DNA from: Candidatus Nealsonbacteria bacterium | GTDB taxonomy: Bacteria; Patescibacteriota; Minisyncoccia; Minisyncoccales; RBG-13-42-11 | Assembly: GCA_019923655.1 (NCBI GenBank) | Contig: JAHXGL010000002.1 | Coordinates: 2,933 to 66,932, forward strand | Direction of reading: 5' to 3' | DNA length: 64,000 nucleotides | In this document: positions 1 through 64,000 of the stretch, piece by piece | Layout: each line of letters opens with the position of its first letter | Position numbering within the stretch: position 1 is the stretch's first letter | The notes under the pieces: generated by a model | Told to the model about the DNA's origin: nothing | The model's input: the letters and a program-made list of their open reading frames with translations, nothing else | Database searches by the model: none | Program-made: the position numbers and the translations under genes

Positions 1-16
1 AACTTATTTTTTTATT

Positions 17-1204
17 TTAGCAGATTATTCCTCCGCCTAAAAGCTCCTTTTTCTGATAAAAAACTACTGATTGGCCAGGGGTAATTGCTCTCTGGGGTCT
101 GCTGAATTTTAGGGTATAGGTTTTAGTTTTTAGGCCTGTCCCGTAGGAAGCCGAAAGCTTTCCTTCGGGGTTTTTAGTGATTATGGCGGGAACTGACTTA
201 TGCCCGTATCTGATTTGGGCTTTTATCTTTAAGGGTAATTTAGGTTCCTTGGCTGAAAGCCAATTAACATTTCTGGCAATTAAATTTTTATTATAAAGCG
301 CTTTATCTCTACTAAATGGAGTAACTATTAAAGTATTTTTTTTCAAATCTTTGGCTGCCACATAAAAAGGTCCTCCGGACAATTCAATCCCCTTTCTTTG
401 GCCAATAGTATAAAATGGCAAGCCTTGATGTTGGCCAATTTTCTTGCCTTCAGTAGTTAAAATCTGCCCTATCTTTGATTTAATATAAAGAGCTAAAAAA
501 TCATTTAGAGTGGTTCCAATAAAACAAATTTCCTGGGATTCGGGAATGTCAAGAACAGGCAGATTAAACTTTTTTGCTAACGCCCTAACTTTATCTTTAG
601 TATAATCTCCGATCGGAAACAAAATATGTTTTAGTTGTTTTTGATTTAATTGCCAAAGAAAATACGACTGGTCTTTTACCTTATCTTTCCCCCTAAATAA
701 TTCATACTTATAGTTTCGGATTTCGGATTTCGGATTTCGGATTTCCCGGCGAAGCCGGGCATAGTGTCCGGTAGCAATATAATCAGCATCTAGAGCCAAA
801 ACTTTTTCCAGCAATAACCCAAACTTAATCTCTTTATTGCAAACCACGCAAGGATTCGGCGTCTTCCCTCTTTTGTATTCCCTTAAAAAATAATCAACAA
901 TTCTTTTTTTAAATTCTCTTTCAAAATTAAAAACATAAAAAGGAATACCGAGAATTTTTGCTACTTTTCGCGCCCTTGCTTCAGCTTCTGAACTACAACA
1001 TCGGTTCTCAAATCTGCGAGTATCTACGCTTCTATCCGCGTGAATCAGCTGGGAAGAGCCGGTTCGCGGCTCTGACCAAAACTTCATAAAAACTCCGATT
1101 AAATTATAACCCTGTTGTTTTAGTAAAACAGCCGCCACACTTGAATCCACACCGCCCGACATTGCCACAACTACTTTCTTGTTTTTTACTTTTTCTTGTT
1201 TCAT
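17..1204 (-). CDS. mnmA: tRNA-specific 2-thiouridylase MnmA
   Basis: N-terminal PP-loop motif VAMSGGVDSSVAA and overall MnmA architecture; adjacent to iscU/iscS sulfur donor genes; carries an in-frame heptamer tandem repeat insertion. Confidence 0.85.
   Translation of the reverse strand: MKQEKVKNKKVVVAMSGGVDSSVAAVLLKQQGYNLIGVFMKFWSEPRTGSSQLIHADRSVDTRRFENRCCSSEAEARARKVAKILGIPFYVFNFEREFKKRIVDYFLREYKRGKTPNPCVVCNKEIKFGLLLEKVLALDADYIATGHYARLRREIRNPKSEIRNYKYELFRGKDKVKDQSYFLWQLNQKQLKHILFPIGDYTKDKVRALAKKFNLPVLDIPESQEICFIGTTLNDFLALYIKSKIGQILTTEGKKIGQHQGLPFYTIGQRKGIELSGGPFYVAAKDLKKNTLIVTPFSRDKALYNKNLIARNVNWLSAKEPKLPLKIKAQIRYGHKSVPAIITKNPEGKLSASYGTGLKTKTYTLKFSRPQRAITPGQSVVFYQKKELLGGGIIC
714..741. repeat. 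tandem heptanucleotide repeat TTTCGGA x4 inside mnmA coding sequence, followed by a short GC hairpin (cccggcgaagccggg)
   Basis: direct reading of sequence 714-760; encodes the extra EIRNPKSEIRN segment of MnmA. Confidence 0.8.
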
Positions 1205-1580
1205 AATCTTTAATCGCTGCTTTTAATCCCTGTTCAGCTAAAAGCGAACAATGAATTTTTATTGGCGGCAAATAATCCAATCCGGCAACAATATCTTTAT
1301 GTTTAATCTTAAGCGCTCGTTCTAATGTCTTGCCCTTAACTAAATCACAAATAATGTCAGATGTGGCAATAGCCGCGGCGCACCCCAATGTTTGAAATTT
1401 TATATTTTTAATAATTTCTTTTCCAGCGCTTTTATCTACTTTAATATACAAAGTTAAAACATCGCCACAAGCCGGGTTGCCAACCCTGCCGATTCCGTCA
1501 GGATTTTTTATTTCGCCGAAATTCTTCGGATTAGTAAAATGCTTAATTACTTTTTTTGAATAATAAGGCCTTTTATTCAT
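1104..1580 (-). CDS. iscU: Fe-S cluster assembly scaffold protein (NifU/IscU family)
   Basis: conserved cysteine motifs (NPACGDV, LGCAAAIATSD) typical of IscU/NifU N-domain; between iscS and mnmA. Confidence 0.8.
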   Translation of the reverse strand: MNKRPYYSKKVIKHFTNPKNFGEIKNPDGIGRVGNPACGDVLTLYIKVDKSAGKEIIKNIKFQTLGCAAAIATSDIICDLVKGKTLERALKIKHKDIVAGLDYLPPIKIHCSLLAEQGLKAAIKDYETRKSKKQESSCGNVGRCGFKCGGCFTKTTGL

Positions 1581-2811
1581 AACTGCCGGCTATTTTTCTT
1601 AATCTTTTTATTACTTTTGGTAAAACTTTTAAAAGGTAATCAATCTCTTTTTCAGTTGTCCACCTTCCCAAAGTAAGCCGCAAAGAACCATGAGCTTGTT
1701 CCGGTTTTATGCCAATTGCCAAAAGAACATGACTCGGCTCTAATTTTATTGAAGAACAGGCAGAGCCGGTTGAAGCGGCCACTCCCAGCAAATCAAGTTG
1801 AATAACTATTGACTCCCCCTCAACAAACTCAAACCAAAAATTAGCGTTATTTGGCAATCTTTTTTTTGGATGGCCGTTAAGCCGGCTGCCAATTATTTTT
1901 CCAAGAACTCCTTTTATCAGCTTATCTCTTAATTTTGCCTGCTTTATGTTCTCTTTCTCCATTTCTCTTTTACAAATCTTCACTGCTTTGGCAAAACCAA
2001 CAATAGCCGGAATGTTTACAGTAGAAGACCTTAATCCAAATTCCTGGCCGCCGCCGTGTAAAATCGGCTCAATTCTTGTCCCCTCTCTGATAAACAAACA
2101 AGCAACTCCTTTTGGCCCATACATTTTATGGGCAGAAGCTGACAATAAATCAATGTTCATTTTCTGGACATCAATAGGAATTTTTCCAAAACTTTGAACA
2201 GCGTCAGTATGAACGCAAACTCTTTTTTCTTTGCAAATCCTGCCAATTTCCGCAATCGGCTGAATAGTCCCGATTTCGTTTGAAGCGTGAATTATTGAAA
2301 CTAAAATAGTATTTTTCCTTATCGCTTTTTTAACATCTTTTGGATTAACCAAGCCATATCTATCAACCGACAACCGGGTTATTCTAAATCCTTGCCCTTC
2401 CAGCCACTTAGCCGACTCTATAATACAAGGATGTTCAATTTGAGAAATAATGATATGATTGCCTATTTTTTTATTGCCCAGAGCAATTCCTTTCAAAGCT
2501 AAATTATTGCTTTCTGTAGCGGAGCTGGTAAAAATTATTTCATTCGGCTTAGCTCCTATTAAATCAGCTATTACTCCCCTGCTTTCTTCTAAGGCTTGCT
2601 TAGCTTCCTGGCCAAAGCTATGGAGAGACATTGTGTTGCCGAATTTCTCTTCAAAATAAGGCAGTATCGCTTTATTTACTTGTGGATCAACAGGGGTAGT
2701 AGCAGCATAATCCAGGTAAATTCTTTTTTTGGCTCTATTCATTTTCATGCCTAATATTTGCTTTGCTTTTTCATAATTACCTCCATTTCTTGATCTACAA
2801 ATTTTCGCCAT
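1573..2811 (-). CDS. iscS: cysteine desulfurase (class V aminotransferase, IscS/NifS)
   Basis: PLP-lysine region SASAHKMYGPKG and C-terminal active-site cysteine loop (STGSACSS). Confidence 0.85.
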   Translation of the reverse strand: MAKICRSRNGGNYEKAKQILGMKMNRAKKRIYLDYAATTPVDPQVNKAILPYFEEKFGNTMSLHSFGQEAKQALEESRGVIADLIGAKPNEIIFTSSATESNNLALKGIALGNKKIGNHIIISQIEHPCIIESAKWLEGQGFRITRLSVDRYGLVNPKDVKKAIRKNTILVSIIHASNEIGTIQPIAEIGRICKEKRVCVHTDAVQSFGKIPIDVQKMNIDLLSASAHKMYGPKGVACLFIREGTRIEPILHGGGQEFGLRSSTVNIPAIVGFAKAVKICKREMEKENIKQAKLRDKLIKGVLGKIIGSRLNGHPKKRLPNNANFWFEFVEGESIVIQLDLLGVAASTGSACSSIKLEPSHVLLAIGIKPEQAHGSLRLTLGRWTTEKEIDYLLKVLPKVIKRLRKIAGSYE

Positions 2812-3530
2812 TTATCTTCTCCAAGAAATAAAGGATAGGGATATTCTTTATATGAATATTTTAATAATTCAAGGGCTAATCGCCGTTTTTCTAAAATTTC
2901 CACGCTAAATATTAAATTTTTATATGAGTCAACTAAATTAATTTTGGGAGCATATTGACGCATCCACTCAATTGATTTTCCAATTCTCTCGCTTTTGTAT
3001 TTAAGTATAACTGGCCACTTTTTAACTATATTCCCAATTTCTTCTTCGACTAAATAGTTTTTTAGGTTTTCCAAACGGTCATTAATTAGTTTAGAACTAT
3101 AGCTTATAATTCTTGGTTCGCTTATAACTAAACATTTGAACTCCTCTTCGGAAAAATTATACTTGTCTTTTAAGTTTTTTTCTAATCTCTCAAGATAATT
3201 ATTAAATGTCTCTGGTCTATACTTCAAAGTCTTTGGGTATTTTTCAACTATCTTTTTAATCTCTTTATTGGAAAAACGAGCTTTTAAGTTTTCCAAGCGG
3301 TCGCTTATTTTTTTTAGATCTTTTGGCGTCTTTCTTTCTTCAATATTTTTTTCAATAAATCCATTTTTAAGTCCATATTTTTTAACTATGGTTTTTATTG
3401 TTTCTATTTCGTTCAATTTTAATTCTAATGGACTTATCCTTGATTCTTTTCCATGTTTTGATTCTATTATTGGTTCTGATATTTCGAAGTCTTTATTTTC
3501 AAATGGATTTTCAGGTGACTTAAATGACAT
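2751..3530 (-). CDS. hypothetical protein with internal ~35-aa helical repeats
   Basis: ORF with repeated motif (e.g. IVEKYPKTLKY / IVKKWPVILKY, DRLENLK x2); no confident family assignment. Confidence 0.4.
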   Translation of the reverse strand: MSFKSPENPFENKDFEISEPIIESKHGKESRISPLELKLNEIETIKTIVKKYGLKNGFIEKNIEERKTPKDLKKISDRLENLKARFSNKEIKKIVEKYPKTLKYRPETFNNYLERLEKNLKDKYNFSEEEFKCLVISEPRIISYSSKLINDRLENLKNYLVEEEIGNIVKKWPVILKYKSERIGKSIEWMRQYAPKINLVDSYKNLIFSVEILEKRRLALELLKYSYKEYPYPLFLGEDKWRKFVDQEMEVIMKKQSKY

Positions 3531-3578
3531 AAATCTTTTAAATTCCCTTAGAATTTAGAAATTTCAAAATTATAAAAA

Positions 3579-4157
3579 TTAAATTTTTGCAAAATCATAT
3601 TTTCTAAGCTCGCCTGTCGTAATTTCCAAATTAATTATTTCTTGGTTTGATATTTTTTCAATATGTTTTATTATTGCCCTTAAAGAATTATGGCTGGCAA
3701 CCACTAAAACATTTAGTCCCTGCTTTAAGTCTTTTTCAATGTGTTTTTTATAAAAAGGGACGGCTCTATTGAAAACATCTTTCAAGCTTTCCCCTTTTGG
3801 CGGCGCTTCTTCCCAGCTTCTTCTCCACAATCTAACTTGCTCTTCGCCATATTTTGCTTTGACTTGGTCTTTATTCAGCCCCTGTAATTTCCCATAATTT
3901 CTCTCGTCCAACGCTTTATCAATAACAATCGGCAAATGTTCCTTGCCAAGATTTTCTAAAATTAAAGAAACGGTTTCTTTGTTTCTAATTAGCGGCGAAG
4001 TATAAACTTTATCAATCTCAAAGCCGGCAAGTTTCCCGGCAACTTCTTTGGCGCTTTCAATTCCCTGCTTGCTTAAAGGAATATCTGTCCAACCGGTAAA
4101 TCTATTTTCCAGATTCCACTGAGATTGAAGATGTCTTAATAAAATTAATTTTGCCAT
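3579..4157 (-). CDS. gpmA: 2,3-bisphosphoglycerate-dependent phosphoglycerate mutase (histidine phosphatase family)
   Basis: LLRHLQSQWN...RFTGWTD catalytic His motif, QGLNK, WRRS, ASHNSLRA motifs matching GpmA; adjacent to eno. Confidence 0.75.
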   Translation of the reverse strand: MAKLILLRHLQSQWNLENRFTGWTDIPLSKQGIESAKEVAGKLAGFEIDKVYTSPLIRNKETVSLILENLGKEHLPIVIDKALDERNYGKLQGLNKDQVKAKYGEEQVRLWRRSWEEAPPKGESLKDVFNRAVPFYKKHIEKDLKQGLNVLVVASHNSLRAIIKHIEKISNQEIINLEITTGELRKYDFAKI

Positions 4158-4206
4158 AGTTTTTTTGCTCTGTTAAATAATTTTGCTTTGCAAAATTAGG
4201 CAAAGC

Positions 4207-5460
4207 CTATTTAATAGGATGAATTTCTTCCTCAATTTTCAATAGCCGATTATATTTTGCCACTCTTTCACCGCGAGCCGGCGGCCCGGCTTTAATATAT
4301 TCAGCGTTAATGCCTACCGCTAAATCAGCGATAAAATCATCATTAGTTTCGCCAGAACGGTGAGAAACCATTATTTTCCAATTATACAATTTAGCTATCT
4401 TAGCCGCTTCAATTGCTTCTGTTATCACGCCTATTTGATTAATTTTTAACAATAACCCATTGCAAGCCCTTTTTTCTTGCGCCTGCTTTATTCTTTCAAT
4501 ATTAGTTACCAGCAAATCATCGCCAATAATATTAATTTTGTCCCCGCATCTATCCATTAAAATACTAAATCCCTTAAAATCATCTTCATTAAAAGGATCT
4601 TCAATTGAAATTATTGGATATTTAGTTATTAATTCTAAATAATAATCAATCATCTCATCGCGAGTTTTAACGCCATATTTTTTGTTTTCGTAAAACTCAG
4701 ATGCCGCTACATCAAGAGCAATCTTTGCGTTGTTTTCATAACCAGCCCTTTCTACTGCTTTCATTATTAAATCCAATGCCTGCTCGGTTGTTGATAAATT
4801 AGGCGCAAACCCGCCTTCATCACCCACATTAATAGCTGTTTTTCCAAAATCTCTTTTCAAAATTTCTTTTAAGGTATGATAAATCTCTGAACCAGCTTGC
4901 AAGTTCAATGAAAAAGTCTCAAGCTGCGGCATAATCATAAATTCCTGAAAATCCAAATCATTACCAGCATGCGCTCCGCCGTTAATAATATTAAAACACG
5001 GCCTTGGCATTTTCCCATAATTTCCATAAGTTTCACCTATGGATTTTTCAATATATCTGTGCAAAGATAAATTTTGGACAGCAGCGCCAGCTCTACAAAC
5101 AGCCATTGAGACAGGCAAAATAGCATTCGCGCCTAAATTAGATTTATCTTTTGTGCCATCTAAAGAAATTAAAATCTCATCAATCTCTTTTTGATTGTTA
5201 ATTTCTACGCCTATTAATTTTGGAGCAATTATTTCTTCAATATTTTTAATCGCTTTCAAAGCTCCCTTGCCCTTGTATCTCTCTCCCCCATCTCGTAATT
5301 CTTTTGCCTCATATTTACCAACTGAAGCGCCAGATGGCGCTGAAGCTAAAAAATTACCCAGATTAGTAAGTAATTCCACTTCAACAGTTGGATTCCCCCT
5401 AGAATCCAAAATCTCTCTTGCTTTTATCTCTTTAATTTTGGAATTTTTCCAGATATTCAT
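4207..5460 (-). CDS. eno: enolase (phosphopyruvate hydratase)
   Basis: full-length enolase with SHRSGETNDDFIADLAV signature. Confidence 0.95.
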   Translation of the reverse strand: MNIWKNSKIKEIKAREILDSRGNPTVEVELLTNLGNFLASAPSGASVGKYEAKELRDGGERYKGKGALKAIKNIEEIIAPKLIGVEINNQKEIDEILISLDGTKDKSNLGANAILPVSMAVCRAGAAVQNLSLHRYIEKSIGETYGNYGKMPRPCFNIINGGAHAGNDLDFQEFMIMPQLETFSLNLQAGSEIYHTLKEILKRDFGKTAINVGDEGGFAPNLSTTEQALDLIMKAVERAGYENNAKIALDVAASEFYENKKYGVKTRDEMIDYYLELITKYPIISIEDPFNEDDFKGFSILMDRCGDKINIIGDDLLVTNIERIKQAQEKRACNGLLLKINQIGVITEAIEAAKIAKLYNWKIMVSHRSGETNDDFIADLAVGINAEYIKAGPPARGERVAKYNRLLKIEEEIHPIK

Positions 5461-6436
5461 AAGCGCTTAAAGCGGCTTTGGCGCCTTGGCCAGCGGCAAT
5501 AATAATTTGTTTATCTTTTATCTCGCTTACATCGCCAGCAGCGAAAATGCCAGCAGTTTTAGTCATACAAGTTTTTGAATTAATTTTAATCTCGCCCTTT
5601 TTATTAAGACCCACTAAATCCCTTATAAAATTGGTCGCAGGAATAGAGCCGATTTCAACAAAAACCCCTTCAACATAAAGGGTTATGTTTTTTTTAGTTT
5701 TTCTATCCTGATAAATTATTGAATTGACAAATTGATTGCCTTTAATTTGTTTTAGAACAGCATTTGCTATTATTTCAACTTTGTTGATTTTTTTTACTCT
5801 TTCTTGATTTTCCTTATCAGCAATAACTTCTGAAGCATATTCTAAAATATAAATTTTTTTAACCAATTTACTCAAAGAAATAGCTGTCTCAAAACCGGCA
5901 TTTCCACTGCCAAGTACAGCCACGGTTTTATTTGAAAATAAGGGCCCATCGCACTGAACACAATAAGAAACTCCCCTGCCTATGAATTTTTTTTCTCCGG
6001 GAACTTCCAATGGTTTAGGGTCAGCTCCGGAAGCGATAATTACTGCTTTTGCCTGAAATTTTTGCCTGCTTTTGGTCAAAACTAAAAATCCTTGTTTAAG
6101 TTTTTTTAATTTTACTACCTCGTCTCTTTCTATGTCAATTTTATGGCCATCACTGCGCGCTATCACGCGCCTCAAGTGCTTTTCAAATCTTTTTATCAGC
6201 TCCATTCCGGAAATTTTCTCAAAACCAGGATAATTCTCAATAGCAACCGCTTTCCTGGCGACCTGTCCGCCAAAGCTTTTAGTAATTACCAAGGTATTTA
6301 ATCTTTGTCTTGCCCCGTAAATTCCCGCAGTAATACCCGCTGGGCCCCCACCAATTATGATTAAATCGTATGTCTTGTTGTCTATCATAAAAATTATATG
6401 GGATGTCGGGGTTTGACCCCTTATACAGCGAGTCAA
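5432..6436 (-). CDS. trxB: thioredoxin-disulfide reductase
   Basis: FAD motif DLIIIGGGPAG, redox-active CVQC, second NAD(P) GxGxxG; true start probably the Met at ~6387. Confidence 0.85.
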   Translation of the reverse strand: MTRCIRGQTPTSHIIFMIDNKTYDLIIIGGGPAGITAGIYGARQRLNTLVITKSFGGQVARKAVAIENYPGFEKISGMELIKRFEKHLRRVIARSDGHKIDIERDEVVKLKKLKQGFLVLTKSRQKFQAKAVIIASGADPKPLEVPGEKKFIGRGVSYCVQCDGPLFSNKTVAVLGSGNAGFETAISLSKLVKKIYILEYASEVIADKENQERVKKINKVEIIANAVLKQIKGNQFVNSIIYQDRKTKKNITLYVEGVFVEIGSIPATNFIRDLVGLNKKGEIKINSKTCMTKTAGIFAAGDVSEIKDKQIIIAAGQGAKAALSAYEYLEKFQN

Positions 6437-7467
6437 TAGACAGAATTAATGTGTCTTCCTTCAAGAAAACTTGAAATATTAGCAATCGTTGTATCTAAAA
6501 TCCTTTTCAGAGCTTCCTCGGAATAAAAAGCAATATGAGGAGTAATAATAACCTTTGGATGTTCGCGCAAAAAATGATTTTGAAGAATTGTTTTTAAGTT
6601 ATATTTTTGCTGAAATTGCTTAGTTAAAAGTTCTTTTTCTTCTTTAAGAAAAGCTTCTTCTTCCAAAACATCTAATCCAACCCCTGCCAAGATTTCTTTT
6701 TTTAGCGCTAAAACTAAAGCCTCGGTCTTTATTAACCCTCCTCTGGCAGTATTAATTAATAGCGCTCCTTTTTTAATTTTTCTAATATTATTTTCATTAA
6801 TTAAATGATGAGTTTTAGGATTGAGTACCGTATGAAGACTGATAATATCGGAATGGCCAAGAAGATAATCCAAGTTAACATATTTCAGTTTTAATTTTAA
6901 TTTTCTAATCGTCTTAAAATCTTTTCTGATGTCATAAACTAAAACTTTCATTCCAAAGCCATTGGCGATTCTAACTACCCGAGAACCAATTCGGCCCATT
7001 CCAATAATGCCGATTGTTTTTCCTTCCAAGTCAAATCCTTTTAGATTTTCAAGAGTAAAATCCGCTCTTCTTATTTTTTCTATTGCCAGGGGCAGATTTC
7101 TAGCCAAAGCCAAGATTAAAGCAAAAGTATGCTCGGCAACAGTATTATCCCCGTATGTTGGCACATTAGAAACCCTTATTTTTTGTTTGACGCAAGCCTC
7201 CAAATCAATATGGTCAAATCCAGTAGACATTGTGGTTATAAACTCAAGCTTTGGCAGTCTCTTTAGAATTTCCTTGTCAATTTTAGAATAGATAAAACCA
7301 GCCAGGATTTTTGTCCCCTGGATTTGACTTGCTGTTTTCAAAGTAATGGGTTTTGCAAAAAACTTCAAATCAATTTTTTTAGATAATTTCTGGCAAATTT
7401 CTTCTATCTTTGCTTGAAGGTATTTTTTTTCCAGAGATTTTATTTCAAAAAAAGCGATTTTAATCAT
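6433..7467 (-). CDS. D-isomer-specific 2-hydroxyacid dehydrogenase (D-lactate/phosphoglycerate dehydrogenase-like)
   Basis: NAD-binding GIIGMGRIGSRV, catalytic His/Arg/Glu pattern of the D-2-hydroxyacid dehydrogenase family. Confidence 0.75.
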   Translation of the reverse strand: MIKIAFFEIKSLEKKYLQAKIEEICQKLSKKIDLKFFAKPITLKTASQIQGTKILAGFIYSKIDKEILKRLPKLEFITTMSTGFDHIDLEACVKQKIRVSNVPTYGDNTVAEHTFALILALARNLPLAIEKIRRADFTLENLKGFDLEGKTIGIIGMGRIGSRVVRIANGFGMKVLVYDIRKDFKTIRKLKLKLKYVNLDYLLGHSDIISLHTVLNPKTHHLINENNIRKIKKGALLINTARGGLIKTEALVLALKKEILAGVGLDVLEEEAFLKEEKELLTKQFQQKYNLKTILQNHFLREHPKVIITPHIAFYSEEALKRILDTTIANISSFLEGRHINSVY

Positions 7468-8279
7468 AAAAAATATTTTATTAACCAGCCTCCGTCAACT
7501 ACCAAAGTATGGCCGGTAATATGGTTTGCTTCATCAGATACCAGATAAAGACAGGCAAAAGCAGTGTCCTTTGGCAAGCCGAATTTAGCCAAAGGAATTT
7601 CAGCTAACATTTTTTGCTTTTTTCCTTTATTGGCTTCTAAACGAGATTCAAGCATTTTGGTTTCGGTTTTTCCCGGAGCAATGGCATTAACATTAATTCT
7701 ATAAGGCGCTAAATCCAAAGCCATCTGCCTGGTAAAATCTATCAAGGCTCCTTTGGTGGCAGAATAGACCGCGCTCAAAGGAGATTCGCTCGCAAAACCG
7801 GCCGTAGAAGCAATATTAATAATCCGACCTTGTTTTCTTTTTTTCAAATGAGGAAGAATTGCCCGGCATCCGTAAACAGCGCCGTAAAAATTTACCTTTA
7901 TTATTTTGTCAATTTCTTCCAAAGTCATCTTGGTTAGGTCTTTTTGGATGTAAATACCGGCATTGTTAACCAAAATATCTAATCTCCCCTGCTCTTTTAT
8001 TGTTTCCTGAACCCTTTTTTCAAATTCCTGATAATTGGTAACATCTAATTTTTTAGCATTTGCTTTTCCTTTGGCTTTTTTTATTTCTGCGGCTACTTTT
8101 TCACACTCCCCCTTATCAATATCAGTAACTACTACTCTTGCGCCAGCCCTAGCCAAAACAAGAGCAATTTCTCTGCCAATTCCTTGTTGGCTGCCAGTAA
8201 TTAAAGCAATTTTATTTTTTAATTCAAACATTAAAACTTCTAAATCTTTTTTCGCCGTAAAAAGGCTGGTGTTTCCCAA
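7464..8279 (-). CDS. short-chain dehydrogenase/reductase (FabG-like)
   Basis: TGSQQGIGREIA Rossmann motif, NNAG, YSATKGA catalytic motif. Confidence 0.75.
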   Translation of the reverse strand: MGNTSLFTAKKDLEVLMFELKNKIALITGSQQGIGREIALVLARAGARVVVTDIDKGECEKVAAEIKKAKGKANAKKLDVTNYQEFEKRVQETIKEQGRLDILVNNAGIYIQKDLTKMTLEEIDKIIKVNFYGAVYGCRAILPHLKKRKQGRIINIASTAGFASESPLSAVYSATKGALIDFTRQMALDLAPYRINVNAIAPGKTETKMLESRLEANKGKKQKMLAEIPLAKFGLPKDTAFACLYLVSDEANHITGHTLVVDGGWLIKYFL

Positions 8280-8503
8280 AATTTTTCTTTTTCCAGCATT
8301 TCTCCTTCAATGTCTTGGGCTTCTTTTTTAATCTGAAGCCCGCTCTTTCTTAGTTTTTCTTTTCTGTTTTTAGTCTTAACTTTAGTCTTCCAAACCGAGC
8401 GCTCAACACTTTGAGTGCTTGGTTTGGAAACTTTAAGCGACTCGTTTGGTTTAATTTCAATTTTCGTTTCCAAATTCACATTCGTTTCCAAATCCGTTTC
8501 CAA
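8240..8503 (-). other. out-of-frame continuation of ftsZ carrying the conserved FtsZ C-terminal peptide (ETPAFLRRKK)
   Basis: 87-aa ORF overlapping the ftsZ 3' end in a different frame; ends with the FtsA/ZipA-binding consensus (D/E)-x-P-x-F-L-R-R/K. Confidence 0.45.
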
Positions 8504-8790
8504 ACCACGAAGGGGTTTGGAAACGCGGAGTCTTCCAAATCCATCGCGGATTTAGAAACTTTAGTCTTCCGAATCCCTTTGGGAGTGTTCCAAATCCCTT
8601 TGGGATTTGGAAACGAATTCGGAAACGCAGTCTTCTTTTTTTGCTTTATTGTTCCAAATCTGACAAGATTTGGAAAATTTATTTTTTCTCTTTTTCTCTT
8701 TTTCTTTTTTTGGTGCCCATCTTCCCTGTTTTCCAAGTCTTGAAGGGATTTTGAAACGGACTTGGAAACGGACTTGGAAATGGACTTTTC
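8385..8790. repeat. dense block of palindromic hairpin repeats (stem TTCCAAAYC / GRTTTGGAA), at least 8 tandem or nested copies
   Basis: direct sequence inspection; same unit recurs at 9745, 13906, 18851, 30004, 31210, 34801, 51397, 56403, 58645. Confidence 0.85.
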
Positions 8791-9804
8791 TAAACAACCA
8801 ATTGCTAATAAAAATACCTTGATACCCTTAGAAGGTTTCCGTTTCTGGGAAATTCCGAAAATAATTTTAGCTTCCGGATTAACTAATTCAGAAATGGCTT
8901 TTGATATCTGATTAACATCGGCAAGATAAAGATTTTTTTCTCCGGCAATATTAAACAAAACTCCTTTTGCTCCCTTAATTTTGTAGGAGTATAAAGGAGA
9001 ACTTAAAAGCCTTGCTATTAAATCTTTATCCGTTTGCGTTTTTGAACTTTCAACAGTATTCAAATAAACAAGCCTTCCCTGTCCTTCAAAAATCGTCTGA
9101 ATATCGGCAAAATCAATGTTAATTAAACCCGGATTATAGATAATTTCAATTAATCCCTTCAAATTTTCCGCTAAATTTTTATTAATAAAAGAGAAAGATT
9201 GTTTCAAAGACGTTTCTTTGTCAATGACCTGAAAAACTCTCTCGTTCGGAATAATAGTCATCGCGTTTAGATGTTTTTTTGCGTTAGATAAGGCATCTCG
9301 GCTAATTTCCATTTTTTTCTCCCCTTCAAACTTAAAGGGCAGGGTGAAAATGCCATAAGTAAGATTGCCTAAATTTTTAGAAATTTTGGCAAAAACCGGA
9401 GCGGCGCCGGAACCGACCCCGCCGCCCAAACAAGCGACAATAATACAAATATCCTGGCCAAGGCAAAGTTTTTTTATTCTCTCTTTTTCATTTTGAGCCG
9501 CCTCTCTTCCCTTTTCAGGATTCATACCTGTTCCTAGTCCGTTGGTAATGGCCTGTCCAAATTGAAAACAGCTTACCTTTTTAGAAATTGTTTTCAGAGC
9601 TTGAGCATCAGTATTAGCCGCCACAAAACAACTTTGTTTGATTTCAGAAGCAATTTCTGAAACAATCATTCCCGCTCCTCCGCCAATACCAATGACTTTA
9701 ATTTTAATTTTTTTAACCTTATCAATAGAACTTCCTTTTCCAGAGTCTTCCAAATTCGTTTCCGAATTCGTTTTCAAATTCGTTATGATTCTTTTTTTAC
9801 TCAT
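8476..9804 (-). CDS. ftsZ: cell division GTPase FtsZ (core domain; C-terminal tail replaced by repeat-derived sequence, apparently frameshifted)
   Basis: tubulin/FtsZ signatures NGLGTGMNPEKG and GGGVGSGAAPVFAKISK; N- and C-terminal extensions encoded by the palindromic repeat family. Confidence 0.85.
   Translation of the reverse strand: MSKKRIITNLKTNSETNLEDSGKGSSIDKVKKIKIKVIGIGGGAGMIVSEIASEIKQSCFVAANTDAQALKTISKKVSCFQFGQAITNGLGTGMNPEKGREAAQNEKERIKKLCLGQDICIIVACLGGGVGSGAAPVFAKISKNLGNLTYGIFTLPFKFEGEKKMEISRDALSNAKKHLNAMTIIPNERVFQVIDKETSLKQSFSFINKNLAENLKGLIEIIYNPGLINIDFADIQTIFEGQGRLVYLNTVESSKTQTDKDLIARLLSSPLYSYKIKGAKGVLFNIAGEKNLYLADVNQISKAISELVNPEAKIIFGISQKRKPSKGIKVFLLAIGCLEKSISKSVSKSVSKSLQDLENREDGHQKKKKRKREKINFPNLVRFGTIKQKKKTAFPNSFPNPKGIWNTPKGIRKTKVSKSAMDLEDSAFPNPFVVWKRIWKRM
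9745..9784. repeat. degenerate tandem half-sites of the hairpin repeat (TTCCAAATTCG x3) encoding the N-terminal extension of FtsZ
   Basis: sequence gtcttccaaattcgtttccgaattcgttttcaaattcgtt. Confidence 0.6.
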
Positions 9805-9878
9805 TAGTATAGTTTAATACTTTAAAGTTTTTAGTCAACTATCAGTTTTTCTTTTTCCATAGTTTTTGGAAAACACTC

Positions 9879-10970
9879 CTAGCCTTGGCTGGCTTTTTTG
9901 AGCCGGTGCATAATGGCAAAACCGATTCCTTTCTCGGGCACTCCTTCAGCTAAAATAATATCCACTTTTTGTTTGTCAAATTCTCGAAGAATTTTAAATA
10001 AGTTTTGAGCTATTTGTTCTAAATTTTTCCTTGAGCCAGAAATCAAAACCAAATCAGCTTGTTGATAAAATCTTTTTGTTTCAAATGAAGATAATACCCC
10101 CACTTTTTTATTTTGTTTTTGATATTTTTTAATTAAGTTTTGAATTCTTAATACTTGCTCCTTCCCTTCAACCCCGTTAGAGATACGCCCTTTTTGTACT
10201 TTGTCCCATTTTTTAGAATCTCTAATAGGGTTAACTAAAATTAAAGAAGCTTTTGGGGCATAATGACGATATTTCATTCCCGGGCTTTTGCTTTTTCCTT
10301 TGAATGTTCCGTCCAACAAACTGGGGTGAAGCCGAAGATCAGGTAAAACTTTCTTTAATTCTTCAAAAGAAATTCCGCCTGGCCTTAAAATTTGAAAAGG
10401 TTTGACCGTTAAATCCACTACTGTTGATTCTACTCCAATTTTAGTTCTGCCACCATCTAAAATTAAGTCAATTTTACTTCCAAAATCTTCAAAAACATGC
10501 CGGGCAAAAGTTGGACTGGGCCTACCGGCTAAATTAGCTGAAGGAGCGGCAATTGGAAAGCCTGCTTTTTTTATCATTTCCAAAGCAATTTTGTTTTTAG
10601 GCATTCTGATAGCGACCACTTTTAGTCCGGCTGTTACTTCATCCGGCACTGCGTTCTTTTTAAAAAGAACAAAAGTTAAGGGGCCTGGCCAGAATTTTTG
10701 AACTAAAATTTTTACATCTTTTGGAATATTTCTCGCCAGTAAATTTAAATCTTCAATCTTGGCTATGTGTACTATTATCGGATTATCCAGGGGTCGTCCT
10801 TTGACTTTGAAAATTTTCCTGACCGCGTTTTTATCTAAAGCATTGGCGCCCAAACCATAAACAGTTTCAGTCGGAAAAGCGACCAAGCCTCCTTTTTTTA
10901 TAATTTTGACCGCTTTTTGAATGAAACACTTTTCTGGCCTTTGAGAATTAATTTTCAATATTTCAAACAT
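9879..10970 (-). CDS. tsaC: L-threonylcarbamoyladenylate synthase (Sua5/YrdC/TsaC family, with Sua5 C-domain)
   Basis: YrdC motif AFPTETVYGLGANA; 363 aa consistent with YrdC plus Sua5 domain. Confidence 0.85.
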   Translation of the reverse strand: MFEILKINSQRPEKCFIQKAVKIIKKGGLVAFPTETVYGLGANALDKNAVRKIFKVKGRPLDNPIIVHIAKIEDLNLLARNIPKDVKILVQKFWPGPLTFVLFKKNAVPDEVTAGLKVVAIRMPKNKIALEMIKKAGFPIAAPSANLAGRPSPTFARHVFEDFGSKIDLILDGGRTKIGVESTVVDLTVKPFQILRPGGISFEELKKVLPDLRLHPSLLDGTFKGKSKSPGMKYRHYAPKASLILVNPIRDSKKWDKVQKGRISNGVEGKEQVLRIQNLIKKYQKQNKKVGVLSSFETKRFYQQADLVLISGSRKNLEQIAQNLFKILREFDKQKVDIILAEGVPEKGIGFAIMHRLKKASQG

Positions 10971-11011
10971 TTTCCTTGACTTGACGCAGAAATTTTGTAA
11001 TACTATGAAAG

Positions 11012-12238
11012 ATGGTTATTGGAAATATTATTATCTATTCCTCAATTTTCTTTTTTCTTTATATAAGCATATTGTCTCTTTTAGTATTGTGGGAATGCAA
11101 AAACCGAATTTATAAACCGAAATTAAGAAAAAATCATCCTAATGTCTGCATTATTGTTCCTTGCTTTAACGAGGAAAAAACAATTGTTAAAACTGTCCAT
11201 TCTTTGCTTAAATTAGATTACCCAAGAGACAGATTAGAAATACTTGTTATTGATGACGGTTCATCTGATAAGACTCTTGAAAGAGCAAAGACATTAGAAA
11301 AATATACACAGGTCAAGGTTTTTCATAAACCAAATAAAGGTAAATACACTGCCTTAAATTACGGCTTATCAAAAACCAAAGCTGAATTTGTCGGCTGTTT
11401 AGACGCTGATTCTTTTGTAATCCCTCAAGCATTAGGGCTTATTATGCCATATTTTAACAATCCCAAAATTATGGCATGCACTTCCTCTGTCAAAATTCAC
11501 CAGGCAAAAGGCGCGCTTCAGCGAATTCAAAAAATAGAATATATTTTTGGCATTTTCCTGCGAAAAGTCTTTGCCTTGCTCAACAGCATCACGGTCGCCC
11601 CTGGTCCTTTTACCATTTTCAGAAAAAGGGCCTTTGACAAATTAGGGCCATTTCGCCACGGACACAACACCGAAGATTTAGAAATAGCTTTCCGAATCCA
11701 GAGTAAAAACTATGAAATTGCCAATGCTCCGAATGCCTGTGTTTATACTGTTGGCCCGTCATCATTCAAAAAATTATTTCAACAGAGAAAAAGATGGTAT
11801 TCTGGATTATCCAGAAATGCCTGGGATTACCGTTCTCTAATGTTCAACAGAACATATGGAGATTTAGGGTTCTTTGTTTTTCCAAGCATATTTTTATCTG
11901 TCTTGATTTTTCTATTTGTTAGTTTTTATACTATTTTTCAATTTACCCAATACGCAATTCATAGATTTATTGCCTGGCAGGCAGTTGGGTTTAGTCTTAA
12001 CCAATTTGTTTTTAGGTTTGACTGGTTTTTTATTAATACTCAATTATATGTCCTTCTTTCTATTCTGCTTTTTGGAATGTTTTTCGGTATTGTTTTGCTT
12101 GGAAAAAAATTATCGTTTACCAAATCTAGAACCGGAAAAGATTTCCTGTTCTTTGTTCTATTTTATAGTCCGCTCTATTTTATCTGGTGGTTAAGCGCCA
12201 TTCAAGATATTGTCTTTAATAAAAAAAATAAATGGTAA
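11012..12238 (+). CDS. family 2 glycosyltransferase, processive (membrane-embedded, QxxRW motif)
   Basis: CFNEE...DDGSSD (DxD), QQRKRWYSG processivity motif, multiple C-terminal TM helices. Confidence 0.8.
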   Translation: MVIGNIIIYSSIFFFLYISILSLLVLWECKNRIYKPKLRKNHPNVCIIVPCFNEEKTIVKTVHSLLKLDYPRDRLEILVIDDGSSDKTLERAKTLEKYTQVKVFHKPNKGKYTALNYGLSKTKAEFVGCLDADSFVIPQALGLIMPYFNNPKIMACTSSVKIHQAKGALQRIQKIEYIFGIFLRKVFALLNSITVAPGPFTIFRKRAFDKLGPFRHGHNTEDLEIAFRIQSKNYEIANAPNACVYTVGPSSFKKLFQQRKRWYSGLSRNAWDYRSLMFNRTYGDLGFFVFPSIFLSVLIFLFVSFYTIFQFTQYAIHRFIAWQAVGFSLNQFVFRFDWFFINTQLYVLLSILLFGMFFGIVLLGKKLSFTKSRTGKDFLFFVLFYSPLYFIWWLSAIQDIVFNKKNKW

Positions 12239-12963
12239 ACAGAAAACCAATCAATACTCAAAAATACATTTTAACTTTTTGTTTCACGGCAATAATTTTT
12301 AGTCTTGGTTTTTTTGTAAGCGACTATCTTAATAATAAAAGATTTTCAGAAATAAACACTATGAAACAAAAATTTCAAATACAAGTTTTAGCTATGGAAA
12401 CCCAGCTTGATCATTTTAAGGATATTCTCTGCGCTGATATTGGCGACGATATTTTAACTCACGAACTTCATCTTATTGGCGAAAAGCTGGAATTTATGGC
12501 AAATAATTTAGGCCATAATCATCCTGAAGTGCTTCATCTAAAAAAATACTATTCTCTTCTTCAAATTAGGCACCACCATTTTTCGCAGCAACTTTGTGAG
12601 AGGTGCAATCTTGGGTTAGTTCATATTCTTTATTTTTTCGCGAATACTAAATATTGCCCTGATTGTGAAAAACAGAGCGCGGTTTTGTCTTTTTTGCGAG
12701 AACAATATCCTTTATTAAGGATATATTCTTTTGATTACAATCTTGATCTTATGGCTTTGGCTGCTATTAAGCCATTGCCTCCCAAATCCGCTCTTGAGCT
12801 TAACGGTCTTCCAAATTCTGAACAAGAATCTGAACTTAAATCTGACACAAAACCTTTAATTCAAGAATATGGCTTGCCTATTATTGTTGTTGAAGGCAAG
12901 CCCTTCTGGGGATTTAAAGATATTCAGGAAATGAAAAAAATCCTGCCGTTGACAAGGTTTTAA
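12232..12963 (+). CDS. hypothetical membrane-anchored protein with two CxxC pairs (CERC, CPDC)
   Basis: ORF overlapping the GT2 stop (likely co-transcribed); N-terminal TM helix; no confident homolog recognised. Confidence 0.4.
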   Translation: MVNRKPINTQKYILTFCFTAIIFSLGFFVSDYLNNKRFSEINTMKQKFQIQVLAMETQLDHFKDILCADIGDDILTHELHLIGEKLEFMANNLGHNHPEVLHLKKYYSLLQIRHHHFSQQLCERCNLGLVHILYFFANTKYCPDCEKQSAVLSFLREQYPLLRIYSFDYNLDLMALAAIKPLPPKSALELNGLPNSEQESELKSDTKPLIQEYGLPIIVVEGKPFWGFKDIQEMKKILPLTRF

Positions 12964-13646
12964 CGACTAATTTTTATTTTCTCCTTGCAATCCTCCCAGG
13001 GAACTTCTCCTTCCCCAACCAAAGAACAAATTTCTTTAAATTGGCAATATCGGCATTGCCAATTATCTACTAAATCCAAAATTTTGTCTGGCACAATATT
13101 GGAATCAATTTTAATTTTAAGTTGATTTAAATTATCTAAAAGGACTTGGGCTCGGCTTTTGTCATAAGGTATTATAAACTCTTTTAATTCCTGAGTGTCT
13201 TTATTAACATAAAGAAGAATGCCTTTGGAAATTTTAAAATAATGCAGGTAGAGCTGAATCTGGTCAATATTTTCTTCTTTTGCCTGTTCTAAGCTCTTAA
13301 AAATCATACTGTTCATACTCTTAATGTCAAGAAGGTACATTTCTTTGCTGTCGCTTACTATGGCGTCTGCCCTCCCAGAAATCAATTCCTGGGGCGGAAT
13401 AGCTATTTCTGAGGCAACAATATGAATTCCCCTGATACTCAGTAAAGGTCTCATAATCAACTGGTGGATATAATCACCATGTTCAAACATTCTTAAAATC
13501 CTCGCCTCCATTTCTTTCCTGGGGACATTTTTAAACTTGAAAAATATCGCCCGAGGACATTTACCGGCGTCAGTAATATAAAAATGTTGTTGCTCTTTAT
13601 CTTTTTGCCTGTCTAAATAAAATTTATCAATAAGTTCTTTTAGCAT
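12960..13646 (-). CDS. Cas4-like PD-(D/E)xK nuclease with Fe-S cluster cysteines (DUF83/RecB-family)
   Basis: one N-terminal Cys (CPRAIF), motif II D (DAIVSD), motif III DIK, QxxxY (QIQLYLHY), C-terminal CRYCQFKEIC (Cx2Cx5C). The ORF track's start at 13805 runs over a non-coding element, so the Met at 13646 is preferred. Confidence 0.7.
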   Translation of the reverse strand: MLKELIDKFYLDRQKDKEQQHFYITDAGKCPRAIFFKFKNVPRKEMEARILRMFEHGDYIHQLIMRPLLSIRGIHIVASEIAIPPQELISGRADAIVSDSKEMYLLDIKSMNSMIFKSLEQAKEENIDQIQLYLHYFKISKGILLYVNKDTQELKEFIIPYDKSRAQVLLDNLNQLKIKIDSNIVPDKILDLVDNWQCRYCQFKEICSLVGEGEVPWEDCKEKIKISR

Positions 13647-13658
13647 AGCTTCCTTATA

Positions 13659-13961
13659 GGAGTGTGAGATTCGAACCCACATTAGTTGAGCGGGAACAAT
13701 TTGAGTCATATTCAAGGCACGAGGAGTGAAGTGTGCCTTTAGGCACATAAGCGACGAGTAACGAAGAAGATGGCTCAAATTGACCCGCCCCAAGGGGAAG
13801 CTCAAAAATGGATGATTTCTTTGTTGCTCCTCCTCAAGGTGCTTGTCAGCACGATTTCGTTGTCGCGCCTTGAAATCATCTCATTTTTGAGCTTCTCAAT
13901 CTAAAGTTTCCAAATCCCTTTGGGATTTGGAAGACTGATGTGGGTTCGGATCTCACACTCC
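13659..13961. mobile_element. 303-bp element bounded by 24-bp terminal inverted repeats (GGAGTGTGAGATYCGAACCCACAT) that mimic a tRNA T-arm/acceptor; contains one hairpin-repeat copy
   Basis: left TIR 13659-13682 and right TIR 13938-13961 differ at one base (T/C, 23/24 identical when reverse-complemented); element lies exactly between the rpsI stop and the Cas4-like start. Confidence 0.45.
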
Positions 13962-13962
13962 T

Positions 13963-14397
13963 TTATCTTTTTGACCACTGGGGCGCTCGCCGAGCGCGCT
14001 TTAGACCAAATTTTTTCCTTTCTCTCATTCTGGGGTCTCTGGTTAGATAGCCGGCTTTTTTTAATGTTTTTCTGAAATCAAGATTAAAAATAGTCAAAGC
14101 CTTAGCCAATCCATGTCTTACTGCTTCAGCTTGAGCATTCAAACCGCCCCCTTTCGCCTTAACGAGAATATAAAATTTATCCAAACAATTTATTTTCTCA
14201 AGAGAAGAAAGGGCTGTTTGCTGAAGCTCAAAACAAGGGAAATAACTTTTCAAGGGCTTATCATTGACCAAATTTTCAAAACCAAGACCTTCAAAGAGTC
14301 GGACTCTGGCAACCGCTGTTTTTCTTCTGCCTACTGCTTCAAAATACTTTGTTGGTTTTTTTTTATCCTTGGTTTTTAAAATCCCCTTTTTTTTCAT
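13963..14397 (-). CDS. rpsI: 30S ribosomal protein S9
   Basis: C-terminal RRAPQWSKR and overall S9 similarity. Confidence 0.9.
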   Translation of the reverse strand: MKKKGILKTKDKKKPTKYFEAVGRRKTAVARVRLFEGLGFENLVNDKPLKSYFPCFELQQTALSSLEKINCLDKFYILVKAKGGGLNAQAEAVRHGLAKALTIFNLDFRKTLKKAGYLTRDPRMRERKKFGLKRARRAPQWSKR

Positions 14398-14398
14398 A

Positions 14399-14749
14399 CT
14401 ATCTTTCTATTTTTAATCTTTTAATTTGTTTTGCTCTTAATTTATTTTTAGGCAGCATTCCAAAAACCGCTTTTTTAAGAACCTCTGCCGGATTTTTCTC
14501 GTGCAGAATTTTAAGGGGTATCTCTTTTGAGCTGCCAAGATAACCCGAGTGCCTGAAGTATTTTTTTTGCTCTATTTTTTTGCCTGTGATTATTATCTTG
14601 GTAATGTTTTTTATAATCACATAATCAGCCATATCTTTATTGGGCGCAAAATCAGGCCGAAGCTTGCCTCGCAAAAGGACAGCAATCTCAGCAGCCAATC
14701 TACCCAACACTTTTTTGGTCGCATCAATTGTATGTGTATTTCTTTGCAT
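14399..14749 (-). CDS. rplM: 50S ribosomal protein L13
   Basis: IDATKKVLGRLAAEIAVLLRGK L13 signature. Confidence 0.9.
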   Translation of the reverse strand: MQRNTHTIDATKKVLGRLAAEIAVLLRGKLRPDFAPNKDMADYVIIKNITKIIITGKKIEQKKYFRHSGYLGSSKEIPLKILHEKNPAEVLKKAVFGMLPKNKLRAKQIKRLKIER

Positions 14750-14761
14750 AATTTAATTTAG

Positions 14762-15112
14762 TTATTGAACCAACTCTATCATCGCCATCTTGGCTCCGTC
14801 AGACTTCCTGGGCCCTAATTTAATAATTCTGGTGTATCCTCCTTTTCTCTCTTTATACCTCGGCGCAATTTCTTCTATTAATTTTTTTACTGTTTTTTTA
14901 GGAAAAAATTTTGCTAAAAATCTCCTAGAAAAAATGCTGTTGTTTTTAGCCCGAGTGATTTGTTTTTCAACAAACCCGGCAACGACCCTTGCCTTAGTTT
15001 CAGTGGTTTTAATTTTCTCTTTTATCAAAAGAGAAAAAGCAAGAGTTCTTAAAAGCGCTTTTCTTTGGTCTTTTTCCCTACTTAGTTTTCGTCCTTTTTT
15101 TCTTTTTTTCAT
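14762..15112 (-). CDS. rplQ: 50S ribosomal protein L17
   Basis: GGYTRIIKLGPRKSDGAKMAMIELV signature. Confidence 0.9.
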   Translation of the reverse strand: MKKRKKGRKLSREKDQRKALLRTLAFSLLIKEKIKTTETKARVVAGFVEKQITRAKNNSIFSRRFLAKFFPKKTVKKLIEEIAPRYKERKGGYTRIIKLGPRKSDGAKMAMIELVQ

Positions 15113-15890
15113 GTTCTGTTTTCTTGCGTTTCGTTTTTTTTGTTGGCGCCGGTTCTTTCGTTGTTATTTTTTTGGGAACCGGAGTTTCCAGGTGAAAAGC
15201 ATCGGCAATTAATGAAAAATGGTTTATTAAAATCTCTGTTGCCTGACTAAAAGCTTGTTCCGGAGAAATAATTCCGTCTGTTTCAATTTCTAAAAATAAC
15301 CTGTCATAATCAGTCCTTTCTCCCACCCTCATATTTTCAACCTGATAACTAACACTTTTTATTGGGGTAAAGATAGCGTCAACCGGAATAACTCCTGCTT
15401 CTAATTTTTCCCGTCTCTGAATAAAAGATTTTTTTCTTACTTCTCTGGAAAAATAACCTATTCCCTTTTCAATTTGAATCTCAATTTCCAATTCCGCTGA
15501 CTTGTCAGTTAGGCTCGCAATATAGCAGTCCTTATTTACTAATTCTGTTTGGCTGGAAAAAACAAAATCAGAGCCCTTCACCTCTCTCTCGCCTTTTACT
15601 TTTAAAAATGCTTTCTGTGGTTCATCAGTAAAGAGCTTAAACCGTAATTGTTTCAAATTTAAGACAATTAAAATAACATCCTCTAAAACCCCTGGAATAG
15701 TTGAAAACTCATGAGAAACTCCTTTAATTTTCGCCTGGGTTATTGCAAATCCTGACAGAGAAGAAAGTAAAACTCGACGCAAACTATTACCGATAGTTAC
15801 GCCATATCCCGGATACAGGGCTTCAATCTCAAAAATAGCCTTATTTCCTTGTTTTTTAATAATTTTTGGCTGTTTGGGTAAAGAAATCAT
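15078..15890 (-). CDS. rpoA: DNA-directed RNA polymerase alpha subunit (N-terminal domain only; C-terminal domain replaced by a Lys-rich tail)
   Basis: alpha-NTD motifs GYGVTIGNSLRRVLLSSL; the protein ends after ~235 aa of NTD with a KKTKRKK tail, and there is no room for an alpha-CTD before rplQ. Confidence 0.85.
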   Translation of the reverse strand: MISLPKQPKIIKKQGNKAIFEIEALYPGYGVTIGNSLRRVLLSSLSGFAITQAKIKGVSHEFSTIPGVLEDVILIVLNLKQLRFKLFTDEPQKAFLKVKGEREVKGSDFVFSSQTELVNKDCYIASLTDKSAELEIEIQIEKGIGYFSREVRKKSFIQRREKLEAGVIPVDAIFTPIKSVSYQVENMRVGERTDYDRLFLEIETDGIISPEQAFSQATEILINHFSLIADAFHLETPVPKKITTKEPAPTKKTKRKKTEHEKKKKRTKTK

Positions 15891-15905
15891 ATAAAAGGTG
15901 TCGCG

Positions 15906-16538
15906 CTAACGTGAATAATGCTCAAATATCAAAGAAATTTCGACTGGCGGCAAAGCTTCTGCTAAATCCGGTTCGCCAATTACCTTGCCTGCCATTTTCT
16001 TAATATCTAATTTAAGCCATGATGGAGTCTTATGTTTTTTTAACGCAGAAGTTAGATTTTGAGAAGATCTTAATTTAAGACTAATTCTGTCTTCTTTTTT
16101 TACTAAATAACTAGAAATATTAATCAGCCTATCGTTTACTGAAATATGACGATGGGAAATAATCTGTCGGGCAAGAGGTCTTGAAGAGGCAAACCCCATT
16201 CTAAAAACTACATTATCCAAACGACTTTCCAGAATTTTAATCAACATAGCATCGGCATTTTCAACCTTTCCCTTGCGGTTTAAAACTTTTTCTACATAAT
16301 TCCGAAACTGTTTTTCTTTTAAGTTATACCAATTCTTTAATTTTTGTTTTTCTTTTAATCCTCTGCCATATTCAGAGAGAGTCTTGGCCCGTCTTTTTCT
16401 CTTCTGCCCGGGCGGATAAGGTTTTTTGTTCATTAAACATTTCGGCAAAAGACATTTGGTGCCTTTCAAAAAAAGTTTTGCGTTAAGCCGACGACAAATC
16501 TTACATTTAGCCCCGTTAGAAGTTGTTTTTTTCGACAT
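15906..16538 (-). CDS. rpsD: 30S ribosomal protein S4
   Basis: N-terminal Cys4 zinc finger (CKICRR...CLLPKC) and S4 domain. Confidence 0.9.
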   Translation of the reverse strand: MSKKTTSNGAKCKICRRLNAKLFLKGTKCLLPKCLMNKKPYPPGQKRKRRAKTLSEYGRGLKEKQKLKNWYNLKEKQFRNYVEKVLNRKGKVENADAMLIKILESRLDNVVFRMGFASSRPLARQIISHRHISVNDRLINISSYLVKKEDRISLKLRSSQNLTSALKKHKTPSWLKLDIKKMAGKVIGEPDLAEALPPVEISLIFEHYSR

Positions 16539-16550
16539 ATAGTTATTTTT

Positions 16551-17033
16551 TTATACCCTTCTCGCTTTGACCGGCCGACATCCATTATGGGGAATAGGGG
16601 TAATGTCTTTAATTGAAATGATGTCTATTCCTCGAGCCACCAAAGACCTGATAGCTGATTCCCGACCACTGCCAATTCCTTTTACTAAAATAACTACTTT
16701 AGTAATTCCAATTTTCTTAATTGTTTGCGATATCGCCTCGGCTACCTTAGAAGCAGCGAACGGAGTGGCTTTTTTGGCTCCCTTAAAACCAACACTGCCA
16801 GCGCTCATCCAAGCCAAAACATTTCCCTGAACATCAGTTAAACTAATAATAGTATTATTATAAGAAGAAGAAATGCAAACCCTTGCCTTTTTAACTTTTT
16901 TAGCGGCTTGTTCGGCTTCTCCTTTAATCTTTGCCTCTACTTTTCCAAGTTCGTTTGGGGATTGGAGGGCTTCCCTGCCTCTTTCTTTTAACAATTCTTC
17001 TTCGGTTTGAGCGATAATTCGTTTTTTACCCAT
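16551..17033 (-). CDS. rpsK: 30S ribosomal protein S11 (with ~40-aa N-terminal extension)
   Basis: ISSSYNNTIISLTD...MSAGSVGFKGAKKATPFAA S11 core. Confidence 0.9.
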   Translation of the reverse strand: MGKKRIIAQTEEELLKERGREALQSPNELGKVEAKIKGEAEQAAKKVKKARVCISSSYNNTIISLTDVQGNVLAWMSAGSVGFKGAKKATPFAASKVAEAISQTIKKIGITKVVILVKGIGSGRESAIRSLVARGIDIISIKDITPIPHNGCRPVKARRV

Positions 17034-17034
17034 A

Positions 17035-17424
17035 TTATTTCGGAGCCGGCGCAGCTCTCTTTCCCGACCCGATAGTTCTTCTAATATTTCCTCTTATTGT
17101 TCTACTATTGGTCTTTGTTCTTTGTCCTCTTGCAGGCAATCTTTTAATGTGACGAATTCCCCGCCAAGCGCTTATATCTTTTAATCTTTTAATATCCTTT
17201 ATCCGTTCCCGCCGCAATTCTCCTTCAATCTTACATTTCTTTTCAATAACTTCTTTAAGTTGGGAAATTTGTTGCGGAGTTAATTCTATTGCCTTAAGGG
17301 AAAAATCAATCTTTGCCTCGTCTAAAATTTTCCTGCTCAAAGAACGACCAATGCCATAAATATAAGTCAATGCAATAATTATTTGTTTATTTTCAGGGAT
17401 ATTTGTCCCGGCAATTCTCGGCAT
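17035..17424 (-). CDS. rpsM: 30S ribosomal protein S13
   Basis: MPRIAGTNIPENKQIIIALTYIYGIG N-terminus. Confidence 0.9.
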   Translation of the reverse strand: MPRIAGTNIPENKQIIIALTYIYGIGRSLSRKILDEAKIDFSLKAIELTPQQISQLKEVIEKKCKIEGELRRERIKDIKRLKDISAWRGIRHIKRLPARGQRTKTNSRTIRGNIRRTIGSGKRAAPAPK

Positions 17425-17462
17425 AAATTTTCCAAATCTTGTCAGATTTGGAACAATAATCT

Positions 17463-17576
17463 TTATCCTTGTCTTTGTTTATGTTTAGGATTTTTGCATA
17501 TTACAAAAACGCGGCCCTTGCGCCGGACAGTTTTGCAATCTTTACAAATTTTTTTTATTGATGACCGGACTTTCAT
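17463..17576 (-). CDS. rpmJ: 50S ribosomal protein L36 (37 aa; below the ORF-track length cutoff)
   Basis: manual translation [37 protein letters not shown] with the Cx2C...Cx zinc ribbon; positioned between rpsM and infA. Confidence 0.8.
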
Positions 17577-17600
17577 TTTAGAGATACATTAAGGGGCGCG

Positions 17601-17822
17601 TTATTTCCCGCGATAAACAATCCTGCCTCTTTTTTTGTCATAAGGAGTTGTTTCTATTGTCACTTTATCTCCGGGCAAAATTTTAATCCGATATATTCTT
17701 AATTTGCCAGCCAAATAACAGAGAAGCTCTTCTCCGTCTTCTGTCTTTACCCGAAAATGAGTACTGGGCAATGCCTCTAAAACAATTCCAGATTTTCTTA
17801 TTTTTTCTTTGCGTAAATTCAT
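17601..17822 (-). CDS. infA: translation initiation factor IF-1
   Basis: S1-like fold sequence GIVLEALPSTHFRVKTEDGEELLCYLAGKLR. Confidence 0.9.
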   Translation of the reverse strand: MNLRKEKIRKSGIVLEALPSTHFRVKTEDGEELLCYLAGKLRIYRIKILPGDKVTIETTPYDKKRGRIVYRGK

Positions 17823-17859
17823 CTAGGAGTATCTTTAATAGAATAACAGAAATTATAAA

Positions 17860-19278
17860 TTAGTCAAGTTCAAACCTTAATTTAATTTCAATTTTGTCTA
17901 AATCTTCAGGCGCTCTATCCACCCAGAATGGCCAAAACTTTGGACTGGCTCTAATAATATCTGGCTTTGCTTCCAAAAAATCTTTAGTTTCATACAACGA
18001 CTTTCCCTTAACCGTATTTTCTAAAATCAGAATATTAATGTAGGGATAAATTTTTGCGGCAGCTTCCAAGGCAAGACTCATTTTACCCTGGTCCAAATCA
18101 AAGTCTGTTAAAGAATAATCTATTCTTAAACTCGGCTGATGAATTTGTTTGGTTTCAGGAATTTGGGTCTTAATAAATTCTATGGCAAAATCTTTTAAGT
18201 TTTGTTCTTTGAAAATTAAAGTTTTTGACTCAACTTTAACCTGAAAATTAAAATTTTCCATTTCCATTCCCGGCTTAGCCAAAGAAAAGGTTTCAATAAT
18301 TTCGGTCTGAATTGCCTGGTCAAAGAAAACAAACCCCATTTGCTCTTTGGTTTTTATTTTATTTTCAAAAAAAGCTCGGCTTTCTTTTTTCGCTCTTTCG
18401 CTCAAAATGTTTTTTGCTTTCTCTAAATCTTGTTCCGTCACCTGAATCATTTCTCTGGAAAAACCGCCTGTCATTGATTCAAAAGATTCAGCGTAAAAAT
18501 TAACAAAAAGCGGGGTTCCGACTAATCCCGGAATAGAGAAAGTAGAAGTCCCAATATTATGCCCCTCTCCCGGGACATCGGCAACTACCCTAACATCAAT
18601 ATGTCCGGGTATTATTTTTCCTCTTTCACGACTTTTGCCCGGAATAGTTATTCTGGTCGGCGTTCGGAACACTTTCCCTTCAGCTGATATAAAACGAGTT
18701 CTAGGGATAAAAGATTGAGAAGAAAATGAGTGTTTGTTAAAAACCCTTATTGTTCCTTCAGCTTTTCCCTGTTTTAGAACCTTGGCAGAAGCAGGAAAGA
18801 CATCAGCAACCGTTCTTTTTTCTCTAAAAATTTGGCCGGGAATAACCTTAGTCTTCCAAACCACGAAGGGGTTTGGAAACGAAGTCTTCCAAACCACGAA
18901 GGGATTTGGAAACGAAGTCTTCCAAACCTCTTCAGGTTTGGAAACTTTATTTTCAAAATCAAGTCCTTCTATGCCAATATCAATTTTTAATTCTGTGTTA
19001 AAAGTCTGAATTTCTGTTTTTGGCCAAACTTCTATTACTGCCTTAGGCAGAGTAAAAAAAGCAAGGGCTCCAAGCAAAACTAAAACTGATAATCCTAAAA
19101 TTAGCCATTTTTTATTAAACCCCTGCCTTGGTTTAGCTGTTTTTTTTTCTAAATCTTCTAAGATATTGGCTTCTTTGAAGGGTTTCAAACCCTTTTTGCG
19201 ATCTCGGACACCGGGTTCTAAAATTTGTTCGCGATTTGACGCACAAGGGGGAAAAATGTCAATTACTTTTTTAGTCAT
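17860..19278 (-). CDS. hypothetical membrane-anchored protein (single N-terminal TM) containing three in-frame hairpin-repeat units
   Basis: TM segment WLILGLSVLVLLGALAFF; WKTSFPNPFVV repeated (33-bp period = 11 codons); no family recognised. Confidence 0.5.
   Translation of the reverse strand: MTKKVIDIFPPCASNREQILEPGVRDRKKGLKPFKEANILEDLEKKTAKPRQGFNKKWLILGLSVLVLLGALAFFTLPKAVIEVWPKTEIQTFNTELKIDIGIEGLDFENKVSKPEEVWKTSFPNPFVVWKTSFPNPFVVWKTKVIPGQIFREKRTVADVFPASAKVLKQGKAEGTIRVFNKHSFSSQSFIPRTRFISAEGKVFRTPTRITIPGKSRERGKIIPGHIDVRVVADVPGEGHNIGTSTFSIPGLVGTPLFVNFYAESFESMTGGFSREMIQVTEQDLEKAKNILSERAKKESRAFFENKIKTKEQMGFVFFDQAIQTEIIETFSLAKPGMEMENFNFQVKVESKTLIFKEQNLKDFAIEFIKTQIPETKQIHQPSLRIDYSLTDFDLDQGKMSLALEAAAKIYPYINILILENTVKGKSLYETKDFLEAKPDIIRASPKFWPFWVDRAPEDLDKIEIKLRFELD
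18851..18945. repeat. three tandem hairpin-repeat units (33-bp period) inside a coding sequence
   Basis: gtcttccaaaccacgaaggggtttggaaacgaa x2 plus a variant copy. Confidence 0.85.
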
Positions 19279-21092
19279 ATTAAAATTGCTTTTATTCTTC
19301 TTATGCCTGCGCTAGAAGACTGTTCTTTAATAATTTTGAAACAACCCAATTCAGAAGTCCTTTTTACATGAGGTCCGGCGCAAATCTCTTTTGATACCCA
19401 ATCTTTATTTTTTTTATCTCTTATAGTATAAACAAATACTCTTTCCGGATACTTTTCTCTAAAAAAAGCTAAAGCGCCTGATTTTATCGCCTCTCCGCAT
19501 TCCATCTCTTGTTTTTCAACCTCTAAATCCTGTTTAATTCTTTGATTAACTATCTGCTCAACCTTTTTGATTTCATCTTGTGTCAGTTTAACAGAATGAG
19601 AAAAATCAAATCTTAATCTCTCTGAATTAATATCACACCCCATTTGCCTTACATTATCTTTAAGCGCTTCTCGCAAGGCATAATAAAGCAAATGCGTGGC
19701 AGTATGCAATTTAATAACCGCTATTTTTTGTTCCTCGTCTTTTATTTGTTCTGCTCCGGTCCCGCCAAATTTTTTGGTTGCTCCTATCCGGGAGATTTCC
19801 TGATGTTTTATAAAAGCTTGTTCAAAACTTTTTTTATCAACTTTTAATTTTTTTTCTACTGCCATTTCTTCTGTCATCTCCAAAGGAAAGCCATAAGTAT
19901 TATAAAGATGAAAAGCCATTGAGCCGTCAATCTCTCCCTTGCAGGCAAGCTTTTCAAATTCTTTTAATCCTTGTTCTAATGTCTTTTCAAATTTGGTTTC
20001 TTCTTTTTGGATTATAGACAAAATATCGGCTTGTTTTGTTTTGTGTTCCGGATAAAATTCCTGATAAATTTTAATGGTTTCTTGAGACAAAGGAATTAAA
20101 AAATTTCTTGGCAGGTTTATTAATTTTCCAATTCTCATTGCCCTCCTTAAAATTCTTCGCAAAATATAGCCCTGGTTTGTATTGGAAGGAAAAATTCCTT
20201 CAGCGGCTAGGAAAACCGCTCCTCTGATATGGTCAGAGATAATCCGAAAATTTGGTTTTTGGCTGTTGTAATTTTTAGCGCTTAAGACTTCAATTTTTTG
20301 AATAACAGGCAAAAATAAATCTGTCTCATAAGCCGATGGTTTGTTTTCTAAAACTGCTAATAACCTTTCAAAGCCAATACCTGTATCAACATTGCTCTGC
20401 GGCAACTTACTAAAACAACCATCTTTTTTTTTATTATACTCCATAAAGACCAAATTCCAAAGCTCAACAAACCGCTTGCATCTTTCGCAGTTTGGCCCGC
20501 AGTCCTGATTTCCGCACCCATATTGAGGACCCCGGTCGTAATGGATTTCAGAACAAGGGCCGCAAGGTCCTGTATCAGCTGTTGGGCCCCAAAAATTATC
20601 TTTTATTCCAAATTCAATAATTCTTTCTTGAGAAATCCCCTGTTCCTGCCAAATTTCCAAAGATTCTTTGTCTTTAGGAATGCCTGCTTCTCCTTTGAAA
20701 ATCGTGAACCAAAACTTATTTTTTTCCAAACCAAGGATGTTGCCCAAAAAATCAAGGGCTATTTCTATGGCGCCTTGCTTAAAATAACCCTTATCTTGGT
20801 CAAGACCAATTGACCAATTTCCAAGCATTTCAAAAAAAGTATGATGAGTATCATCTCCCACTTCTTCAATATCAAGAGTTCTAAAACATTTCTGAATTGA
20901 CGTTAAATGTCTGGTCCCAAAATCTTCTAAAACATTTTTGGTATTGGAAAGATAGGGAGTAAATTGCTGCATTCCGGCTGTTGTTAGCAAAACGCTCGTA
21001 TCAAGGGGCAAAAGCGAACTTGACGGAACAACTTTGTGCCCCTTTTTCTCAAAAAAATCTAAGAATTCCCGACGAAGTACTCTGGAAATCAT
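19275..21092 (-). CDS. alaS: alanine--tRNA ligase (catalytic, tRNA-binding and editing domains; lacks C-Ala domain)
   Basis: N-terminus FLDFFEKKGHKVVPSSSLLP, WNLVFMEYN, editing-site HTATHLL and CAGPHV motifs; 605 aa, shorter than canonical AlaRS. Confidence 0.85.
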   Translation of the reverse strand: MISRVLRREFLDFFEKKGHKVVPSSSLLPLDTSVLLTTAGMQQFTPYLSNTKNVLEDFGTRHLTSIQKCFRTLDIEEVGDDTHHTFFEMLGNWSIGLDQDKGYFKQGAIEIALDFLGNILGLEKNKFWFTIFKGEAGIPKDKESLEIWQEQGISQERIIEFGIKDNFWGPTADTGPCGPCSEIHYDRGPQYGCGNQDCGPNCERCKRFVELWNLVFMEYNKKKDGCFSKLPQSNVDTGIGFERLLAVLENKPSAYETDLFLPVIQKIEVLSAKNYNSQKPNFRIISDHIRGAVFLAAEGIFPSNTNQGYILRRILRRAMRIGKLINLPRNFLIPLSQETIKIYQEFYPEHKTKQADILSIIQKEETKFEKTLEQGLKEFEKLACKGEIDGSMAFHLYNTYGFPLEMTEEMAVEKKLKVDKKSFEQAFIKHQEISRIGATKKFGGTGAEQIKDEEQKIAVIKLHTATHLLYYALREALKDNVRQMGCDINSERLRFDFSHSVKLTQDEIKKVEQIVNQRIKQDLEVEKQEMECGEAIKSGALAFFREKYPERVFVYTIRDKKNKDWVSKEICAGPHVKRTSELGCFKIIKEQSSSAGIRRIKAILI

Positions 21093-21144
21093 ATTGTTTT
21101 ATAATATCATAACTCCTTGCTTTTTGCAAATATGGCTATTGCTC

Positions 21145-21173
21145 TTGACAGATATATTTAATTAACATATCAT
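21145..21173 (+). promoter_or_regulatory. sigma70-like promoter TTGACA-17 bp-TATCAT upstream of the TetR gene
   Basis: ttgaca at 21145-21150, 17-bp spacer, tatcat at 21168-21173. Confidence 0.45.
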
Positions 21174-21180
21174 AAACCAA

Positions 21181-21203
21181 GACTTACTGAACGGTAAGTA
21201 AAT
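21181..21203 (+). promoter_or_regulatory. candidate TetR operator: inverted repeat ACTTAC-N6-GTAAGT immediately upstream of the tetR-like start codon
   Basis: palindrome at 21182-21199, 5 nt before the ATG at 21205. Confidence 0.4.
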
Positions 21204-21204
21204 T

Positions 21205-21867
21205 ATGACTAAATCAAAACAAAGAATTTTAAAAGTTGCTTCTGATCTTTTTTCTGAGTTTGGATTTTTGGGCGTCTCAATGGAAGATATTGCTAAAAGA
21301 TTGAACATTACCAAAGCTGCCTTGTATTATCATTTTAGGAACAAAAAGCAACTTTATTTAGAAGTTCTTGAAAAATCATTTCAGAGCCTAATTGAAATTA
21401 TAAATAGACAAACATTCAATGCCAAATCCCCGGAACAAACTATTTCTCAATTAGTTAAGAGCTATCTTAAATTCGGAACAAAAGAAAAGAATCTGATCAA
21501 CTATTTAGTCTTAAAAACACCGAAACAGGATTCAGAAATTGCAAACTATATTGTCAAATTGAGGACCAAAATTGATTATCAATTTCAAACTTTTCTTAGG
21601 GGAATATTTGCCAAAAATAACCTGAAAATTACCACATCTTTTCTTTTGGGAACAATGGACAGGTTAATACTTGAAGCCGCTCTATTGAATAAAAGATTGA
21701 ATATAAAAAAGAGCTCTTTGCAAATTCTGCGGATAATTAAGCCCCTTTTTAGGGGAATAACAACAATGAAAATCAGAAATTCTCTCAAAAAAATTGGAAA
21801 GAGAAATAAAAGGTCGAAACCAGATAATTTTAATTCGCTAAAAAAACCATGGAACCTATTCACATAG
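21205..21867 (+). CDS. TetR/AcrR family transcriptional regulator
   Basis: N-terminal HTH LGVSMEDIAKRLNITKAALYYHF. Confidence 0.8.
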   Translation: MTKSKQRILKVASDLFSEFGFLGVSMEDIAKRLNITKAALYYHFRNKKQLYLEVLEKSFQSLIEIINRQTFNAKSPEQTISQLVKSYLKFGTKEKNLINYLVLKTPKQDSEIANYIVKLRTKIDYQFQTFLRGIFAKNNLKITTSFLLGTMDRLILEAALLNKRLNIKKSSLQILRIIKPLFRGITTMKIRNSLKKIGKRNKRSKPDNFNSLKKPWNLFT

Positions 21868-21960
21868 GGATAATAGTAATAATAATTGGTGTTGTTGGCT
21901 ATCTTGTCTACGCTAAGATGAATAAAAAATTCCCGTTTTAGTTATTTCTATTACCCATTA

Positions 21961-21998
21961 AAACAACGCACGACTCATTGATGGGTCGTGCGTTGTTT
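21961..21998. terminator. bidirectional intrinsic-terminator hairpin between the convergent tetR-like and DUF458 genes
   Basis: near-perfect 14-bp inverted repeat aaacaacgcacgac...gtcgtgcgttgttt flanked by A/T runs on both sides. Confidence 0.55.
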
Positions 21999-22015
21999 AT
22001 GAAACTACTAGACTT

Positions 22016-22522
22016 CTAAGCAAAGCGGTCTGCCACGGTTGAAGCCGCATAAGCTTCTGGTTTTATTTTTGGCTCAAAACCATTGCCCCGAATCAGACCG
22101 ACTACTTCCCTGATCATATCTTTTGTCTGGCCATTTTCGCCAACATCAGCATGAATATAGCGAAATTGATAACAAGAATTAGGCAGTTTCTGAATTCTTT
22201 TCCCTAAATTTTCCTTCAAAAACAGGGCTGTCTTACAAGAGAGAAAAACTTCTTCCAAGACCCTGGTTTTCCAATTGTAAAATTTTCTGTCCTTATAGTT
22301 AATTTTTTTAAGAAAAAATCGGCCACCCTCTTGTTTTCTTAAAATAACTATTGCCACCGGAAAATGAGGCTCTTCGCCAGAAGATGAATCGCAGCCAACA
22401 ATAATATCATAAAATTTCTCTGGTTTTTCAGACATATAATTGAACAATTCCTCAAGGACTTGGTCAATTTTCAAATTTCCCTTGGTTGGATTATAAAAAT
22501 ATCCTTGAAAAAGTTTTTCCAT
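22016..22522 (-). CDS. DUF458 (YkuK-like, RNase H-like fold) protein
   Basis: alignable with B. subtilis YkuK: FYNPTxGxL, VGCDSS, KIKPEAYAAS, ADRFA. Confidence 0.6.
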   Translation of the reverse strand: MEKLFQGYFYNPTKGNLKIDQVLEELFNYMSEKPEKFYDIIVGCDSSSGEEPHFPVAIVILRKQEGGRFFLKKINYKDRKFYNWKTRVLEEVFLSCKTALFLKENLGKRIQKLPNSCYQFRYIHADVGENGQTKDMIREVVGLIRGNGFEPKIKPEAYAASTVADRFA

Positions 22523-23190
22523 TAGATTGCGACATTTTTGATTATTCTTAGAAATTCTTTGGAATTTAACGAAGCGCCGCCGATTAAAAGCCCTTGAAAT
22601 CCAGCTTTTTCAATATAATCTTTAGCATTTTGAGAATTAACACTGCCGCCGTATAAAACAAAATTATTATCTGCGTTCTTTCTCATCTTCTTGGACCTTT
22701 CAACGCTACAGGGTTTACCAGTCCCTATGGCAAAAACAGGTTCATAAGCCAAGATATAATTTCCTTGAATGTCTTTAGGAATTTGAGAAAGTTTATCAAT
22801 GCACAAAATCGGTTTTAGCCCAACCTTCAATACTGCTTTTATTTTTTTATTTATCATTTCAAAGGTTTCTCCCCTTGCTCTTCTCTCAGAATGGCCAATA
22901 AGGACATATTTCACCCCAATATCTTTGAGCATTAAAGGAGAAATTTCGCCGGTATAAGCGCCCTTGTTCTCCCAAAAACAATCCTGCGCCCCATTAGCTT
23001 TTAGCGCGGACAGATAGACAAAGGGCGGACAAATAACTACTTCTACCCTATTAGAAAATCTTTGATTTCTATTGGGGCGGGTATTTCTTATTTTTTTAAT
23101 TCCCTGTTTTACTGAATTAAAAAGGAGCTTGGCTTGAGTCAATCTTTCAGGGTTCATCTTCCAATTGGCAACGATTAATAGTTTTTTCAT
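22522..23190 (-). CDS. tpiA: triosephosphate isomerase
   Basis: IVANWKMN, IGHSERR, AYEPVFAIGTG, YGGSV motifs. Confidence 0.9.
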   Translation of the reverse strand: MKKLLIVANWKMNPERLTQAKLLFNSVKQGIKKIRNTRPNRNQRFSNRVEVVICPPFVYLSALKANGAQDCFWENKGAYTGEISPLMLKDIGVKYVLIGHSERRARGETFEMINKKIKAVLKVGLKPILCIDKLSQIPKDIQGNYILAYEPVFAIGTGKPCSVERSKKMRKNADNNFVLYGGSVNSQNAKDYIEKAGFQGLLIGGASLNSKEFLRIIKNVAI

Positions 23191-23937
23191 TTATATCATT
23201 GTTAGGATTTTTGCCCCATCTTGAGTTACGGCTATCGTGTGTTCAAAGTGGGCTGCCAAACATTCATCAGCAGTAGTAAAACCATAACCATCCTTGCTTT
23301 TTTTTATCTTTCCATTTCCCGTTGTTATCATTGGCTCTAAACAAAAAACCATACCCTCTTTAATTTCCGAACCAGTCCTTCTTTTGCCATAATTCAAAAT
23401 TTGCGGCTCTTCATGAATTTTTTTCCCAATACCATGTCCACAAAGATCCTTAATAACATTAAACCCTTGCGATTCTACATATCTCTGAATAGTATTTCCA
23501 ATATCGCCAAAAGTATTTCCTGGGCTAATTTTTTTAATTCCTCTTTTTAGCGCTTTTTTTGTCACCCGAATTAATCTTTGAATTTCAGGAGCAATTATTC
23601 CCACCAGGACTGTAACCGCCATATCAGTGTGAAAACCCTTATAGAGTATTCCCAAATCAAGAGAGATTATATCCCCTTGTTCTAATTTCCTTTCAGAGGG
23701 CGCAATATGAACAATCTCCTCATTTATTGAAACGCAAAGACAAGCTGGAAATCCTTGATAGTTCCTAAAAGAACTTTTTGCCTTAGATTCAAAAACAAGG
23801 TTCTGGGCAATTTTGTCTAATTCTTTGGTGGCAATTCCCGGCTTAACTTTTTTCTCTAATTCCTTCATAATTCCAGCCAGAATCTTGCCGCCCTCTCGCA
23901 TTATTTTAATTTCCTCCGGAGTTTTGATTGTAATCAT
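23191..23937 (-). CDS. map: type I methionine aminopeptidase
   Basis: metal-binding pattern D..D..H..E..E, HGIGKKIHEEP. Confidence 0.9.
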   Translation of the reverse strand: MITIKTPEEIKIMREGGKILAGIMKELEKKVKPGIATKELDKIAQNLVFESKAKSSFRNYQGFPACLCVSINEEIVHIAPSERKLEQGDIISLDLGILYKGFHTDMAVTVLVGIIAPEIQRLIRVTKKALKRGIKKISPGNTFGDIGNTIQRYVESQGFNVIKDLCGHGIGKKIHEEPQILNYGKRRTGSEIKEGMVFCLEPMITTGNGKIKKSKDGYGFTTADECLAAHFEHTIAVTQDGAKILTMI

Positions 23938-23945
23938 ATGAAAGT

Positions 23946-24626
23946 TTAAAGTTTTATCTTTTCAAGAATATCCTTAAATATCTTCTCTATTGGCTGTTCT
24001 CCGTTAATCTTTATTAATTCTCCTCTTTTTTTATAATAATTAATTGTTGGCCGAACCTCTGTTTCAAACCACTCTAATCTCTTTTTTATCCCCTCTATTG
24101 TATCATCTGCTCTATTAAATAAATCTCCTTTGCATTTGTTACATTTTAGTAGTTTTCTAAATTCTCCAATAAAAGGAATGTTTTGGCCGCATCGTCTACA
24201 AACCCTTCTTTTGGTTAATCGCCAAATAGATTCTTTTGGAGAGATATTAATAAAGATAATTTTTTTATCTTTCCCGTATTCATACCAATCTAACGCTTGT
24301 TCTAACATTTCCGCCTCAAGTATAGTTCTGGGACTACCATCTATAATAAATCCGTTAAGTTTTGATTTTTTCTTAAACTCTTCTAATTTATCCATCCATA
24401 TCTTAAAGATAACCGGGGTAGCAACCCTTCCTCCCGCAGTCATAACCCTGCTGATCTTCAAACCGGTAAAATCTTTTTTCTTTTTTCTTGCTCGCAACAA
24501 ATCCCCGCTGCCGATATATTCTAAATTAAACTTTTTTGCCAAAAGTTCAGCTTGCGTCCCTTTCCCCGACCCCTGCGGACCCAAAACAATAATTACCAAT
24601 GATTTTTTTAACTTAGAATGTCTCAT
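23946..24626 (-). CDS. adk: adenylate kinase (with zinc-binding LID)
   Basis: P-loop GPQGSGKGTQA, LID cysteines CRRCGQ...CNKCKG. Confidence 0.9.
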   Translation of the reverse strand: MRHSKLKKSLVIIVLGPQGSGKGTQAELLAKKFNLEYIGSGDLLRARKKKKDFTGLKISRVMTAGGRVATPVIFKIWMDKLEEFKKKSKLNGFIIDGSPRTILEAEMLEQALDWYEYGKDKKIIFINISPKESIWRLTKRRVCRRCGQNIPFIGEFRKLLKCNKCKGDLFNRADDTIEGIKKRLEWFETEVRPTINYYKKRGELIKINGEQPIEKIFKDILEKIKL

Positions 24627-25893
24627 ATTCCCGCATTTGGAGCTGGGCTTTAATTTGCCTCATTGTCTCCAAAACAACGCTCACTACAATTATCAAACCG
24701 GCTCCGCCGACTAAAAATTGAAAAACCATTACCCCTGTTATCCCGGCAATAACAGCCGGTATCACTGCTATCGTTCCTAAAAACAAAGCGCCAACCAATA
24801 AAACCCGATTTAAAATAAAATACATAAAATCAGCTGTTGATTGCCCTGGCCTGACCCCTGGAATAAAACCACCTATTTTTTGCAAATTTGAAGCAATAGA
24901 TTTGGGATCAAAAGTAACCGCTGTATAAAAATAAGTAAAAACAACTACTAAAATAAAAAGTAAGCTGCCGTGAACCCAGGGAGATCTAAGGGCAATTTCA
25001 ACACTTTGAGCCATTGCGCCAACTATTCCCCCAACACCAGCTAAAACAGTAGCGATCATACTTGGAAAAAGCAAAAGCGAAAAAGCAAAAATAATAGGAA
25101 TCACTCCGGCTGGATTAATATTCAAAGGCAGATAAGTGGAAACGCCTCCGTACATTTTCATTCCCCTTACCCGCTTCGCGTAAGAAATCGGGATATTGCG
25201 CCGGCCCTCATTAATTAAAACCACGCCTGCAATGATAACCAAAGCCATAGCGAAAAAAAGCAGATAAGCCGGGAGCATTGCCGGGTCCCAAACAGCAAGA
25301 ACATGCCCAATTTCCATTGGCACTATGGCAATAATTCCGGCAAAAATCAAAAGCGAAACTCCGTTTCCGATTCCTTTTTCAGAAATAAGTTCCCCTAACC
25401 ACATTAAAAAAACAGACCCGGCAGCTACCGTTAAAAGCCAAACCAAAACCATAAACGGAGAAAGCGCTCCGACTACAGGATCTGGCCCGGCTTGCAAAAG
25501 AGATAACATTCCAAAACCCTGAAGCATTGCCAAAGGTACGGTCGCTATTCTTCCATATTGATTAAATTTTTGACGACCCGCTTCGCCTTCCTCTTTATAC
25601 ATTTGCTGCAATTTAGGGAAAATCATTGTTAAAAGCTGGAGAATAATCGTCGCAGTAATATAGGGACCTAATCCTAACATAACAATAGAAAGAGTGTCTA
25701 AGGCGCCGCCAGTAAATAGGTTTAAAAAGCCGAAAATCTCAGCTTCTCCAAAAAATCTCTGCAGGGCTTGAGAATCAACTCCAAGTATGGGAATATTAGC
25801 CATTATTCTAAAGACAACAAAAATCCCCAAAACAAACAGGATTTTTTTACGGAGATCAGGAATTTTAAATATTTGAATAATTTTATCTAACAT
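24613..25893 (-). CDS. secY: preprotein translocase subunit SecY
   Basis: 10-TM SecY architecture and conserved order rplO-secY-adk-map. Confidence 0.9.
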   Translation of the reverse strand: MLDKIIQIFKIPDLRKKILFVLGIFVVFRIMANIPILGVDSQALQRFFGEAEIFGFLNLFTGGALDTLSIVMLGLGPYITATIILQLLTMIFPKLQQMYKEEGEAGRQKFNQYGRIATVPLAMLQGFGMLSLLQAGPDPVVGALSPFMVLVWLLTVAAGSVFLMWLGELISEKGIGNGVSLLIFAGIIAIVPMEIGHVLAVWDPAMLPAYLLFFAMALVIIAGVVLINEGRRNIPISYAKRVRGMKMYGGVSTYLPLNINPAGVIPIIFAFSLLLFPSMIATVLAGVGGIVGAMAQSVEIALRSPWVHGSLLFILVVVFTYFYTAVTFDPKSIASNLQKIGGFIPGVRPGQSTADFMYFILNRVLLVGALFLGTIAVIPAVIAGITGVMVFQFLVGGAGLIIVVSVVLETMRQIKAQLQMREYETF

Positions 25894-25909
25894 TTTCTTT
25901 TTTTATTTT

Positions 25910-26146
25910 TTATATTTTTTGCTTTTCGCTTTTGCTTTTCGCTTTACGGCACACACTCCTATTCCTATATCCTCTTAATTTAGGGTATCTTTTTATTAAT
26001 CCGCGGATAATTGGTTCAAACCTTGCTCCGGCTCGAGATTTCTGGCCCTTCATTCCGCGACCGGAATAAGTACCACGTTTACCGCCCCGGCCAAGCCGTT
26101 TTCTTTTTTTTCTTTTATGAATTGGTTTTAATTGGTGTAATTGCAT
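25910..26146 (-). CDS. rplO: 50S ribosomal protein L15 (only N-terminal ~75 aa; C-terminal globular domain absent)
   Basis: KRKKRKRLGRGGKRGTYSGRGMKGQKSRAG and PKLRGYRN align to the L15 N-terminus; stop 17 bp before secY. Confidence 0.7.
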   Translation of the reverse strand: MQLHQLKPIHKRKKRKRLGRGGKRGTYSGRGMKGQKSRAGARFEPIIRGLIKRYPKLRGYRNRSVCRKAKSKSEKQKI

Positions 26147-26182
26147 AATAATAATTCAAAGGGTCAGACTCCTAAGCACTTG

Positions 26183-26683
26183 CTACCCTCTACTCTCTAC
26201 TTTACTTTCTACTTTAGTTTTTAATTTTTCTAAAGCTGCGATGGTTGCTCGGGCATTATTTAATTTATTCCCGGTCTTGCCAATAATTTTTGAAGAAATA
26301 TTTTTAATGCCGACTAAACTGCAAATTACCCTTACTATTCCTCCAGCTACTAATCCCTTGCCTTTTCTTTGAGGCTTTAAAAGAATTTTAGCCGCGCCAA
26401 ATTTAGCATCAACTTCATAAAGAATAGTATCTTCAAAAATCGGCACTTCAATCAGTTTTTTCTTGGCTATTTTGGTTGCTTTCTCTATTGCCAAAGCAAC
26501 ATCTTTTCCTTTGGCTGTTCCTATTCCTATTTTCCCTTTTTTATTCCCGCAAATCATTACCGCCCTGAACCTTATCTTTCTTCCGCCGGTTCTCGTATGA
26601 GCAACTCTGGCTAAGTCCAAAAGCTTTGATTCAAAATCATCTCTTGGTTTTTGTTCTCTGTGTTTTCGAAAATCTCTTTTCAT
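26183..26683 (-). CDS. rpsE: 30S ribosomal protein S5
   Basis: RFRAVMICGNKKGKIGIGTAKGKDVALAIEKA S5 core. Confidence 0.9.
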   Translation of the reverse strand: MKRDFRKHREQKPRDDFESKLLDLARVAHTRTGGRKIRFRAVMICGNKKGKIGIGTAKGKDVALAIEKATKIAKKKLIEVPIFEDTILYEVDAKFGAAKILLKPQRKGKGLVAGGIVRVICSLVGIKNISSKIIGKTGNKLNNARATIAALEKLKTKVESKVESRG

Positions 26684-26687
26684 TATT

Positions 26688-27047
26688 TTAGAATTTTAGT
26701 CCTCCTTCTCTCGCTCCTTCAGCCACTGCCTTTACTCTTCCATGATATTTATACCATCCCCTGTCAAAAACTACTTTCTTAATTTTCTTTTCAAGCGCCT
26801 TTTCAGCTATTAATTTTCCAACTTCTTTGGCGATAGTTATTTTTCCTTGTTTTTTTTCTTTTTTTAATTCTTGACTGCTAACCATTGACAAGGTTTTCCC
26901 TTTCTCATTGTCAACAATGAGTTGAGCATAAATATGTTTTGCTGACCTAAAAACACAAAGCCGCGGCCGAGCAGACGTTCCAGATATTTTCGCCCTGACA
27001 CATTTATGGCGTCGAAATCTTTTCTCGTGTTTTATTTTAATATCCAT
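26688..27047 (-). CDS. rplR: 50S ribosomal protein L18
   Basis: position between rplF and rpsE and L18 C-terminal motif. Confidence 0.85.
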
Positions 27048-27077
27048 AATAGCCTAAATACAAATTGATTTCTGAAT

Positions 27078-27623
27078 TTACGTTGTGACGCTTATTGCTT
27101 TCTTGCCGGCCTTTCTTCTAACTACCTCGCCCACATATCTAATCCCTTTGCCCTTGTATGGTTCGGGCGGCTTTACTTTTCTTATGTTGGCGCTGAACTG
27201 TCCGACTGTTTCTTTATCAATTCCTGAAACACTGATTATATTTTTCTCTATTACTATATTAATCCCTGACGGAATTCTTAATTTTACTGAATGGCTTAAT
27301 CCAACATCTAACGCAAGTTCTTCCCCTTCAATTGCTGCCTTAAAACCAATGCCCTGGATTTCTAACTTTTTCTCAAATCCAGAAAGGACTCCTTCAACCA
27401 TATTAGCCAATAAAGCTCGCGTCAAGCCCCAAAGGGCTTTGGTTTGCCTGGTTTCAATCTGTGGAAAAACAAAAATCTGATTGTCTTTAATTTCAATCTT
27501 AATTTCAGAAGGAGTTTCCCGAGAGAGCTCGCCTTTTGGCCCTTTTACAATCACTTTCCGTTCTTGTGTTTTTATTTCTACGCCTTCCGGTATTAAAATT
27601 GGTTTTTTACCTATACGCGACAT
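27078..27623 (-). CDS. rplF: 50S ribosomal protein L6
   Basis: two-domain L6 with MSRIGKKPI N-terminus. Confidence 0.9.
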   Translation of the reverse strand: MSRIGKKPILIPEGVEIKTQERKVIVKGPKGELSRETPSEIKIEIKDNQIFVFPQIETRQTKALWGLTRALLANMVEGVLSGFEKKLEIQGIGFKAAIEGEELALDVGLSHSVKLRIPSGINIVIEKNIISVSGIDKETVGQFSANIRKVKPPEPYKGKGIRYVGEVVRRKAGKKAISVTT

Positions 27624-27686
27624 AAAATTAATAAATTCTAAATTCTAATTTCGTGCTTCGGATTTCCTTTTGCGAAACAAAAGGCA

Positions 27687-28076
27687 TTACCATATTTCAC
27701 ATATCACTTCTCCGCCCAATTTGTTTTTTCTCGCTTCTTTGTCAGCCATTAATCCTTTTGAAGTTGAAATTATAGACATTCCGTAACCGCCCTTGATTTT
27801 TTTTATTTTTTGGGCAGAAAGGTAAATCCTTTGGCCCGGCTTGGAAATTCTTTTTATTCCTGAAATAACAGGTGTCTTATTATCATACTTTAAAGTAATT
27901 TCAATAAATCTTTTTGTTTTTTTACCTTTTTTCTCTATTTGTTCAATAAACCCTTGTTTTGCTAAAATTTTAGCAATCTTGTATTTTAAGTTAGAAAAAG
28001 GAATATCAACTGTTTGATGTAAAACAGCTTGAGCGTTTCTAATAGATGTTAACATATTTGAAATTGGATCAGTCAT
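27687..28076 (-). CDS. rpsH: 30S ribosomal protein S8
   Basis: MTDPISNMLTSIRNA N-terminus. Confidence 0.9.
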   Translation of the reverse strand: MTDPISNMLTSIRNAQAVLHQTVDIPFSNLKYKIAKILAKQGFIEQIEKKGKKTKRFIEITLKYDNKTPVISGIKRISKPGQRIYLSAQKIKKIKGGYGMSIISTSKGLMADKEARKNKLGGEVICEIW

Positions 28077-28085
28077 GAAAATTAT

Positions 28086-28271
28086 TCACCAGCTACTCTT
28101 TTTTATTCCCGGTATTAACCCTTGATTTGCCATTTCTCGAAAACATATCCTGCAAAGGCCAAACCTTCTCATATAGCCTCTTTTTCTGCCGCAACGAAAA
28201 CAGCGCCTAACAATTCGTGAACTAAATTTGGGTTTCTTTTTTGATTTTTCTATTTGCGCTTTTGTAGCCAT
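28086..28271 (-). CDS. rpsZ: 30S ribosomal protein S14 type Z (zinc-binding)
   Basis: [23 protein letters not shown]. Confidence 0.9.
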
Positions 28272-28282
28272 ATTCGCTATTG

Positions 28283-28852
28283 CTAAGCCTTAGGAGTGTC
28301 CTTAATCGGAAATCCTAATAATCTCAACAATTCCTTTCCTTCTTCTCTGTTTTTGGTCGTAGTCACTACTGTTACCTCAAAACTGAAAATAAATTTTGCT
28401 TTTTCCGGCAGGATTTCTGGAAACGCAATATGCTCTTTAACGGCTGTTGTTAAATTCCCGGCCTTATCAATTGATTTTAACTCAATTCCTTGAAAATCCC
28501 TAGTCCTGGGCAATGCAATTTGAATTAACCTGTCTAAAAAATCAGACATCTTTTTCTTTCGCAAAACAACAATTGCCCCAACCGGCGTGCCTTGACGAAG
28601 CTTAAAACCAGCGATTGACTTTTTCGCCCTGGTTAAAATCGCTCTCTGACCGGCAATTAGCGTTAAATCATTTAAAACAGCTTCCTGAATTTTTTTTCGC
28701 TCATCAGCGGTTTTTTCTTTAATCATCCCGCCAAAACCAGTATTAAGGACTACTTTAGTAATCTTTGGCACAGCCATAACATTCTTATAGTCGAACTTTT
28801 CCCGCATAACTGGTAGGACTTCTTTTATATACTTTTCTTGTAATCTGGGCAT
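28283..28852 (-). CDS. rplE: 50S ribosomal protein L5
   Basis: L5 core and operon position. Confidence 0.9.
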
Positions 28853-28884
28853 AATAATTCAAGGGGTCCGACCCCATATTAAAT

Positions 28885-29190
28885 CTATATCTCTTCTCTG
28901 CACTTTTTACAGATTCGGTATTTTTTCTTTTCTTCAATTTTATATCCCACTTTAACCGGTTTTCCGCATTTACGACAAATTATTTTAACATTGGAAATTG
29001 AAATACTTCCTGGTTTTAATATAATTTGTCCTTTTTGACCTTGTTTTTTAGGTTTTTGATGCTTTTTCCTTAAATTAACACCCTCAACCAAAACCTGATT
29101 ATTTTTTCTAAGGACTTGAATAATCTTGCCTTGCTTGCCGCGATCCTTTCCTGAAATTATTAAAACTGTATCACCTTTACGAATTTTCAT
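28885..29190 (-). CDS. rplX: 50S ribosomal protein L24 (KOW domain plus C-terminal Cx2C...Cx2C ribbon)
   Basis: MKIRKGDTVLIISGKDRGKQGKI KOW motif. Confidence 0.9.
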   Translation of the reverse strand: MKIRKGDTVLIISGKDRGKQGKIIQVLRKNNQVLVEGVNLRKKHQKPKKQGQKGQIILKPGSISISNVKIICRKCGKPVKVGYKIEEKKKYRICKKCREEI

Positions 29191-29199
29191 TTTTGATAT

Positions 29200-29571
29200 T
29201 TAAACAATCTCTCTCGCTAAAGAAGCTATTTTTTCAAAACCTTTTTCTTTTAATTCCCTGGGCACAGGACCTAAAATCCTTCCGCCTTTTGGTTCTCGCG
29301 ATTTTTCTTCTAAAATTATAGCCGCGTTATCGTCAAACTTGATATAACTGCCGTCTCTTCTCCGAAAATTCTTTTTCTGACGAACCACTACCGCTCTTAC
29401 AATATCATGTTTTTTGACCATTCTCCTTGGTTCCGCCTCTTTAACCGCAGCCACAATTATATCGCCAATTTGGGCGTAACGATGACGAGTACCGCCCAAA
29501 ATATTAAAACACTGGATAATTTTCGCTCCTGTATTATCAATCACTTTTAATTTTGTTCGCGGTTGAATCAT
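29200..29571 (-). CDS. rplN: 50S ribosomal protein L14
   Basis: [18 protein letters not shown]-terminus. Confidence 0.9.
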
Positions 29572-29801
29572 ATTTTTTTAATTACTCTCCATCTTTTATC
29601 TTTACTCAATGGCCGGCATTCCTCAATAATAACTTTATCCCCAACTTTATATTCTCCCTTCTCGTCATGGGCTTTATACTTTTTGTGGATTTTATATCTT
29701 CTTTTGTATTTCGGATGCTCCTTAATTCGTTCAACTTTAACGACTTTTGTCTTCTGCATTTTATCCGAAACAATGATTCCGATTAATTGTTTTTTGGGCA
29801 T
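29568..29801 (-). CDS. rpsQ: 30S ribosomal protein S17
   Basis: OB-fold S17 sequence [11 protein letters not shown]...[13 protein letters not shown]. Confidence 0.9.
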
Positions 29802-29804
29802 ATT

Positions 29805-29996
29805 TTATTTAACCAGGTATGTTAATATTCTGGCTGCGTCTTTTTTAATTTTTCTGATTTCTCTAATATTTTTCACTTTACCGCCGGCTAAATCAAAACG
29901 AAGCTGTCTTAATTTCTCCCGATTGTCGGATAAAATTTTTTCTAATTCTTTTCTTGATTTTTGCTGTAGTTCTTTAATTTTCATCTTGCTCTTCAA
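29805..29996 (-). CDS. rpmC: 50S ribosomal protein L29
   Basis: 63-aa helical protein in the canonical position. Confidence 0.8.
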   Translation of the reverse strand: MKSKMKIKELQQKSRKELEKILSDNREKLRQLRFDLAGGKVKNIREIRKIKKDAARILTYLVK

Positions 29997-30003
29997 AATT
30001 CGT

Positions 30004-30036
30004 AGTCTTCCAAATCCATTCGGATTTGGAAACGTA
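30004..30036. repeat. hairpin-repeat copy in the rplP-rpmC intergenic spacer
   Basis: gtcttccaaatccattcggatttggaaacg. Confidence 0.8.
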
Positions 30037-30049
30037 GAGTTTTGAAAGT

Positions 30050-30463
30050 TTACGAACGTTTTACAAATTTAGTTTTAATCGGCAGTTTGTCTGCCGCTTG
30101 CCTTAACGCTTGTTTGGCTATTTCTTCTTTTACGCCACCTAACTCAAAAAGGATTCTGCCCGGTTTTAGGGCAAAAACATAATGGTCAACACTTCCTTTT
30201 CCTCCGCCCATCCCAACTTCAGCTCCTTTCTTAGTTACCGGCTTACTTGGAAAAATCCTAATCCAAAGCTTTCCTCCTTTTCTTAAATATCTGATAATCG
30301 CTCTTCTGGAAGCTTCAATTTGTCTGGCAGTAATCCATTTTGCCTCTAATGATTTCAGACCAAAAGAACCAAAACTAATCTCGGTTCCCCGAGTTTCATT
30401 CCCTTTGCTCCGACCTTTCATACATTTTCGATGTTTTGTTTTTCTCGGTATCAACGCAGCCAT
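30050..30463 (-). CDS. rplP: 50S ribosomal protein L16
   Basis: L16 core and position. Confidence 0.9.
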
Positions 30464-30465
30464 AA

Positions 30466-31098
30466 TTAGAATTTCTCACCCTTATATATCCAGACCTTTA
30501 TTCCAATTGTTCCATAACTGCAATAAGCTTGCGCCTTGGCATAATCAATATCAGCCCGAATGGTTTGACAGGGCAATTTTCCCTTTTTTAACCATTCTGA
30601 TCTAGCAATGGTTGTCCCGTCCAATCTGCCTGCCACTTCCACCCTGGCTCCTTTGCTTATTCTTGAAATCATAATTTTTTCCAGAGCCTGCTTTAAAACT
30701 CTTCGGTACTGAATTCTTTTTTCAATCTGTTGAGCCATCCATTGAGCAGACAAGCTAGCCGAAGACCAAGGATCCCTTACTTCCTTAATTTCAAGTTTTA
30801 ACGGCATAGTCAAACATAAATTTCTTTCTGCGTCTCTTTTTAGCTCCTCAACCCCTTCTCCTTTACGGCCGATAATAAGCCCTGGTCTGGAAGTAAAAAT
30901 TATTACTGTTGTTTTTCCGAAAAGCCTCTCAATTTCAATTTTCTCCACTCCGAGTTTTCCAATTTTATTATTAAGAAATTCTCTAATTCTAAAATCTTCC
31001 TCTAAATATTGGGAAAATTTCTTTTTATCCAACCAACGGGAAGTCCAATCAGTCAATTTTTGTAATCTATATATTTTAGGATGAACCTTATGAGTCAT
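30466..31098 (-). CDS. rpsC: 30S ribosomal protein S3
   Basis: KH domain plus S3 C-domain. Confidence 0.9.
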
Positions 31099-31103
31099 AT
31101 TCC

Positions 31104-31667
31104 TTAAAATGCTTTTCTTCTAAAAACTTTTTTGGTTCCTCTTTTGGTTTTTTTAATCCTCGGATCAAAGAATATTCTCTTTGCTCTTAATCCAGGCTTC
31201 TTTTCCTCAGTCTTCAAAATCCCTTCGGGGGATTTTGAAACTTTAAATGAGCTTTGTTTTTTCTCTGCTTCTTTTGCTTTTTTAATTTTTATTGCTTTCC
31301 TTGTTTTTCTTGGTTTTTCTCCTTGTATCGTATCAAGAACCAAACTTATATGGGAGGTCTTTTTCTGAATTTCAGCAGCCCTGCCTCTTGCTCGAGCCCG
31401 CCATCTTTTATGTTTTGGCCCTTCGTCAGTTAAAATTTTAGAAATATAAAGACCTGCTTCTTCTATCTGAAAATTATTTTTAGCGTTAGCTAAAGCGGAT
31501 TTCAAAAGCTTAATAAAAGGTTCAGCCGCTCTCTTAGAAATAAAAGTTAAAATAGTTTGAGCTTGACGGGCTGTTTTCCCTTTAATTAAATCTGCAACCA
31601 TTCTTACTTTTCTGGGAGCAATTCTCAAATATCGTAGTTTTGCTGTAATAGGCATAATAGGATTCAA
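31104..31667 (-). CDS. rplV: 50S ribosomal protein L22 with ~75-aa C-terminal basic extension containing an in-frame hairpin-repeat variant
   Basis: L22 core (AKLRYLRIAPRKVRMVADLIKGK); tail includes the FKVSKSPEGILKTE segment encoded by the palindrome at 31210-31241. Confidence 0.9.
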   Translation of the reverse strand: MNPIMPITAKLRYLRIAPRKVRMVADLIKGKTARQAQTILTFISKRAAEPFIKLLKSALANAKNNFQIEEAGLYISKILTDEGPKHKRWRARARGRAAEIQKKTSHISLVLDTIQGEKPRKTRKAIKIKKAKEAEKKQSSFKVSKSPEGILKTEEKKPGLRAKRIFFDPRIKKTKRGTKKVFRRKAF

Positions 31668-31681
31668 AATTATTTAATAGA

Positions 31682-31969
31682 TTACTTTGCTTTCTTGTCT
31701 ACTTCTTTCTGCATTTTTCCGCCATGCTTGCCAAATTTAGTTGTTGGCGAAAATTCACCAAGTTTATGGCCAACCATATCTTCGGTCACCCTTACTGATA
31801 TAAATTCTTTACCATTATGAACACCGAAGACAAAGCCAACCATTTCCGGGGAAATCGTACAGGACCGACACCATGTCTTAATAATATCCCTGGTATCAGG
31901 ATTCAATCCTTTAATCTTTCGTAATAGCTTCTCTGAAATATATGGACCTTTTTTAAGGCTTCTTGACAT
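31682..31969 (-). CDS. rpsS: 30S ribosomal protein S19
   Basis: [11 protein letters not shown]-terminus. Confidence 0.9.
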
Positions 31970-32010
31970 AATGATTTAAAAGTTTGCTCAAACACAATGT
32001 CCAAGCGCTA

Positions 32011-32838
32011 TTATTTTTTTCTTCTTCGCTGAATTATATATTTATCCGTATTTAGTCGCCTTCTAGTCTTCACCCCTAAAGCTGGTTTGCCACAGGGAGT
32101 TTTAGGATGCTTCATTCCCCTGCCAGTTCTTCCTTCTCCTCCGCCATGAGGATGGTCGCAAGGATTCATTGCTGTGCCCCTTACTGTCGGCCTTATTCCT
32201 TTCCTTCTTTTTACTCCTGCTTTTCCTAAATTAATAAACCTATGCTCTGGAAAAGAGACCTGTCCTATTGAGGCAAAGTTTTCTCCTAAAATTCTTCTCT
32301 TCTCTTTAGACGGCATTACTATATTAACATATTTGGTTTCTTTGTCTAAAATAATTGCATTAGTACCAGCGCCTCTGACCATTTTTCCTCCCCTGCCCGG
32401 TTCAAGCTCAATATTATAAATCATAGTTCCTTCGGGAATATTCATTATTTTCATTCTATTGCCCGGTTTAATTTCCGCTTTCTCGGCGCAGATTATCTTA
32501 TCTCCATTTTCCAAGCCAGAAGGGGCAATTTGATATCTTTTTTCTCCATCTTCATACTCCAAAAGCATAATAAAAGCGGTTCTATAAGGGTCATATTCAA
32601 GAGCGATTACTTTACTCGCTATATCTATTTTGGTCTGGCCAAAATCAATAATCCGATAACGTTTCTTAACGCCTCCGCCCTTGTGCCGAACAGTAATCCT
32701 GTTGCCTGACCCATGACCAGCTTTTCTTTTCAAAGTCAAAAGCAATCTTTTCTCTGGTTTTTTTTTGGTTAATAACCTGGCTTTTTTTGCCGCCTCTTTT
32801 TTTGTCGCCTGTTTTTTTAACATATTACAATACTTCAA
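32011..32838 (-). CDS. rplB: 50S ribosomal protein L2
   Basis: GTAMNPCDHPHGGGEGR signature. Confidence 0.95.
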   Translation of the reverse strand: MKYCNMLKKQATKKEAAKKARLLTKKKPEKRLLLTLKRKAGHGSGNRITVRHKGGGVKKRYRIIDFGQTKIDIASKVIALEYDPYRTAFIMLLEYEDGEKRYQIAPSGLENGDKIICAEKAEIKPGNRMKIMNIPEGTMIYNIELEPGRGGKMVRGAGTNAIILDKETKYVNIVMPSKEKRRILGENFASIGQVSFPEHRFINLGKAGVKRRKGIRPTVRGTAMNPCDHPHGGGEGRTGRGMKHPKTPCGKPALGVKTRRRLNTDKYIIQRRRKK

Positions 32839-33253
32839 TCTTTTGGTCCTTTTTTATTCTAATGATTGCCTTTTTATATCCTTTTCTGAAACCCTTTATC
32901 CTTCCCATTCTTCTCTTCTTTTTAGGAACATTAATAATTTTAACTCCCAAAACATTAACCTTAAAAACATCTTCTATTGCTTTCTTGACTTCTGCCTTAT
33001 TTGCTCGCGGGAAAATCTTAAAAACATACTGATTTTTTTTATTTAAATCAGACGCCTTTTCAGTAACATGAGGTGTTTTCAAAGCCCGATAAGCTAAACC
33101 GGAAATTTTTACTTTGGTTGGCTCTGGTTTCAGCTTTGCCTTATTTTGATTTGTCAACTTCTTAATCTCCGGCTTATCTTTTGTCGGTTTATCTTTTGTC
33201 AGCTTATCTTTTGTTGGTCTTTTCTTTTTTTTAAAAATGTCAAATATAGCCAT
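32825..33253 (-). CDS. rplW: 50S ribosomal protein L23 (with Lys/Pro-rich N-terminal extension)
   Basis: L23 core preceded by a KDKPTKDK repeat tail. Confidence 0.85.
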   Translation of the reverse strand: MAIFDIFKKKKRPTKDKLTKDKPTKDKPEIKKLTNQNKAKLKPEPTKVKISGLAYRALKTPHVTEKASDLNKKNQYVFKIFPRANKAEVKKAIEDVFKVNVLGVKIINVPKKKRRMGRIKGFRKGYKKAIIRIKKDQKIEVL

Positions 33254-33293
33254 AAAATTTTATCAGACCCTCAGGGGTCTGACCCCAGGAATC

Positions 33294-33342
33294 CTACTCT
33301 CTACTCCCTACTCCCTACTCCCTACTCCCTACTCTCTACTCT
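33294..33342. repeat. seven tandem heptamers CTACTCY (GGAGTAG/AGAGTAG on the mRNA strand) immediately 3' of the rplD stop and 5' of rplW
   Basis: direct sequence reading. Confidence 0.85.
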
Positions 33343-33972
33343 CTACTTATTAAATGTTTCCTCTATTACTTTTATTGATTCTTTTGGCATTATTAAATAC
33401 TTAAACGAAAGCAAATCTAAGCAATTTAAGTTTCTGGCTTCAATGGTTTGAATTTTAGGAAGATTGTTAACAGCCCTAATAATATCTTTCTCAACCCGGG
33501 GCAAAGCAATTAAACAAGGACCTTTAGTCGCCAATAATTTTAGTATAATTTCCGCCATCTTTTTTGTTTTGGCTTTTTCAAGAACAATCTTATCTAAAAT
33601 CAAAAGTAAATTATTTTTTGCTTTGGCTGATAAAACCATCATTAAGGCCTTTCTTTGCATTTTCTTGGGAATTTCTTTTTTGAAAACTCTTTGCTTGGTT
33701 GGCCCAAATGTTATTCCGCCGCCGCGCCAAATAGGAGAACGACGCGAACCATGCCTTGCCCTGCCCGTTCCTTTTTGCCTCCAGGGTTTTCTGCCACCGC
33801 CCCTTACTTCTCCCCTGTCTTTTGTATGAGCAATTACTTTTCTTTGATTTGACATCTGGCTGACCACTACCTGATGAACTAAATCAGAATTCATTTTCAC
33901 ATCAAAAATCTCTTTGGGTAATTCTATCTCTTCTATTTTGGTTTTTTCTTGATTATAAACAATTGTTTTCAT
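33343..33972 (-). CDS. rplD: 50S ribosomal protein L4
   Basis: L4 core (GTGRARHGSRRSPIWRGGG). Confidence 0.9.
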   Translation of the reverse strand: MKTIVYNQEKTKIEEIELPKEIFDVKMNSDLVHQVVVSQMSNQRKVIAHTKDRGEVRGGGRKPWRQKGTGRARHGSRRSPIWRGGGITFGPTKQRVFKKEIPKKMQRKALMMVLSAKAKNNLLLILDKIVLEKAKTKKMAEIILKLLATKGPCLIALPRVEKDIIRAVNNLPKIQTIEARNLNCLDLLSFKYLIMPKESIKVIEETFNK

Positions 33973-33973
33973 A

Positions 33974-34579
33974 TTATCCCCTAATTTCTAATAAAGTTCC
34001 TGGTTTCCCGGGCACCGCGCCTTTGACTGCTATTATATTGCGTTCTTTGTCAATCTTAACTATTTTTAGATTTTGGACTGTTACTCTATTACTGCCCATT
34101 CTGCCTGGCATTTTCTTGCCCTTAATCACTCTTTCCGGAAAAGAACTGCCCACTGAACCCAAGGTTCTGGCTTCATGTTTTACTCCATGGCTAGCTCCTC
34201 TACCTTTGAATCCCCATCTTTTCACTCCTCCCTGAAAACCCTTTCCCTTAGAAATACCGGAAACTTTAACAATATCCCCTTCTTGAAAAATTGAAACATT
34301 AATTATTGAATCTTTGTGTTCTTCTTTGTTTTCTTGTTTGTTTTCTTCAACTCTAAACTCTCGCAAAAAATAAAAGGGCTTTCCCTTCATCGGCTTCTTA
34401 ATTTTTCGGTCTTTTAATTTTTGGTATCCAATCTGAACTGCCTGATAACCATGTTTTTCTTTGGTTTTTTTTTCGGTAACATAACATGGTCCGGCCTCAA
34501 CCAAAGTTATTGGAATAACATTTCCTTTAGTATCAAAAATTTGGCTCATTTCTAATTTTTTTCCTAATATAAATTTCAT
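33974..34579 (-). CDS. rplC: 50S ribosomal protein L3
   Basis: L3 core and position; no rpsJ upstream. Confidence 0.9.
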   Translation of the reverse strand: MKFILGKKLEMSQIFDTKGNVIPITLVEAGPCYVTEKKTKEKHGYQAVQIGYQKLKDRKIKKPMKGKPFYFLREFRVEENKQENKEEHKDSIINVSIFQEGDIVKVSGISKGKGFQGGVKRWGFKGRGASHGVKHEARTLGSVGSSFPERVIKGKKMPGRMGSNRVTVQNLKIVKIDKERNIIAVKGAVPGKPGTLLEIRG

Positions 34580-34695
34580 AAGATGTATTATAATTCATAA
34601 ATACAAAAAAAACAAGCCCTTTCATATCGGCTGTCTATCACAATGAACGGGGTCAGATCCCTTTAAGCACAAAAAATTGCGGGGTCAGACCCCTT

Positions 34696-35376
34696 TTAAC
34701 TTTTCGTGGTTTTCTTATTTTGCTCATTTGCTTGTTTTTCCTGCCCTTGTATTTTGGTTTTCATTTTTTCTTGTTTTTCGTCTCCAAGCTCCTTTACTTC
34801 GTTTCCAAACCCCTTCGTGGTTTGGAAGACTTCCAAAGGAATTGCTGAAGCAACACTCTCTTCTGGATCTTTAAGAATTTTAACATCGTTAGGAATAACT
34901 AAATCTTTAATCAAAATACTATCTTCAAAAGTTTTTATTTTTTCTATATCTACTTTAATTTCATAAGGAAGATTTTGAGGCAGAGCTTTGACTTCTACTT
35001 CATAGATATTCTTAACCAAGGTTCCGCCTAAATTTTTACAAACTAACGCCTCACCCTCAAAAACCAAAGGAACAACAGCAGTAATCTCTTTATCAAGTTT
35101 TGGCTGGTAAAAATCAATATGAATTATTGCTCCGGTAATAGGGTCTTTTTTTGTTTCATAAATTAGAACCAAAAACTTTTGGTCCTGTACTTCAAGAGAA
35201 ATTAAAGAAGACTCTCCGGCTTGTTTATAAACATTTTCAAATTCTTTTAAGTTTACTTCCAAAGCTTGATTTTTGATTTTTGGTCCATACAAAACCGCTG
35301 GCAAAATTTCTTTTTCCCTTAAAATCTGTGTTTTCTTGCCCATATCTTTTCGTGTTTTAGCTGATAAACTAATCAT
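34696..35376 (-). CDS. rplY: 50S ribosomal protein L25 / general stress protein Ctc, with in-frame hairpin-repeat insertion in the C-terminal tail
   Basis: N-terminal L25 motif ILPAVLYG; C-terminal EVFQTTKGFGNEV encoded by the palindrome at 34801-34830. Confidence 0.8.
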   Translation of the reverse strand: MISLSAKTRKDMGKKTQILREKEILPAVLYGPKIKNQALEVNLKEFENVYKQAGESSLISLEVQDQKFLVLIYETKKDPITGAIIHIDFYQPKLDKEITAVVPLVFEGEALVCKNLGGTLVKNIYEVEVKALPQNLPYEIKVDIEKIKTFEDSILIKDLVIPNDVKILKDPEESVASAIPLEVFQTTKGFGNEVKELGDEKQEKMKTKIQGQEKQANEQNKKTTKS

Positions 35377-35397
35377 AAAACTTATCTGTACCCCAGT

Positions 35398-36501
35398 CTA
35401 TTTCTTGAGAATAAATCTTTTTTCTAATGCTTTTAAGGTTTCAACTATTCCGCCATATTCAAGCTCTGAATAAGGCAACATTGCCGGTCCTAAGAATCCC
35501 TGCTCTCTTATTGCAACTGCTTTTTCTGATGCTTTTGTTCTTATATAATCCCAAAATGGCTGGTCAAAAGCGTCTACTGCTTCGGTTAATTTGCCATTTT
35601 TAACGCAAAAACCTGAACAGCTAACTACTGGCGGACCATCAAAAAAAGAAATAGAAGCATTCTCTTTAACAGGCATTAAAGGCCCGTTATGAGAACCCCT
35701 CATAAACCCGGCAACATAAGGAGTTAAAGCGTAAGGAGAAAGAATTTCTCCGGCAGCCGGAAAATTCTTTTGAAGCCGAACCAACATTACCGGATCATCC
35801 TTGCCAACATATTTCCCGGCAATATTATGAAGCCGCGTAGTGCTTACAACTGCTACTTGCTCGCCTGATGCCCGGGACCAAATTGACTCTACCACAAATC
35901 GTTCAGGGTCTCTTAATAATGCGGCAATATCATATGTTTCTTCAGGCGCGTTCAGTTCAATTATCTTATCCGCATCAGTATAAGAAACATCCATAATAAT
36001 AAATTTATAACCTTTTTTCACTTCAGGGACAAGTATTAAGCCGGAATTATGCATTGGGTCGGTAAAAGACAGATATAAAGGCAGATTATAAGCGCCTGGG
36101 TCTGTCTTGTCAGCAGCAAAAAAGAAAAATGGTTCAGCCGGCCTCTCCTCAATTTCCATTTCAGCAACAGCTGGTCCCATTCCCTTAACATTGCCGGAAA
36201 AAGTATCTTTTAATAAGTCCTGACCAGCCCCATAAAGCCCTTGGTCTTTTGCTGTTTGCGTCCCTTTAAGAAGGGCTTCCCAGCATAATTTATGAATTGG
36301 CTCTGCTAAAACACCTTTTTTATGGGTGGACAAGATTGCAACATCATCACCTGTATGGCTGATATAATAATCAATAATCAAGCCCTTTCCTTTGACAGAC
36401 ACATAATTTTTAACTGCCTCAATTAATTTTTTGCTTGGCTTTATATGTCCGGCAATTGAGCCAATATCCGCTTTAATAATACTTAAAGTAATTTTTGCCA
36501 T
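35398..36501 (-). CDS. fbp: bifunctional fructose-1,6-bisphosphate aldolase/phosphatase (class V, archaeal type)
   Basis: N-terminal signature ITLSIIKADIGSIAGH and ~367-aa length typical of the FBP aldolase/phosphatase family. Confidence 0.7.
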   Translation of the reverse strand: MAKITLSIIKADIGSIAGHIKPSKKLIEAVKNYVSVKGKGLIIDYYISHTGDDVAILSTHKKGVLAEPIHKLCWEALLKGTQTAKDQGLYGAGQDLLKDTFSGNVKGMGPAVAEMEIEERPAEPFFFFAADKTDPGAYNLPLYLSFTDPMHNSGLILVPEVKKGYKFIIMDVSYTDADKIIELNAPEETYDIAALLRDPERFVVESIWSRASGEQVAVVSTTRLHNIAGKYVGKDDPVMLVRLQKNFPAAGEILSPYALTPYVAGFMRGSHNGPLMPVKENASISFFDGPPVVSCSGFCVKNGKLTEAVDAFDQPFWDYIRTKASEKAVAIREQGFLGPAMLPYSELEYGGIVETLKALEKRFILKK

Positions 36502-36520
36502 AATATTTATTGTTCATTAT

Positions 36521-36625
36521 AATTTGTAAGAAATCCTAGCGTTATTTACACTTTGCTCGGCAACGAAATCTTCAAACTACCGGCTGTTCTTTGTCCCAGC
36601 GGACAAAGCCAGCCTGCGTTCTCGG
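36521..36625. repeat. degenerate partial copy of the 233-bp MITE (core ACCGGCTGTT-hairpin-AGCCTGCGTTCTCGG) in the ppsA-fbp spacer
   Basis: alignable to MITE positions ~60-140; the hairpin stem differs (ctttgtcc/ggacaaag versus aaaatc/gatttt) but pairing is retained. Confidence 0.6.
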
Positions 36626-36640
36626 ATTTTTATTTTCTTT

Positions 36641-36680
36641 TTCCCTTTTTTTTAAAGAAAAAAGGAAAAAGAAAAACCAT
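36641..36680. terminator. AT-rich inverted-repeat hairpin (ctttttccttttttt/aaaaaaggaaaaag) downstream of the ppsA stop
   Basis: near-perfect palindrome followed by T-runs on the transcribed strand. Confidence 0.45.
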
Positions 36681-36807
36681 GCTAAAAATCCTCCGAAAGC
36701 TATTTTGAAGATTTGTTGCCTCGCTTAAAATTAAAACCTGTAAACAACACTGCTGATTCTTACATATAATTATAACAAACTAAATAATCCTGTCAAATCC
36801 GTTGTGC

Positions 36808-39252
36808 CTAAGCATCAAGTTTGCGGGAAAGCATTTTTATTGTTTTAATAATTGTATCAGGATTCAAAGAAATTGTTTCAATTCCTTGTTTGACTAAAAA
36901 TTCGGCAAAGTCTGGAAAATCGCTTGGACCCTGGCCGCAAATTCCGCAATATTTATTTTTTTGACGGCAGATTTTTATAACTTTTGCAATCATTCTTTTT
37001 ACCGCTTCATTTTTTTCATTTCCAATATGGGCAATTCTGGCATTATCACGGTCAAGAGCCAAAACCATTTGCGTTAAATCATTACTGCCAATTGACATCC
37101 CATCAAAAATTTCTAAAAACTCTTCAGCTAAAATTACATTTGACGGAACTTCACACATCACAATCACTTTCAAACCATCTTTGCCTTTTTCAAGTCCCTG
37201 TTCTTTCATTAAAGCCAATACTTTTTTACCCTCTTCTACTGTTCGGCAAATAGGAATCATGGCCCAAATATTTTTTAAACCAAAGACCTCTCTTGTTCTT
37301 TTTAGCGCTTGACACTCCATCTCAAAAGCCGGCTTGAATTCTTTATCATAATATCTTGAAGCGCCCCGCCAGCCAAGCATTGGATTTTCCTCTTCTGGCT
37401 CAAAAAGTTTGCCGCCAACTAAATTGCGATATTCATTTGTCTTAAAATCAGATAAACGGACAATAACTGGTTTCGGATAAAACGCGGCCGCAATTTGGGC
37501 AATACCTTCAGCTAATTCTCTAATAAAAAACTCTTTCTTGTCCTGATGCTCAATCGTAATCTCATCAATTTGCTTCTTCAGCTTTTTGTCTTTTAGTTTT
37601 TCGTAATAACAAAGCGCTAATGGATGAACTCTGATTTTTTCAGTCAAAATAAATTCTATTCGCGCCAACCCCACTCCATCATTTGGTAAAAACGATGTCT
37701 TAAAAGCAATATCAGGAGCGCCAAGATTAATCATAATCTTTGTCTTTAATTTTGGCACTTTTTTTAAATTATGCCTTTTAACTTCAAAAGGGATTTCGCC
37801 TACCAAAATTCTGCCCTTTGATCCCTGAGTGCAATCAACAGTTACTATTTGATTATTTTTTAAAATTTTACACGCTTCTCGGACTCCAACAATACAAGGA
37901 ATTCCCAATTCCCGGGAAACAATAGCGGCATGAGCTGTCCTGCCTCCTTCATCGGTAATAATAGCGGAAGCAATCCGCATTGCCGGCAGCCAGTCAGGGT
38001 CTGTCATTTTTGTTACCAAAACTTCTCCTTTTTGAAATTGAACAATTTTTGAAACATCAGAAATTATTCTTACCCTGCCTTTGCCAATTTTATCTCCAAT
38101 AGCAATTCCTGTTAAAATCGGTTTTTTAGTTGTCTTTATATTATATTCTTCGTAAAAATTTCCTTTCTTAGAGCTATGAACTGTTTCAGGCCGGGATTGA
38201 ACAATAAATAATTGGCCTGTTTTGCCGTCTTTTGCCCATTCAATGTCCTGAGGCGCTTTATAATGTTCTTCAATCAAGCAAGACCATTTAGCTAATAATA
38301 AAACCTCTTCATCAGTCAAAGAAAATTTTAGTTGTTTTTTAGGAGATACTAATACTTGTTTTAATCCGTGTTTTTTATCATAAACATATTTCTTTGTCTT
38401 TCTACCTAAGTTTTTAATAATTATTGCTTGATATCCTTGTTTTAGGGTTGGTTTGAATACATAAAAATTATCAGGAGTAATCAATCCTTTAACAATCATC
38501 TCGCCTACCCCCCAAACAGAATTAATAACTACTGTGTCTGAAAAACCGCTTTCAGTATCTATGGTAAAAATTACTCCCGAGCAAGCTAAATCACTTCTAA
38601 CCATTTTTTGAACTCCAATAGAAAGAGCAAATTCTAAATGAGAAAATCCTTTGGTCTCCCGATAAGCAATCACTCTATCGGTAAAAGTAGAGGCAAGACA
38701 CTTTTTAACTGCTTTTAATAATTCATTTTCTCCTCTAATATTTAAAAATGTTTCAAACTGGCCGGCAAAGGAATCAGTGGGCGCGTCTTCAGCCACGCCA
38801 GAAGACCTTATTGCGACATCGGTATTTTGTTGATTATATTTTTTACTCAAAATTTGATATGCCTCAATTATTTCTCTCTTTAGGTCTTCAGGAAATTCAG
38901 CTTTTAAGATTGTCTGCCGCGCTTTTCTGCCGGTTTCCTGTAAATTCTTAATGCTCTCCGGGTCAAATCCATTAAATATCTCTTTTAATTTCTGGCCGAG
39001 ATTATTTTCTTTTAGAAAATACCAGTAAGCATCGGTCGTTAAAGCAAAACCATCAGGGACATTTATTTCATACTCATTGCGCCCTATTTTTGAGTCCTGC
39101 TTGGTCTTACCGGGAATAGGGGCGGGAAGAATTCTCTGATTAGTAAGCTTAACAAACATTTCCCCAAGCGAAGCATTCTTCCCTCCAACCAAAGGAACAT
39201 CTTTTTTAGAAATTTCTTTAAACTCAAGAATATATTTTTGTTTTTTATTCAT
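36808..39252 (-). CDS. ppsA: phosphoenolpyruvate synthase (pyruvate, water dikinase)
   Basis: N-terminal ATP-grasp, phosphohistidine domain GGRTAHAAIVSRELGIPCIVG, C-terminal PEP-utilising TIM barrel; 814 aa. Confidence 0.85.
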   Translation of the reverse strand: MNKKQKYILEFKEISKKDVPLVGGKNASLGEMFVKLTNQRILPAPIPGKTKQDSKIGRNEYEINVPDGFALTTDAYWYFLKENNLGQKLKEIFNGFDPESIKNLQETGRKARQTILKAEFPEDLKREIIEAYQILSKKYNQQNTDVAIRSSGVAEDAPTDSFAGQFETFLNIRGENELLKAVKKCLASTFTDRVIAYRETKGFSHLEFALSIGVQKMVRSDLACSGVIFTIDTESGFSDTVVINSVWGVGEMIVKGLITPDNFYVFKPTLKQGYQAIIIKNLGRKTKKYVYDKKHGLKQVLVSPKKQLKFSLTDEEVLLLAKWSCLIEEHYKAPQDIEWAKDGKTGQLFIVQSRPETVHSSKKGNFYEEYNIKTTKKPILTGIAIGDKIGKGRVRIISDVSKIVQFQKGEVLVTKMTDPDWLPAMRIASAIITDEGGRTAHAAIVSRELGIPCIVGVREACKILKNNQIVTVDCTQGSKGRILVGEIPFEVKRHNLKKVPKLKTKIMINLGAPDIAFKTSFLPNDGVGLARIEFILTEKIRVHPLALCYYEKLKDKKLKKQIDEITIEHQDKKEFFIRELAEGIAQIAAAFYPKPVIVRLSDFKTNEYRNLVGGKLFEPEEENPMLGWRGASRYYDKEFKPAFEMECQALKRTREVFGLKNIWAMIPICRTVEEGKKVLALMKEQGLEKGKDGLKVIVMCEVPSNVILAEEFLEIFDGMSIGSNDLTQMVLALDRDNARIAHIGNEKNEAVKRMIAKVIKICRQKNKYCGICGQGPSDFPDFAEFLVKQGIETISLNPDTIIKTIKMLSRKLDA

Positions 39253-39263
39253 AGTTATGATAT

Positions 39264-40493
39264 TTATACAATATATTTCTGAAGAATGTTTGGAATTTTA
39301 ATACTTCCATCTTTTTGCTGATAGTTTTCAATAATAGCGATTAAAGACCTGGGAATGGCAAAAACGGTTCCGTTTAAGGTGTGAACAAATTCTAATTTTT
39401 TGGTTTTAGAATCGCGATAGCGAATGCTTAAACGTCTTGCCTGAAAATCAGTGCAATTTGAAGTAGAGTGGGTCTCTCGATAAATGCCTTGTCCGGGCAT
39501 CCAGGTTTCAATATCATAAGTGCTGGCAGAGGGCCTTCCAATATCTCCGGTACAAAGATGAACCACTCTATATGGAAGCTCTAAGTCATTCATTAATTTT
39601 TTCTCTATGTCCAATAAATGCTTGTGCTCTTTTTTTGAATCTTCTGGTTTGCAAAAAACAAACATTTCTATTTTATCAAACTGATGAACCCTTAAAATGC
39701 CCTTGGTGTCTTTGCCAGAAGCGCCTGCTTCCCGCCGAAAACAAGTGGAGAAGCCAACATATCTTTTAGGTAATTCTTTCTCTTTGAAAATTTCATCAGC
39801 ATGCAGAACTCCTATTGACTGCTCGGAAGTGCCAACTAAATATAAATCATCTTGCGGTAAATAATATGCCTCTTCTTTATCTGCTTGTTCCAAATAACCC
39901 ATTCCTTTAGCTGCGTCCGCTTTCAGCATTACCGGTGGAATTATTGGTATAAATCCCTGTTTTGACAAAGTATCAAAGGCAAAGTTTATTAAAGCGAATT
40001 CTATTAGGACAGCATCATTTTTCAAATAACCAAACCGGGTACCAGAAACTTTAGCCGCTCTTTTAACATCTATTAAATCCAATTTAGTCGCGATTTCCAA
40101 ATAATCTTTTGGCTTGAAATCAAATTTTGGTTTTACGCCTATCTCCTCTAAAATTAGATTGTCTTTTTCATCTTTTCCAGCCGGCACTTCATCCAAAGGC
40201 AAATTAGGAATCTGAAGCATTAAAGCGTTAAAATCTTTTTTAGTTTTTTCTAATTTTGGTTCTATTTTTTTAATCTCTTTTTTTATTTTTTTTGCCTCCT
40301 GAATCTCGTCTTTTCCTAATTTGCGTTGTTTTGCTTTCAAACTTTCTACTCTTTGCAGATATTCTTTTTTCTTTTTATCAAAATCCAAAAGCTTGTCAAT
40401 ATCAACTTCAACCTGCTTTTTTTTACAACCCTGTTTCACCTTATCCGGATAATTTCTTATGAATTTTATATCAAGCATAGAACAAGGCAACAA
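39264..40493 (-). CDS. serS: serine--tRNA ligase
   Basis: class II motifs FRREAGASGKDTKGILRVHQF, GSGLAVGR-type; likely start at the internal Met (MLDIKFIRNYP). Confidence 0.9.
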   Translation of the reverse strand: MLPCSMLDIKFIRNYPDKVKQGCKKKQVEVDIDKLLDFDKKKKEYLQRVESLKAKQRKLGKDEIQEAKKIKKEIKKIEPKLEKTKKDFNALMLQIPNLPLDEVPAGKDEKDNLILEEIGVKPKFDFKPKDYLEIATKLDLIDVKRAAKVSGTRFGYLKNDAVLIEFALINFAFDTLSKQGFIPIIPPVMLKADAAKGMGYLEQADKEEAYYLPQDDLYLVGTSEQSIGVLHADEIFKEKELPKRYVGFSTCFRREAGASGKDTKGILRVHQFDKIEMFVFCKPEDSKKEHKHLLDIEKKLMNDLELPYRVVHLCTGDIGRPSASTYDIETWMPGQGIYRETHSTSNCTDFQARRLSIRYRDSKTKKLEFVHTLNGTVFAIPRSLIAIIENYQQKDGSIKIPNILQKYIV

Positions 40494-40513
40494 GGAGACT
40501 TCGTTGCCGAGCG

Positions 40514-41977
40514 TTATTTTTCTTTTGGCCGCATTGTTGGAAATAATATTACTTCTCTTAAGCTGTGAGAATCAGTCAATAAGGCTACCAATCTATCTAT
40601 TCCCATGCCGAAACCGGTAGCCGGCGGCATACCATATTCTAAGGCTTCTAAAAAGTCTTCATCCATTCTTTGAGCTTCTTCTAATCCTGATTTAAAAAAT
40701 TTCTCTTGTTCCTTAAATCTTTTTCTTTGTTCAATTGGATCATTAAGCTCTGAAAAAGCATTGCCCAGCTCGCAGCCAGCAACCACTAATTGAAAGTTAG
40801 CTAATTTCCCGGGATTGCGTTCAAGCTGTTTGGCTAATGGCTGAAAACCTATTGGATGATGAATTATAAAAGTAGGTTCCCAAATTTTTGGACGACAAAA
40901 TTTTTTATAAATCTCGTCAGCAATTTCTGTTTTTCCTTCTCCTTTTTTAATCTTCACGCCCATTTGGCGCGCCTCTTTTTTAAGGGCAGTTAAATGAATC
41001 TCTTCAAAATTAATTTTTGTATATTTTTTAAGTCCTTGCGTAAATTCAATTCTTTGCCAGGGAGTTTTGAAATCAATCTCTTTTCCTTGATATTCAATCT
41101 TTAAGCCGCCAAACACTTTCTTTAATAAATTTTCAAACATCTGTTCCGCTAATCTCATCATATCTTTGTAGTCGGCAAAAGCCCAATAAAAATCAAGCAT
41201 TGTAAACTCTGGGTTGTGAAATCTGTCCATACCTTCGTTTCTAAACATTCTGCCGATTTCATAAACTTTTTCAAAACCGCCAACTAAAAGCCGTTTTAAG
41301 TAAAGCTCGTGAGCAATTCTAAGATATAAATTAATGTTAAGAGTGTTTAACCGGGTTTTGAATGGCTTGGCTTTTGTCCCTCCGTAAATTGGCTGTAAAA
41401 CAGGAGTTTCCACCTCTAAAAATCCTTGGTCTTTCAAAAAAGCTCCTATTTCTTGAATAATTTTTGAACGAATTTCAAATTTCTTTTTTGCGTCTTTGTT
41501 AAAAATTAAATCCAGATATCGCTTCCGATACCTTTCTTCAATATCTTTTAAGCCATGCCATTTGGTCGGCAAAGGCAAAAGGGCTTTTGCCAGCATTTTA
41601 TAATCTGCCGCTTCAATTGTCTTTTCTCCTTTTTTGGTCTTAAACAAAATTCCTCTTATTTCAATAAAATCGCCGATATCAAAATTACCTAAGAAAAAAT
41701 TATAATTCTTTTCTCCCAATCTATTCTTTCTAAAATAGGCCTGAATTAATCCTTTGCCATCTTCAATGTCCAAAAAAACTGAACCGCCGTGTTCTCTTAA
41801 AGACCTAATTCTACCGACTAAAACTATTTCTTTTTTCGCCGAGGCTAATTTATTAAAATTTTTAAGGGCTTCTATTATCTTGTGAGTCCTTTTAGTTTCC
41901 TCGGGATAGGGTAAAACCCCGGCTCTCTTAATCGCTTCTAATTTTTTAAGCCGTATTTTTCTTAATTCGCTGGTCAT
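40514..41977 (-). CDS. lysS: lysine--tRNA ligase (class II)
   Basis: MFRNEGMDRFHNPEFTMLDFYWAF motif 2 region and anticodon-binding OB fold. Confidence 0.9.
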   Translation of the reverse strand: MTSELRKIRLKKLEAIKRAGVLPYPEETKRTHKIIEALKNFNKLASAKKEIVLVGRIRSLREHGGSVFLDIEDGKGLIQAYFRKNRLGEKNYNFFLGNFDIGDFIEIRGILFKTKKGEKTIEAADYKMLAKALLPLPTKWHGLKDIEERYRKRYLDLIFNKDAKKKFEIRSKIIQEIGAFLKDQGFLEVETPVLQPIYGGTKAKPFKTRLNTLNINLYLRIAHELYLKRLLVGGFEKVYEIGRMFRNEGMDRFHNPEFTMLDFYWAFADYKDMMRLAEQMFENLLKKVFGGLKIEYQGKEIDFKTPWQRIEFTQGLKKYTKINFEEIHLTALKKEARQMGVKIKKGEGKTEIADEIYKKFCRPKIWEPTFIIHHPIGFQPLAKQLERNPGKLANFQLVVAGCELGNAFSELNDPIEQRKRFKEQEKFFKSGLEEAQRMDEDFLEALEYGMPPATGFGMGIDRLVALLTDSHSLREVILFPTMRPKEK

Positions 41978-42038
41978 AATCTTATTTTAGCTTATTTTTC
42001 TTCTAAAGTATAGTTGCCGTAGCGAAACAAATGTTTTT

Positions 42039-43982
42039 TTATTGATTGTCTTGAAAGAAATCTTTCAAAACATTTTTAGCAACAATGTTGGTTGGAGCCT
42101 GAAATCCTTTTAAATTTTCAATAAGAACAGTAAGAACAATTTGAGGGTCGTCATAAGGGGCAAAAACAGTAATCCAATTGTGATAAAATCCTGTTCGCGG
42201 TGTTTCCGCGGTGCCGGTTTTGGCTGCTGCTTTAACCGGAAGACGATTCAATATAGTTGCTGTTCCGTCAACTACTGTTTGCCTCATTCCCTGTCTGACA
42301 ACTTCAAGGTTTTCCAAAGAGATAAAATCTTCCCTAATAATCTCTGGGTCTTTGATTATGATTTCTTCAAGGTTGTTTGGGTTTTTGATAATTTTCTGAA
42401 CAACCTTTGGCCTTAAAAGTTTTCCTCTGTTGGCAATCGGCGCAAAAGAAGCAGCTACCTGAAGGGGGGTAATTTGAATATATCCCTGGCCAATAGACAA
42501 ATGATAAGTATTGCCAAGATGCCAGGGCTCTTTGATTGTTCTTTTTTTCCATTCCGGACAGGGAATTAAGCCGGCTGTTTCACCAACAAGATCAATCCGG
42601 GTTTCTTGCCCCCAGCCAAACCGTTCAAGATATTCTTTAATCCTTTTCACGCCCAAACCTTCCAGTTCTCTATATCCTCCGCCTAATTTATAGAAAAAAA
42701 CATTTACTGAATCAGCAATCGCTTTTCTAATATCTGTCCAGCCATGGAATTTCCAGTCCCGATATTGAAAAGTAATCTCTGGTCTGTATCTGTGTCTAAT
42801 TTCAATATATTTAGGAGCAAAAATTTCCTTTTCCGGAGAAATTAAACCCTGTTCCAAAAAGGCCGCTGCCAACAAAGGCTTAACAATAGAACCAACCGGA
42901 TATGTTCCGGAGATTGGCCGATTTAACAAGGGGGCTAAAGGATCATTTTTAATCGTTTCCCATTCAGCCCGAGAAATATCCCCGGCAAAAAGATTATTGT
43001 CAAATTTAGGAATACTTACCAGGGCTAAAACTCCGCCGGTGTTCGGGTCAAGAGCAACAGCGCTCGCTTTCTGAACCCCTCGCTCTTTAAGGATAGTTTC
43101 TAATTCTTCTGTAATCTTTCTCTGAAGACGACTGTCAAGATGAAGAACTAAACTTCTGCCTTGTTCCGGCGCTAAAATTTTAGTTTCTGATTTTTTAATT
43201 CCAAAAACATCTCTTTTAATCTGTTTTTTTCCGGGCTGACCGCGTAAAATTTCTTCATAAAATCCTTCCAACCCCTTTCGTCCAATACGATCATCTATTG
43301 CGTATGAATAATTCTTTAAGCCAATCAAATCTTCCCTGGTTATTCTTCCCATATGACCAATCAAATGGCTAAAAATCGGTCCGTCTAAATAGTATCTCTT
43401 GGTATTTTCTTCAACTTGAAAACCAGGAAGTTCTCTGATTTTGGCTTTTAATAAAACTAATGTTTGACGGTCAATGTCTCTTTTAATCAAAATCCTAATC
43501 AAATCCTGGTCTTGGGCAATTCTGTTTTTCAAAGCTCCTGACTCTTCTCCGATAATTTGAGAAATCTCTTTTACAACCTTCATTTGTTCTTTTTCTGTCA
43601 AAGGAAAATTACGACGGTCAAGAATTAAGTCAAAACTGGCCTTGTTCCAAACTAATTGGTTCAGCGATTGGTCATAAATTACTCCCCGCTCCGGCCGAAT
43701 AACCAAAGTTTTTATTCGGTTCTGCTCTGCCAATATTAAAAAATTATCCCCCTCAATAACCTGTAAATAAAAAGTTTTACCAAAAAGGAATAAAATTAAA
43801 ACCGCTAAAATTAGATAAAAACCCTTGAAAATTTTTTTTGACAATGGAACTTCAAATTTATTCTCCGAACTGCCTGTTTCTTGTTCTTTTTTCTGGGCAA
43901 GTTTGTCCAAAAAAACTTCTTCAAGCTGAATGTCGCTCTTAAAAAAAAGTTCTACCTTTTTATTTCTAAGATATCTGTCCAT
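42039..43982 (-). CDS. mrdA: penicillin-binding protein 2 (elongation-specific transpeptidase)
   Basis: SIVK (SxxK), SxN and KTGTA motifs; adjacent to mreCD. Confidence 0.8.
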   Translation of the reverse strand: MDRYLRNKKVELFFKSDIQLEEVFLDKLAQKKEQETGSSENKFEVPLSKKIFKGFYLILAVLILFLFGKTFYLQVIEGDNFLILAEQNRIKTLVIRPERGVIYDQSLNQLVWNKASFDLILDRRNFPLTEKEQMKVVKEISQIIGEESGALKNRIAQDQDLIRILIKRDIDRQTLVLLKAKIRELPGFQVEENTKRYYLDGPIFSHLIGHMGRITREDLIGLKNYSYAIDDRIGRKGLEGFYEEILRGQPGKKQIKRDVFGIKKSETKILAPEQGRSLVLHLDSRLQRKITEELETILKERGVQKASAVALDPNTGGVLALVSIPKFDNNLFAGDISRAEWETIKNDPLAPLLNRPISGTYPVGSIVKPLLAAAFLEQGLISPEKEIFAPKYIEIRHRYRPEITFQYRDWKFHGWTDIRKAIADSVNVFFYKLGGGYRELEGLGVKRIKEYLERFGWGQETRIDLVGETAGLIPCPEWKKRTIKEPWHLGNTYHLSIGQGYIQITPLQVAASFAPIANRGKLLRPKVVQKIIKNPNNLEEIIIKDPEIIREDFISLENLEVVRQGMRQTVVDGTATILNRLPVKAAAKTGTAETPRTGFYHNWITVFAPYDDPQIVLTVLIENLKGFQAPTNIVAKNVLKDFFQDNQ

Positions 43983-44012
43983 TGATAATTATCTAATTAA
44001 TTTTAGCAATTT

Positions 44013-44345
44013 TTAATTTAGAATCAAGTTTATTGCGCTCTTTCGCAGTCCAAAAACGGGACGAAGATATTTTTTTAAGATTTTAACAGCAATTACTATT
44101 CCGATTAAAATCAAGATATTCCAGCCAATAAAATTCTGAGAAAAAACATCTAAGAAAAACCCGGCGATAAAAGCGCTAAAAAAGCCTAAATTATCTTTTG
44201 CCTTTTCTTTGATAACAATGACCACTACTGAAATCAGGACAAAATTTGGAATTAAATTAAATATATTAAAATGGACTAAAAAACTATTCTGAAATAAAGT
44301 TAGAAAATAGAAAAAAAGGCAGAGAATTAAAATTTTTTTGAACAT
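44013..44345 (-). CDS. mreD: rod shape-determining protein MreD-like small membrane protein
   Basis: 110-aa polytopic membrane protein directly downstream of mreC. Confidence 0.5.
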   Translation of the reverse strand: MFKKILILCLFFYFLTLFQNSFLVHFNIFNLIPNFVLISVVVIVIKEKAKDNLGFFSAFIAGFFLDVFSQNFIGWNILILIGIVIAVKILKKYLRPVFGLRKSAINLILN

Positions 44346-44348
44346 TTT

Positions 44349-45137
44349 CTATTGCGAAATAACAAAAACTGCTTTTATTTTTTCCAGGTTAAAAATCGGC
44401 TTAACTCTAATTTGCTGGAAATGGCCAATGCCCGGTTCAATTTCAATAACCTGGCCAACTAAAAGTCCTTTGGGAAAAACCCGATCAAGAACAGTAGTCA
44501 CTATTAAATCGCCTTGATTAACTTGTTCCTGATGGGGAATAAAACCAAGCGCCATCTGAAGATTTCCCCTGCCTTCAATAGTTCCTAAAATATCTTTTTC
44601 GGAAATTTTGGCTGGAAAAACTTTGTCTTTATTAGAAATTAAAATTACTCTTGAAAAATTTCTATAAACCTGGCTGATTTTCCCGACAAGAACTTTTTCT
44701 TGAGTAATTACCGACATCCCCTTCTCTAATCCATGTTTAAATCCTTTGTTAATTAAAATAGAATCTTGAAATATGTCTTTGCTTACCACCCAGGCAAAAA
44801 TTAATTCAAATTCTTGTTGAAGTCCAATATTCAAAGCCTCTCGTAAAATCTCATTCTCTTTTTTTAGTTCTCTTAAAAGAGCGATCCTGGCTAACAATTC
44901 CTGTCTTCCGAGTTCAAGTTCTCTGTTCTTTTGTTCCAATTCTCTTATTTCAGCAATAGTTTCAAAAAAATCCGCAACATTAATTCCGGCCTGCCATAAA
45001 GTTTTCTGTATTGGCGCGGAAATGAAATAAAAGAAATTTTTAACTTCATTGGCAAAATTAGATAAATTTAAAACCGTAAAAAACGCAATTATCAAAACAA
45101 TGATTATGCTAATTTTAATTTTAGACGGCGCTTTCAT
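44349..45137 (-). CDS. mreC: rod shape-determining protein MreC
   Basis: N-terminal TM, coiled coil (ELLARIALLRELKKENEILREAL), C-terminal beta domain. Confidence 0.7.
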   Translation of the reverse strand: MKAPSKIKISIIIVLIIAFFTVLNLSNFANEVKNFFYFISAPIQKTLWQAGINVADFFETIAEIRELEQKNRELELGRQELLARIALLRELKKENEILREALNIGLQQEFELIFAWVVSKDIFQDSILINKGFKHGLEKGMSVITQEKVLVGKISQVYRNFSRVILISNKDKVFPAKISEKDILGTIEGRGNLQMALGFIPHQEQVNQGDLIVTTVLDRVFPKGLLVGQVIEIEPGIGHFQQIRVKPIFNLEKIKAVFVISQ

Positions 45138-45981
45138 ATCTTATGATTCTTTTTTCTATTATAAAAATAATAAGAAACCCAAAGCCAGCCGAAATTAAAA
45201 CAAGTAAAATCTGGCTATTGGCATTGATTATTTCTTGATACGAAAGCCGCAAAGCGCCTAACATCATTCCAATAAGGAAATAGATAGTTGGCGCTCGGTA
45301 TTTATTCAACAGATAATTTATCGCTCTGGAAAAAAACAAAACGGATATTAGTCCGCCGATGCAAAATATAAAAATTTCCAAGAATCGCAGTTCTCTCAAT
45401 ACTCCGAGCAGATATTCATATTGATTTAACAAAAGCAGAACAAAGGCGCCGGAAATTCCAGGCAATATCGTTGCGCAAACAGCCACGACCCCGGAGAGGA
45501 AAACAATAAATAAAGAATGTCCAAACCGCAACTCAGGCATTCCGACAAATAAAAAAGCAAGCAAGAATCCAATAATTGAAAACAGAATATTTTTAGCCAA
45601 AACGCAGCGCTCTTTTATATATAGTAGAATCGCTGAAGCAAGAATTAAGCCAAAAAAGAACCCGTGTGTAAGGGCGGTAAAATTTTGCAGAAAAAAATAG
45701 ATTACATCAGCCATAACTAAAATCGCCAAGCCAATGCCTAAAAACAGAGGGATAAATAATTCAAAATCTATATTTTTAAAATTTTTACATCCTTTTTTGA
45801 AATCGCCTTTCAGAAAATAAAAAACAAACTTAAAATCTATCCTGCTTAGAGAATCAATTATCCTTTTATAAATGCCGAGAATTAAAGCCATTGTGCCGGC
45901 AGAAACACCGGGAATTACACCGGCAATCCCCATAATCAGTCCTTTTAAGAATATGGTAAAATTCTTTTTTAGCGGCGCCAT
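45121..45981 (-). CDS. DUF368 family membrane protein
   Basis: duplicated IPGVSAGTMALILGIY / ILPGISGAFVLLLLNQY motifs characteristic of DUF368. Confidence 0.6.
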   Translation of the reverse strand: MAPLKKNFTIFLKGLIMGIAGVIPGVSAGTMALILGIYKRIIDSLSRIDFKFVFYFLKGDFKKGCKNFKNIDFELFIPLFLGIGLAILVMADVIYFFLQNFTALTHGFFFGLILASAILLYIKERCVLAKNILFSIIGFLLAFLFVGMPELRFGHSLFIVFLSGVVAVCATILPGISGAFVLLLLNQYEYLLGVLRELRFLEIFIFCIGGLISVLFFSRAINYLLNKYRAPTIYFLIGMMLGALRLSYQEIINANSQILLVLISAGFGFLIIFIIEKRIIRYESAV

Positions 45982-46050
45982 ATTGTTTTTATTTTAACAG
46001 TTACTGAATAAAAATAAACCCCGCGTCAACGGAGTGTGAGATTATAAACA

Positions 46051-46167
46051 CTGTAGGGGGGCTATCTACTTTCGCGCAAAATAGCACTATCATCAACCTC
46101 GGGAGATTTCACTTCTGTGTTCGGTATGGAAACAGGTGGAGCACTCCCAGTATAACCCCCTTACAGT
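46051..46167 (-). rRNA. rrf: 5S ribosomal RNA
   Basis: reverse complement contains CCACCTGTTTCCATACCGAACACAGAAGTGAAA (loop C/helix III consensus), and the terminal helix CTGTAAGGGGG/CCCCCCTACAG closes it. Confidence 0.8.
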
Positions 46168-46352
46168 ATCTATAATCTTTATGATTTTTGTTTTGACGCG
46201 GGATATAAAGCTTTTAACGATTATTAATTGCTAGCCAAAAAATTGCTGATGATTTATTAGTACTGCTCGGCTTAACCCATTACTGAGCTTACACCTACAG
46301 CCTATCAAGGTCGTCATCTTCGACCAATCTAAGAGTCCTAATCTTGGAGCCT

Positions 46353-46383
<31 letters not shown>

Positions 46384-46572
46384 AGTTCCCGACTTAGCTA
46401 CCCAGCAATGCTCCTGGCGGAACAGCTGGTACACCAGAGGTCGATTCAGCCTGATCCTCTCGTACAAAGGCCAACCCTCCTCAAGACTCAAACGCCTGCG
46501 GTAGATAGAGACCAACCTGTCTCACGACGGTTTGAACCCAGCTCACGTACCACTTTAATTGGCGAACAGCCA

Positions 46573-46615
<43 letters not shown>

Positions 46616-46622
46616 CACTAAA

Positions 46623-47518
46623 TTTCTATTATTACTAATAGCGTAGACTATACCTTTATCTAGAACATCCATTCTAGACACCAACGTTTTATAGTACTTA
46701 ACGCACTATCTTCATCCCGCGTAATGCGGAAATCTAGTCGTTACGGGGTCGCGAAAACCTATTTTATACATCATCGAAGGGATGATGTATGGACGTATGA
46801 CATTGGTTAATTTTTTCGTTTCTTCTTGGTTACAATACATCCTGTATCCTTTATCGCGATCGCGATAATATCGGATCTGAATGTTGAAAATGTTCTCGAA
46901 ACATTTTTGCAGAAAAATTATTTCTGGCAAAGAAAAAGAATAAGTGCTTATGTCAATTTTGCCTTTGGAATATGAACCGTCGTCCATAATCCAGACGGCT
47001 AAAGCGAAAGGGGTTAATTCTTTTCCGATTTCAAATGGAATAATCTTCCTTCCATTTTTATAACCTTCTCTCTTGTAGAATTTTTTGTAGATTTCAGTAA
47101 ACAACGGGTGTCTTATCGTTCTGAACCACCATGATTTTTCATATTTATTGCCTTTTTCATCATATCTGTAACTCATTTTAGGCTCAGTAAATACAAACGG
47201 TTTTAGTATTTGATATTTCCAATCAACATACTTTTTTTGAACTAACCCGTGATCTACTTTGAAATTGACATTTTGAGCTCCTTTGCCCAAACGCATCGTT
47301 CCATCGCCAAGAAGAGATCCAATGATTAATGATCTCTGTTTCGAATTTAACCTCAGAGATTTTTTAATCAGAATCCACTTTTTGTGCCAATGTTTATTTT
47401 CGCAACTTCCCACGGTGTTGACCATATATTTAGCTAATTATAGCAAATTTACTGGGTCTTTATAAATATATGGCTTTCTCCGTTATGAGTTGGTTTATCC
47501 TCGACATTCGGCTACTTT
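46623..47518 (-). mobile_element. group I intron (inferred) in 23S domain V, between CACCTCGAT and GTCGGCTC (E. coli ~2500 region), carrying a LAGLIDADG ORF
   Basis: exon sequence is contiguous with E. coli 23S when 46623-47518 is removed. Confidence 0.65.
46712..47425 (-). CDS. LAGLIDADG homing endonuclease (double-motif)
   Basis: motifs LIIGSLLGDGTM and LAVWIMDDGS. Confidence 0.85.
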   Translation of the reverse strand: MVNTVGSCENKHWHKKWILIKKSLRLNSKQRSLIIGSLLGDGTMRLGKGAQNVNFKVDHGLVQKKYVDWKYQILKPFVFTEPKMSYRYDEKGNKYEKSWWFRTIRHPLFTEIYKKFYKREGYKNGRKIIPFEIGKELTPFALAVWIMDDGSYSKGKIDISTYSFSLPEIIFLQKCFENIFNIQIRYYRDRDKGYRMYCNQEETKKLTNVIRPYIIPSMMYKIGFRDPVTTRFPHYAG

Positions 47519-47749
47519 ATCGAGGTGCCGAACAGGGCCGTTAATGTGAACTTGCAGGCCCTACCAGCCTGTTATCCCCGGGGTAGCTTTTATCTGATGA
47601 TCCTCCCCATTTCTATAAATAAGGGTCGGTTCACTAAGTTCTGGTTTCCCATCTGCGCGGCATATCCGCCTTGCAGTTAAGCCGGCTTATCCCTTTACAG
47701 GACCGCTCCGATTTCCATCCGGAGCTAGCCGACCTTATAAACGCCTCCA

Positions 47750-48406
47750 CTACTCTTTAGGCAATTCTGTTAACCTTAAAACTCTTGGAATTTTATATTT
47801 CATCGAAGAAATTATGTGTGGTTTTATCAATGCGATAAACTTTTCTCCAGATTTTCCTCCTAAATAAATTTGTTTTCCATTTTTCTCTTTTCTTGTTGTA
47901 CTGCTAATTCCGAATTTAACCTTCAATACCTCTTGAAGTCTTTTCACATCATCCTCTCTAAATCCTTGGGTGTTTAAAAATAAACCCTTGTGTTTTCTCG
48001 ATTTAATTGATCCGTCATCCATATACCAAATCGCTAATCCTAAAGGAGTAATATCCTTTTCTAAGTCATTCGGTATAATTTTCTTTCTTTTTCTGTAAAA
48101 TTTTTCTTGGAATTCTCCTAACAATCTATGACCATAAGTAATGAATCCATAATTCAGGTAAGTTTTATTCCAAACTTTCTTTCTCTTTGATTTTGGTTTA
48201 CTCCTTATCCAATTCCGAAATTCCTCATAAATCCAGTCAACATATTCTTTCTGTTTGTAGCTGTGTTCTACTTTTAATCTTCCTAGTATCGGTGTATACA
48301 ATCTTTCTAAATGACCATCTCCTAAAATCAAACCAATTAAGATTTCTTTTTGTCTTTGACTTAGAGAGAGTTTACTTTTATATTCTTCGATTTCTTTACT
48401 TCGCAT
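47750..48406 (-). CDS. LAGLIDADG homing endonuclease (double-motif)
   Basis: motifs LIGLILGDGHL and LAIWYMDDGS. Confidence 0.85.
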   Translation of the reverse strand: MRSKEIEEYKSKLSLSQRQKEILIGLILGDGHLERLYTPILGRLKVEHSYKQKEYVDWIYEEFRNWIRSKPKSKRKKVWNKTYLNYGFITYGHRLLGEFQEKFYRKRKKIIPNDLEKDITPLGLAIWYMDDGSIKSRKHKGLFLNTQGFREDDVKRLQEVLKVKFGISSTTRKEKNGKQIYLGGKSGEKFIALIKPHIISSMKYKIPRVLRLTELPKE

Positions 48407-48690
48407 AATTTCAGAGTTTAAGTTTCGGATTAGTTAGCGGGCACTAAAACTAACCTTGCCGAATCTTTAGGTCGCCCTAAAGTTCAGACTGTATCACTAC
48501 CCCTTGAAATAATTCTATATCTCAAAGGGACTCGACATACAGTCGTTGAGGGCATCCGCCTTTGGCGGGTTTCCCTGCTGATTGTCCGCACCAAAGAATT
48601 ATTACTTAATTTTATCAAAATTAAGTATCTTTGGATACTCGGATGTTCCAGCATATTAGTCGAGTTTGCTCTAAAGATTACTCTTTAGAG
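47751..48690 (-). mobile_element. second group I intron (inferred) in 23S, upstream of the CCTAAAGAGTA block, carrying a LAGLIDADG ORF
   Basis: exon blocks ...GTAGTTTAAGTGGGGC and GCCTAAAGAGTAGTGGAGG are separated by ~940 bp; boundaries approximate. Confidence 0.55.
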
Positions 48691-51396
48691 GCCCCATAAA
48701 TTAAGGCAAGTGCCCCACTTAAACTACCTACCAGACACTGTTTTTCGCCAATTAAGGCAAAGTTAGAACAAAGACCTTGAAAGACGGGTGTTTCATTGGC
48801 GTCCTGCTCTCAAAGAACAGAACTCCCCGCTACACTACACATTCAAAGCCAAAATTCAATATCTGGCTATAGTAAAGCTCCCGGGGTCTTTTCGTCTAGC
48901 CGCAGGTAACCGGCATCTTTACCGGTATTGCATTTTCACCGAGCTCCTCGTTGAGACAGTTCCCAAGTCGTTAAGCCTTTCATGCGGGCCGGAACTTACC
49001 CGGCAAGGGATTACGCTACTTTAAGACGGTTATAGTTACCGCCGACGTTCACTGGCGCTTCATTCAGTCAGCGCCAAACACATAAACTATGCGCTTGACA
49101 CCGCCAAATTTAACGTTCCAGCACTGGTCAGGCCTCAGCCCCTATACATCCTCTTACGAGTTAAGCAGGGACCTGTGTTTTTGATAAACAGTCGCCTGGG
49201 ATACTTTTGTTGCAGCCCAGCCTTGTGCAAAGCACAAGGTCAGGCAGTCCTTATTGCGAACTTACGGACACTTTTTTGCCGAGTTCCTTAACGAGGTTTC
49301 ACTCGTTCACCTTGGCACATTTACGCCTACCCACCTGTGTCGGTTTACGGTACGGACTAAACGCATAACTAACTCCTAAGAAGTTTTTCTGGGAAGCTTG
49401 CTCATTTGAGTTCATCCCACCGTAGCAGGACTTCCTGTTAGCCCTTGAAAAATCTCAAGCTAACAACAGAAATCCAATAATCTGCTCAAATTACTAAACT
49501 CCGTCACTCCTTAGAATTATGCGCTCAGGGGCCGGAATATTAACCGGCTGTCCATCATCCAGGCCATTCGGCCAAAGACTAAGGACCGCCTAACCCTTGG
49601 TTGATTGTCATTGCCAAGGAAACCTTAGGTTTTCGGTGTCCCGGGCTCTCACCGGGATTGCGGTTACTCATGCCAACATTCTCACTCCTTAGCGCTCCAC
49701 CAAACCTCACGGTTTGACTTCGCAGCACTAAAGACGCTCCCCTACCACCCATGAAATAAAAATATCTCACGGGTCCTTATCTTCGGTACTAAGCTTAGTC
49801 CCGGTAATCTTCGGCGCGAAATTCCTTAATTAGTAAGCTATTACGCACTTTTTAAAGGATAGCTGCTTCTAAGCTAACCTCCTAACTATCTTTGGAAATT
49901 CACTTCCTTAAAAACACTTAGCTCTTCGCAACCCTTTTAATAAAAGAGTTGGAACCTGCCTTTCAGCAGTAGTTTAGGGACCTTAGATAAAGATCTGGGC
50001 TGTTTCCCTTTTGACTATGGAGCTTAGCCCCCACAGTCTAACTCCCCGCCAAAATTTTTTCGCCATTCGGAGTTTGATTGGAAAGACTAGGCAAAGCCCA
50101 CGTAATTCCATTCAGTGCTCTACCTGCGAAAATTTAGGCGAAGGCTAGCCCTAAAGCTATTTCGGGGAGAACCAGCTATTACCAAGCTCGATTAGCTTTT
50201 CACTTCTTACCACAGCTCATCCCAGAGTATTGCACGGCTCACGGGTTCGGGCCTCCTCTCGACTTTCGTCGAGATTCACCCTGGCCATGGCAAGCTCGCT
50301 TGGCTTCGGGTTCTCTATTTCCAGTCTTCCTGATAAATCAGGGGTCGCGCTATTAACACTTGCTTTCGCTTTGCCTTCGCCCCAGAAGGGCTTAGACAAA
50401 CTGAAAATAAAGACTCGTTGGCTCGTTCTGCAAAAAGCACGTCATCACCCCGCCGAAGCGGAGCTCTGACTCTTTGTAGGCGTGATGGTTTCAGGTTCTA
50501 TTTCACCGCCCTTCCGGGCTACTTTTCACCTTTCCCTCACGGTACTGGTTCACTATCGGTGAGATTAAGTATTTAGCCTTGGCTGATAGTTCAGCCTGCT
50601 TCCTTCAAGGTTTTCATTCCTTGAAGTACTCAAGTATAACAGTTAGGAGCATGAAATCGTTTTCGCTTACAGGACTATTACCTTCTTTGGTCAGGCTTTC
50701 CATCCTTGTTTAGCTAACGAAATTTCATTTTGATAGACTCCTTTTGAAGCAAAAGCTCCAAAACACCATTAACTTACAACCCCCAGCCACACCTCGCTAC
50801 GCTCGGTATTCACTTAAACGTAAAGCGTAAAACGTAAAATGCAAAACAACAGTTCAAAATTCAAAACAAAATGTTTTAAGTTTTAGGTTGTTATTTTACG
50901 CTTTTCGCTTTTAGTTTTTCATTTAAGTTCGTACCAAGCGCAAAGAGGTATGGCTAGGTTTGGGCTATTCCCTTTTCGCTCGCCGCTACTAAGGGAATAT
51001 CCTTGTGCGGAGCACAAGGCTTGTTTTCTTTTCCTCCGCTTACTGAGATGTTTCACTTCAGCGGGTTCGCCGCCGCGCAGAGCGCGGCTTGCCGTGGTTT
51101 ACACGGCAGGGTTTCCCCATTCGGAAATCCCCGGATCAAAGGTTGGTAGCCACCTCCCCGAGGCTTATCGCAAGCACCCTACGTCCTTCATCGCCTTAAT
51201 CTCCCAAGGCATCCTCCATCCGCCCTTAAAATGCAATTTGGCATACCAATTTTGTAAAACAAAATTGATAAGTTTGGCTAGCAATTAATAATCGCTATGT
51301 TTACCCTGTTAAATAATTTGCTTCGCAAATTAAAAATCAAAGATTTTTATTTAATAGGGTGAATCCTGTTAAATAATTTTGCCTTCGGCAAAATTG

Positions 51397-51520
51397 CTCG
51401 GTTTGGAATACTTCGTTTCCAAACCAAGCATTCAAAGTGTTGAGTGCTCGGTTTGGAATACTTCGTTTCCAAACCAAGCATTCAAAGTGTTGAGTGCTCG
51501 GTTTGGAATACTGCGGAACA
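51397..51520. repeat. about 2.3 tandem copies of a 57-bp unit in the 23S leader, each containing a long-loop variant of the hairpin repeat
   Basis: gctcggtttggaatacttcgtttccaaaccaagcattcaaagtgttgagt repeated. Confidence 0.8.
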
Positions 51521-51770
51521 GCATTTAACAGGGTGAATTTTTAATGTTCTTTCCTTTCTCTGCTAATTATCAATTAATTGGTAATTAGCAGAAAAAAGAA
51601 AAATCGCTTTTAGAAAGCGATTTTTCAGAACATAAACAAAAATTCTGGAATTTAACCGCTTTCCTTCTTTAGAATGGTTTTATTTTTTCTCATGCTTAAT
51701 TTAGAAACGCGGGATTCAAACCAACATATCAGTCCAAACTCGCATTCTTAATATTAACAGAATAAAAATC

Positions 51771-51795
51771 CTTGTCAAGCCCTCCCTGACAAGCC
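51771..51795 (-). terminator. intrinsic terminator hairpin (CTTGTCAGGGAGGGCTTGACAAG plus T-run) after the membrane-protein gene
   Basis: inverted repeat followed by TTTTTATT on the transcribed strand. Confidence 0.5.
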
Positions 51796-51807
51796 CTTGT
51801 CTTCTGC

Positions 51808-52509
51808 TTATCTTTTCAACTTTTTTCTTAAATCCTGCAAAAGTTCTGCGGCAACATCTTTTCCGCCCAATCCAAAAGCAATTCCAAAAGATATCACTAA
51901 TATCGCTACCAAACCAGCAAATAGAGTTTCCATAAATGGTCGAGCGACTCCAAGTTGGTATAAGATAGCTAAGATAGCAAAAGTCCAAATTGCCCACCTG
52001 ACCACTTCGCCTATTAAATGACCGTAGCCAACTTTAATACTCTCTACTCCTGCCCGAACTACCTTTGACGCAATGTCAGTCACAATTACCGCTACTACAA
52101 AAATCAAAGTAGCTACAAGAACATTAGGAAGATACCCTACAATAGCGGCTATAAAATAATCAAATGCTTCTATTCCTAAAATTCTTATTGCCGCTGAAAG
52201 GAAAACAATAATTAAAACCCATTTTACAATTGCGCCCACAAAACCGGCTGCATCCATTTTAACTTCTGCCTTTTCCAGGGCTGCTTTCCAGCTTCCTTTT
52301 TCAAAAACTCGATTAAACTTTATTCTTTTTAAGATTTCAGTAATTATCTTTCCCGCCCAAATTGAAATAAACCAACCAACAGCAAAAACAATAACTGCCC
52401 CGAGAAGAACTGGAATAAGCACGACAAATCCCTGCCAAAGCCCTTGCAAAGCGCCAATTGTAACATCAATCCAAGTTTGAATCATAATAAACTTATTATA
52501 ATCTAACAA
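51808..52509 (-). CDS. polytopic membrane protein (conserved TM-helix repeat family), function unknown
   Basis: at least 5 predicted TM helices, basic C-terminal tail. Confidence 0.5.
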   Translation of the reverse strand: MLDYNKFIMIQTWIDVTIGALQGLWQGFVVLIPVLLGAVIVFAVGWFISIWAGKIITEILKRIKFNRVFEKGSWKAALEKAEVKMDAAGFVGAIVKWVLIIVFLSAAIRILGIEAFDYFIAAIVGYLPNVLVATLIFVVAVIVTDIASKVVRAGVESIKVGYGHLIGEVVRWAIWTFAILAILYQLGVARPFMETLFAGLVAILVISFGIAFGLGGKDVAAELLQDLRKKLKR

Positions 52510-52623
52510 TTTCGACCTTTTACCTTGTCAGTAATTTTAACAGCAACCTCTTTGTTTTCGCAAAGAACAAAATTATTTTATTATAGCAAATTAAAAAGAA
52601 TAGCCCCTGTGGAAAACTATTAT

Positions 52624-52700
52624 TGGCTGCGGGGCCTGGACTCGAACCAAGATCGCGAGAGCCAGAATCTCGAGTGCTACCAAAATTACACCACCCCGCA
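52624..52700 (-). tRNA. tRNA-Gln (anticodon CTG), CCA encoded
   Basis: manual fold: acceptor UGCGGGG/CCCCGCA with U1-A72, D-stem GUGU/GCAC, anticodon stem CGAGA/UCUCG, loop UUCUGGC, T-arm CUUGG-UUCGAGU-CCAGG, G73, CCA. Confidence 0.8.
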
Positions 52701-52723
52701 AAATGATTATGTCCTTTTTTGCG

Positions 52724-53650
52724 TTATACTTTTAGATAACTCCTGGTTGCCAAAAAACTGGAAATCATTCCCAGTCCTATGCCAATGGATATTTGAATCA
52801 AAAAAATAAGCCAAATATTTTTAATAAAGAAACTAAATATATTCAAGCCAGGAAGTAAAAGCTCTAATCTTGGACTAATTAGCCAAGAACCCAAAGCAAA
52901 AAACGAGAGGCAGATTAAAGCGGCAAAAACACCAATCATCATTCCCTGAACTAAAAAGGGTCCCCGAATAAACCAGTTTGTCGCTCCAACCAATCTCTGA
53001 ATTTTTATTTCTTCCCGGGAACTGTAAATAGCTAATCTAATAGTGTTAAAAACAATCAAAACTGCCATAATCGCCAAAATTGCTACTAAACCAATCCCCA
53101 CTCTATTTAAATTGGCAGTAAGGGCAAAAATCCTTTCAATGGCCGGCTTTGTTTCCTTATAATCAACTTTTTCAATAAATTCTTTTATAGGTTCGGTTTC
53201 TAAAAATTTTGCTATTGCCTGATAATAAACAGGTCCGGCTGCCCTGATATTTAAAGAGGATAAAAAAGGATTAAACCCCAAAACATTCAAAGACTCCATT
53301 AAAACCGGGTCGTCTTGGTGTCTCTTGATAAAATCCTTAAGGGCTTGCTCTTGAGAAACATATTCAACATCTTCTACGCCGTCCATATTGGCAATTTTTT
53401 CTTTAATCTCCCGAATATCTTGTTCCAATGTTTCAAATCTAAAATGAGCCGAGATATCAACTCTTGCCTGAATGCTTAAAATCAGGAACTGGCTAATATG
53501 ATTAAAGAAAAAAAGCGAAGTAATAACCGAAAGCATCATTACCATAATAAAAATATTAACTATTGCCAAGCCCTTGTTCCGACCAAAACTTCTCCCGCTC
53601 GCTTTTATAATTCGTTTAAATGAAATAAACATAGAAGCCATAATTCTCAT
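52724..53650 (-). CDS. ftsX: cell division ABC transporter permease FtsX
   Basis: 4-TM FtsX topology with large periplasmic loop, follows ftsE. Confidence 0.85.
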   Translation of the reverse strand: MRIMASMFISFKRIIKASGRSFGRNKGLAIVNIFIMVMMLSVITSLFFFNHISQFLILSIQARVDISAHFRFETLEQDIREIKEKIANMDGVEDVEYVSQEQALKDFIKRHQDDPVLMESLNVLGFNPFLSSLNIRAAGPVYYQAIAKFLETEPIKEFIEKVDYKETKPAIERIFALTANLNRVGIGLVAILAIMAVLIVFNTIRLAIYSSREEIKIQRLVGATNWFIRGPFLVQGMMIGVFAALICLSFFALGSWLISPRLELLLPGLNIFSFFIKNIWLIFLIQISIGIGLGMISSFLATRSYLKV

Positions 53651-54327
53651 AGAATAAATCTTCCGTTTTGTTCATCCCGAATCACTTTTCCATCCTGAAG
53701 GGTAATTACCCTTTTTCCCAATGAATTAATTATATTTTTATTATGGGTAACTAAAATTACCGTAGTGCCCAAAGTGTTAATTTTTAATAAAAGCCGTGTA
53801 ATGTCCAAAGCATGATAAGGATCAAGGTTGCCAAGCGGTTCGTCGGCCAAAATAACCTCGGGCCGATGAATCAATGCCCGGGCAATAGCCACTCTCTGCC
53901 TTTCGCCTCCGGAAAGTTCAGCCGGGAAACTATTAGCTCGTTCAGTAAGGCCGACTATTTCCAGAACTCCTGCTACGTCTCTGGTAATCTCAAAATCTGA
54001 AACTCCAATCACTTCCATTATATAAGCAATGTTTTCATATGTTGTTTTAGACGGAATCAATTTATAATCTTGAAAAACAGCTCCAATTTTTCGACGCAAC
54101 TCCGACACTTTTGTTGATTTGAAACGGCAAATATCCTGATCGTTTAAAAAAATTCGGCCTTGGTTTGGTTTTTCTTCAGCCAAAAGAAGTTTTAATAAAG
54201 TGGTCTTGCCTGCTCCCGACCTTCCGATTATAGAAACAAATTCTTTTGACCCAACCTCAAAAGAAACATTGTCTACCGCTTTTATGTCAGGAGGATAAAT
54301 TTTAGAAACATTCTGAAATTTTATCAT
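53647..54327 (-). CDS. ftsE: cell division ATP-binding protein FtsE
   Basis: Walker A GRSGAGKTT, ABC signature LSGGERQRVAIARAL, Walker B ILADEP. Confidence 0.9.
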   Translation of the reverse strand: MIKFQNVSKIYPPDIKAVDNVSFEVGSKEFVSIIGRSGAGKTTLLKLLLAEEKPNQGRIFLNDQDICRFKSTKVSELRRKIGAVFQDYKLIPSKTTYENIAYIMEVIGVSDFEITRDVAGVLEIVGLTERANSFPAELSGGERQRVAIARALIHRPEVILADEPLGNLDPYHALDITRLLLKINTLGTTVILVTHNKNIINSLGKRVITLQDGKVIRDEQNGRFIL

Positions 54328-54337
54328 TTATATTATT

Positions 54338-54570
54338 GGGTAAAGTCTGAAAAACGGACCTATTTGTTCGTAATTTAGCTTAAAGCATCAGAAGCTCAGC
54401 AATCAAGTTTCAAGTCACCGGCTGTTAAAATCCCAGCGAGATTTTACAGCCTGCGTTCTCGGCTTGTTGTCCCTCACTTTGTTCGGGAACCATGCCAACA
54501 AGCCTGCGAAAGCTGCCTTGAAACTTATTGCCTCACTTCTGAAATCGGTCCGGGAAATCGAACTTTACCC
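54338..54570. mobile_element. 233-bp MITE-like element with terminal inverted repeats GGGTAAAGT...ACTTTACCC, flanked by 7-bp direct repeat TATTATT
   Basis: near-identical to 56154-56387; inserted precisely between the prfB stop (54573) and the ftsE start (54327). Confidence 0.8.
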
Positions 54571-54572
54571 TA

Positions 54573-55670
54573 TTATTTGTTGGCTTGGCGAATTTCAGCC
54601 TCAATAAATTCATCTAAGTTTCCGTCTAATACTTTTTCAACATCTGATTTCTCAATCCCTGTTCTTAAATCTTTGACTAATTTATAGGGATGTAAAACAT
54701 AAGACCTTGTTTGATTTCCCCAGCCAACAGAAACATTTTTCCCCTTAAATTGCTTTATTTCTTTTTCAGCTTTCTCTTTTTCTTTCTGAAAAAGACGGCT
54801 AATCAGAACCTTCATCGCCTTATTTTTGTTTAACCCCTGAAGTCTTTCTTTTTGACAGGAAACCTTGACCCCGGAAGGTAAATGAGTTATTCTAACCGCT
54901 GTTTCCCGTTTGTTGACATACTGACCGCCCGGACCAGAAGCGCGATAATAATCAATTTTTAAGTCCTCGGGCTTAATGTTAATTTCCGCCTGTTTAATTT
55001 CAGAAATCTCCGGCAGGACTTCAACTAAAGCAAAAGAAGTATGACGAAGAGACCTTGAAGAAAAAGGAGAAATACGCACTAAACGATGGACTCCGGTTTC
55101 TTTTTTCAAAAAACCAAAAGCATATTTCCCTTTAATTTCTAATATGGCTGTTTTTGTTCCGATTCTTCCTTCTGGTCCGCCGGCCTCGCCAAAAGATTGG
55201 TCCAAAATTGCGGTTTTAAGTCCCTTAAAATGACAATATCTCTCATACATTCGCAAAAGCATTGTCGCCCAATCTTGGGCGTCTATACCTCCGGCTCCAG
55301 CATAAATTGACAAAATAGCATTGTCTTTATCGCGCTCAAAGGAAAACCAAACTTGAAATTCTTTGTTTTTAACTCGGCTTTCTAAAATCTGAAGTTTTTC
55401 TTCTATTTGTTTTTCTTTTTGGTCTTCTTTTTCTCTGCTTAGCCCTTCTAAATCATTTAATTCTTTTTTAAGTTCAATAAAATCTCTTATTTCTTTTTTC
55501 AAATCTGCCAGCTCCTGACTAATTTTGATTGCTTGCTCTTGCTTGCGCCAAAAATCCTGTCTCTGAATCTGTTTTTCAATTTCTTCAATTCTTTTTTCTT
55601 TTCTCTTTATGTCAAAGACAGTCCTCAAGATTGAGGATTTTCTTATTGAGGTCTTTAAGGTTTTGAACAA
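54573..55670 (-). CDS. prfB: peptide chain release factor 2 (single frame, no programmed frameshift)
   Basis: SPF tripeptide motif and GGQ motif (SGPGGQYVN). Confidence 0.85.
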   Translation of the reverse strand: MFKTLKTSIRKSSILRTVFDIKRKEKRIEEIEKQIQRQDFWRKQEQAIKISQELADLKKEIRDFIELKKELNDLEGLSREKEDQKEKQIEEKLQILESRVKNKEFQVWFSFERDKDNAILSIYAGAGGIDAQDWATMLLRMYERYCHFKGLKTAILDQSFGEAGGPEGRIGTKTAILEIKGKYAFGFLKKETGVHRLVRISPFSSRSLRHTSFALVEVLPEISEIKQAEINIKPEDLKIDYYRASGPGGQYVNKRETAVRITHLPSGVKVSCQKERLQGLNKNKAMKVLISRLFQKEKEKAEKEIKQFKGKNVSVGWGNQTRSYVLHPYKLVKDLRTGIEKSDVEKVLDGNLDEFIEAEIRQANK

Positions 55671-55685
55671 ATTTGGTCATCATTA

Positions 55686-56147
55686 TCAACGAGCAAAATG
55701 AGCAAAAGCTCTGTTCGCTTCAGCCATCCGACGAATATCTTCTTTCTTTTTGACAGCCGCTCCGCTGTTATTCGCGGCATTAATCAATTCTTGAGATAAT
55801 TTTTCCTTCATTGACTTTCCTTTTCTCGCTTTTGCCGAAAGGATTATCCAGCGAGCCGCTAAAGCCATCCTTCTTTTATCTTTTACCTCTCTTGGCACCT
55901 GATATGTTGCCCCGCCCACTCTTTTAGGCTTTACCTCTAAAACAGGCGCGGCATTTTCAAGCGCTCTTTCAAAAACCCCCAGAGGATCTTTCTTGGTTTC
56001 TTCTTTAATAATATCAAAAGCATTATAAACTATTTTCCTAGCTAGGGCTTTTTTTCCTCGCCGCATTATGTAATTAATAAATTTAGCCACTGCAATATTA
56101 TTATAAACAGGGTCTGGCAAAGTTTGATATTTTGTCTTTTTTTTCAT
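55686..56147 (-). CDS. rpsG: 30S ribosomal protein S7
   Basis: S7 core, position after rpsL. Confidence 0.9.
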
Positions 56148-56153
56148 ATATTT

Positions 56154-56387
56154 GGGTAAAGTCTGAAAAACGGACCTATTTGTTCGTAATTTAGCTTAAA
56201 GCATCAGAAGCTCAGCAATCAAGTTTCAAGTCACCGGCTGTTAAAATCCCAGCGAGATTTTACAGCCTGCGTTCTCGGCTTGTTGTCCCTCACTTTGTTC
56301 GGGAACCATGCCAACAAGCCTGCGAAAGCTGCCTTGAAACCTATTGCCTCGCTTCTGAAATCGGTCCGGGAAATCGAACTTTACCCT
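56154..56387. mobile_element. 234-bp MITE-like element (second copy), flanked by 7-bp direct repeat TATATTT
   Basis: about 98% identical to the 54338-54570 copy; lies between rpsL and rpsG, ending 6 nt from the rpsG start codon. Confidence 0.8.
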
Positions 56388-56402
56388 ATATTTCCAAATG
56401 AA

Positions 56403-56430
56403 GTTTCCAAATCCGTAGGATTTGGAAGAC
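56403..56430. repeat. hairpin-repeat copy in the rpsL-rpsG spacer
   Basis: gtttccaaatccgtaggatttggaagac. Confidence 0.8.
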
Positions 56431-56437
56431 TAAAATT

Positions 56438-56860
56438 TCAAGATGCTGTTTTCTTCTCTCGTTTAGTTCCATACTTGCTTCTTTCCTGTTTTCTCCCTTC
56501 AACACCGCCAGCATCCAACACCCCCCTTACAATATGATACCTTACTCCCGGCAGATCTTTCACTCTTCCTCCCCTGATTAAAACCACAGAGTGCTCCTGA
56601 AGATTATGGCCTTCGCCGGGAATATAAGCCGTCACTTCCATTCCATTAGTCAAACGAAGTCGGGCTACTTTTCTAATGGCGGAATTCGGTTTCTTGGGAG
56701 TAACAGTAAAAACTTTCAGACAAACTCCTTTTTTGAACGAAGACGGATAATTTTTTGGCCTGTTTTTCTTAACATTAAAACCAAAAGCCAAAGCTGGCGT
56801 TTTTGTTTTCTTTTTTGTCCTTTTTCTCTTTTTTTTAATTAATTGTTGAATTGTCGGCAT
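56438..56860 (-). CDS. rpsL: 30S ribosomal protein S12 (with basic N-terminal insertion)
   Basis: [16 protein letters not shown]...[17 protein letters not shown]. Confidence 0.9.
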
Positions 56861-56945
56861 AGTAAAAAATCAAAAATTAAAAATCAAAAATATAATCACT
56901 TAGCGCTTAAATTAAATTCTAACAAATAAATTTAAAATTGTCAAT

Positions 56946-57677
56946 TTAAATCAGTAATAATCCTGTAATTAAAGAAAAAATTTCTAAAATTAATGGAAAA
57001 ATTAAACGAAAACCGCCCAAAAAAATAAAAGCGATTAAAATAAAAAAACCGTATTGGTTTAAAAGTATTTTCAAATTTTCCATTGAATCTGGTAAAAAAG
57101 TAAAGAGAATATGAGAGCCGTCTAAGGGAGGAATGGGCAGTAAATTAAAAATAGCAAGGAGAATATTTATAAAAATAACAAAACTAAAAATTAGAAAAAT
57201 TTGAGCAAAAGGATCTCCTTGTAGTAAATAAGATAGGGTTTCCATATCCCTCTCTAAAAAAGCCTTAATAATATTAAATCTAACACCTTCCCCTAAAGGC
57301 AAAAATCGACTAAAAAATCCAATAATTATTGCTACTAAAAGATTTGCCCCTGGGCCAGCCATAGCCACTTTAGCCGAACCATATTTCTGGTCGCTAAAAT
57401 TATAAGGATTAACCGGCACCGGCCTTGCCCAGCCAAATAAAAAAGGGCTTTGCATAATAATCAAAAACAAAGGCACTAAAACTGAACCAACAGGGTCCAA
57501 GTGCTTTATCGGATTTAGAGTAAGCCGTCCGGCATATTTGGCGGTCGGATCGCCTAAATGATTTGCCATTGCTCCGTGGGCAACCTCGTGAATAACAATG
57601 GAAAAAATCAAAATAATAACCAGAAATATCATCTCCATATGATATATGATATTGTTTAGTATATCAGAAATTTGCAA
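56946..57677 (-). CDS. M50 family (site-2 protease-like) membrane metalloprotease
   Basis: HEVAH zinc motif inside a TM helix and downstream LDG motif (LLPIPPLDGSHI). Confidence 0.7.
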   Translation of the reverse strand: MQISDILNNIIYHMEMIFLVIILIFSIVIHEVAHGAMANHLGDPTAKYAGRLTLNPIKHLDPVGSVLVPLFLIIMQSPFLFGWARPVPVNPYNFSDQKYGSAKVAMAGPGANLLVAIIIGFFSRFLPLGEGVRFNIIKAFLERDMETLSYLLQGDPFAQIFLIFSFVIFINILLAIFNLLPIPPLDGSHILFTFLPDSMENLKILLNQYGFFILIAFIFLGGFRLIFPLILEIFSLITGLLLI

Positions 57678-57705
57678 AAATTAAAAACTATGATAGAATT
57701 TAATA

Positions 57706-57894
57706 ATGGCTAAAGAATGCGCAATTTGCGGAAAAAAATCAATAATGGCCGGGCAACGAAAAAAACTAATGAGCAGATACAATCCAACGCCCAAAAAAAG
57801 AAAATACCCCAACCTTCAATGGGTCTCTTTATTGTCAAACAAAAGAGTCAAGGCCTGTACTAAATGCAGAAGGACAATGACAAAGAGAACATAG
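57706..57894 (+). CDS. rpmB: 50S ribosomal protein L28 (zinc-ribbon type)
   Basis: MAKECAICGKKS...PNLQ...CTKCRR pattern consistent with L28. Confidence 0.6.
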   Translation: MAKECAICGKKSIMAGQRKKLMSRYNPTPKKRKYPNLQWVSLLSNKRVKACTKCRRTMTKRT

Positions 57895-57945
57895 CCTGTT
57901 TGAGTAAAAAAATCGCGACTGGTCGCGGTTTTTTCATAATGGCTC

Positions 57946-58851
57946 CTAGAGAAACCAATTAAAAATATCTCTGCCTAAAAACATTGCAATAAAAGTACCG
58001 GTAACCAAAAAAGGGGCAAAAGGTATTTCGCTTTTTAAGGTTTTTTTGCGCAGAATAATCAATCCCAAGCCAACCAGGGCGCCAATTAAAAAAGCTAAAA
58101 ATAGAGCAACTAAAATATCAGGCCAGCCAAGAATTAAACCCATTAAGATTGCTAGCTTAAAATCGCCAAACCCCATCCACTGACCGCGAGAATGCAAAAT
58201 TATTGCCAGAAAAAATAAAGAGGGCAAAATCCCAAATCCTAAATCCTGAACAAGCCCAAAATCCATTCCCTTTCCATTTTCATTGAGCTGAATCAAAAAT
58301 TTCAATAATTGATAAAAAAGACTTAGCCCAATGGCTGGATAAATAATTTTATCCGGAATAATATAGTGCTTAAGGTCATAAACAAACACAACAATTAAAA
58401 AACAAGAGATGATTAAATAGTAGCTAAAAGACAGCATAGGGCTGGGCTGAAAATAGAAAACCAATAAAAATAGCAATCCGGTTGCCGCTTCTACAAGAGG
58501 ATATTGCCAGGAGATTTTTTTAGAACAATAACGGCATTTTCCTTTAAGAAACCAAAAGCTTAAAATTGGGATTAAATCTATCCAGGATAAAATATGTTTG
58601 CAATCAGGACAATAAGAATGGCCACGCAAAAAACTTCGTCCCTTGTCTTCCACCCCCCCTTCTCTCCTCTGGAGAAGGGGGGATTTGGAAACGTATGTTT
58701 GCGGGACGAATTTGGTTGTCTTAATATGACGTTTTATATAATCAATTTCCAAACGGTAAATCAGACAATTCAAAAAAGAACCAATAATTATTCCAATTAG
58801 AAACAAAATCAAAACCAGAAACATACATTGACTAACTCCTATTAAGGACAA
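57946..58851 (-). CDS. pilD: type IV prepilin peptidase (A24 family) carrying a palindromic insertion in the N-terminal zinc-binding region
   Basis: CPDC...CRYC tetracysteine, catalytic Asp-containing TM core; insertion QRREGGVEDKGRSFL encoded by the palindromic repeat at 58645-58695. Confidence 0.8.
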   Translation of the reverse strand: MSLIGVSQCMFLVLILFLIGIIIGSFLNCLIYRLEIDYIKRHIKTTKFVPQTYVSKSPLLQRREGGVEDKGRSFLRGHSYCPDCKHILSWIDLIPILSFWFLKGKCRYCSKKISWQYPLVEAATGLLFLLVFYFQPSPMLSFSYYLIISCFLIVVFVYDLKHYIIPDKIIYPAIGLSLFYQLLKFLIQLNENGKGMDFGLVQDLGFGILPSLFFLAIILHSRGQWMGFGDFKLAILMGLILGWPDILVALFLAFLIGALVGLGLIILRKKTLKSEIPFAPFLVTGTFIAMFLGRDIFNWFL

Positions 58852-59324
58852 GCAATTAAACTAGCTGGCGCTGCCGCCATATCTCTCACTCCTCTTTCGC
58901 TTGCGGCAACAACTGCTCCTGCTGTTCCAGGAGCAATACCTTCCATTCGCGCCCAAATACAAAATTCTGTAGAACCAACAGGGCTAGCAAAAGCCCGATA
59001 TATGAAGTCGCCAGTATTAGAAGGGTCTAATGGTATAGGATTTAAAATTTCCCCAATTGCAATAGTAGTAAGTCTGTTTCCGGGAGTGGGAGGCGCCGGA
59101 GTTATCGGAGCCGACGTAATCGCCATATATCCCACACCTCTTCGTATATTTATCCTATACATTTCCATAGCGAGGTGAATTGTTCTCATATCAGACCTTC
59201 TACGGGAATTTCTGGCATCTCTTGGAATATCGCCTATAGTAACAAAAACTATTCCCGCTAAAATTCCAATCACCACCACAACAACTAAAAGTTCAATAAG
59301 GGTAAAACCTCTATTTTTATTCAT
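58842..59324 (-). CDS. type IV pilin / pseudopilin
   Basis: class III signal peptide NRGFTLIELLVVVVVIGILA (cleavage G|F, conserved E5). Confidence 0.8.
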   Translation of the reverse strand: MNKNRGFTLIELLVVVVVIGILAGIVFVTIGDIPRDARNSRRRSDMRTIHLAMEMYRINIRRGVGYMAITSAPITPAPPTPGNRLTTIAIGEILNPIPLDPSNTGDFIYRAFASPVGSTEFCIWARMEGIAPGTAGAVVAASERGVRDMAAAPASLIACP

Positions 59325-59377
59325 AAAACTATTTGGTAAAATTATAGTTTATTTGCGTTTCTAATCGACCTTTATAA

Positions 59378-60583
59378 TTAAATTGCGGCCATCTGATAAA
59401 TGGGAATTAAAACCGAAGCCACTAAACCCCCAACCATTACTCCTAAAAAAATAATTAAAATCGGCTCAATCAAGCTTAAAAGAGTGTCTATATTCCTTTC
59501 TACTTCCTTTTGATAAAATTCTACCATATTCATTAAACATCTGTCAACCGTACCGGTCTTTTCTCCAACTGAAACCATCTGGCTAAAAAGGGGAGAAAAA
59601 AGCCCAGGGCTTTTTCTTAAAACAACATTTAACGGCTCCCCTTTTTTTACCGCTTCCTGGATATCTAAGATAGCTTTTTTATAAATCGTGTTGTCAATTA
59701 CATCTCCTGAAATTTCCAATGCCTTGGAAATAGGAATGCCTCCGGAAATTAAAGTTGAAAGATTTTCGCCAAAACGAATAAGATGAATTTTTTTGGTAAG
59801 CTCGCCAATTATTGGAAACCCCAACACAATTCTATCAAAAATTTCTTTTCCTTTTTGGGTTTTATGGCTGCGATACGCAAAAATTATTAAACCGATTAAA
59901 CCTAAAACTAAAAGCCAGCCCCATTTTTTTAAAAAATCCGACAGGCCTATCACCATCATCGTGATCGCTGGTATTTCTCCGCCACCAGCTTCTAAAAGCT
60001 TGGTCAATTCAGGAAGAACGAACAAAATTATTGCCAAAAAAGCAGTAACCATAACCATAATGACAAAAATAGGATAAATCATCGCCCCTTTTATTTTAGA
60101 ACGGAGATGGTGTTCTTTTTCCAAATGTTCGGCTAAATAATTCAAGGAGTGGGAAAGATTACCCGAGGCCTCGCCGGACTTAACCATATTTACATAAAAA
60201 ACCGAAAAAAGACCGGGATGAGAGCTTAAAGCTTTAGAAAAAGAAGTGCCAGCTTCTACATCTTCAAACAATTCTAAGATTTTTTCCTTAAAACCTATGT
60301 TTTTAGTTTGATCGGCTATGGAATGCAAGGCCTCGGAAAGGGGAATCTTGGACTTAAACATAATGGAAAGCTGACGAGAAAATAAAACAAGCTGTTGAGA
60401 AGGGACTCTATCAAAAATTTTTATCCTCTTAGTATAAAATGGCTTTTCTTTAATTTCTTCTATAGAAGTAACATAGCGGCCAGCTCTTTGAATAAAACTA
60501 AGAGCCGCGTCCTGCGAAGAGGACTCAATTACTCCGGTCTGAATTTCTCCTTCTTTAGTTCTAACTTGATAAGCAAATTTCAT
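59378..60583 (-). CDS. pilC: type IV pilus platform protein PilC (GspF family)
   Basis: two T2SS-F domains, 3 TM segments, ~400 aa. Confidence 0.8.
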   Translation of the reverse strand: MKFAYQVRTKEGEIQTGVIESSSQDAALSFIQRAGRYVTSIEEIKEKPFYTKRIKIFDRVPSQQLVLFSRQLSIMFKSKIPLSEALHSIADQTKNIGFKEKILELFEDVEAGTSFSKALSSHPGLFSVFYVNMVKSGEASGNLSHSLNYLAEHLEKEHHLRSKIKGAMIYPIFVIMVMVTAFLAIILFVLPELTKLLEAGGGEIPAITMMVIGLSDFLKKWGWLLVLGLIGLIIFAYRSHKTQKGKEIFDRIVLGFPIIGELTKKIHLIRFGENLSTLISGGIPISKALEISGDVIDNTIYKKAILDIQEAVKKGEPLNVVLRKSPGLFSPLFSQMVSVGEKTGTVDRCLMNMVEFYQKEVERNIDTLLSLIEPILIIFLGVMVGGLVASVLIPIYQMAAI

Positions 60584-61659
60584 TATCTACCTCTACTCAA
60601 TAACATTTTTAATTCGGTTTGGCTTGAAGAATAATTTAAGGCGTCTATTAAAGAAATTTCTTTTCCCTTAACCAGATTAGCCAAAGCTCTATTGAAAGAA
60701 ATCATTCCATATTCAGCTGAAGTTCCAATAACTAAAGGCAGTTCGTGGATTTTGTTTTCGCGAATCAGATTGGCTGTTGCCGGCGTTGAAACCATTATCT
60801 CACAAGCCGGAACCAATCCTCCTTTGATTCTGGGAATAAGCCGCTGGGAAATTACGCCCAACAAAGACCCTGCTAACTGCGCTCTAATTTGCTGCTGCTG
60901 GTCAGACGGAAAAGAATCAACAATCCGATGGATGGTCTGACTAGCAGAATTAGTATGCAGAGTGGCAAAAACCAAATGACCGGTTTCAGCCGCAGTAATA
61001 GCAATGGATATGGTTTCCAAATCTCTCATTTCGCCGACCATAATAATATCCGGGTCCTGGCGAAAGGTTGACCGAAGAGCCCTGGCAAACGACAAGGTAT
61101 CCTGATGAACTTCTCTTTGGTTAATAATTGACTTATCGTTCTTAAAAATATATTCAATCGGATCTTCAATAGTAATAATATGCTCTGTTCTGGTATGGTT
61201 TATTTCATCAATTAAAGCGGCTAAAGTAGCTGATTTACCTTGTCCTGAAGAGCCGGTAATCAAAACAAATCCCTGGGTTACTTTGGTAAACTGATGTAAG
61301 TGCGGCGGAAGATTTAATTCTTCAATTGTTTTGATTTTTGGAGAAATAAAACGAAGAGAGGCAGAGGGATTTCCTTTCTGAAAAAAAACATTTACCCTAA
61401 ATCTTGCCTGGTTTTCAAAACAATAAGAAAAATCAATTTCTTTTTCCTGAATAAATCTCTGCTTTTGAAAATCATCCATCAAAACATTGACCAGGCCCCT
61501 TACATCTTCGGAAGATATTTTTCTTTCCTTGATCAAAGAAACCAATTTGCCGCTTATTCTTAAAACAGGCGGATGGCCGACTGAAATATGCAAATCAGAA
61601 GCCAAAGACTCAATTGTTAATAACAATAATTTTTTTAAATACGTTTGATATGTATCCAT
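60583..61659 (-). CDS. pilT: PilT-family retraction ATPase
   Basis: about 358 aa, Walker A GSSGQGKSAT, Asp box, His box, no N-terminal GSPII domain. Confidence 0.75.
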   Translation of the reverse strand: MDTYQTYLKKLLLLTIESLASDLHISVGHPPVLRISGKLVSLIKERKISSEDVRGLVNVLMDDFQKQRFIQEKEIDFSYCFENQARFRVNVFFQKGNPSASLRFISPKIKTIEELNLPPHLHQFTKVTQGFVLITGSSGQGKSATLAALIDEINHTRTEHIITIEDPIEYIFKNDKSIINQREVHQDTLSFARALRSTFRQDPDIIMVGEMRDLETISIAITAAETGHLVFATLHTNSASQTIHRIVDSFPSDQQQQIRAQLAGSLLGVISQRLIPRIKGGLVPACEIMVSTPATANLIRENKIHELPLVIGTSAEYGMISFNRALANLVKGKEISLIDALNYSSSQTELKMLLSRGR

Positions 61660-61671
61660 TTTTCTATTTCT

Positions 61672-63408
61672 CTATTTTTCTTCCGCCACCCTCAACACTT
61701 CTTCAATCGTAGTCTTTCCTTCCAAAACCTTTAATATCCCGTCCTGTTTCATGGTTATCATTCCTTGGTTCCGGGCTTGCTGAAAAATGGCTGATTCCGA
61801 TGTCTTTTGTAAAATTATCTCTTCAAGCTGATCTGTCATAGCTAAAACTTCAAAAATACCGAGTCTGCCAGAAAAACCTTTGGTATCGCATTTTTTACAT
61901 TGTCCGGGCTCATAAATATAAAAATCTTTAGGAACTTCAATTGAGTAATCGCGCCTGATTGACTCTGGTATTGATTTAACTTCTCTGATAATCATCTCTT
62001 CTGTTTCTTTTGGTGGCTTTACTTTCCTTTTACAGAATGGACAAAGAGTCCTTAATAATCGTTGGGCAATAATAATACTTAAAGTTGAAGGAAGTAAAAA
62101 AGCGTCTACTTTCATATCAATTAATCTGGGAATAGCGCCAACAGCATGAGAGGTATGCAGGGTGGCTAAAACTAAATGACCGGTAAGCGCGGCGTGGATA
62201 GCCAAACCAGCGGTTTCTTCATCTCTGATTTCGCCAACCATAATAATATCCGGGTCCTGCCTTACAATATGACGAAGTCCTGTTGCAAAAGTATAGCCAA
62301 TTTCCGGCTTTACTTGCGACTGATTAACGCCGTCTATAAAATATTCTACAGGGTCTTCTAATGTTATAATATTCACTCCTTCTTTATTTAAAATTTCTAA
62401 AATAGCGTACAAAGTAGTTGATTTCCCGCAGCCGGTAGGGCCGGTCGCCAAAATTAAACCATAAGGTTTTTTAGTCGTCTTCTTAACTATCTCCAGGTTT
62501 TTTCTTTCCAGTCCTAATTCCTTAAAACTTTTCAAGCCAGTGGTTGAGTCAAGAATTCTGATAACCACTTTTTCTCCCAGGGTAGTCGGAAAAGTGGAAG
62601 TCCTGAAATCAATATCTTTCTCATTAATCTTGGCGGAAAAACGGCCATCTTGAGGAATCCTGGTTTCATCAATCTTTAAACTAGCCAGAATTTTGATTCG
62701 GGCAACTATTGGGGCAAGGTTTTTTAGCGGCAACCAAAAACTGGAGCGCAAAATCCCCATTTGTCTAATCCTTACTCTTAATCTTCCCTTAACCGGCTCA
62801 ATATGAATATCAGAAGCCTCTTTCTCTACGGCCTGCCTCAAAAGAACCGCCACCACTCTGATAATTGGCGCTTTTTCAACCAATCTTTCCAAATCAACTT
62901 TTTCCGTAATTTTTGCTTCGGTTTTATCAACCTTTAATTCTGTTTCTAATTGTTGAAGGGCTTGGTCAACATTCTTTCTAATATCCTGATACCGTTTTAT
63001 AAGTTCACTAAAAACAGTGAGGGTAATTAGAAAAACTTGAGGAGTAAATTTTTCCTGACGGCTTAAAAATTTCAGCGCTTCTTGAGCACTTAAGTCTTCA
63101 GGATAAACCATTCCCACATCTAAAATATCCTTTTTTTTAGACAGGGAAATCATTTTATAATACCTTGCCGACTCTTCAGGAATTATTTCAAAAACTTTTT
63201 GGGCAATTTTCTCTTTATCTACTTCTCTTTTCAAAGGTATTTTTAAGATTTCGCTTTTTAGATTAAACAAAAAATCCTCTGAGACAATCTTTTCCCTTAT
63301 AAGCACTTCCTCTTCTTTTTTGACTGAATTCTTAATCTCGGTTTCCAGAGAAAGAGCTTTTTCTTTTTTTAATACTCCCCTTTTAACTAATTGCTCAATT
63401 AATATCAT
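61672..63408 (-). CDS. pilB: type IV pilus assembly ATPase PilB (GspE family)
   Basis: Walker A GPTGCGKST, tetracysteine CPFC...CKKC, N-terminal GSPII domain. Confidence 0.85.
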   Translation of the reverse strand: MILIEQLVKRGVLKKEKALSLETEIKNSVKKEEEVLIREKIVSEDFLFNLKSEILKIPLKREVDKEKIAQKVFEIIPEESARYYKMISLSKKKDILDVGMVYPEDLSAQEALKFLSRQEKFTPQVFLITLTVFSELIKRYQDIRKNVDQALQQLETELKVDKTEAKITEKVDLERLVEKAPIIRVVAVLLRQAVEKEASDIHIEPVKGRLRVRIRQMGILRSSFWLPLKNLAPIVARIKILASLKIDETRIPQDGRFSAKINEKDIDFRTSTFPTTLGEKVVIRILDSTTGLKSFKELGLERKNLEIVKKTTKKPYGLILATGPTGCGKSTTLYAILEILNKEGVNIITLEDPVEYFIDGVNQSQVKPEIGYTFATGLRHIVRQDPDIIMVGEIRDEETAGLAIHAALTGHLVLATLHTSHAVGAIPRLIDMKVDAFLLPSTLSIIIAQRLLRTLCPFCKRKVKPPKETEEMIIREVKSIPESIRRDYSIEVPKDFYIYEPGQCKKCDTKGFSGRLGIFEVLAMTDQLEEIILQKTSESAIFQQARNQGMITMKQDGILKVLEGKTTIEEVLRVAEEK

Positions 63409-63409
63409 T

Positions 63410-63715
63410 TTAAGGTTCTAAAATCCGAGGTGAAAGAAAAGGATTTTTTCTTCCTGTCTCTTCTGGGGGCTTGATTTGCTCAAAAGCAATAAGAGCCCTT
63501 AAAATTGGGCTTATTAAGGTTTTGTCAAAATGCTTTTCTATTTTGCTTACCATTGGGTCTTTTAGTTTTTCCGGGTCTGGTTCAACCGCTAAATCTGGTT
63601 TAACTACTAAAAATCCCTGCCAGATAATAATGGCCGCAATTAAAACAATAATAATTATCAATGCCGGGATTAAATAAATTTGAATTTTCTTTTCTTTGAT
63701 AAAGGTAATCGCCAT
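63410..63715 (-). CDS. small single-pass membrane protein, possibly a pilus alignment component
   Basis: N-terminal TM helix; located between pilO-like and pilB. Confidence 0.35.
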   Translation of the reverse strand: MAITFIKEKKIQIYLIPALIIIIVLIAAIIIWQGFLVVKPDLAVEPDPEKLKDPMVSKIEKHFDKTLISPILRALIAFEQIKPPEETGRKNPFLSPRILEP

Positions 63716-63719
63716 ATAA

Positions 63720-64000
63720 TTATTGAGAATAAGTTCTCATTATTAAATTAAAAGAAAAAATATCGCCTTGTTCCGGAGCCGAAAAAGAAATATTTTCGGT
63801 TCTGATAAAACGAGCGCTCTTCTCTAATATAGAAAGGAATCTCCTGAAAGAAGGATAGGGACCGGAAAGAACTAAATTAATATGAATCTTTTTGATTTGA
63901 ACAACTTCTTCTGCCCCTGCTTCTGCCCCTGCTTCTACTTCTACCCCTGCTCCTACTCCTGCTTCTACTTCTGCTTCTGCAACAGGCGCGGGAGTTGCGC
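63720..64000 (-). CDS. partial CDS (C-terminal part; gene continues beyond the window): PilO-like pilus assembly protein with Ala/Glu/Val/Gly-rich low-complexity segment
   Basis: manual translation ends ...INLVLSGPYPSFRRFLSILEKSARFIRTENISFSAPEQGDIFSFNLIMRTYSQ*, matching the PilO C-terminal pattern (SGxY...F...LE...R...TY); upstream encoded by tandem GCTTCTGCCCCT-type repeats. Confidence 0.45.
   Translation of the reverse strand, partial: ATPAPVAEAEVEAGVGAGVEVEAGAEAGAEEVVQIKKIHINLVLSGPYPSFRRFLSILEKSARFIRTENISFSAPEQGDIFSFNLIMRTYSQ

Follow-up and report, generated by a model that had tools for sequence, protein, structure and literature searches.

A two-base excess at a hairpin-repeat junction splits ftsZ in a Candidatus Nealsonbacteria assembly

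In the window, the 64,000-nt stretch of Candidatus Nealsonbacteria DNA that was analysed, the gene for the cell division protein FtsZ is present in two overlapping pieces, which raises the question of whether the break belongs to the assembly, to the DNA of the strain or to the way in which the gene is read. An ORF check of the window recovered the two overlapping frames exactly as an earlier note on this DNA had described them. The ftsZ core ORF occupies 8476..9804 on the minus strand (442 aa), and it is overlapped by a second minus-strand ORF at 8240..8503 (87 aa) whose frame is -1 with respect to that of the core (its codons begin at position mod 3 = 1, those of the core at 0). The NCBI annotation presents the locus as two items, a 425-aa 'FtsZ family protein' (MBZ1348232.1) and a 79-aa 'hypothetical protein' (KYQ20_00445). 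The features of the locus are as follows.

8476..9804, minus strand: ftsZ frame A as assembled, with N-terminal tail, GTPase core, FtsZ_C and repeat-encoded linker.
9739..9790, minus strand: N-terminal tail, made of 12-nt half-units of the hairpin repeat (GAATTTGGAAAC-like), with the in-frame translation TNLKTNSETNLED.
8797..9705, minus strand: folded FtsZ core, Pfam Tubulin (aa 34-194) and FtsZ_C (aa 263-336).
8364..8790, minus strand: disordered C-terminal linker, with 6-8 short hairpin repeats, unalignable with the sister species.
8240..8524, minus strand: ftsZ frame B, which is native on the 3' side of the lesion, with the remaining linker and the conserved C-terminal region.
8243..8353, minus strand: conserved C-terminal 37 codons (LRKSGLQIKKEAQDIEGEMLEKEKFWETPAFLRRKKI), with profile and BLASTP matches to relatives.
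8281-8246, minus strand: FtsA/ZipA-type peptide FWETPAFLRRKK, within the conserved C-terminal 37 codons.
7464..8231, minus strand: downstream SDR gene, with a probable ATG at 8231.

The 442-aa ORF contains both the Tubulin/FtsZ GTPase domain (PF00091, aa 34-194, E = 1.3e-31, 110.8 bits, cut-off 33) and the FtsZ_C domain (PF12327, aa 263-336, E = 1e-12, 48.6 bits, cut-off 27), and the G-box GGGVGSG is present in its translation. The equivalog cut-off of NCBIfam TIGR00065 was not reached (277.8 versus 295.2 bits) by the window ORF or by the intact 506-aa protein of a conspecific contig, L065, alike. The shortfall reflects CPR divergence, not the frameshift, and accounts for the NCBI name 'FtsZ family protein'. 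The last ~100 residues of the ORF are encoded by short palindromic repeats, and frame A adds 16 aberrant residues (AFPNPFVVWKRIWKRM) before TGA closes it at 8478-8476. It is the -1 frame that carries the C-terminal block conserved in the clade (...RKSGLQIKKEAQDIEGEMLEKEKFWETPAFLRRKKI), which runs to 8240, where frame B ends at a TAG stop (8242-8240). In the sister species L001, the SDR gene starts 13 nt after ftsZ; since the same neighbour follows in the window, the true 3' end of ftsZ is at 8240.

The protein has the domain order of the canonical FtsZ of E. coli and B. subtilis, with Pfam Tubulin and FtsZ_C both present, and its terminal motif FWETPAFLRRK resembles DIPxFLR(K/R). As in canonical FtsZ, the linker lacks conservation and varies in length, from about 150 to 440 nt among relatives. 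Unlike canonical FtsZ, however, the clade has an additional conserved charged block of ~25 aa (RKNGLQIKKEAEE.EKEMLEKEK) before the peptide, the linker and N-terminal tail are built here from genome-wide hairpin repeats, and the peptide is out of frame in the window's assembly.

The identity of the displaced C-terminus was evaluated with an HMM built from the last 60 aa of 117 relatives, which was run over every one of the 1785 stop-to-stop segments that the window contains. It matched only segment 8551-8243, in the frame of the 87-aa ORF (79.6 bits, E = 1.2e-23), so that the resemblance to the FtsZ C-terminal peptide noticed earlier is significant in a profile search. The next-best match (+51589-51669, E = 0.018) was judged to be due to chance. 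By BLASTP, the C-terminus of the 87-aa ORF is identical at 33/40 positions to the FtsZ of the closest other species, P0002 (E = 2e-20). Frame B is under purifying selection; over the 37 codons it differs from L001 at 8 codons synonymously and 5 non-synonymously, and all four differences among the 20 codons that precede the terminal residue (LEKEKFWETPAFLRRKK) are synonymous.

The earlier note had proposed a comparison with sister genomes. When this was carried out, the peptide was found in frame with the core in 26 of the 27 loci of more distant relatives that have a readable FtsZ C-terminus, the sole exception having an N gap, and 117/119 related proteins end with the in-frame peptide. The closest entry in the GTDB genome scan was the sister species (77%), the scan including neither a conspecific nor the window's own genome. 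A conspecific allele is nevertheless available in L065 (metagenome contig BBPE01000310.1), which is ~99.6% identical to the window over 5.6 kb, with 20 SNPs. Its ftsZ is one continuous 506-aa ORF with the same core, repeat-encoded linker and C-terminus, and the NCBI 90% cluster groups the window FtsZ with the L065 protein. The peptide is thus joined in frame to the core via the linker in L065 and not in the window, and the two-frame arrangement is conserved neither within the species nor among its relatives.

The window differs in length from L065 by -31, -9 and +84 nt, all three within the linker. Only the 31-nt difference, one 33-nt hairpin unit minus 2 nt, breaks the frame. The 84-nt compound element of the window is 30 nt shorter in a further strain (L067), and in the BBPF strain (L066) the N-terminal tail is longer by 54 nt of hairpin sequence, in frame. 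Four of the five strain-level indels (9, 84, 30 and 54 nt) therefore keep the frame, the 31-nt indel being the one that does not. Close to the lesion the window linker departs from L065 at several further points, namely the 9-nt indel and two substitutions, and is therefore an allele in its own right and not the L065 sequence plus one error.

The lesion could be confined to a short interval. Frame B has TAA stops at 8563-8561 and 8554-8552, and together with the frame A stop at 8478-8476 these dictate that a single -1 shift must fall within 8551-8479. This interval contains a junction between hairpin units that departs from the others. Among seven junctions of the form GGAA[GT]AC-NN-CGTTTCCAA, the spacer is 2 nt in six, and 4 nt only at 8529-8526. 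The excess consists of a tandem CG (8527-8524). Deleting CG at 8525-8524 restores an ftsZ ORF of 520 aa, the product of which is identical to the L065 protein at 488/492 aligned positions. The lesion is thus a local 2-nt insertion. The elements concerned are the following.

8517..8536, minus strand: lesion site, junction GGAAGAC-TCCG-CGTTTCCAA with a 4-nt spacer (GGAAGAC-TCCG-CGTTTCC at 8536-8517).
8495..8525, minus strand: hairpin unit directly 3' of the lesion, with a 12-bp perfect stem and a 7-nt loop.
8364..8447, minus strand: 84-nt compound hairpin element, 28 codons in frame, present in the window and absent from L065.

At the position of the hairpin unit 8495..8525, L065 has two tandem 33-nt copies. 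The junction sequence is GGAAGACTCCGCGTTTCC with the 2-nt insertion and GGAAGACTCCGTTTCC without it. The predicted junction peptides are ...AMDLEDSVSKPLR / ...SAFPNPLR... for an in-frame or shifted product and ...SAFPNPFVVWK for the truncated tail.

Other single events were considered and rejected. A homopolymer error is not tenable, because the A-runs at 8714-8640 lie upstream of both frame B stops, so that a slip there cannot join the frames, and the difference from the intact L065 allele is not in a homopolymer. Systematic indel errors of the long-read type are not consistent with the ~60 other window genes, which are full length with complete Pfam domain coverage. An alternative repair assumes that a G is missing in GGAA(G)AC at ~8499, in which case the hairpin would read FPNPFVVWKT as it does in ORF 17860..19278. 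This repair is less parsimonious than a 2-nt excess, both L065 copies being read in the VSKPLRGLE phase, and it is disfavoured also because the junction-spacer rule singles out 8529-8526. Accordingly, of the sequencing error first suggested for this locus, in a homopolymer or induced by repeats, the repeat-induced form fits best, given the intact ~99.6%-identical L065 allele and the 2-nt excess at a unit junction, and the homopolymer form does not.

With the position and nature of the lesion and the existence of an intact conspecific allele demonstrated, its origin was considered. On balance, the frame break is most likely an assembly artefact in a strain-mixed repeat tract. The hairpin tract is one that defeats assemblers: the BBPF assembly breaks on either side of the linker, one contig ending at ~8786 and the next beginning at ~8443, and in the GTDB genome of the sister species the ftsZ linker is interrupted by a run of 100 N, the flanks of which are duplicated. 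The core SNPs of the window agree with BBPF at 8/8 sites and its N-tail arrangement agrees with BBPE. The window is thus a mosaic of the BBPE and BBPF haplotypes, and a mixed-strain consensus would look like such a mosaic. Furthermore, the split configuration was seen in one MAG only among 5.8 billion clustered proteins; when the frame B protein was used to search for independent assemblies with the split, the sole match was the 79-aa ORF of the same MAG. The C-terminal peptide is described as essential for FtsZ function in the model bacteria E. coli and B. subtilis (PMC9586301), and for this reason a dominant population without it is unlikely.

On this explanation, the ftsZ of this organism is normally a single uninterrupted gene of about 506-520 codons, running from an N-terminal tail through the GTPase core and a long disordered linker to the conserved peptide that binds a membrane tether. 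Palindromic repeats of ~29-33 nt, a family found genome-wide, have spread into both disordered parts, and their copy number varies between co-occurring strains, normally by multiples of three. Two extra bases (CG) at one junction, adjoining the variable-copy 33-nt unit, put the last ~95 codons, the conserved peptide included, into the -1 frame. These bases most likely arose in assembly or consensus building across the strain-heterogeneous tract, possibly by the end-to-end joining of two contig ends sharing CG, and they would then be absent from the functional gene of the living population.

The case resembles the splits that repeat tracts cause in MAGs in that an isolated frame break affects an essential gene at a strain-variable tract that other assemblies fail to cross. 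It differs in being a clean 2-nt tandem duplication instead of a homopolymer error or N gap, and a real mutation therefore has to be weighed. Several considerations count against an artefact. A de Bruijn-graph assembler seldom creates a 2-nt insertion of its own, because the reads must contain every k-mer. The full-length state of the ~60 other genes indicates that there is no general indel problem, and slippage from CG to CGCG is plausible as a real event. That the window linker is an allele distinct from L065 also weighs on this side.

A real strain-specific mutation is the next option after an artefact, less likely but a serious rival. The two bases would then have entered the DNA of the strain by recent slippage or by imprecise deletion of a repeat unit in the hairpin tract, leaving a truncated 442-aa FtsZ without the peptide, either as a fresh loss of function or as an allele, carried by a minority or only transiently present, that the MAG has captured. 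Hairpins and tandem repeats are known as hot spots of mutation, several real indels separate the strains in this tract, and the assembly is accurate elsewhere. The C-terminal frame is also undecayed, with 0 differences between the window and L065 in 8363-8240, as fits a very recent event. However, losing the tether-binding peptide should be severely deleterious, judging from what PMC9586301 describes for E. coli and B. subtilis, every other strain-level indel preserves the frame (4/4), and no second assembly has the split. The suggestion that repeat expansion had inactivated the linker can be accepted in part: the lesion does sit where repeat copy number changes, but repeats as such do not inactivate, since the repeat-laden linker is translated in frame in L065.

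The possibility was also considered that the insertion is fixed in the strain and that programmed -1 ribosomal frameshifting somewhere in 8551-8479 yields full-length FtsZ, with A_AAC_CCC (8518-8512) as a candidate site and with assistance from the hairpins. A search for slippery heptamers did find this one, the sole zero-frame X_XXY_YYZ heptamer in the only permissible interval, lying in the hairpin unit 8495..8525. The predicted product would have the junction ...DLEDSAFPN|PLRGLETDLETN.... Strong structure is predicted for the region (MFE -63.6 kcal/mol, z = -6.2), and the downstream frame is intact and conserved. The locus is like the programmed -1 frameshifting of dnaX and the IS3-family transposases in having overlapping frames for one protein and a formal heptamer in the overlap. 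Unlike those systems, the arrangement is not conserved, there is an in-frame conspecific allele, which reads the same hairpin in the other phase, and the frame break coincides with an indel relative to L065. Moreover, the heptamer falls within the 5' arm and loop of the hairpin that contains it (8525-8495), and no stimulatory hairpin or pseudoknot was found 5-9 nt downstream of it; the next stable hairpin (8431-8386) begins ~80 nt downstream. The structure signal is accounted for by the palindromic repeats themselves, and A_AAC_CCC is not known as an efficient bacterial slip site. If frameshifting did operate, an essential cytoskeletal gene would depend on recoding through intragenic hairpin repeats. 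With L065 and 26/27 relatives in need of no shift, the idea that frameshifting is required is not supported, and frameshifting of this kind is considered very improbable.

A functional two-piece arrangement, in which an FtsZ without the C-terminal peptide works beside a separately translated 79-87-aa protein carrying the tether-binding peptide, is more improbable still. The second ORF has possible TTG/GTG starts, and NCBI calls it as a separate gene. However, the gene is not divided in this way in any relative, the continuous allele of L065 speaks against the idea, and the FtsZ C-terminal peptide works by tethering the polymer to which it is attached.

The repeats themselves form a family that is dispersed well beyond ftsZ. 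The unit is a palindrome without a stop codon in any of the six frames; units are 29-33 nt in size, 33 nt being 11 codons, and compound forms are 42-84 nt. There are at least 15 copies in the 64-kb window, with tandem copies at 18854-18943 and 51417-51508, the latter related to the 84-nt element of ftsZ. One 30-nt copy, at 17430-17453, recurs identically in ftsZ at 8677-8650. Translated intragenic copies are found in the N-tail and linker of FtsZ (in frame in L065), in the tails of L22 (31213-31239) and L25/TL5 (34803-34827) and, numbering three, in ORF 17860..19278, while intergenic copies adjoin gene ends at 13906, 17430, 30008, 51417 and 56403. Hairpin-rich linkers are not a general feature of the clade. 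The density in the window's ftsZ linker is ~14 per kb, the L001 linker has 2 repeats and the linkers of 22/24 relatives have none, many being found in this species only. Length differences of 33(-2), 9, 84, 30 and 54 nt separate strains at ~0.35% SNP divergence, a presence/absence polymorphism that indicates recent mobility or turnover. Neither a RAYT nor an IS200-IS605 transposase was found among the ~60 genes of the 64-kb window scanned with Pfam. The window showed neither terminal inverted repeats nor target-site duplications, the latter not being definable for such short tandem units. A CRISPR array was rejected, because the units abut one another or form hairpins without unique spacers.

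Rickettsia palindromic elements (RPEs) are selfish palindromic repeats inserted in frame in protein-coding genes (PMC10969869). The units described here are like RPEs in being palindromes dispersed in both intergenic DNA and ORFs, translated as part of the host protein and located at insertion-tolerant sites, here the FtsZ tails, the C-terminal tails of L22 and L25 and ORF 17860..19278. By comparison with RPEs (~100-150 bp), however, they are much smaller, 29-33 nt or 42-84 nt when compound, often tandem and stop-free in six frames. They vary in presence and copy number between >99.5% identical strains, and they have no sequence similarity to RPEs and an unrelated host phylum. They are analogous to RPEs in behaviour, and are not members of the RPE families. 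REP/BIME elements and small MITEs are likewise 20-40-nt imperfect palindromes in tandem or inverted clusters, with many copies per genome and intergenic copies beside gene ends, but a large fraction of the copies here is intragenic and translated.

The 425-aa 'FtsZ family protein' and KYQ20_00445 are accordingly halves of one ftsZ, not a truncated FtsZ plus a novel small protein. The frame break belongs to a single assembly or strain and does not signal recoding, and the locus should not be cited as a recoding candidate. It illustrates why hairpin-repeat tracts break or corrupt metagenome assemblies. The colonisation of the disordered tails of FtsZ by hairpin repeats is a modestly interesting by-product of the analysis, biologically more interesting than the split itself. 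A six-frame stop-free palindrome of 11 codons has spread through a Nealsonbacteria genome and is translated in the disordered tails of FtsZ, L22 and L25, an RPE-like phenomenon in a CPR lineage. In FtsZ it alters the length of the linker and N-tail between >99.5% identical strains, almost always in frame, and so provides a natural experiment on how much variation in sequence and length the FtsZ linker tolerates.

The ftsZ gene was assembled as two overlapping reading frames, with the conserved C-terminal peptide out of frame with the core as the earlier note had described:

9804-8476, minus strand: ftsZ core ORF, 442 aa, FtsZ by its Pfam domains (frame A)
8503-8240, minus strand, -1 frame: ORF2, 87 aa, overlapping the core ORF and ending in ...RKSGLQIKKEAQDIEGEMLEKEKFWETPAFLRRKKI (frame B)

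The 442-aa ORF contains the Pfam domains Tubulin (aa 34-194, E = 1.3e-31) and FtsZ_C (aa 263-336, E = 1e-12). From ~8790 on it is occupied by a tract of short palindromic repeats based on TTCCAAA/TTTGGAA, and it terminates at a TGA (8478-8476). TAA stops interrupt frame B at 8563-8561 and 8554-8552, so the two frames can be joined only by a shift within 8551-8479.

When 5.8 billion clustered proteins were searched, relatives of FtsZ in Nealsonbacteria and other Patescibacteria numbered in the thousands, and the split form was found only in the window's own MAG. The terminus ...RKN[GA]LQI[KR]KEAEE.EKEMLEKEKFWETPAFLR[RK]K... was present in 117 of the 119 best non-self FtsZ matches. An HMM of the last 60 residues of 117 relatives, run against each of the window's 1785 stop-to-stop segments, matched only segment 8551-8243 in frame B (79.6 bits, E = 1.2e-23), so that the proposed peptide similarity is significant in a profile search. 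The runner-up (E = 0.018), KKEKSLLESDFSEHKQKFWNLTAFL at 51589-51669 on the plus strand, lies in a repeat-rich spacer beside the 23S gene and is probably a chance match. ORF2 also matched P0002, the FtsZ of the closest other species, by BLASTP (33/40 identities, E = 2e-20). The DNA locus of P0002, L001, is ~85% identical to the window in both the ftsZ core and the last 110 nt, and shares the gene order ftsZ-SDR-2-hydroxyacid-dehydrogenase. The 37 terminal codons differ from those of L001 at 8 synonymous and 5 non-synonymous codons, and within the 20 codons preceding the terminal residue (LEKEKFWETPAFLRRKK) all 4 differences are synonymous. This mostly synonymous pattern indicates that, over evolutionary time, frame B is the one that has been translated.

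Metagenome contigs were scanned with the linker and C-terminus as query, and three of them proved to belong to the same species. One of these, L065 (BBPE01000310.1, 17.3 kb), differs from window 11450-5700 by 20 SNPs and 3 indels, and its ftsZ is one ORF of 506 aa (1625..3145). The N-tail and core are the same as in the window. The repeat-encoded linker follows frame A as far as ...KSAMDLED and then continues as CVSKPLRGLEDSVSKPLRGLEDSQRDLETNVNLETKIEIKPKEKLRKSGLQIKKEAQDIEGEMLEKEKFWETPAFLRRKKI. All three indels are inside the linker:

8526: window 31 nt shorter than L065
8500: window 9 nt shorter, a multiple of three
8447-8364: window 84 nt longer, a multiple of three

The 31 nt correspond to one 33-nt hairpin unit (GTTTCCAAACCCCTTCGTGGTTTGGAAGACTCC) minus two; L065 has two tandem copies of this unit at the site and the window has one. 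In a second contig, L066 (BBPF01000416.1), the FtsZ N-tail carries 54 nt of additional in-frame hairpin material (MSKERIITNNQTNFVSKFRTKSSKSAMDLEDSPWDLEDAGKGS...; L066 1571-1700 vs. window 9804-9739), indicating that both disordered ends of FtsZ vary between co-occurring strains.

The excess was located by comparing unit junctions, defined as the unit 3' end GGAA[GT]AC, a spacer and the next unit 5' end CGTTTCCAA. The spacer is 2 nt in six of seven junctions (window 51405, 51455, 18923 and 18890; L065 2893 and 2926). In the seventh, window 8536-8517, it is 4 nt, TCCG, the excess being a tandem CG (8527-8524). Removal of 8525-8524 results in a 520-aa ORF, and its translation agrees with the L065 protein at 488 of 492 aligned positions. 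Insertion of one G at ~8499 would also restore the frame, but is less parsimonious in view of the reading phase of L065 and of the spacer rule. The locus is a single ftsZ gene whose hypervariable hairpin-repeat linker carries a local lesion of 2 nt. The earlier suggestion of a repeat-induced frameshift in the sequence was thus essentially right, the excess lying at a unit junction and the frame being continuous in L065.

An assembly artefact is somewhat the favoured origin of the lesion. One report describes the FtsZ C-terminal peptide as essential in model bacteria (PMC9586301), and the other strain-level ftsZ indels all preserve the frame: +54 nt (L066), 30 nt in a compound hairpin (L067, a further BBPF contig), 9 nt and 84 nt. 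Assemblies demonstrably struggle with the tract; in the BBPF assembly one contig ends at ~8786, exactly at the repeat start, and the next begins at ~8443, and a sister-species genome has an N gap there. Furthermore, the other two haplotypes are mixed in the window, which has BBPF alleles at 8/8 core SNPs and the BBPE N-tail arrangement, as a consensus from co-occurring strains would give. A CG doubled exactly at a unit boundary is expected from the end-to-end joining of contig ends that share two bases. Against an artefact, novel k-mers are rarely produced by graph assemblers, the window's other ~60 genes are intact, and slippage could plausibly have turned CG into CGCG. A real mutation is the less likely of the two origins, but a plausible one.

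Nothing supports programmed -1 ribosomal frameshifting at the overlap, which the earlier note had raised as a possible requirement for full-length FtsZ. The L065 allele needs no shift, as the same hairpin is read there in the other phase. GTDB species representatives provided 32 loci, of which 27 had a readable C-terminus and five were truncated by a contig boundary. Core and peptide share one frame in 26 of the 27, including four loci in which the peptide is visible in the ORF tail in a form divergent from the search motif. The single exception, L002 (CAYOVW010000027.1, the sister-species representative), has a 100-N scaffold gap in the linker (1686-1786) with duplicated flanking sequence, which puts its peptide artificially out of frame. 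The permissible interval does contain one formal X_XXY_YYZ heptamer, A_AAC_CCC (8518-8512), but it sits within the 5' arm and loop of the hairpin 8525-8495, with ~80 nt separating it from the next stable hairpin downstream. The region folds strongly (-63.6 kcal/mol, z = -6.2), a signal that is accounted for by the palindromic repeats.

Elsewhere in the window, the 23S rRNA gene (46250-51225) is interrupted, with Rfam matches at 46250-47830, 48708-48873 and 48931-51225; no 16S rRNA gene was found adjacent to it. Accompanying features are:

46712..47425 and 47750..48406: two LAGLIDADG homing-endonuclease ORFs within the 23S insertions
46053-46163: 5S rRNA, following the 23S

A peptide-chain release factor, RF1 or RF2 (54573-55670, 365 aa, PCRF plus RF-1 domains), is one uninterrupted ORF; if it is RF2, it would lack the +1 frameshift usual in prfB. 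AlaRS (19275-21092) is 605 aa with a tRNA_SAD domain at its end. The ORF after it (17860..19278, 472 aa) overlaps it by 4 nt and had no Pfam match; it may be a C-terminal part detached from AlaRS or an unrelated protein.

The hairpin repeats occur at at least 15 sites in the 64-kb window. The unit is 29-33 nt (consensus GTCTTCCAAAyC-loop-GrTTTGGAAACG) and its compound forms measure 42-84 nt; the 33-nt unit corresponds to 11 codons that are stop-free in all six frames. Copies outside ftsZ include:

13906-13935: intergenic
17430-17453: intergenic, 30 nt identical to ftsZ 8677-8650
30008-30031: intergenic
51417-51508: intergenic copies at 51417 and 51467
56403-56425: intergenic
18854-18943: three tandem copies, in frame, inside ORF 17860..19278
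31213-31239: translated in frame in the ribosomal protein L22 C-terminal tail, past the Pfam domain end at aa 111
34803-34827: translated in frame in the ribosomal protein L25/TL5 C-terminal tail, beyond aa 178

The ftsZ linker holds 6-7 hairpins in the window species and none in 22 of 24 relatives. The repeats behave similarly to the palindromic elements of Rickettsia, whose insertions into genes are in frame (PMC10969869), and are like REP elements in size, but are a member of neither family. No cognate transposase was found within the window. P0002 has a ~20-aa core insertion (RAQARQGRAQRQDGAEASLIKEG; L001 784-848, aa ~250-275) between the GTPase and C-terminal domains, a GC-rich repeat-like sequence absent from the window and other relatives. 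Additionally, the motif PKE(S/N)LR(L/F)PTGQA recurs in the FtsZ N-tails and linkers of P0016, P0025, P0036, P0056 and P0003, and these other Nealsonbacteria-like lineages may have intragenic repeat elements of their own. As a recoding candidate the ftsZ locus is of low interest; a repeat family in the disordered tails of essential proteins is a modest but genuine curiosity.

Follow-up and report, generated by a model that had tools for sequence, protein, structure and literature searches.

The window, i.e. the whole 64-kb stretch of DNA that was analysed, contains a real and intact gene for a predicted Cas4-type iron-sulfur DNA nuclease, which lies at the end of an rpoA-rplQ-rplM-rpsI-nuclease array on the minus strand. 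The gene and its neighbours are arranged as follows.

11012-12238, plus strand: GT2 gene (Pfam E 7e-35), converging on the nuclease gene
12232..12963, plus strand: 243-aa ORF after the GT2 gene, no Pfam family; its stop codon and that of the nuclease gene overlap
12960-13646, minus strand: nuclease gene, 228 aa, ATG start, stop codon at 12960-12962
13658..13962, no strand assigned: 305-nt MITE-like insertion with 29-nt terminal inverted repeats (TIRs), lying between the rpsI stop codon and the nuclease RBS
13963..14397, minus strand: rpsI (ribosomal protein S9), the same-strand upstream neighbour
14399..14749, minus strand: rplM (L13), next upstream in the array

The nuclease protein begins with MLKELIDKFY, and its reading frame is uninterrupted. 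A longer, TTG-started ORF extending up to 13805 was rejected as an artefact, since it enters the inserted element and every homologue starts at MLKELIDKFY. The AF2 model of the protein had a pLDDT of 93.3, and no paralogue was detected within the 64-kb window by a k-mer scan. Conservation of the 243-aa ORF is limited to the closest relatives (L006, L091, L092). The initial annotation had placed the nuclease ORF at the end of a ribosomal protein operon in a CPR host, with a TIR element beside it and a GT2 operon running towards it. This context was borne out in every part, the CPR host being judged from relatives named Nealsonbacteria, Paceibacterales and Minisyncoccales.

Residue conservation was read from a 35-sequence alignment of homologues with identities as low as 27%, in which the following elements of the protein stood out, all encoded on the minus strand.

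13557..13559, minus strand: Cys30 codon, N-terminal predicted Fe-S ligand; nearly invariant column
13320..13367, minus strand: RecB-type motif II GRAD94AI to motif III LD107IK109S, predicted catalytic metal-binding core
13248..13262, minus strand: Q129-x3-Y133 motif; Q129 and Y133 invariant
13026..13055, minus strand: C198-x2-C201-x5-C207, C-terminal predicted Fe-S triad; C198 and C201 invariant, C207 nearly so
12963..13012, minus strand: clade-specific C-terminal tail G-x-G-E-x-x-W-x-x-[FC]-K-x-K-I, with a predicted helix at 217-227

All catalytic and cysteine residues were kept down to 27% identity. D94 of motif II (GRADAI) and K109 of the D107-x-K109 of motif III (LDIKS) were invariant, and H61 and E80 were nearly invariant; the RecB-type motifs D (II), D/E-x-K (III) and QxxxY were thus all present in invariant or nearly invariant form. 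The four cysteines of Cas4 proteins, one N-terminal and three in a C-terminal Cx2Cx5C, can also be read in the sequence, and the full Cas4/DUF83 signature that had been attributed to this ORF was recovered, motif by motif. In alignments, the conserved residues coincide with those that bind the metal and the cluster in the Sulfolobus solfataricus protein SSO0001, namely H62, D99, E/D113, K115 and four cysteines (PMC13621843). In sequence and profile alignments Cys30 pairs with the CPR cysteine of SSO0001, C198/C201/C207 match its CkyCifsviC segment, and D94 is aligned to D99, the residue whose D99A mutant is inactive (PMC3466216). We infer a RecB-like PD-(D/E)XK core in which H61, D94, D107 and K109 would serve as metal ligands together with the Q129/Y133 motif, and a [4Fe-4S] cluster predicted on C30, C198, C201 and C207 that would clamp the N- and C-terminal parts of the protein together. 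The C-terminal tail, in which W217 was nearly invariant across the tight clade and the helix 217-227 was predicted by AF2 with a pLDDT >90, was lacking in distant homologues and in SSO0001 in the alignments.

In Pfam, the protein belonged to PF12705 PDDEXK_1 (28.3 bits where 22 is required, residues 74-207), a family carried by 120 of the 120 closest homologues. It scored below the cut-offs of PF01930 Cas_Cas4/DUF83 (19.9 vs. 22.7 bits) and of the NCBIfam cas4 equivalog TIGR00372 (42.2 vs. 65), the former being a borderline case with a precomputed match in 75 of the same 120 homologues. The PADLOC Cas4 profiles matched at E 5e-14, and the strongest profile matches were the phage families PHROG 1706 (E 2.6e-30) and PHROG 1990 (E 3.3e-28). 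SSO0001 (PDB 4ic1) was matched at E 3.6e-8 with the single sequence and at E 5.9e-20 over its full length with the family profile, and it was also the best solved structure in Foldseek (E 6.5e-12, TM 0.57-0.67), while the family profile gave no sequence match to type I-C Cas4 or to Cas4-Cas1 fusions. The designation as a Cas4-like nuclease therefore holds for the motifs, the fold and the nearest solved protein, but the two curated Cas4 cut-offs are missed. Membership of an unrelated PD-(D/E)XK family, which had been named as grounds for refuting that designation, applies by half: the protein is formally PDDEXK_1, yet of the same nuclease lineage, and SSO0001, the nearest solved protein, is itself a Cas4-family enzyme.

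The nuclease gene was found in at least 125 GTDB species representatives, and the complete Nealsonbacteria genomes CP179887.1, CP179888.1 and OY969803.1 carry it as well. Conserved neighbours, for which a check in relatives had been suggested, were found upstream: of 80 GTDB species representatives, 73 had S9 as the immediately preceding gene in the same orientation, and Pfam Ribosomal_S9 was confirmed in the relatives' upstream neighbours. The gap between rpsI and the nuclease gene, often 4-20 nt, was ≤20 nt in 21 and ≤150 nt in 50 representatives. Across 66 species, mean identity was 66.5% for the nuclease, 67.2% for RpoA, 64.7% for L17, 66.4% for L13 and 63.9% for S9, although the apparent conservation of the nuclease is somewhat inflated because the 80 loci were picked by nuclease similarity. 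In the comparison with L092, the nuclease had a dN/dS of 0.149, S9 one of 0.243 and L13 one of 0.158, and 4 synonymous and 0 non-synonymous changes separated the nuclease gene from that of L091. The synteny in 73 of 80 representatives, the identity at ribosomal protein level and the dN/dS of 0.149 indicate predominantly vertical inheritance under purifying selection. At the 49% identity level, the downstream block (membrane ORF, MreB, HolB, Frr) was kept and the adjacency to rpsI was lost. The genes next to that of the nuclease include no helicase, RecA or SSAP partner.

In the window, the nuclease gene is now parted from rpsI by the 305-nt insertion, which is highly structured and whose inverted-repeat arms (13655-13686 and 13934-13965) are 91% complementary. 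The insertion is missing from L091, which encodes an identical nuclease behind a gap of 16 nt, and also from L006, an 88%-identical relative. A 92.5%-identical copy of the element with the same terminus and a different flank was present in L086/L087, and a TIR scan of metagenomes matched two contigs. The element is a separate non-coding insertion and not part of the nuclease gene. In relatives, the sequence filling the gap bears no relation to the element and is mostly unrelated from one relative to another. A structured RNA conserved at this place was rejected on these grounds, and the strong RNA fold of the element (-143.6 kcal/mol, z = -11.4) is attributed to the nested inverted repeats of the MITE. 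A tRNA/tmRNA origin of the TIRs, prompted by a T-arm-like hairpin in each arm (GTGGGTTCGAATCTCAC), was also rejected: ARAGORN detected no tRNA or tmRNA in the gap of the window, in the gaps of 25 relatives or in L086/L087, and Rfam returned only sub-threshold noise on the element. Some relatives carry other cassettes just upstream of the nuclease gene, including a MTase with a MutH-like nuclease (L083), a TA pair (L114) and integrase elements (L080, L094). The rpsI/nuclease junction, which gathers MITE, TA, R-M and integrase cassettes, might act as a hot spot for integration specific to this lineage.

No repeat-spacer array was detected in the 64 kb using Tandem Repeats Finder, a search for direct repeats at a spacing ≤120 nt and a k-mer scan, and the sole regularly spaced repeat was a perfect 50-nt tandem at 51395-51544. 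When all ORFs of at least 90-120 aa were read, with Pfam searches on the unclear ones, no cas genes were found in the 64 kb, nor did any appear in the Pfam-annotated flanks of the relatives' loci. The ORFs of the window were housekeeping genes, such as those of ribosomal proteins, aaRS, SecY, FtsZ and pilus components. By eye, type IV pilus genes (PilB/PilT/PilC, pilin, prepilin peptidase) were recognised among them, and the 23S rRNA in the window is interrupted. The repeat searches and the ORF reading agree with the initial annotation in that neither a CRISPR array nor cas genes occur within the 64 kb. The nuclease gene appears to have no connection with CRISPR or with the neighbouring small mobile element, and its fold and motifs in a chromosomal housekeeping context, outside cas loci and recognised mobile elements, are those of a solo-Cas4.

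Solo-Cas4 genes are enriched in CPR and DPANN genomes without CRISPR-Cas and are mostly inherited vertically, and a role in repair or defence has been proposed for them (PMC5704561). SSO0001 is a Mg-dependent 5′-3′ ssDNA exonuclease that needs a free end, with no CRISPR locus nearby (PMC3466216). In our view, the gene product is probably a solo Cas4-family nuclease that is inherited vertically, is expressed constitutively and processes DNA ends by 5′→3′ degradation of ssDNA. In Nealsonbacteria-type Parcubacteria, the gene is the last of the rpoA-rplQ-rplM-rpsI operon and is probably co-transcribed with the others, operon position being proof of neither co-transcription nor essentiality. By analogy with SSO0001, the enzyme would load on a free 5′ end and degrade ssDNA 5′→3′ in a Mg/Mn-dependent manner. 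In a small genome, this would process DNA ends for use in recombinational repair or in the general turnover of DNA. Substrate and polarity may differ from those of SSO0001, since the sole characterised solo-Cas4 from a mesophile, that of M. mazei, acts preferentially on supercoiled dsDNA and can cleave without its cluster (PMC12501428). Recombination/repair is the only one of the initially listed roles that is still plausible. A bolder version, to which we give low credence, would make the protein a core and possibly essential nuclease expressed in step with the translation apparatus, acting either as the sole end-resection or ssDNA nuclease in place of RecBCD/AddAB/RecJ or as the entry to nucleotide scavenging, with the clade-specific C-terminal helix docking it to a partner.

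Several other explanations were weighed against the end-processing role. A nucleotide-salvage nuclease, degrading ssDNA that is imported via pilus or competence or derived from a host in a cell without de novo nucleotide synthesis, seems unlikely, although it would suit the constitutive operon position and the ribosomal protein-like conservation expected of metabolic housekeeping, as well as the type IV pilus genes in the window. SSO0001 trims the 5′ end of ssDNA nucleotide by nucleotide, a short 5′-terminal oligonucleotide being released first (PMC3466216), and the idea that Nealsonbacteria break down DNA to recycle nucleotides has been put forward, but for their CRISPR-Cas system (bioRxiv 10.1101/2022.04.20.488981). 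However, in none of the loci read was the nuclease gene linked to genes for ComEC, pili or nucleotide metabolism, and sequence data cannot tell a salvage role from a repair role. We regard as quite unlikely a stand-alone innate defence nuclease directed against phage or plasmid DNA, like ACE1 with Argonautes or the R-M-adjacent solo-Cas4 of DPANN. Cas4-family enzymes do work in defence (PMC12094033, PMC5704561), the PADLOC Cas4 profiles match, and defence-type or mobile cassettes lie just upstream in L083, L114, L080 and L094, but these cassettes are heterogeneous and missing from most genomes and so provide no conserved partner. In addition, the ACE1 structures match poorly (TM 0.33-0.37; sequence E > 0.6), and the fixed position, the conservation at ribosomal protein level and the low dN/dS are unlike typical defence genes. 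The place of the gene at the end of a ribosomal protein operon in 73 of 80 species might suggest an RNA-processing nuclease for ribosome biogenesis, e.g. one trimming rRNA or mRNA, with which the interrupted 23S rRNA of the window and the slow cleavage of ssRNA by SSO0001 with Mn2+ (PMC3466216) would be in line. This is very unlikely, as the characterised Fe-S PD-(D/E)XK relatives (Cas4, AddB, Exo5, MGME1, Dna2-like) are all DNA enzymes. Ribosomal protein operons frequently finish with unrelated housekeeping genes, which argues against reading the position in this way, as does the loss of the rpsI linkage at 49% identity while the protein is retained.

The Cas4 signature, a view limited to 64 kb of the genome, and the type V-A systems with cas4-cas1-cas2 of some Nealsonbacteria (bioRxiv 10.1101/2022.04.20.488981) would allow for an adaptation Cas4 acting in trans for a CRISPR-Cas locus elsewhere. 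We judge this highly improbable given the scores under the TIGR00372 and PF01930 cut-offs, the missing profile match to type I-C Cas4 and Cas4-Cas1 fusions, and the lack of cas genes in the 64 kb and in the relatives' Pfam-annotated flanks; moreover, few Parcubacteria have CRISPR-Cas (2.4%, a figure cited in bioRxiv 10.1101/2022.04.20.488981), whereas the nuclease occurs in at least 125 species representatives. Mobile cargo, anti-defence and toxin functions, all suggested initially, are not supported. That the gene is cargo of the TIR element, or else codes for an anti-defence factor or toxin of phage origin, is barely credible: the element abuts the gene, but the nuclease lies outside the TIRs of a 305-nt non-coding element that is missing from L091 and L006, and its position after rpsI in 73 of 80 representatives and its slow, ribosomal protein-like evolution also speak against a mobile origin. 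The best profile matches were PHROG 1706/1990 and phage models fit well (TM 0.73-0.79), yet the cultured-phage homologues were just 24-29% identical, and the profile resemblance to phage Cas4-like exonucleases is not accompanied by a location in a phage, plasmid or mobile element. One 42%-identical homologue does occur in an integrase/MTase context. The tight-clade alignment found no homologue of >47% identity in IMG/VR, a single-protein scan found no close relative there, and INPHARED contained none either; the 47%-identical IMG/VR homologue is the terminal gene region of a contig that bears an integrase, which fits a host gene bordering a prophage.

The gene should not be taken as a sign of CRISPR, phage cargo or anti-defence. 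The constancy of its location behind rpsI, together with its ribosomal protein-like conservation, is the clearest available hint that the solo-Cas4 of this lineage is a housekeeping DNA enzyme rather than an arms-race protein, which bears on the question of solo-Cas4 function, and the clade is a source of many orthologues for biochemistry. The importance of the finding is limited, as it adds one more solo-Cas4 to a class known to be common in CPR bacteria without CRISPR-Cas.

SSO0001 (PDB 4IC1) is the closest characterised relative of the nuclease, matching it in full-length sequence and fold and being likewise solitary, away from CRISPR loci (PMC3466216). Both proteins have four cysteines, an H/D/D(E)/K metal site and QxxxY, at 206 and 228 aa, respectively. 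SSO0001 forms a toroidal decamer. It differs in that it shares only 22-24% identity, comes from an archaeal thermophile, lacks the C-terminal helix and is not in a ribosomal protein operon. The M. mazei protein is also a solo Cas4-family Fe-S nuclease, from a mesophilic host, which forms a high oligomer and is not induced by virus challenge; it reportedly lacks the RecB motif (PMC12501428), whereas the nuclease described here has the RecB motifs. CRISPR-associated Cas4 proteins (8D3L of type I-C, 7MI4 of Cas4-Cas1) share the fold, the Fe-S and RecB motifs (Foldseek E 1e-6 to 1e-5), but the nuclease is under both curated cut-offs and has no cas1, cas2 or CRISPR nearby. The phage and archaeal-virus Cas4-like exonucleases (PHROG 1706/1990, pfam12705 group) have the same size and motifs and gave the best model-to-model fold matches at the low identity stated above, but their genes lie in replication/recombination modules of mobile genomes, whereas the nuclease is fixed on the chromosome in at least 73 species. 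The Fe-S-stapled, RecB-type nuclease domains of AddB/AdnAB (PDB 3U44, 6PPR) resect DNA ends, and the proposed end-processing role rests on functional analogy with them; the match is marginal (profile E 0.22; Foldseek E 3e-3, to the AddA chain 3u44_A), and they belong to 1100-residue helicase-nuclease subunits, while the nuclease has no fused or adjacent helicase. The solo-Cas4 genes of Hudaiberdiev 2017 (PMC5704561) resemble it in lying outside cas loci, in small CPR genomes, with vertical inheritance and under purifying selection, which for that set was near the genomic median. Linkage to a ribosomal operon is unmentioned in that account. The nuclease is an ordinary member of this already described class, which had been reported in CPR bacteria, and its linkage to rpsI is a modest new detail.

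The nuclease gene lies on the minus strand, with an ATG at 13646, 228 codons and its stop codon at 12960-12962. A TTG start at 13805 in a mechanical ORF list was rejected because that extension enters an inserted repeat and every homologue begins with MLKELIDKFY. The full set of Cas4-like motifs claimed for this ORF in the initial annotation was recovered, and all were conserved across 35 aligned sequences with identities as low as 27%. These were the putative Fe-S ligands C30 and C198-x2-C201-x5-C207, the putative metal site H61, D94 (GRADAI) and D107-I-K109, as well as E80 and Q129-x3-Y133. In alignment, the motif residues matched the metal and Fe-S ligands of the Sulfolobus solfataricus Cas4-family protein SSO0001 (PDB 4ic1) one-to-one (ligand list from PMC13621843). 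The protein ends in a clade-specific tail:

12963-13012, minus strand: C-terminal tail, residues 212-228, G-x-G-E-x-x-W-x-x-F/C-K-x-K-I, predicted as a confident helix

W217 was nearly invariant within the clade, and the tail, which may be a partner-binding motif, was missing from SSO0001 and from homologues below about 45% identity.

Profile scores, together with sequence and fold matches to SSO0001, placed the nuclease in the Cas4-like Fe-S nuclease lineage, where it falls on the boundary separating Pfam's Cas4 model from PDDEXK_1 and lies closer to solo and viral forms than to the Cas4 of CRISPR adaptation.

Profile matches of the nuclease
Pfam PDDEXK_1: 28.3 bits, cut-off 22
Pfam Cas_Cas4: 19.9 bits, below the cut-off of 22.7
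NCBIfam cas4 equivalog TIGR00372: 42.2 bits, below the cut-off of 65
PADLOC Cas4 models: E 5e-14
PHROG 1706 and 1990 (phage Cas4-domain exonucleases): E 2.6e-30 and 3.3e-28

The only strong sequence match among solved structures was SSO0001: a search with the nuclease sequence alone scored 3.6e-8, and one with the family profile matched it full-length at 5.9e-20, followed by Pcal_0546 (5.2e-9); type I-C Cas4 and Cas4-Cas1 fusions gave no match to this profile among solved-structure sequences. An AlphaFold2 model built from the alignment was confident (pLDDT 93.3, pTM 0.87), and its top Foldseek match in the PDB was again 4ic1 (E 6.5e-12, TM 0.57-0.67). Below it (E ~1e-7 to 1e-5) came further PD-(D/E)XK nucleases (a DinG-fused nuclease, MGME1, type I-C Cas4, ACE1, EXO5 and lambda exonuclease), of which several carry an Fe-S cluster or are toroidal. 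Predicted models of phage Cas4-like proteins gave TM values of 0.73-0.79.

The absence of a CRISPR array and cas genes from the 64 kb, as initially reported, was upheld. No array was found by Tandem Repeats Finder, a direct-repeat search (spacing up to 120 nt) or a k-mer spacing scan, and no cas genes were found on reading the ORFs of at least about 100 aa and searching unclear ones against Pfam, which returned housekeeping genes only. The sole regularly spaced repeat was a perfect 50-nt tandem without unique spacers (51395-51544; 2.4 copies, 100% identical), which lies just upstream of the 23S rRNA gene and holds a TTTGGAA/TTCCAAA hairpin in inverted form. This hairpin, an approximately 25-nt palindrome, occurred in eleven copies in the window with 0 expected by chance:

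8498, 8588, 8652, 13908, 17430, 18854, 18887, 18920, 30008, 34803 and 56405: TTCCAAAYC-loop-GRTTTGGAA hairpins

Several copies lie in frame within coding sequence, as at the 3′ end of ftsZ and in a 472-aa ORF (17860-19278), where FPNPFVVWK repeats are encoded by three tandem 33-nt units. The hairpin resembles a REP-like mini-repeat that allows, or generates, insertions in proteins. The 23S rRNA match (46250-51225) was split into three pieces (46250-47830, 48708-48873 and 48931-51225), and the ORFs 46712-47425 and 47750-48406 in its interruptions, with LAGLIDADG-like motifs by eye (LIGSLLGDG/WIMDDGS), are probably intron-encoded homing endonucleases. A 259-aa ORF (2751-3530, minus strand) had a significant mTERF domain match (Pfam E 1.8e-10), which is unusual for a bacterium because mTERF is known mainly from organelles.

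The reported gene context was also correct: rpsI and rplM precede the nuclease on its strand, a GT2 gene and a 243-aa ORF converge on it, and the spacer between rpsI and the nuclease contains a TIR pair. About 1,900 homologues were detectable, and the best 120 of these were all at least 69% identical and belonged to metagenome bins labelled Nealsonbacteria, Paceibacterales or 'Parcubacteria'. When GTDB was scanned with one genome per species, 125 loci were obtained; 80 of these were kept, and their neighbours were located by tblastn with the window's proteins. In 73 of the 80, S9 was the immediate upstream neighbour in the same orientation (at least three of the other seven end at a contig edge), and the order RpoA-L17-L13-S9 preceded the nuclease in 66. 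Gaps between S9 and the nuclease were at most 20 nt long in 21 species and 21-150 nt long in 29; another 21 species had 151-1300 nt, and two had more than 1300 nt. Mean identities to the window proteins were similar across the array, although the ranking of the 80 loci used resemblance to the nuclease and so biases its apparent conservation upwards.

Mean identity of relatives to the window protein over 66 complete arrays
RpoA: 67.2%
Nuclease: 66.5%
L13: 66.4%
L17: 64.7%
S9: 63.9%

Against an 89%-identical relative, the nuclease had a dN/dS of 0.149, S9 of 0.243 and L13 of 0.158; against the contig encoding an identical protein, the nuclease gene had four synonymous and no non-synonymous differences. 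The rpsI linkage is specific to a tight clade. At 59% identity rpsI was still upstream, with a toxin-antitoxin pair between; at 49% rpsI was lost and the downstream block (membrane ORF, MreB, HolB, Frr) kept. Homologues at 35-46% had unrelated contexts: those from a 'Woesearchaeota'-labelled bin and from Bipolaricaulota were chromosomal, and one metagenomic contig had an MGE-like setting with an integrase and a methylase. Downstream of the nuclease, three relatives (L001, L002, L113) carry a ~450-aa membrane ORF in convergent orientation, followed by MreB, HolB and Frr; the window (8476-12963) and its closest relatives carry the 243-aa ORF, GT2, Sua5 and FtsZ in place of this block, which indicates a rearrangement breakpoint at the nuclease 3′ end in the window lineage.

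The window has 316 nt between rpsI and the nuclease gene. An 88%-identical relative has 13 nt there, and contig BBPE01000310.1 (L091), which encodes the identical nuclease, has 16 nt. Alignment to relatives delimited the insertion:

13658-13962: MITE-like insertion, 305 nt, non-coding

It directly adjoins the rpsI stop codon, leaving the native AAGGAAG ribosome-binding site downstream of it, and has 29-nt TIRs (AGGAGTGTGAGATYCGAACCCACATYAGT), each with a tRNA T-arm-like hairpin. TTAT flanks it on both sides (plus strand); the empty site in L091 reads ATAAGTATAA and the filled site ATAA[element]ATAA, a difference that may reflect target duplication of 4 bp or a footprint of excision. A second copy, 92.5% identical, occurred in two metagenome contigs with the same terminus followed by unrelated flank. 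The element is a separate, recently mobile and polymorphic MITE. It had no ORF of note and matched no tRNA, tmRNA or Rfam family, and its predicted fold was extremely stable (-143.6 kcal/mol, z = -11.4). One copy of the palindromic hairpin sits within it. The proposal that the nuclease is cargo of this element was rejected, because the gene lies outside the 305 nt and the MITE is missing beside the identical nuclease in L091.

Different foreign cassettes were gathered at the same junction in different species:

L114, 1026-1614: DUF433 and PIN-like TA pair
L083, 1695-4483: N6_N4 methylase, MutH-like nuclease and trypsin-like protease
L080, 22-1479: tyrosine integrase and HNH
L038, 5014-5715: DUF5674 pair
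L094, 3820-4731: integrase-bearing IMG/VR contig, ending at the nuclease gene

The gap exceeded 150 nt in 23 of 73 species, and the junction may be a lineage-specific integration hot spot.

The nuclease combines an intact RecB-type active site and a four-Cys site, set in a confidently modelled Cas4 fold, with a stable operon position behind rpsI and strong purifying selection. By analogy with SSO0001 and related Fe-S PD-(D/E)XK enzymes, a [4Fe-4S] cluster held by the four Cys would tie the N-terminal helix to the C-terminal segment, Mg/Mn would be bound by H61, D94, D107 and K109, and the enzyme would engage a free 5′ end and degrade ssDNA 5′→3′, possibly as an oligomeric ring. Its gene context suggests constitutive co-expression with the transcription and translation core, which points to a housekeeping role. 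The function judged most likely, with moderate confidence, is DNA-end processing in recombinational repair or DNA turnover.

Nucleotide salvage, a close variant of this role, seems unlikely by comparison. Innate defence is slightly less probable still. RNA processing is improbable. CRISPR adaptation in trans is slightly more doubtful again, and a role as MGE cargo, anti-defence factor or toxin is the least credible.

SSO0001 is likewise encoded away from CRISPR loci and is a Mg-dependent 5′-3′ ssDNA exonuclease requiring a free end; its D99A mutant is inactive (PMC3466216), and D99 corresponds to D94 here. The solo-Cas4 of Methanosarcina mazei has a preference for supercoiled dsDNA and can cut DNA even when its cluster is missing (PMC12501428), which cautions against over-reading this analogy. 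Solo-Cas4 is common among CPR bacteria, Parcubacteria and others, and among DPANN archaea without CRISPR-Cas; its evolution is mainly vertical with selection near the genomic median, it may serve repair or an uncharacterised defence, and pfam12705-type Cas4-like proteins are not CRISPR-associated (Hudaiberdiev et al., PMC5704561). The nuclease is a member of this already reported kind. Placement at the end of the rpoA-rplQ-rplM-rpsI array is not mentioned in PMC5704561, where 'ribosomal' occurs 0 times. The near-universal slot as terminal gene of this array, with conservation like that of ribosomal proteins, and the clade-specific C-terminal helix, which is new, are modest additions to the known solo-Cas4 picture.

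Follow-up and report, generated by a model that had tools for sequence, protein, structure and literature searches.

A 305-bp inverted-repeat element with tRNA-like ends between rpsI and a Cas4-like gene, a likely non-autonomous mobile element of a Patescibacteria population

The window, which is the whole 64-kb stretch of DNA analysed, carries rpsI at 13963-14397 (minus strand; Pfam Ribosomal_S9, E = 1e-39) and a Cas4-like gene at 12960-13646 (minus strand). The latter encodes a 228-aa PD-(D/E)XK nuclease with Cas4-type PHROG matches (E = 3e-30) and a Pfam Cas4 score just under the threshold. Both neighbours had been named in the initial annotation and were confirmed by the Ribosomal_S9 and PHROG matches. 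The spacer between them is filled by an element with inverted ends, here called element A, which measures 303 bp as first delimited and 305 bp with the outermost A...T pair. The 303-bp form is separated from the rpsI stop codon by 1 nt and from the Cas4-like ATG by 12 nt; the 2 and 13 nt given before differ only in the way of counting, and the element does fill the spacer. Exact-protein look-ups found the window proteins again in the assemblies BBPE, BBPF and BBPG, which are metagenomes of The Cedars serpentinizing springs (PMC7005843). The homologues of the examined proteins belong to Patescibacteria.

The inverted ends are 24-mers at 13659-13682 and 13938-13961, identical at 23 of 24 positions; the left one reads ATGTGGGTTCGAATCTCACACTCC on the minus strand and the right one ATGTGGGTTCGGATCTCACACTCC on the plus strand. 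The end pattern ATGTGGGTTCGRATCTCACACTCC, with up to three mismatches, matched in the 64-kb window only at 13659-13682 (minus) and 13938-13961 (plus), and 0 of 100 shuffles contained a match, so the element with its two ends was described correctly at the outset. The length of 24 bp was too short: the inverted-repeat search gave arms of 32 nt (13655-13686 against 13934-13965, 91% complementary), and the minimum-energy fold gave a 30-bp terminal stem in which 13658-13687 is paired with 13933-13962. The features of the element are as follows.

13658-13962, no strand: whole element A (13659-13962 swapped for one base in contig L001; break of similarity of the second copy; minimum-energy fold)
13658-13687, no strand: left terminal inverted repeat, one arm of the 30-bp stem (pattern search, repeats, fold)
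13933-13962, no strand: right terminal inverted repeat, the other stem arm (within the last 88 nt, identical in the second copy)
13664-13680, minus strand: T-arm-like hairpin GTGGG-TTCGAAT-CTCAC (consensus scan; 23/24 against real tRNA 3' ends), followed by the acceptor-like ACTCCT at 13663-13658 on the minus strand
13940-13956, plus strand: T-arm-like hairpin GTGGG-TTCGGAT-CTCAC with G at the A58 position (relaxed-loop consensus scan), followed by ACTCCT at 13957-13962
13690-13788, no strand: internal hairpin 1, an imperfect 99-nt palindrome with apex GTGTGCCTTTAGGCACAT (fold, repeat search)
13795-13897, no strand: internal hairpin 2, 103 nt with a perfect 14-bp base (fold; base disrupted without compensation in the second copy)
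13908-13932, no strand: REP-like unit of a short palindromic family of the genome, TTCCAAATCCCTTTGGGATTTGGAA (identical in the second copy)

The terminal stem encloses the three hairpins at 13690-13788, 13795-13897 and 13908-13932. The folding energy was -143.6 kcal/mol for the minus strand and -161.4 kcal/mol for the plus strand, with z = -12.7 and -13.2 against shuffles, respectively. With DNA parameters the whole element also forms one hairpin (-88 and -83 kcal/mol). The plus-strand fold is the more stable by 18 kcal/mol and contains 9 G-U pairs, an excess that was not significant as a sign of the RNA strand. The third hairpin is one unit of the palindromic family TTCCAAAYC..GRTTTGGAA, as had been noted; many other units lie elsewhere in the window, often in tandem. 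The only ORF spans 44 aa and its start is not kept in the second copy, so element A codes for nothing. Protein-domain searches of the element had no match. Rfam reported no family at element A when the whole window was searched at gathering thresholds, and at E <= 10 on 13400-14200 only noise appeared (miRNA and CRISPR-repeat models matching the REP hairpin). Promoter and terminator scans of the element revealed nothing convincing, and no interior promoter-like site faces the Cas4-like gene.

The ends had been proposed to resemble the T-stem-loop and 3' acceptor of a tRNA, and this likeness is real. The strict T-arm consensus (5-bp stem ending in G, loop TTCRRNY, then C) matched in the 64-kb window only the real tRNA-Gln and the two ends of element A, while random sequence of the same composition gave 0.19 strict hits per window. 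The left end satisfies every T-arm position (G53, T54, T55, C56, R57, A58, C61 and the 5-bp stem) and is 23/24 identical to real tRNA gene 3' ends in metagenomes (for example contigs L011 and L036). In the right-end loop, TTCGGAT, a G replaces the near-invariant A58. A degenerate form of the end pattern matched 61 metagenome loci, mostly ordinary tRNA 3' ends, and three of them were relevant here. ARAGORN detected no tRNA or tmRNA at element A and only one tRNA in the window, tRNA-Gln at 52624-52700; the Rfam tRNA model at E <= 10 had no match in 13400-14200. The ends are without CCA, and among the metagenome hits from the Cedars assemblies BBPD and BBPG no tRNA had the exact 3' end of element A. 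Element A is not a tRNA gene or a tRNA pseudogene. Termini like those of a tRNA are unusual among bacterial MITEs. Thirteen nucleotides of the outer end of the element (GGAGTGTGAGATT) also recur exactly at 46031-46043, in the stem next to the 5S rRNA gene, probably by chance.

Comparison of synteny, which the initial annotation had proposed, showed that the closest relative has no such spacer. In contig BBPE01000310 (L001) the rpsI stop is followed by 16 nt and then by the Cas4-like ATG. This empty allele reads 'aaaaagataaGTataaggaagctattatgc', and the corresponding strand of the window reads 'aaaaagataaA[GGAGTG...CACTCC]tataaggaagctatgc'; the two alleles of the rpsI/Cas4 junction are spanned by gataaGTataagg and gataaAGGAGTG. 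In the BLAST alignment, L001 and the window share 98.3-99.9% identity along 12.4 kb, one base replaces 13659-13962, and 13963 and 13658 are joined across that single base. The Cas4-like gene and the remaining neighbours are unchanged. The filled allele was found in the window and in Logan contig L002 (run DRR093102), which carries the element A junction and ends inside the REP unit. L002 and L001 show just 2 mismatches over 3,490 nt, so the filled allele and the empty one stand on essentially one strain background; by reading of both sequences, the two mismatches fall within about 35 nt of the insertion. Another Logan contig (L070) stops at the last base common to both alleles, as expected if both occur in that sample, and the BBPF scaffold has a run of N across the site. 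The element is thus present or absent with boundaries at its repeats. The polymorphism could in principle be the deletion of an old element instead of a recent insertion.

The 24-bp end sequence was also found elsewhere, in a second copy at an unrelated locus, which makes two copies in all. Copy 2 is carried by BBPG01000263 (L009/L066), BBPF01000019 (L065) and BBPD01004252 (L063), and matches the right-hand 226-227 nt of element A with 92.5% identity. Its flank differs, and the similarity ends exactly at ...CACACTCCT; in the contigs the break reads ...CTCACACTCCT, at CTCCT. Since the remainder of the copy 2 scaffolds is 98.4-100% identical to window 52624-57838, the host is the same species. 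The contigs of BBPF and BBPG start at the apex of internal hairpin 1, and the left end is absent from the assemblies. We looked for this left end or an empty site via the neighbouring 423-aa gene, and found two assemblies that start inside the element and relatives that have no element there. All of the substitutions in copy 2 (16/16) lie between 13769 and 13874, and the last 88 nt, with the REP unit and the terminal repeat, are identical to element A. At 11 changed paired positions, 4 keep a wobble pair, 5 are broken, 1 could not be scored and 0 are compensated. There is thus no sign of selection on the fold: five pairs are broken and none is restored. Judged from these two sequences, the changes read as the pattern of a decaying mobile element whose ends matter, and not of an RNA selected for its fold.

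Copy 2 adjoins, without a spacer, a conserved block (GCTGGCCGTTTATCG...) upstream of a Patescibacteria gene for a 423-aa protein (L065/L066 228-1870; L074 111-1766; L071 3795-5461). The protein had no Pfam, NCBIfam or PHROG match, and its confident structure model (pLDDT 86.7) had no fold match in PDB. In two relatives the gene is bracketed by inverted repeats of 92-98 bp that are 99-100% complementary, which are not present in L075-L077. Compared with L071, L065 has a segment downstream of the gene in the opposite orientation. Around the gene in one relative (L071/L072) there are an IS110-family transposase, a GIY-YIG nuclease and a large serine recombinase (2041-3138, 3374-3703 and 6839-8419), and this is a region rich in mobile elements. 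The 423-aa gene usually adjoins tRNA-Gln. The tRNA-Gln 3' end (window 52624; L065 1980-1981) is exactly where the contigs of BBPF and BBPG stop, and these contigs are scaffolded to the 423-aa gene; relatives keep this adjacency, whereas the window runs instead into a 233-aa ORF and the rRNA operon. It suggests a strain-level rearrangement or an island at the tRNA-Gln 3' end.

A short form of the end sequence was found in another Cedars contig, BBPG01009948 (L019), whose species is not tied to the host of element A. Here a 29-nt palindrome, AGGAGTGTGGGTTCGAATCCCACACTCCT, with the layout AGGAGTGTGGG-TTCGAAT-CCCACACTCCT (11-bp arms around the T-loop), splits a YbaK/EbsC ORF, and the protein halves on either side are in different frames. 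Removing exactly these 29 nt gives a protein that matches Pfam tRNA_edit and aligns with Patescibacteria homologues without a gap at the junction, so the end sequence of element A exists as a short insertion in a coding gene. The outer halves of the element A ends, when joined, give the same 11-7-11 palindrome. We infer that this solo form is a collapsed remnant, left by a deletion that ran from one near-repeat of the two ends to the other (CCCACA and CTCACA). Alternatively, it could be the element in a minimal form. The interrupted gene also has a second frameshift in an A-run (L019 785-830, minus strand; AAEN|WLKK), which is either a sign of a pseudogene or a homopolymer sequencing error.

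The flanks at the rpsI site can be read as TTAT[element]TTAT and the empty allele as TTAT-AC-TTAT (TTATACTTAT). As a pre-insertion site this allele is not clean, and it does not look like the clean result of an excision either. In L019 the solo accounts for exactly 29 extra nt and shows no duplication. Models with a TA, a 4-bp or a 7-bp target duplication were tried, and none fits all three junction sets.

Copies of element A can be marked by the string GTGGGTTCGRATCTCACACTCC. No further ones were present among the 61 metagenome loci beyond the two copies and one solo. The exact end 22-mer gave 0 hits in the genomes of 185,579 species (one genome each) and in viral contigs, the solo palindrome also gave 0 hits in this genome collection, and blastn of element A against plasmid and phage collections had no match. 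Inspection of the ORFs of the 64-kb window by eye revealed no transposase or recombinase, and an autonomous partner with matching ends was found neither among these ORFs nor in the metagenome, reference-genome or virus collections. In the literature on MITEs in Patescibacteria, or on MITEs with tRNA-like ends, we found nothing relevant.

Taken together, element A is probably a non-autonomous mobile DNA element of the MITE/foldback type, 305 bp long and native to the Patescibacteria (CPR) population of The Cedars. This reading follows from the empty site, the second copy that ends at the repeat, the lack of coding capacity and the lack of compensatory evolution. The small non-coding size, terminal inverted repeats, polymorphism and occurrence at several loci are those of a MITE, while no cognate autonomous element appeared in the window ORFs and the collections searched. 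The element would have been inserted in the 16-nt spacer, downstream of the rpsI stop codon and ahead of the ribosome-binding site of the Cas4-like gene, and would be moved in trans by an enzyme that is encoded elsewhere in the genome, outside the window, and recognises the terminal repeats. A DDE-type MITE or a single-strand REPIN-like mechanism are both possible for the class of this mover. The mobile context is present in the same genome, which carries another small element, element B, that has a clean target duplication of 7 bp and is missing from its site in a sister strain. Of the proposal of a MITE whose ends derive from a tRNA integration site, the MITE part is upheld by the empty site and copy 2; a tRNA origin of the ends found no support, with no tRNA nearby and no exact match in the Cedars assemblies. 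Element A is a new family of an ordinary kind.

Other explanations have to be weighed against the same observations. Element A might be a REPIN-like doublet, with two inverted 29-nt REP-type units around a spacer that is moved as single-stranded DNA, without target duplication, by a tyrosine transposase of the IS200/IS605 or RAYT type. The solo palindrome beside inverted doublets, the lack of a consistent target duplication at the three sites and the single hairpin formed with DNA parameters would all suit it, and the genome is full of another REP-like palindrome family whose tandem arrays differ between strains. REPINs, however, are typically about 100 nt long, extragenic and present in tens to hundreds of copies, while element A has 305 nt and was sighted two or three times; the solo palindrome is intragenic, no Y1/RAYT gene was seen by eye in the 64-kb window, and the inner halves of the end sites co-varied as a simple 32-nt inverted repeat and not as independent palindromes. 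We consider this explanation unlikely. An RNA selected for its fold is more doubtful still, whether it is imagined as an RNase III/RNase P module, an insulator between the operon and Cas4, or a small RNA of the plus strand. The extreme folding on both strands (z about -13) and the greater stability of the plus strand with its G-U pairs would fit such an RNA, and so would the ends, since tRNA minihelix-like ends are classical substrates of RNase P and the CCA enzyme. It is opposed by the near-identical strain that has no element and keeps the genes 16 nt apart, by the different gene context of copy 2, and by the want of an Rfam match or a convincing promoter or terminator. The initial annotation had offered a structured RNA or RNase III substrate; the element does fold if transcribed, but the five broken and zero compensated pairs speak against a maintained structure.

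Two recombination-based explanations are less probable again. In one, the 11-7-11 sites are recombinase cores and the 245-bp interior flips to control the Cas4-like gene. The layout is indeed like tyrosine-recombinase core sites, with inverted arms around a 7-nt spacer, and the element lies directly upstream of a gene. An inversion would place the junction ...CCCACATTAGTTGAGC beside rpsI, but the orientation was the same in all assemblies (window, L002 and copy 2 in L009/L065/L066), no recombinase gene was seen in the window by eye, nothing promoter-like in the interior points to the Cas4-like gene, and a sister strain misses the element altogether; such a switch is very improbable. In the other, which had been raised at first, element A is the scar left when an integrase inserted DNA at a tRNA-like site and brought in the Cas4-like gene as cargo. 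Its ends do resemble the tRNA 3' segments that integrative elements duplicate. The repeats are inverted and not direct, though, the sole tRNA gene of the window is distant (52624-52700), and the empty allele contradicts the cargo idea, since the Cas4-like gene is there too, with the same neighbours. We give this scar almost no credence.

The mobile-element reading places element A near several known systems. Like the bacterial MITEs Correia/NEMIS of Neisseria, ERIC and RUP, it is small (100-400 bp in these families) and non-coding, with long terminal repeats that let the whole unit form a hairpin; it also shares with Correia, ERIC and RUP the intergenic position in operon spacers and the variable presence between strains. 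Transcribed copies of these elements form double-stranded RNA, and Correia transcripts are cleaved by RNase III. Correia elements duplicate TA, whereas element A has no demonstrable regular target duplication, and it differs from the three families by its very low copy number, the T-arm and acceptor in its terminal repeat and the lack of a known cognate transposase. REP/REPIN sequences with RAYT also occur as palindromic singlets and inverted doublets that fold as one hairpin, without target duplication; element A is about three times the usual size and rare, with one singlet in a coding gene and no RAYT identified. Rickettsia palindromic elements are likewise small palindromic mobile sequences of a reduced genome that are able to land in protein-coding genes. 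They insert in frame and are tolerated in the proteins, while the 29-nt solo shifts the frame of YbaK/EbsC.

The likeness to a tRNA minihelix or attachment site lies in GTGGG-TTCGAAT-CNCAC-ACTCC, which fits the T-arm consensus and real tRNA 3' ends (23/24). In the solo, a 5-bp T-stem is stacked on a 6-bp acceptor-like stem, which reaches the 12 bp (7+5) of the classical minihelix if the flanking T and A are counted. Unlike tRNAs and attachment sites, element A has no cloverleaf, no discriminator-CCA and no detection by ARAGORN or Rfam, its repeats are inverted, and no tRNA gene lies there. The tRNA-like termini could point to how the element is recognised. One speculative extension, which we regard as doubtful, is that the ends are working tRNA mimics and that the 11-7-11 palindrome is recognised by tRNA-directed machinery. 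The recogniser might be a recombinase or a transposase whose usual targets are tRNA 3' ends, or at the RNA level RNase P, RNase Z or the CCA-adding enzyme, and recognition would then either drive the mobility of element A or process host transcripts at its landing sites. If this is true, such tRNA-mimicking mobile elements would form a family peculiar to the reduced genomes of CPR, and solo 'minihelix' insertions would be the traces that it leaves.

Other small repeats were observed in the same window. Element B has two copies of 233 nt (54338-54570 and 56154-56386) that are 98% identical, with a 9-bp terminal repeat GGGTAAAGT and clean 7-bp target duplications, TATTATT for the first copy and TATATTT for the second. 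The second copy has the empty site 'tatattt' in the sister assembly BBPF (L065 5370-5376), and element B had no match in Rfam. The REP-like family consists of palindromes of about 31-33 nt, AGTCTTCCAAAYC..GRTTTGGAAAC, often in tandem arrays, at these loci of the window:

8384-8431, 8494-8759, 16941-16971, 17423-17455, 18847-18945
30001-30035, 34796-34843, 51395-51544, 56401-56431

The arrays vary between strains, and one lies at L065 3694-3803 where the window has element B (54338-54570). The rRNA region is also interrupted. The 23S rRNA gene (46250-51225, minus strand) appears as three Rfam pieces split by insertions, two of which carry ORFs (46712-47425 and 47750-48406) with the LAGLIDADG-like motifs LLGDG and ILGDG, as judged by eye. 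These insertions are probably rRNA introns with homing endonucleases, which are common in CPR bacteria. The 64-kb window contains no 16S gene.

The insertion may also matter for the neighbouring genes. In the empty allele, rpsI and the Cas4-like gene are 16 nt apart and the AAGGAAG ribosome-binding site of the latter is kept, so it is very likely, as far as the gene arrangement tells, that they are co-transcribed. In the filled allele the shared transcript would carry a hairpin of 305 nt whose base is a 30-bp duplex; if transcribed together with the rplM-rpsI operon, element A is predicted to fold to -143 kcal/mol. By likeness to other bacterial MITEs, such a hairpin is expected to impede read-through or attract a double-strand RNase. 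Element A therefore probably uncouples the Cas4-like gene from the rplM-rpsI operon by pausing, termination or double-strand RNase cleavage. If there is such an effect at the RNA level, it is best regarded as a secondary outcome of the insertion. The presence of the element probably alters the expression of a Cas4-type nuclease, and the two alleles form a natural pair for comparison.

For annotation, the lesson is that the rpsI/Cas4 spacer is not a tRNA remnant, and that it is not an integration scar or a conserved RNA gene either. The very small genomes of CPR/Patescibacteria are believed to contain little mobile DNA. Three kinds of small repeats, namely element A, element B and the REP-like arrays, differ here between strains of 98-100% identity, and they indicate active or recent genome turnover on a micro-scale in a subsurface population that grows slowly. 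Specialist attention is warranted for the tRNA-like termini and for the solo 'minihelix' insertion.

Follow-up and report, generated by a model that had tools for sequence, protein, structure and literature searches.

In the window, i.e., the whole stretch of 64,000 nucleotides of Candidatus Nealsonbacteria DNA analyzed here, two minus-strand open reading frames, which the gene tables of related contigs identify as FBPase_3 and PEP synthase, are separated by a spacer at 36502-36807. An initial annotation had flagged 36521-36625 within this spacer as a degenerate, diverged partial copy of the MITEs at 54.3 and 56.1 kb, in which a hairpin between conserved motifs is kept by compensatory changes. 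The hairpin is indeed as described, with the motifs ACCGGCTGTT and CAGCCTGCGTTCTCGG on either side; the homologous hairpin of the MITEs at 54.3 and 56.1 kb (copies 1 and 2) reads TAAAATC-CCAGCGA-GATTTTA, its stem being wholly unlike that at 36589-36608, and both pair. The 15-mer AGCCTGCGTTCTCGG has exactly three exact occurrences in the window (36611, 54448 and 56264), where 0.52 occurrences would be expected even if up to three mismatches were allowed. The spacer therefore contains the same core as the full MITE copies, as had been proposed, but the flagged extent is too narrow: in a whole-spacer alignment, the homology to copies 1 and 2 far exceeds 36521-36625 and spans an entire element, referred to as copy 3. 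Nor is this copy degenerate or partial, since it is intact, carries its own terminal repeats and 7-bp target duplication, and is polymorphic among near-identical strains. The flagged segment is the P2 arm, together with the junction, of a three-way-junction core located in a recently transposed non-coding MITE (Table 1).

Table 1. Coordinates of the features in the window
Feature	Position	Strand	Details
Left target duplication of copy 3	36518-36524		TATAATT, 7 bp
MITE copy 3 (subfamily B)	36525-36764		240 bp; ends TGTAAGAAATCC... and ...GATTCTTACA; one long branched hairpin
Core of copy 3 (P1, P2, P3)	36552-36725	+	cmsearch 125.6 bits, E 4e-39
Flagged segment	36579-36625	+	Junction ACC, P2 base GGCTG/CAGCC, variable P2 upper stem, loop CAGC, conserved TGCGTTCTCGG into P3
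Motif ACCGGCTGTT	36579-36588		Sequence read directly
P2 stem CTTTGTCC/GGACAAAG, loop CAGC	36589-36596 / 36601-36608		Sequence read directly
Motif CAGCCTGCGTTCTCGG	36610-36625		Sequence read directly
P3 arm of copy 3 core	36624-36691	+	Long A+T-rich hairpin; conserved AACCATGC bulge at 36675-36682
Right target duplication of copy 3	36765-36771		TATAATT, 7 bp
Predicted promoter, sigma-70-type consensus match	36769-36796	-	TTGACA, 16 nt, TG-n-TATAAT; 12/12 positions
Mini-element, internally deleted, core 5' end joined to 3' end	40481-40515	-	Covariance model, filters off
MITE copy 1 (subfamily A)	54331-54577		Element 54338-54570; TATTATT on each side
Core of copy 1	54391-54537	+	cmsearch 142 bits
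MITE copy 2 (subfamily A)	56147-56393		Element 56154-56386; 7-bp duplication TATATTT
Core of copy 2	56207-56353	+	cmsearch 144.6 bits
REP-like palindromes	8494-8760, 13906-13936, 16941-16971, 17423-17459, 18850-18945, 30005-30035, 34796-34843, 51395-51544, 56400-56430		

The three MITE copies are short and non-coding, measuring 233 bp (copies 1 and 2) or 240 bp (copy 3), and no open reading frame is conserved between them. Copies 1 and 2 form a 247-nt direct repeat (54327-54573 and 56143-56389) with 98% identity and constitute subfamily A, bounded by the terminal inverted repeats GGGTAAAGT...ACTTTACCC, while copy 3 belongs to subfamily B, bounded by TGTAAGAA...TTCTTACA; in both, the repeats are imperfect further in. 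With these different termini, both subfamilies make 7-bp duplications of A+T-rich targets. All three copies share one fold, in which a single long closing helix leads into a three-way junction with two arms, and their fold z-scores range from -6.1 to -11.4; the stretch 36510-36790 folds more stably on the minus strand (-106.4 kcal/mol, z -11.4) than on the plus strand (-85.2 kcal/mol). The junctions and loops are 100% identical between the two subfamily shells whereas all stems and termini differ, a pattern indicating that the core, rather than the termini, is under purifying selection. With respect to the neighboring genes, copy 1 starts 2 nt past the prfB stop codon (54573-54575, minus strand), and copy 2 sits 6 nt upstream of the rpsG ATG, which moves rpsG 240 nt away from rpsL and from any sequence that formerly lay ahead of the rpsG start.

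Comparison with related loci reveals recent movement of these elements. In L067 and L068, which encode S7 proteins 99% identical to that of the window, the rpsL-rpsG spacer is 47 nt long as against 290 nt in the window, and alignment identifies the empty site of copy 2, TTTGGAAATATATGAAAAAAAAG, in both. The empty-site strains read ...GGAAATATATGAAAA... and the minus strand of the window reads ...GGAAATATA-element-AAATATATGAAAA..., i.e., copy 2 is a clean insertion, the single 7-mer of the empty site being present as a 7-bp duplication in the window. Likewise, L077 and L079 encode an Fbp identical to that of the window, lack copy 3 and show the empty site GGCATAATTATAATGAAC, with a single 7-mer where the window reads ...TTATAATTATA-element-AATTATAATGAAC.... 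Copy 1 is present at the same site in L068, and a REP-like array occupies this site in L067. A second insertion of the copy-3 element type, with different flanks, is found in L004; together with L005 and the three sites in the window, this amounts to five distinct MITE insertion sites, and presence or absence of the element varies among strains whose neighboring proteins are 99-100% identical. The window copies, with terminal inverted repeats, 7-bp duplications (confirmed by empty sites for copies 2 and 3) and multiple polymorphic insertion sites, are active MITEs of two subfamilies, because empty sites exist in sister strains and the same elements occur at other sites; copy 3 is an intact member. 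The initial annotation was thus right in taking the repeats at 54.3 and 56.1 kb for true MITEs, each with a 7-bp duplication and copy 2 with an empty site, and in proposing that a mobile element spreads a structured motif. As to an autonomous partner, the MITE termini were found in MITE copies only, across the window and the fetched loci; no transposase domain was detected in ten candidate open reading frames of the window, a transposase or recombinase whose ends match was likewise not seen beside the loci with inspected gene tables, and a regular-expression search for half-elements around an open reading frame gave too much noise to be informative.

The five known MITE targets are all A+T-rich, and three of the five resemble TATAAT. 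L004 and L005 (QLTW01000397.1 and QLTW01000246.1) are short contigs that carry the MITE subfamilies of the window, although they are binned as Candidatus Psychracetigena formicireducens (phylum Lithacetigenota). The pilin genes of L004 are near-identical to the window open reading frame 58842-59324; the two contigs therefore come from this organism or a close relative, and are probably mis-binned contigs of the Patescibacteria organism.

On the gene strand, the predicted sigma-70 promoter lies directly upstream of copy 3, its -10 box overlapping the target 7-mer. As copy 3 is located directly downstream of this 12/12 match with an extended -10 box, it is probably the 5' leader of the fbp mRNA. 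Judging from the sequence, all three copies are almost certainly transcribed, the transcribed strand being the complement of the one with sense orientation in other genomes. Copy 3 contains no site resembling an intrinsic terminator.

The core is not confined to these MITEs. Scanning a genome collection with the pattern CCGGCTGT-gap-CAGCCTGCGTTCTCGG yielded ten loci, located in a complete Nealsonbacteria genome (3 copies), three Doudnabacteria assemblies (4 loci), another Patescibacteria bin, L004 and L005. A covariance model built from 12 cores, combined with a second pattern scan of metagenomes, extended the set to 65 copies, 58 of them distinct; ten metagenome pattern matches were unrelated coding sequence and were left out. 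The core was found on ~46 metagenome contigs, while viral contigs gave no match. Complete Patescibacteria genomes with the family include CP179888.1. It measures ~145-175 nt in the window copies, and the core-only elements of other genomes (114-148 nt) correspond to the inner part of the window copies without the outer arms. The core is much older and more widespread than the MITEs, being an interspersed element of ~115-190 nt in Patescibacteria. Its junction and loop sequences, ACCGG, CCAGCG, ACCATGC and GCTCGG...CCTCGCT, are fixed, while the stems vary freely yet remain paired. Two forms can be distinguished, one with a long P3 arm bearing the conserved ACCATGC bulge and one with a short P3 arm (in the Doudnabacteria genomes and similar metagenome copies), and in some copies P2 carries insertions of 50-60 nt. 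No copy matches any Rfam 15 family (self-cleaving ribozymes, riboswitches, HEARO, 6S and SRP included) at gathering thresholds. With E values allowed up to 10, scans of the window, of both element types and of eight loci from other genomes return, apart from rRNA and tRNA, only hairpin-type noise far below threshold. No description was found in the literature on repeats, MITEs and RNA motifs of Patescibacteria/CPR, and exact-protein look-ups for serS, lysS and the S7 of the window returned no record.

Two further candidate features of the core were rejected. Hidden coding is discounted, since copies differ in the frame that runs through the invariant block, and only short, unconserved peptides start from the ATG of ACCATGC. 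A pseudoknot joining the P2 loop (AGCGAG) with the 3' end (CUCGCU) would be possible by complementarity, yet the 3'-end variants CACT and TACT have no compensating changes. The core looks modular, in that the P3 base repeats the P1 closing motif CTCGG...CCTC. In several members, moreover, the P3 tip reads as the element 3' end abutted to the 5' end, as in L025 (CCCTCGCT-A-TCGCTCGGG) and in the window (54465-54492 and 56281-56308, CCCTCACT-TT-GTTCGGG), a pattern that could reflect a dimer-like or nested origin. In L039 and L064, solo 3' halves of a divergent core variant (…GGTCCC-AAAAATC-…CCCTCGCT) lie 15-20 nt after full copies, and partial tandem copies therefore occur.

The pairing in the core shows strong covariation. 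In the 58 distinct sequences, 95.7% of the cells form standard pairs as against 74.1% with shuffled partners, and the covariation score is 0.523, compared with 0.142 after shuffling and at most 0.106 when partners are slid by 1-3 columns. The compensatory pairs initially noted are supported by the enlarged set of 65 copies, both sides having changed in 36 of the 39 pairs (58 distinct sequences). The flagged hairpin itself is helix 5 (columns 41-46 with 122-127) of the 65-member alignment, where all six pairs show double changes and 94.5% of the cells are paired, with more than 12 unrelated stem sequences across the family. CCTGCGTTCTCGG was a requirement of both collection scans, as was CGAARGCT of the second, and part of the invariance of these two blocks therefore stems from the search patterns; the copies that only the model detected (L043:13631, L064:539, L044:896 and L046:7702) do vary there. 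ACCGG, CCAGCG, ACCATGC, GCTCGG and CCTCGCT were absent from the metagenome pattern, and their conservation is independent evidence.

In helices under selection as RNA, G-U intermediates are normally abundant. The ~2,100 paired cells of the core include 23 G-U, 36 A-C and 58 other mismatches; G-U being no more common than A-C, there is no wobble signature and no strand asymmetry. Such a pattern would be equally expected of a DNA hairpin, or of copies corrected against each other. The initial annotation had read covariation as a sign of RNA structure; pairing is kept by compensation as it held, but RNA is not implied by pairs that are almost purely Watson-Crick. Two other strand markers were tried and abandoned: wobble asymmetry in the window copies (3-4 G-U on the minus versus 1-2 on the plus strand) involves too few pairs, and the frequent P3 tip CCGCC-TTC-GGCGG pairs in register around a three-nucleotide loop and so does not serve as a UUCG tetraloop marker.

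A further fragment had been reported in the serS-lysS spacer. This fragment exists, although it is more accurately located on the minus strand at 40481-40515, where the unfiltered covariance model scores 18.8 bits (rough E ~0.0015), and the additional GTTATTT ascribed to it is the end of lysS and looks coincidental. The mini-element reads AACGCTCGGCAACGAAGTCTC/CTTGTTGCCTTGTT, the slash marking the joint at which the core interior is gone, and with the flagged copy it shares only the 13-mer GCTCGGCAACGAA (36555-36567). We initially considered it a chance 13-mer (~0.5 expected for a 280-nt query against 128 kb), a view reversed by the unfiltered model search and by the context. The mini-element takes up the whole of the 35-nt lysS-serS spacer and is oriented in sense; it directly adjoins the lysS TAA, overlapping the last two bases of the stop codon, and ends 2 nt before the serS ATG (40476-40478; real start ATGCTTGATATAAAATTC...). 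As this is the canonical placement of the core in other genomes, the lineage, too, once carried a core-only copy.

Outside the window, the core is overwhelmingly in sense orientation. According to a crude ORF caller, the strand with ACCGGCTG is sense to both neighbors in 38 of 51 loci and opposite to both in six, three of which are the window copies. In 30 of 44 cases, the 5' edge of the core falls between -2 and +4 nt of the upstream stop codon, usually reading TAA/TCGCTCGG with the slash at the core boundary, and its 3' end is often 3-15 nt from the next ATG. Around 12 of 50 core-only copies have no TAA or TAG stop codon at the 5' edge, and this share of about a quarter argues against a fixed TAA target. 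Flanking direct repeats of 4-7 bp are not found at core-only copies beyond the control level, and TA occurs within 2 nt of the core 3' end in 28 of 50 copies as against ~15 expected, a mild and not decisive enrichment; the core-only copies thus do not move like the window MITEs. The sense placement would suit a co-transcribed RNA and, equally, strand-specific insertion combined with genome compaction. The genes downstream of the core (among them groEL, gap, rpsP, rplF, rsmH, a response regulator and dnaJ-like genes) belong to no single functional class, in contrast to the one class of downstream gene expected of a riboswitch or gene-specific leader. Between groES and groEL, the core is present in L001 and L080 and absent in L082 (GroES 94% identical). 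Several near-identical core copies occur per genome, and, at one and the same site, stem modules have been exchanged between flanks that remain ~90% identical. Copy number, patchiness, module swaps and the internally deleted relic are typical of a selfish repeat family.

Other sequences also lie in these spacers. In L082, heptamer repeats fill the core-less groES-groEL spacer (10292-10366), and heptamer repeats (ATTCGTAT ATTCGTAA .. ATTCGTAATTCGTAGGG) also lie between the core and the next start codon in L019, L021, L034, L039, L041 and L063; this block may be a promoter, an operator or another repeat family. In L083 (GroES 88% identical), an unrelated G+C-rich insert of 210 nt with several hairpins (10292-10501) occupies the groES-groEL spacer, apparently an insertion hot spot for diverse sequences.

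As to what the core is, we lean, by a small degree, towards a structure-dependent selfish element, a specific strand of which must fold for the element to be propagated or tolerated, and we infer that it is not a host RNA gene. One specific strand would fold and thereby be recognized and moved, or at least be tolerated, which would entail a strand-specific, structure-reading mobilization step for the core; the sense orientation, the stop-codon-flush position, the lack of duplications of at least 4 bp and the near-pure Watson-Crick covariation fit such a step. In the genome studied here, the core would have been packaged between ordinary terminal repeats and would now be moved by a conventional cut-and-paste transposase. 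Once inserted, the element would be co-transcribed with the flanking genes as a hairpin of ~-96 to -98 kcal/mol, and whatever influence it might then have, as RNA, on mRNA processing or translation would follow from the insertion and would not be why the element exists.

A serious, though less likely, rival is that the core is instead a cis-acting structured RNA that serves the host and was merely captured by the MITEs. A sense transcript following the stop codon could stabilize or process the polycistronic mRNA or, alternatively, closing of P1 could bring stop and start codons together, keeping translation of the operon coupled; the strong sense bias, the 5' ends flush with stop codons, the 3' ends often 3-15 nt from an ATG, the strand-asymmetric conserved single-stranded loops, the very strong covariation and the recurrence in highly expressed operons (groES-groEL, rpsH-rplF, upstream of rpsP and gap) all speak for such a role. 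However, G-U pairs make up only ~1% of the cells and are not commoner than A-C, presence at the same site is patchy among close relatives, several near-identical copies with modules shuffled between them occur per genome, the neighboring genes have no common function, and the three window copies lie antisense to genes yet keep the core intact.

Improbable is a reading in terms of double-stranded DNA, by which a dimeric protein, either a transposase or a host factor, would bind the arms as inverted sites, and both arms would change along with its specificity without any single-stranded fold. This would account for covariation confined to Watson-Crick pairs with no strand asymmetry, and the outer arms of the window copies do act as classical terminal inverted repeats with target duplications. 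Yet the upper stems of P2 and P3 comprise more than 12 unrelated sequences with no conserved positions, which makes a sequence-reading protein unlikely; the conserved positions are the unpaired, non-palindromic ones, and the conserved UC/UC mismatch in P1 renders the two ends non-equivalent. Finally, as only three copies are visible in the window itself, one might take the segment for what decay has left of the 54-kb and 56-kb MITE, and its hairpin match for a coincidence of two short A+T-rich palindromes; this is extremely improbable and effectively ruled out by the full-length homology, copy 3's own target duplication, the empty sites in sister strains, the second insertion site in L004 and the family-wide covariation.

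We also tentatively put forward a conjecture: the core may be a new, Patescibacteria-specific class of functional folded nucleic acid, either a mobilization substrate or a codon-bridging RNA device, with the recurring CUCGG...CCUC (at the P1 base, the P3 base and, mirrored, at some P3 tips) as its recognition unit. As a mobilization substrate, the core would be the single-strand substrate of an undescribed strand-specific enzyme; as an RNA device, ~150 nt inserted between stop and start codons would loop itself out so that translation stays coupled.

Among known repeats, the nearest analogues in behavior are Correia, ERIC and REP-type repeats and palindromic elements derived from IS200/IS605. 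In general character, Correia (Neisseria), ERIC/IRU (enterobacteria) and RUP/BOX (pneumococcus) are likewise small, non-coding, multi-copy and intergenic, and are imperfect palindromes co-transcribed as long hairpins, strain-variable and without a transposase of their own. Beyond these traits, the window copies have terminal inverted repeats as well as target duplications, the latter of 7 bp in contrast to the TA of Correia. Unlike in those families, the part kept across lineages here is the internal branched core and not the termini, two subfamilies with different termini share one core, and this core spans class-level diversity within Patescibacteria, lying elsewhere stop-codon-flush and in one orientation. 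Palindrome-associated transposable elements (PATE) and REP/REPIN elements of the IS200/IS605 type (HUH, Y1) resemble what is proposed for the core in other respects: a folded single strand is recognized, insertion is strand-specific and without target duplication, just as core-only copies lack a repeat of at least 4 bp, and stems are free to vary provided that they are paired. They differ in having separate subterminal hairpins and a fixed target of 4-5 nt, whereas the core is a three-way junction with a closing helix that pairs both ends, about a quarter of the core-only copies have no common 5' flank, and the window copies make 7-bp duplications; no TnpA or RAYT gene was seen in the 2-20-kb pieces of host genomes.

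Integron attC sites are also imperfect hairpins located directly after an upstream stop codon in the same orientation, with the structure kept and a branched terminal structure possible. However, the core lacks the R''/R' core sites (RYYYAAC...GTTRRRY), cassette genes and integrase that define attC: its neighbors are housekeeping genes, the inspected gene tables contain no integrase, the R-box consensus RYYYAAC/GTTRRRY is not kept (P1 is GGCAAC/GTTGCC in some copies and GGTCT/AGACC or GGGAT/ATCCC in others), and nothing in attC sites corresponds to the long invariant sequences of the junction. The MIRUs of mycobacteria, too, are repeats in operon spacers that are oriented with transcription and abut the upstream stop and downstream start codons, but they are tandem, with short coupled open reading frames and no conserved fold, whereas the core family has no conserved reading frame. 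The window copies are MITEs, and no other family compared fits in full.

Patescibacteria have tiny, tightly packed genomes in which mobile DNA and known regulatory RNAs are usually taken to be scarce. Here, an unannotated repeat family is widespread in Patescibacteria, matches a classical structured RNA in the strength of its covariation, sits inside the essential operons rpsL-rpsG, groES-groEL and rpsH-rplF, and continues to move in at least one population. A role of the fold as a transposition substrate would point to an undescribed mobilization system in Patescibacteria; as an RNA device, the fold would be a new intercistronic element. The covariance model obtained from the family can be used for annotating Patescibacteria genomes, and the insertion polymorphisms are strain markers that already expose mis-binned contigs.

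Two other features of the window deserve mention. The 23S rRNA gene (46250-51225, minus strand) contains large insertions, such that its Rfam alignment falls into three pieces, skipping 941 nt and 161 nt. The insertions look intron-type because the open reading frames 46712-47425 and 47750-48406 within them are LAGLIDADG_2 homing endonucleases (E ~1e-44); intron-type insertions have been reported in CPR rRNA genes. The named S7 proteins closest to that of the window are from Nealsonbacteria (74% identity), and with the 23S insertions this points to a Parcubacteria-like member of the Patescibacteria. A second repeat family consists of REP-like palindromes of 31-33 nt, AGTCTTCCAAAyC-loop-GrTTTGGAAAC, with variable loops and often in tandem. 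These palindromes differ between strains, and the L067 array mentioned above lies in the prfB-ftsE spacer, where the window has copy 1; in L067, the prfB reading frame extends a few codons into the REP-like array.
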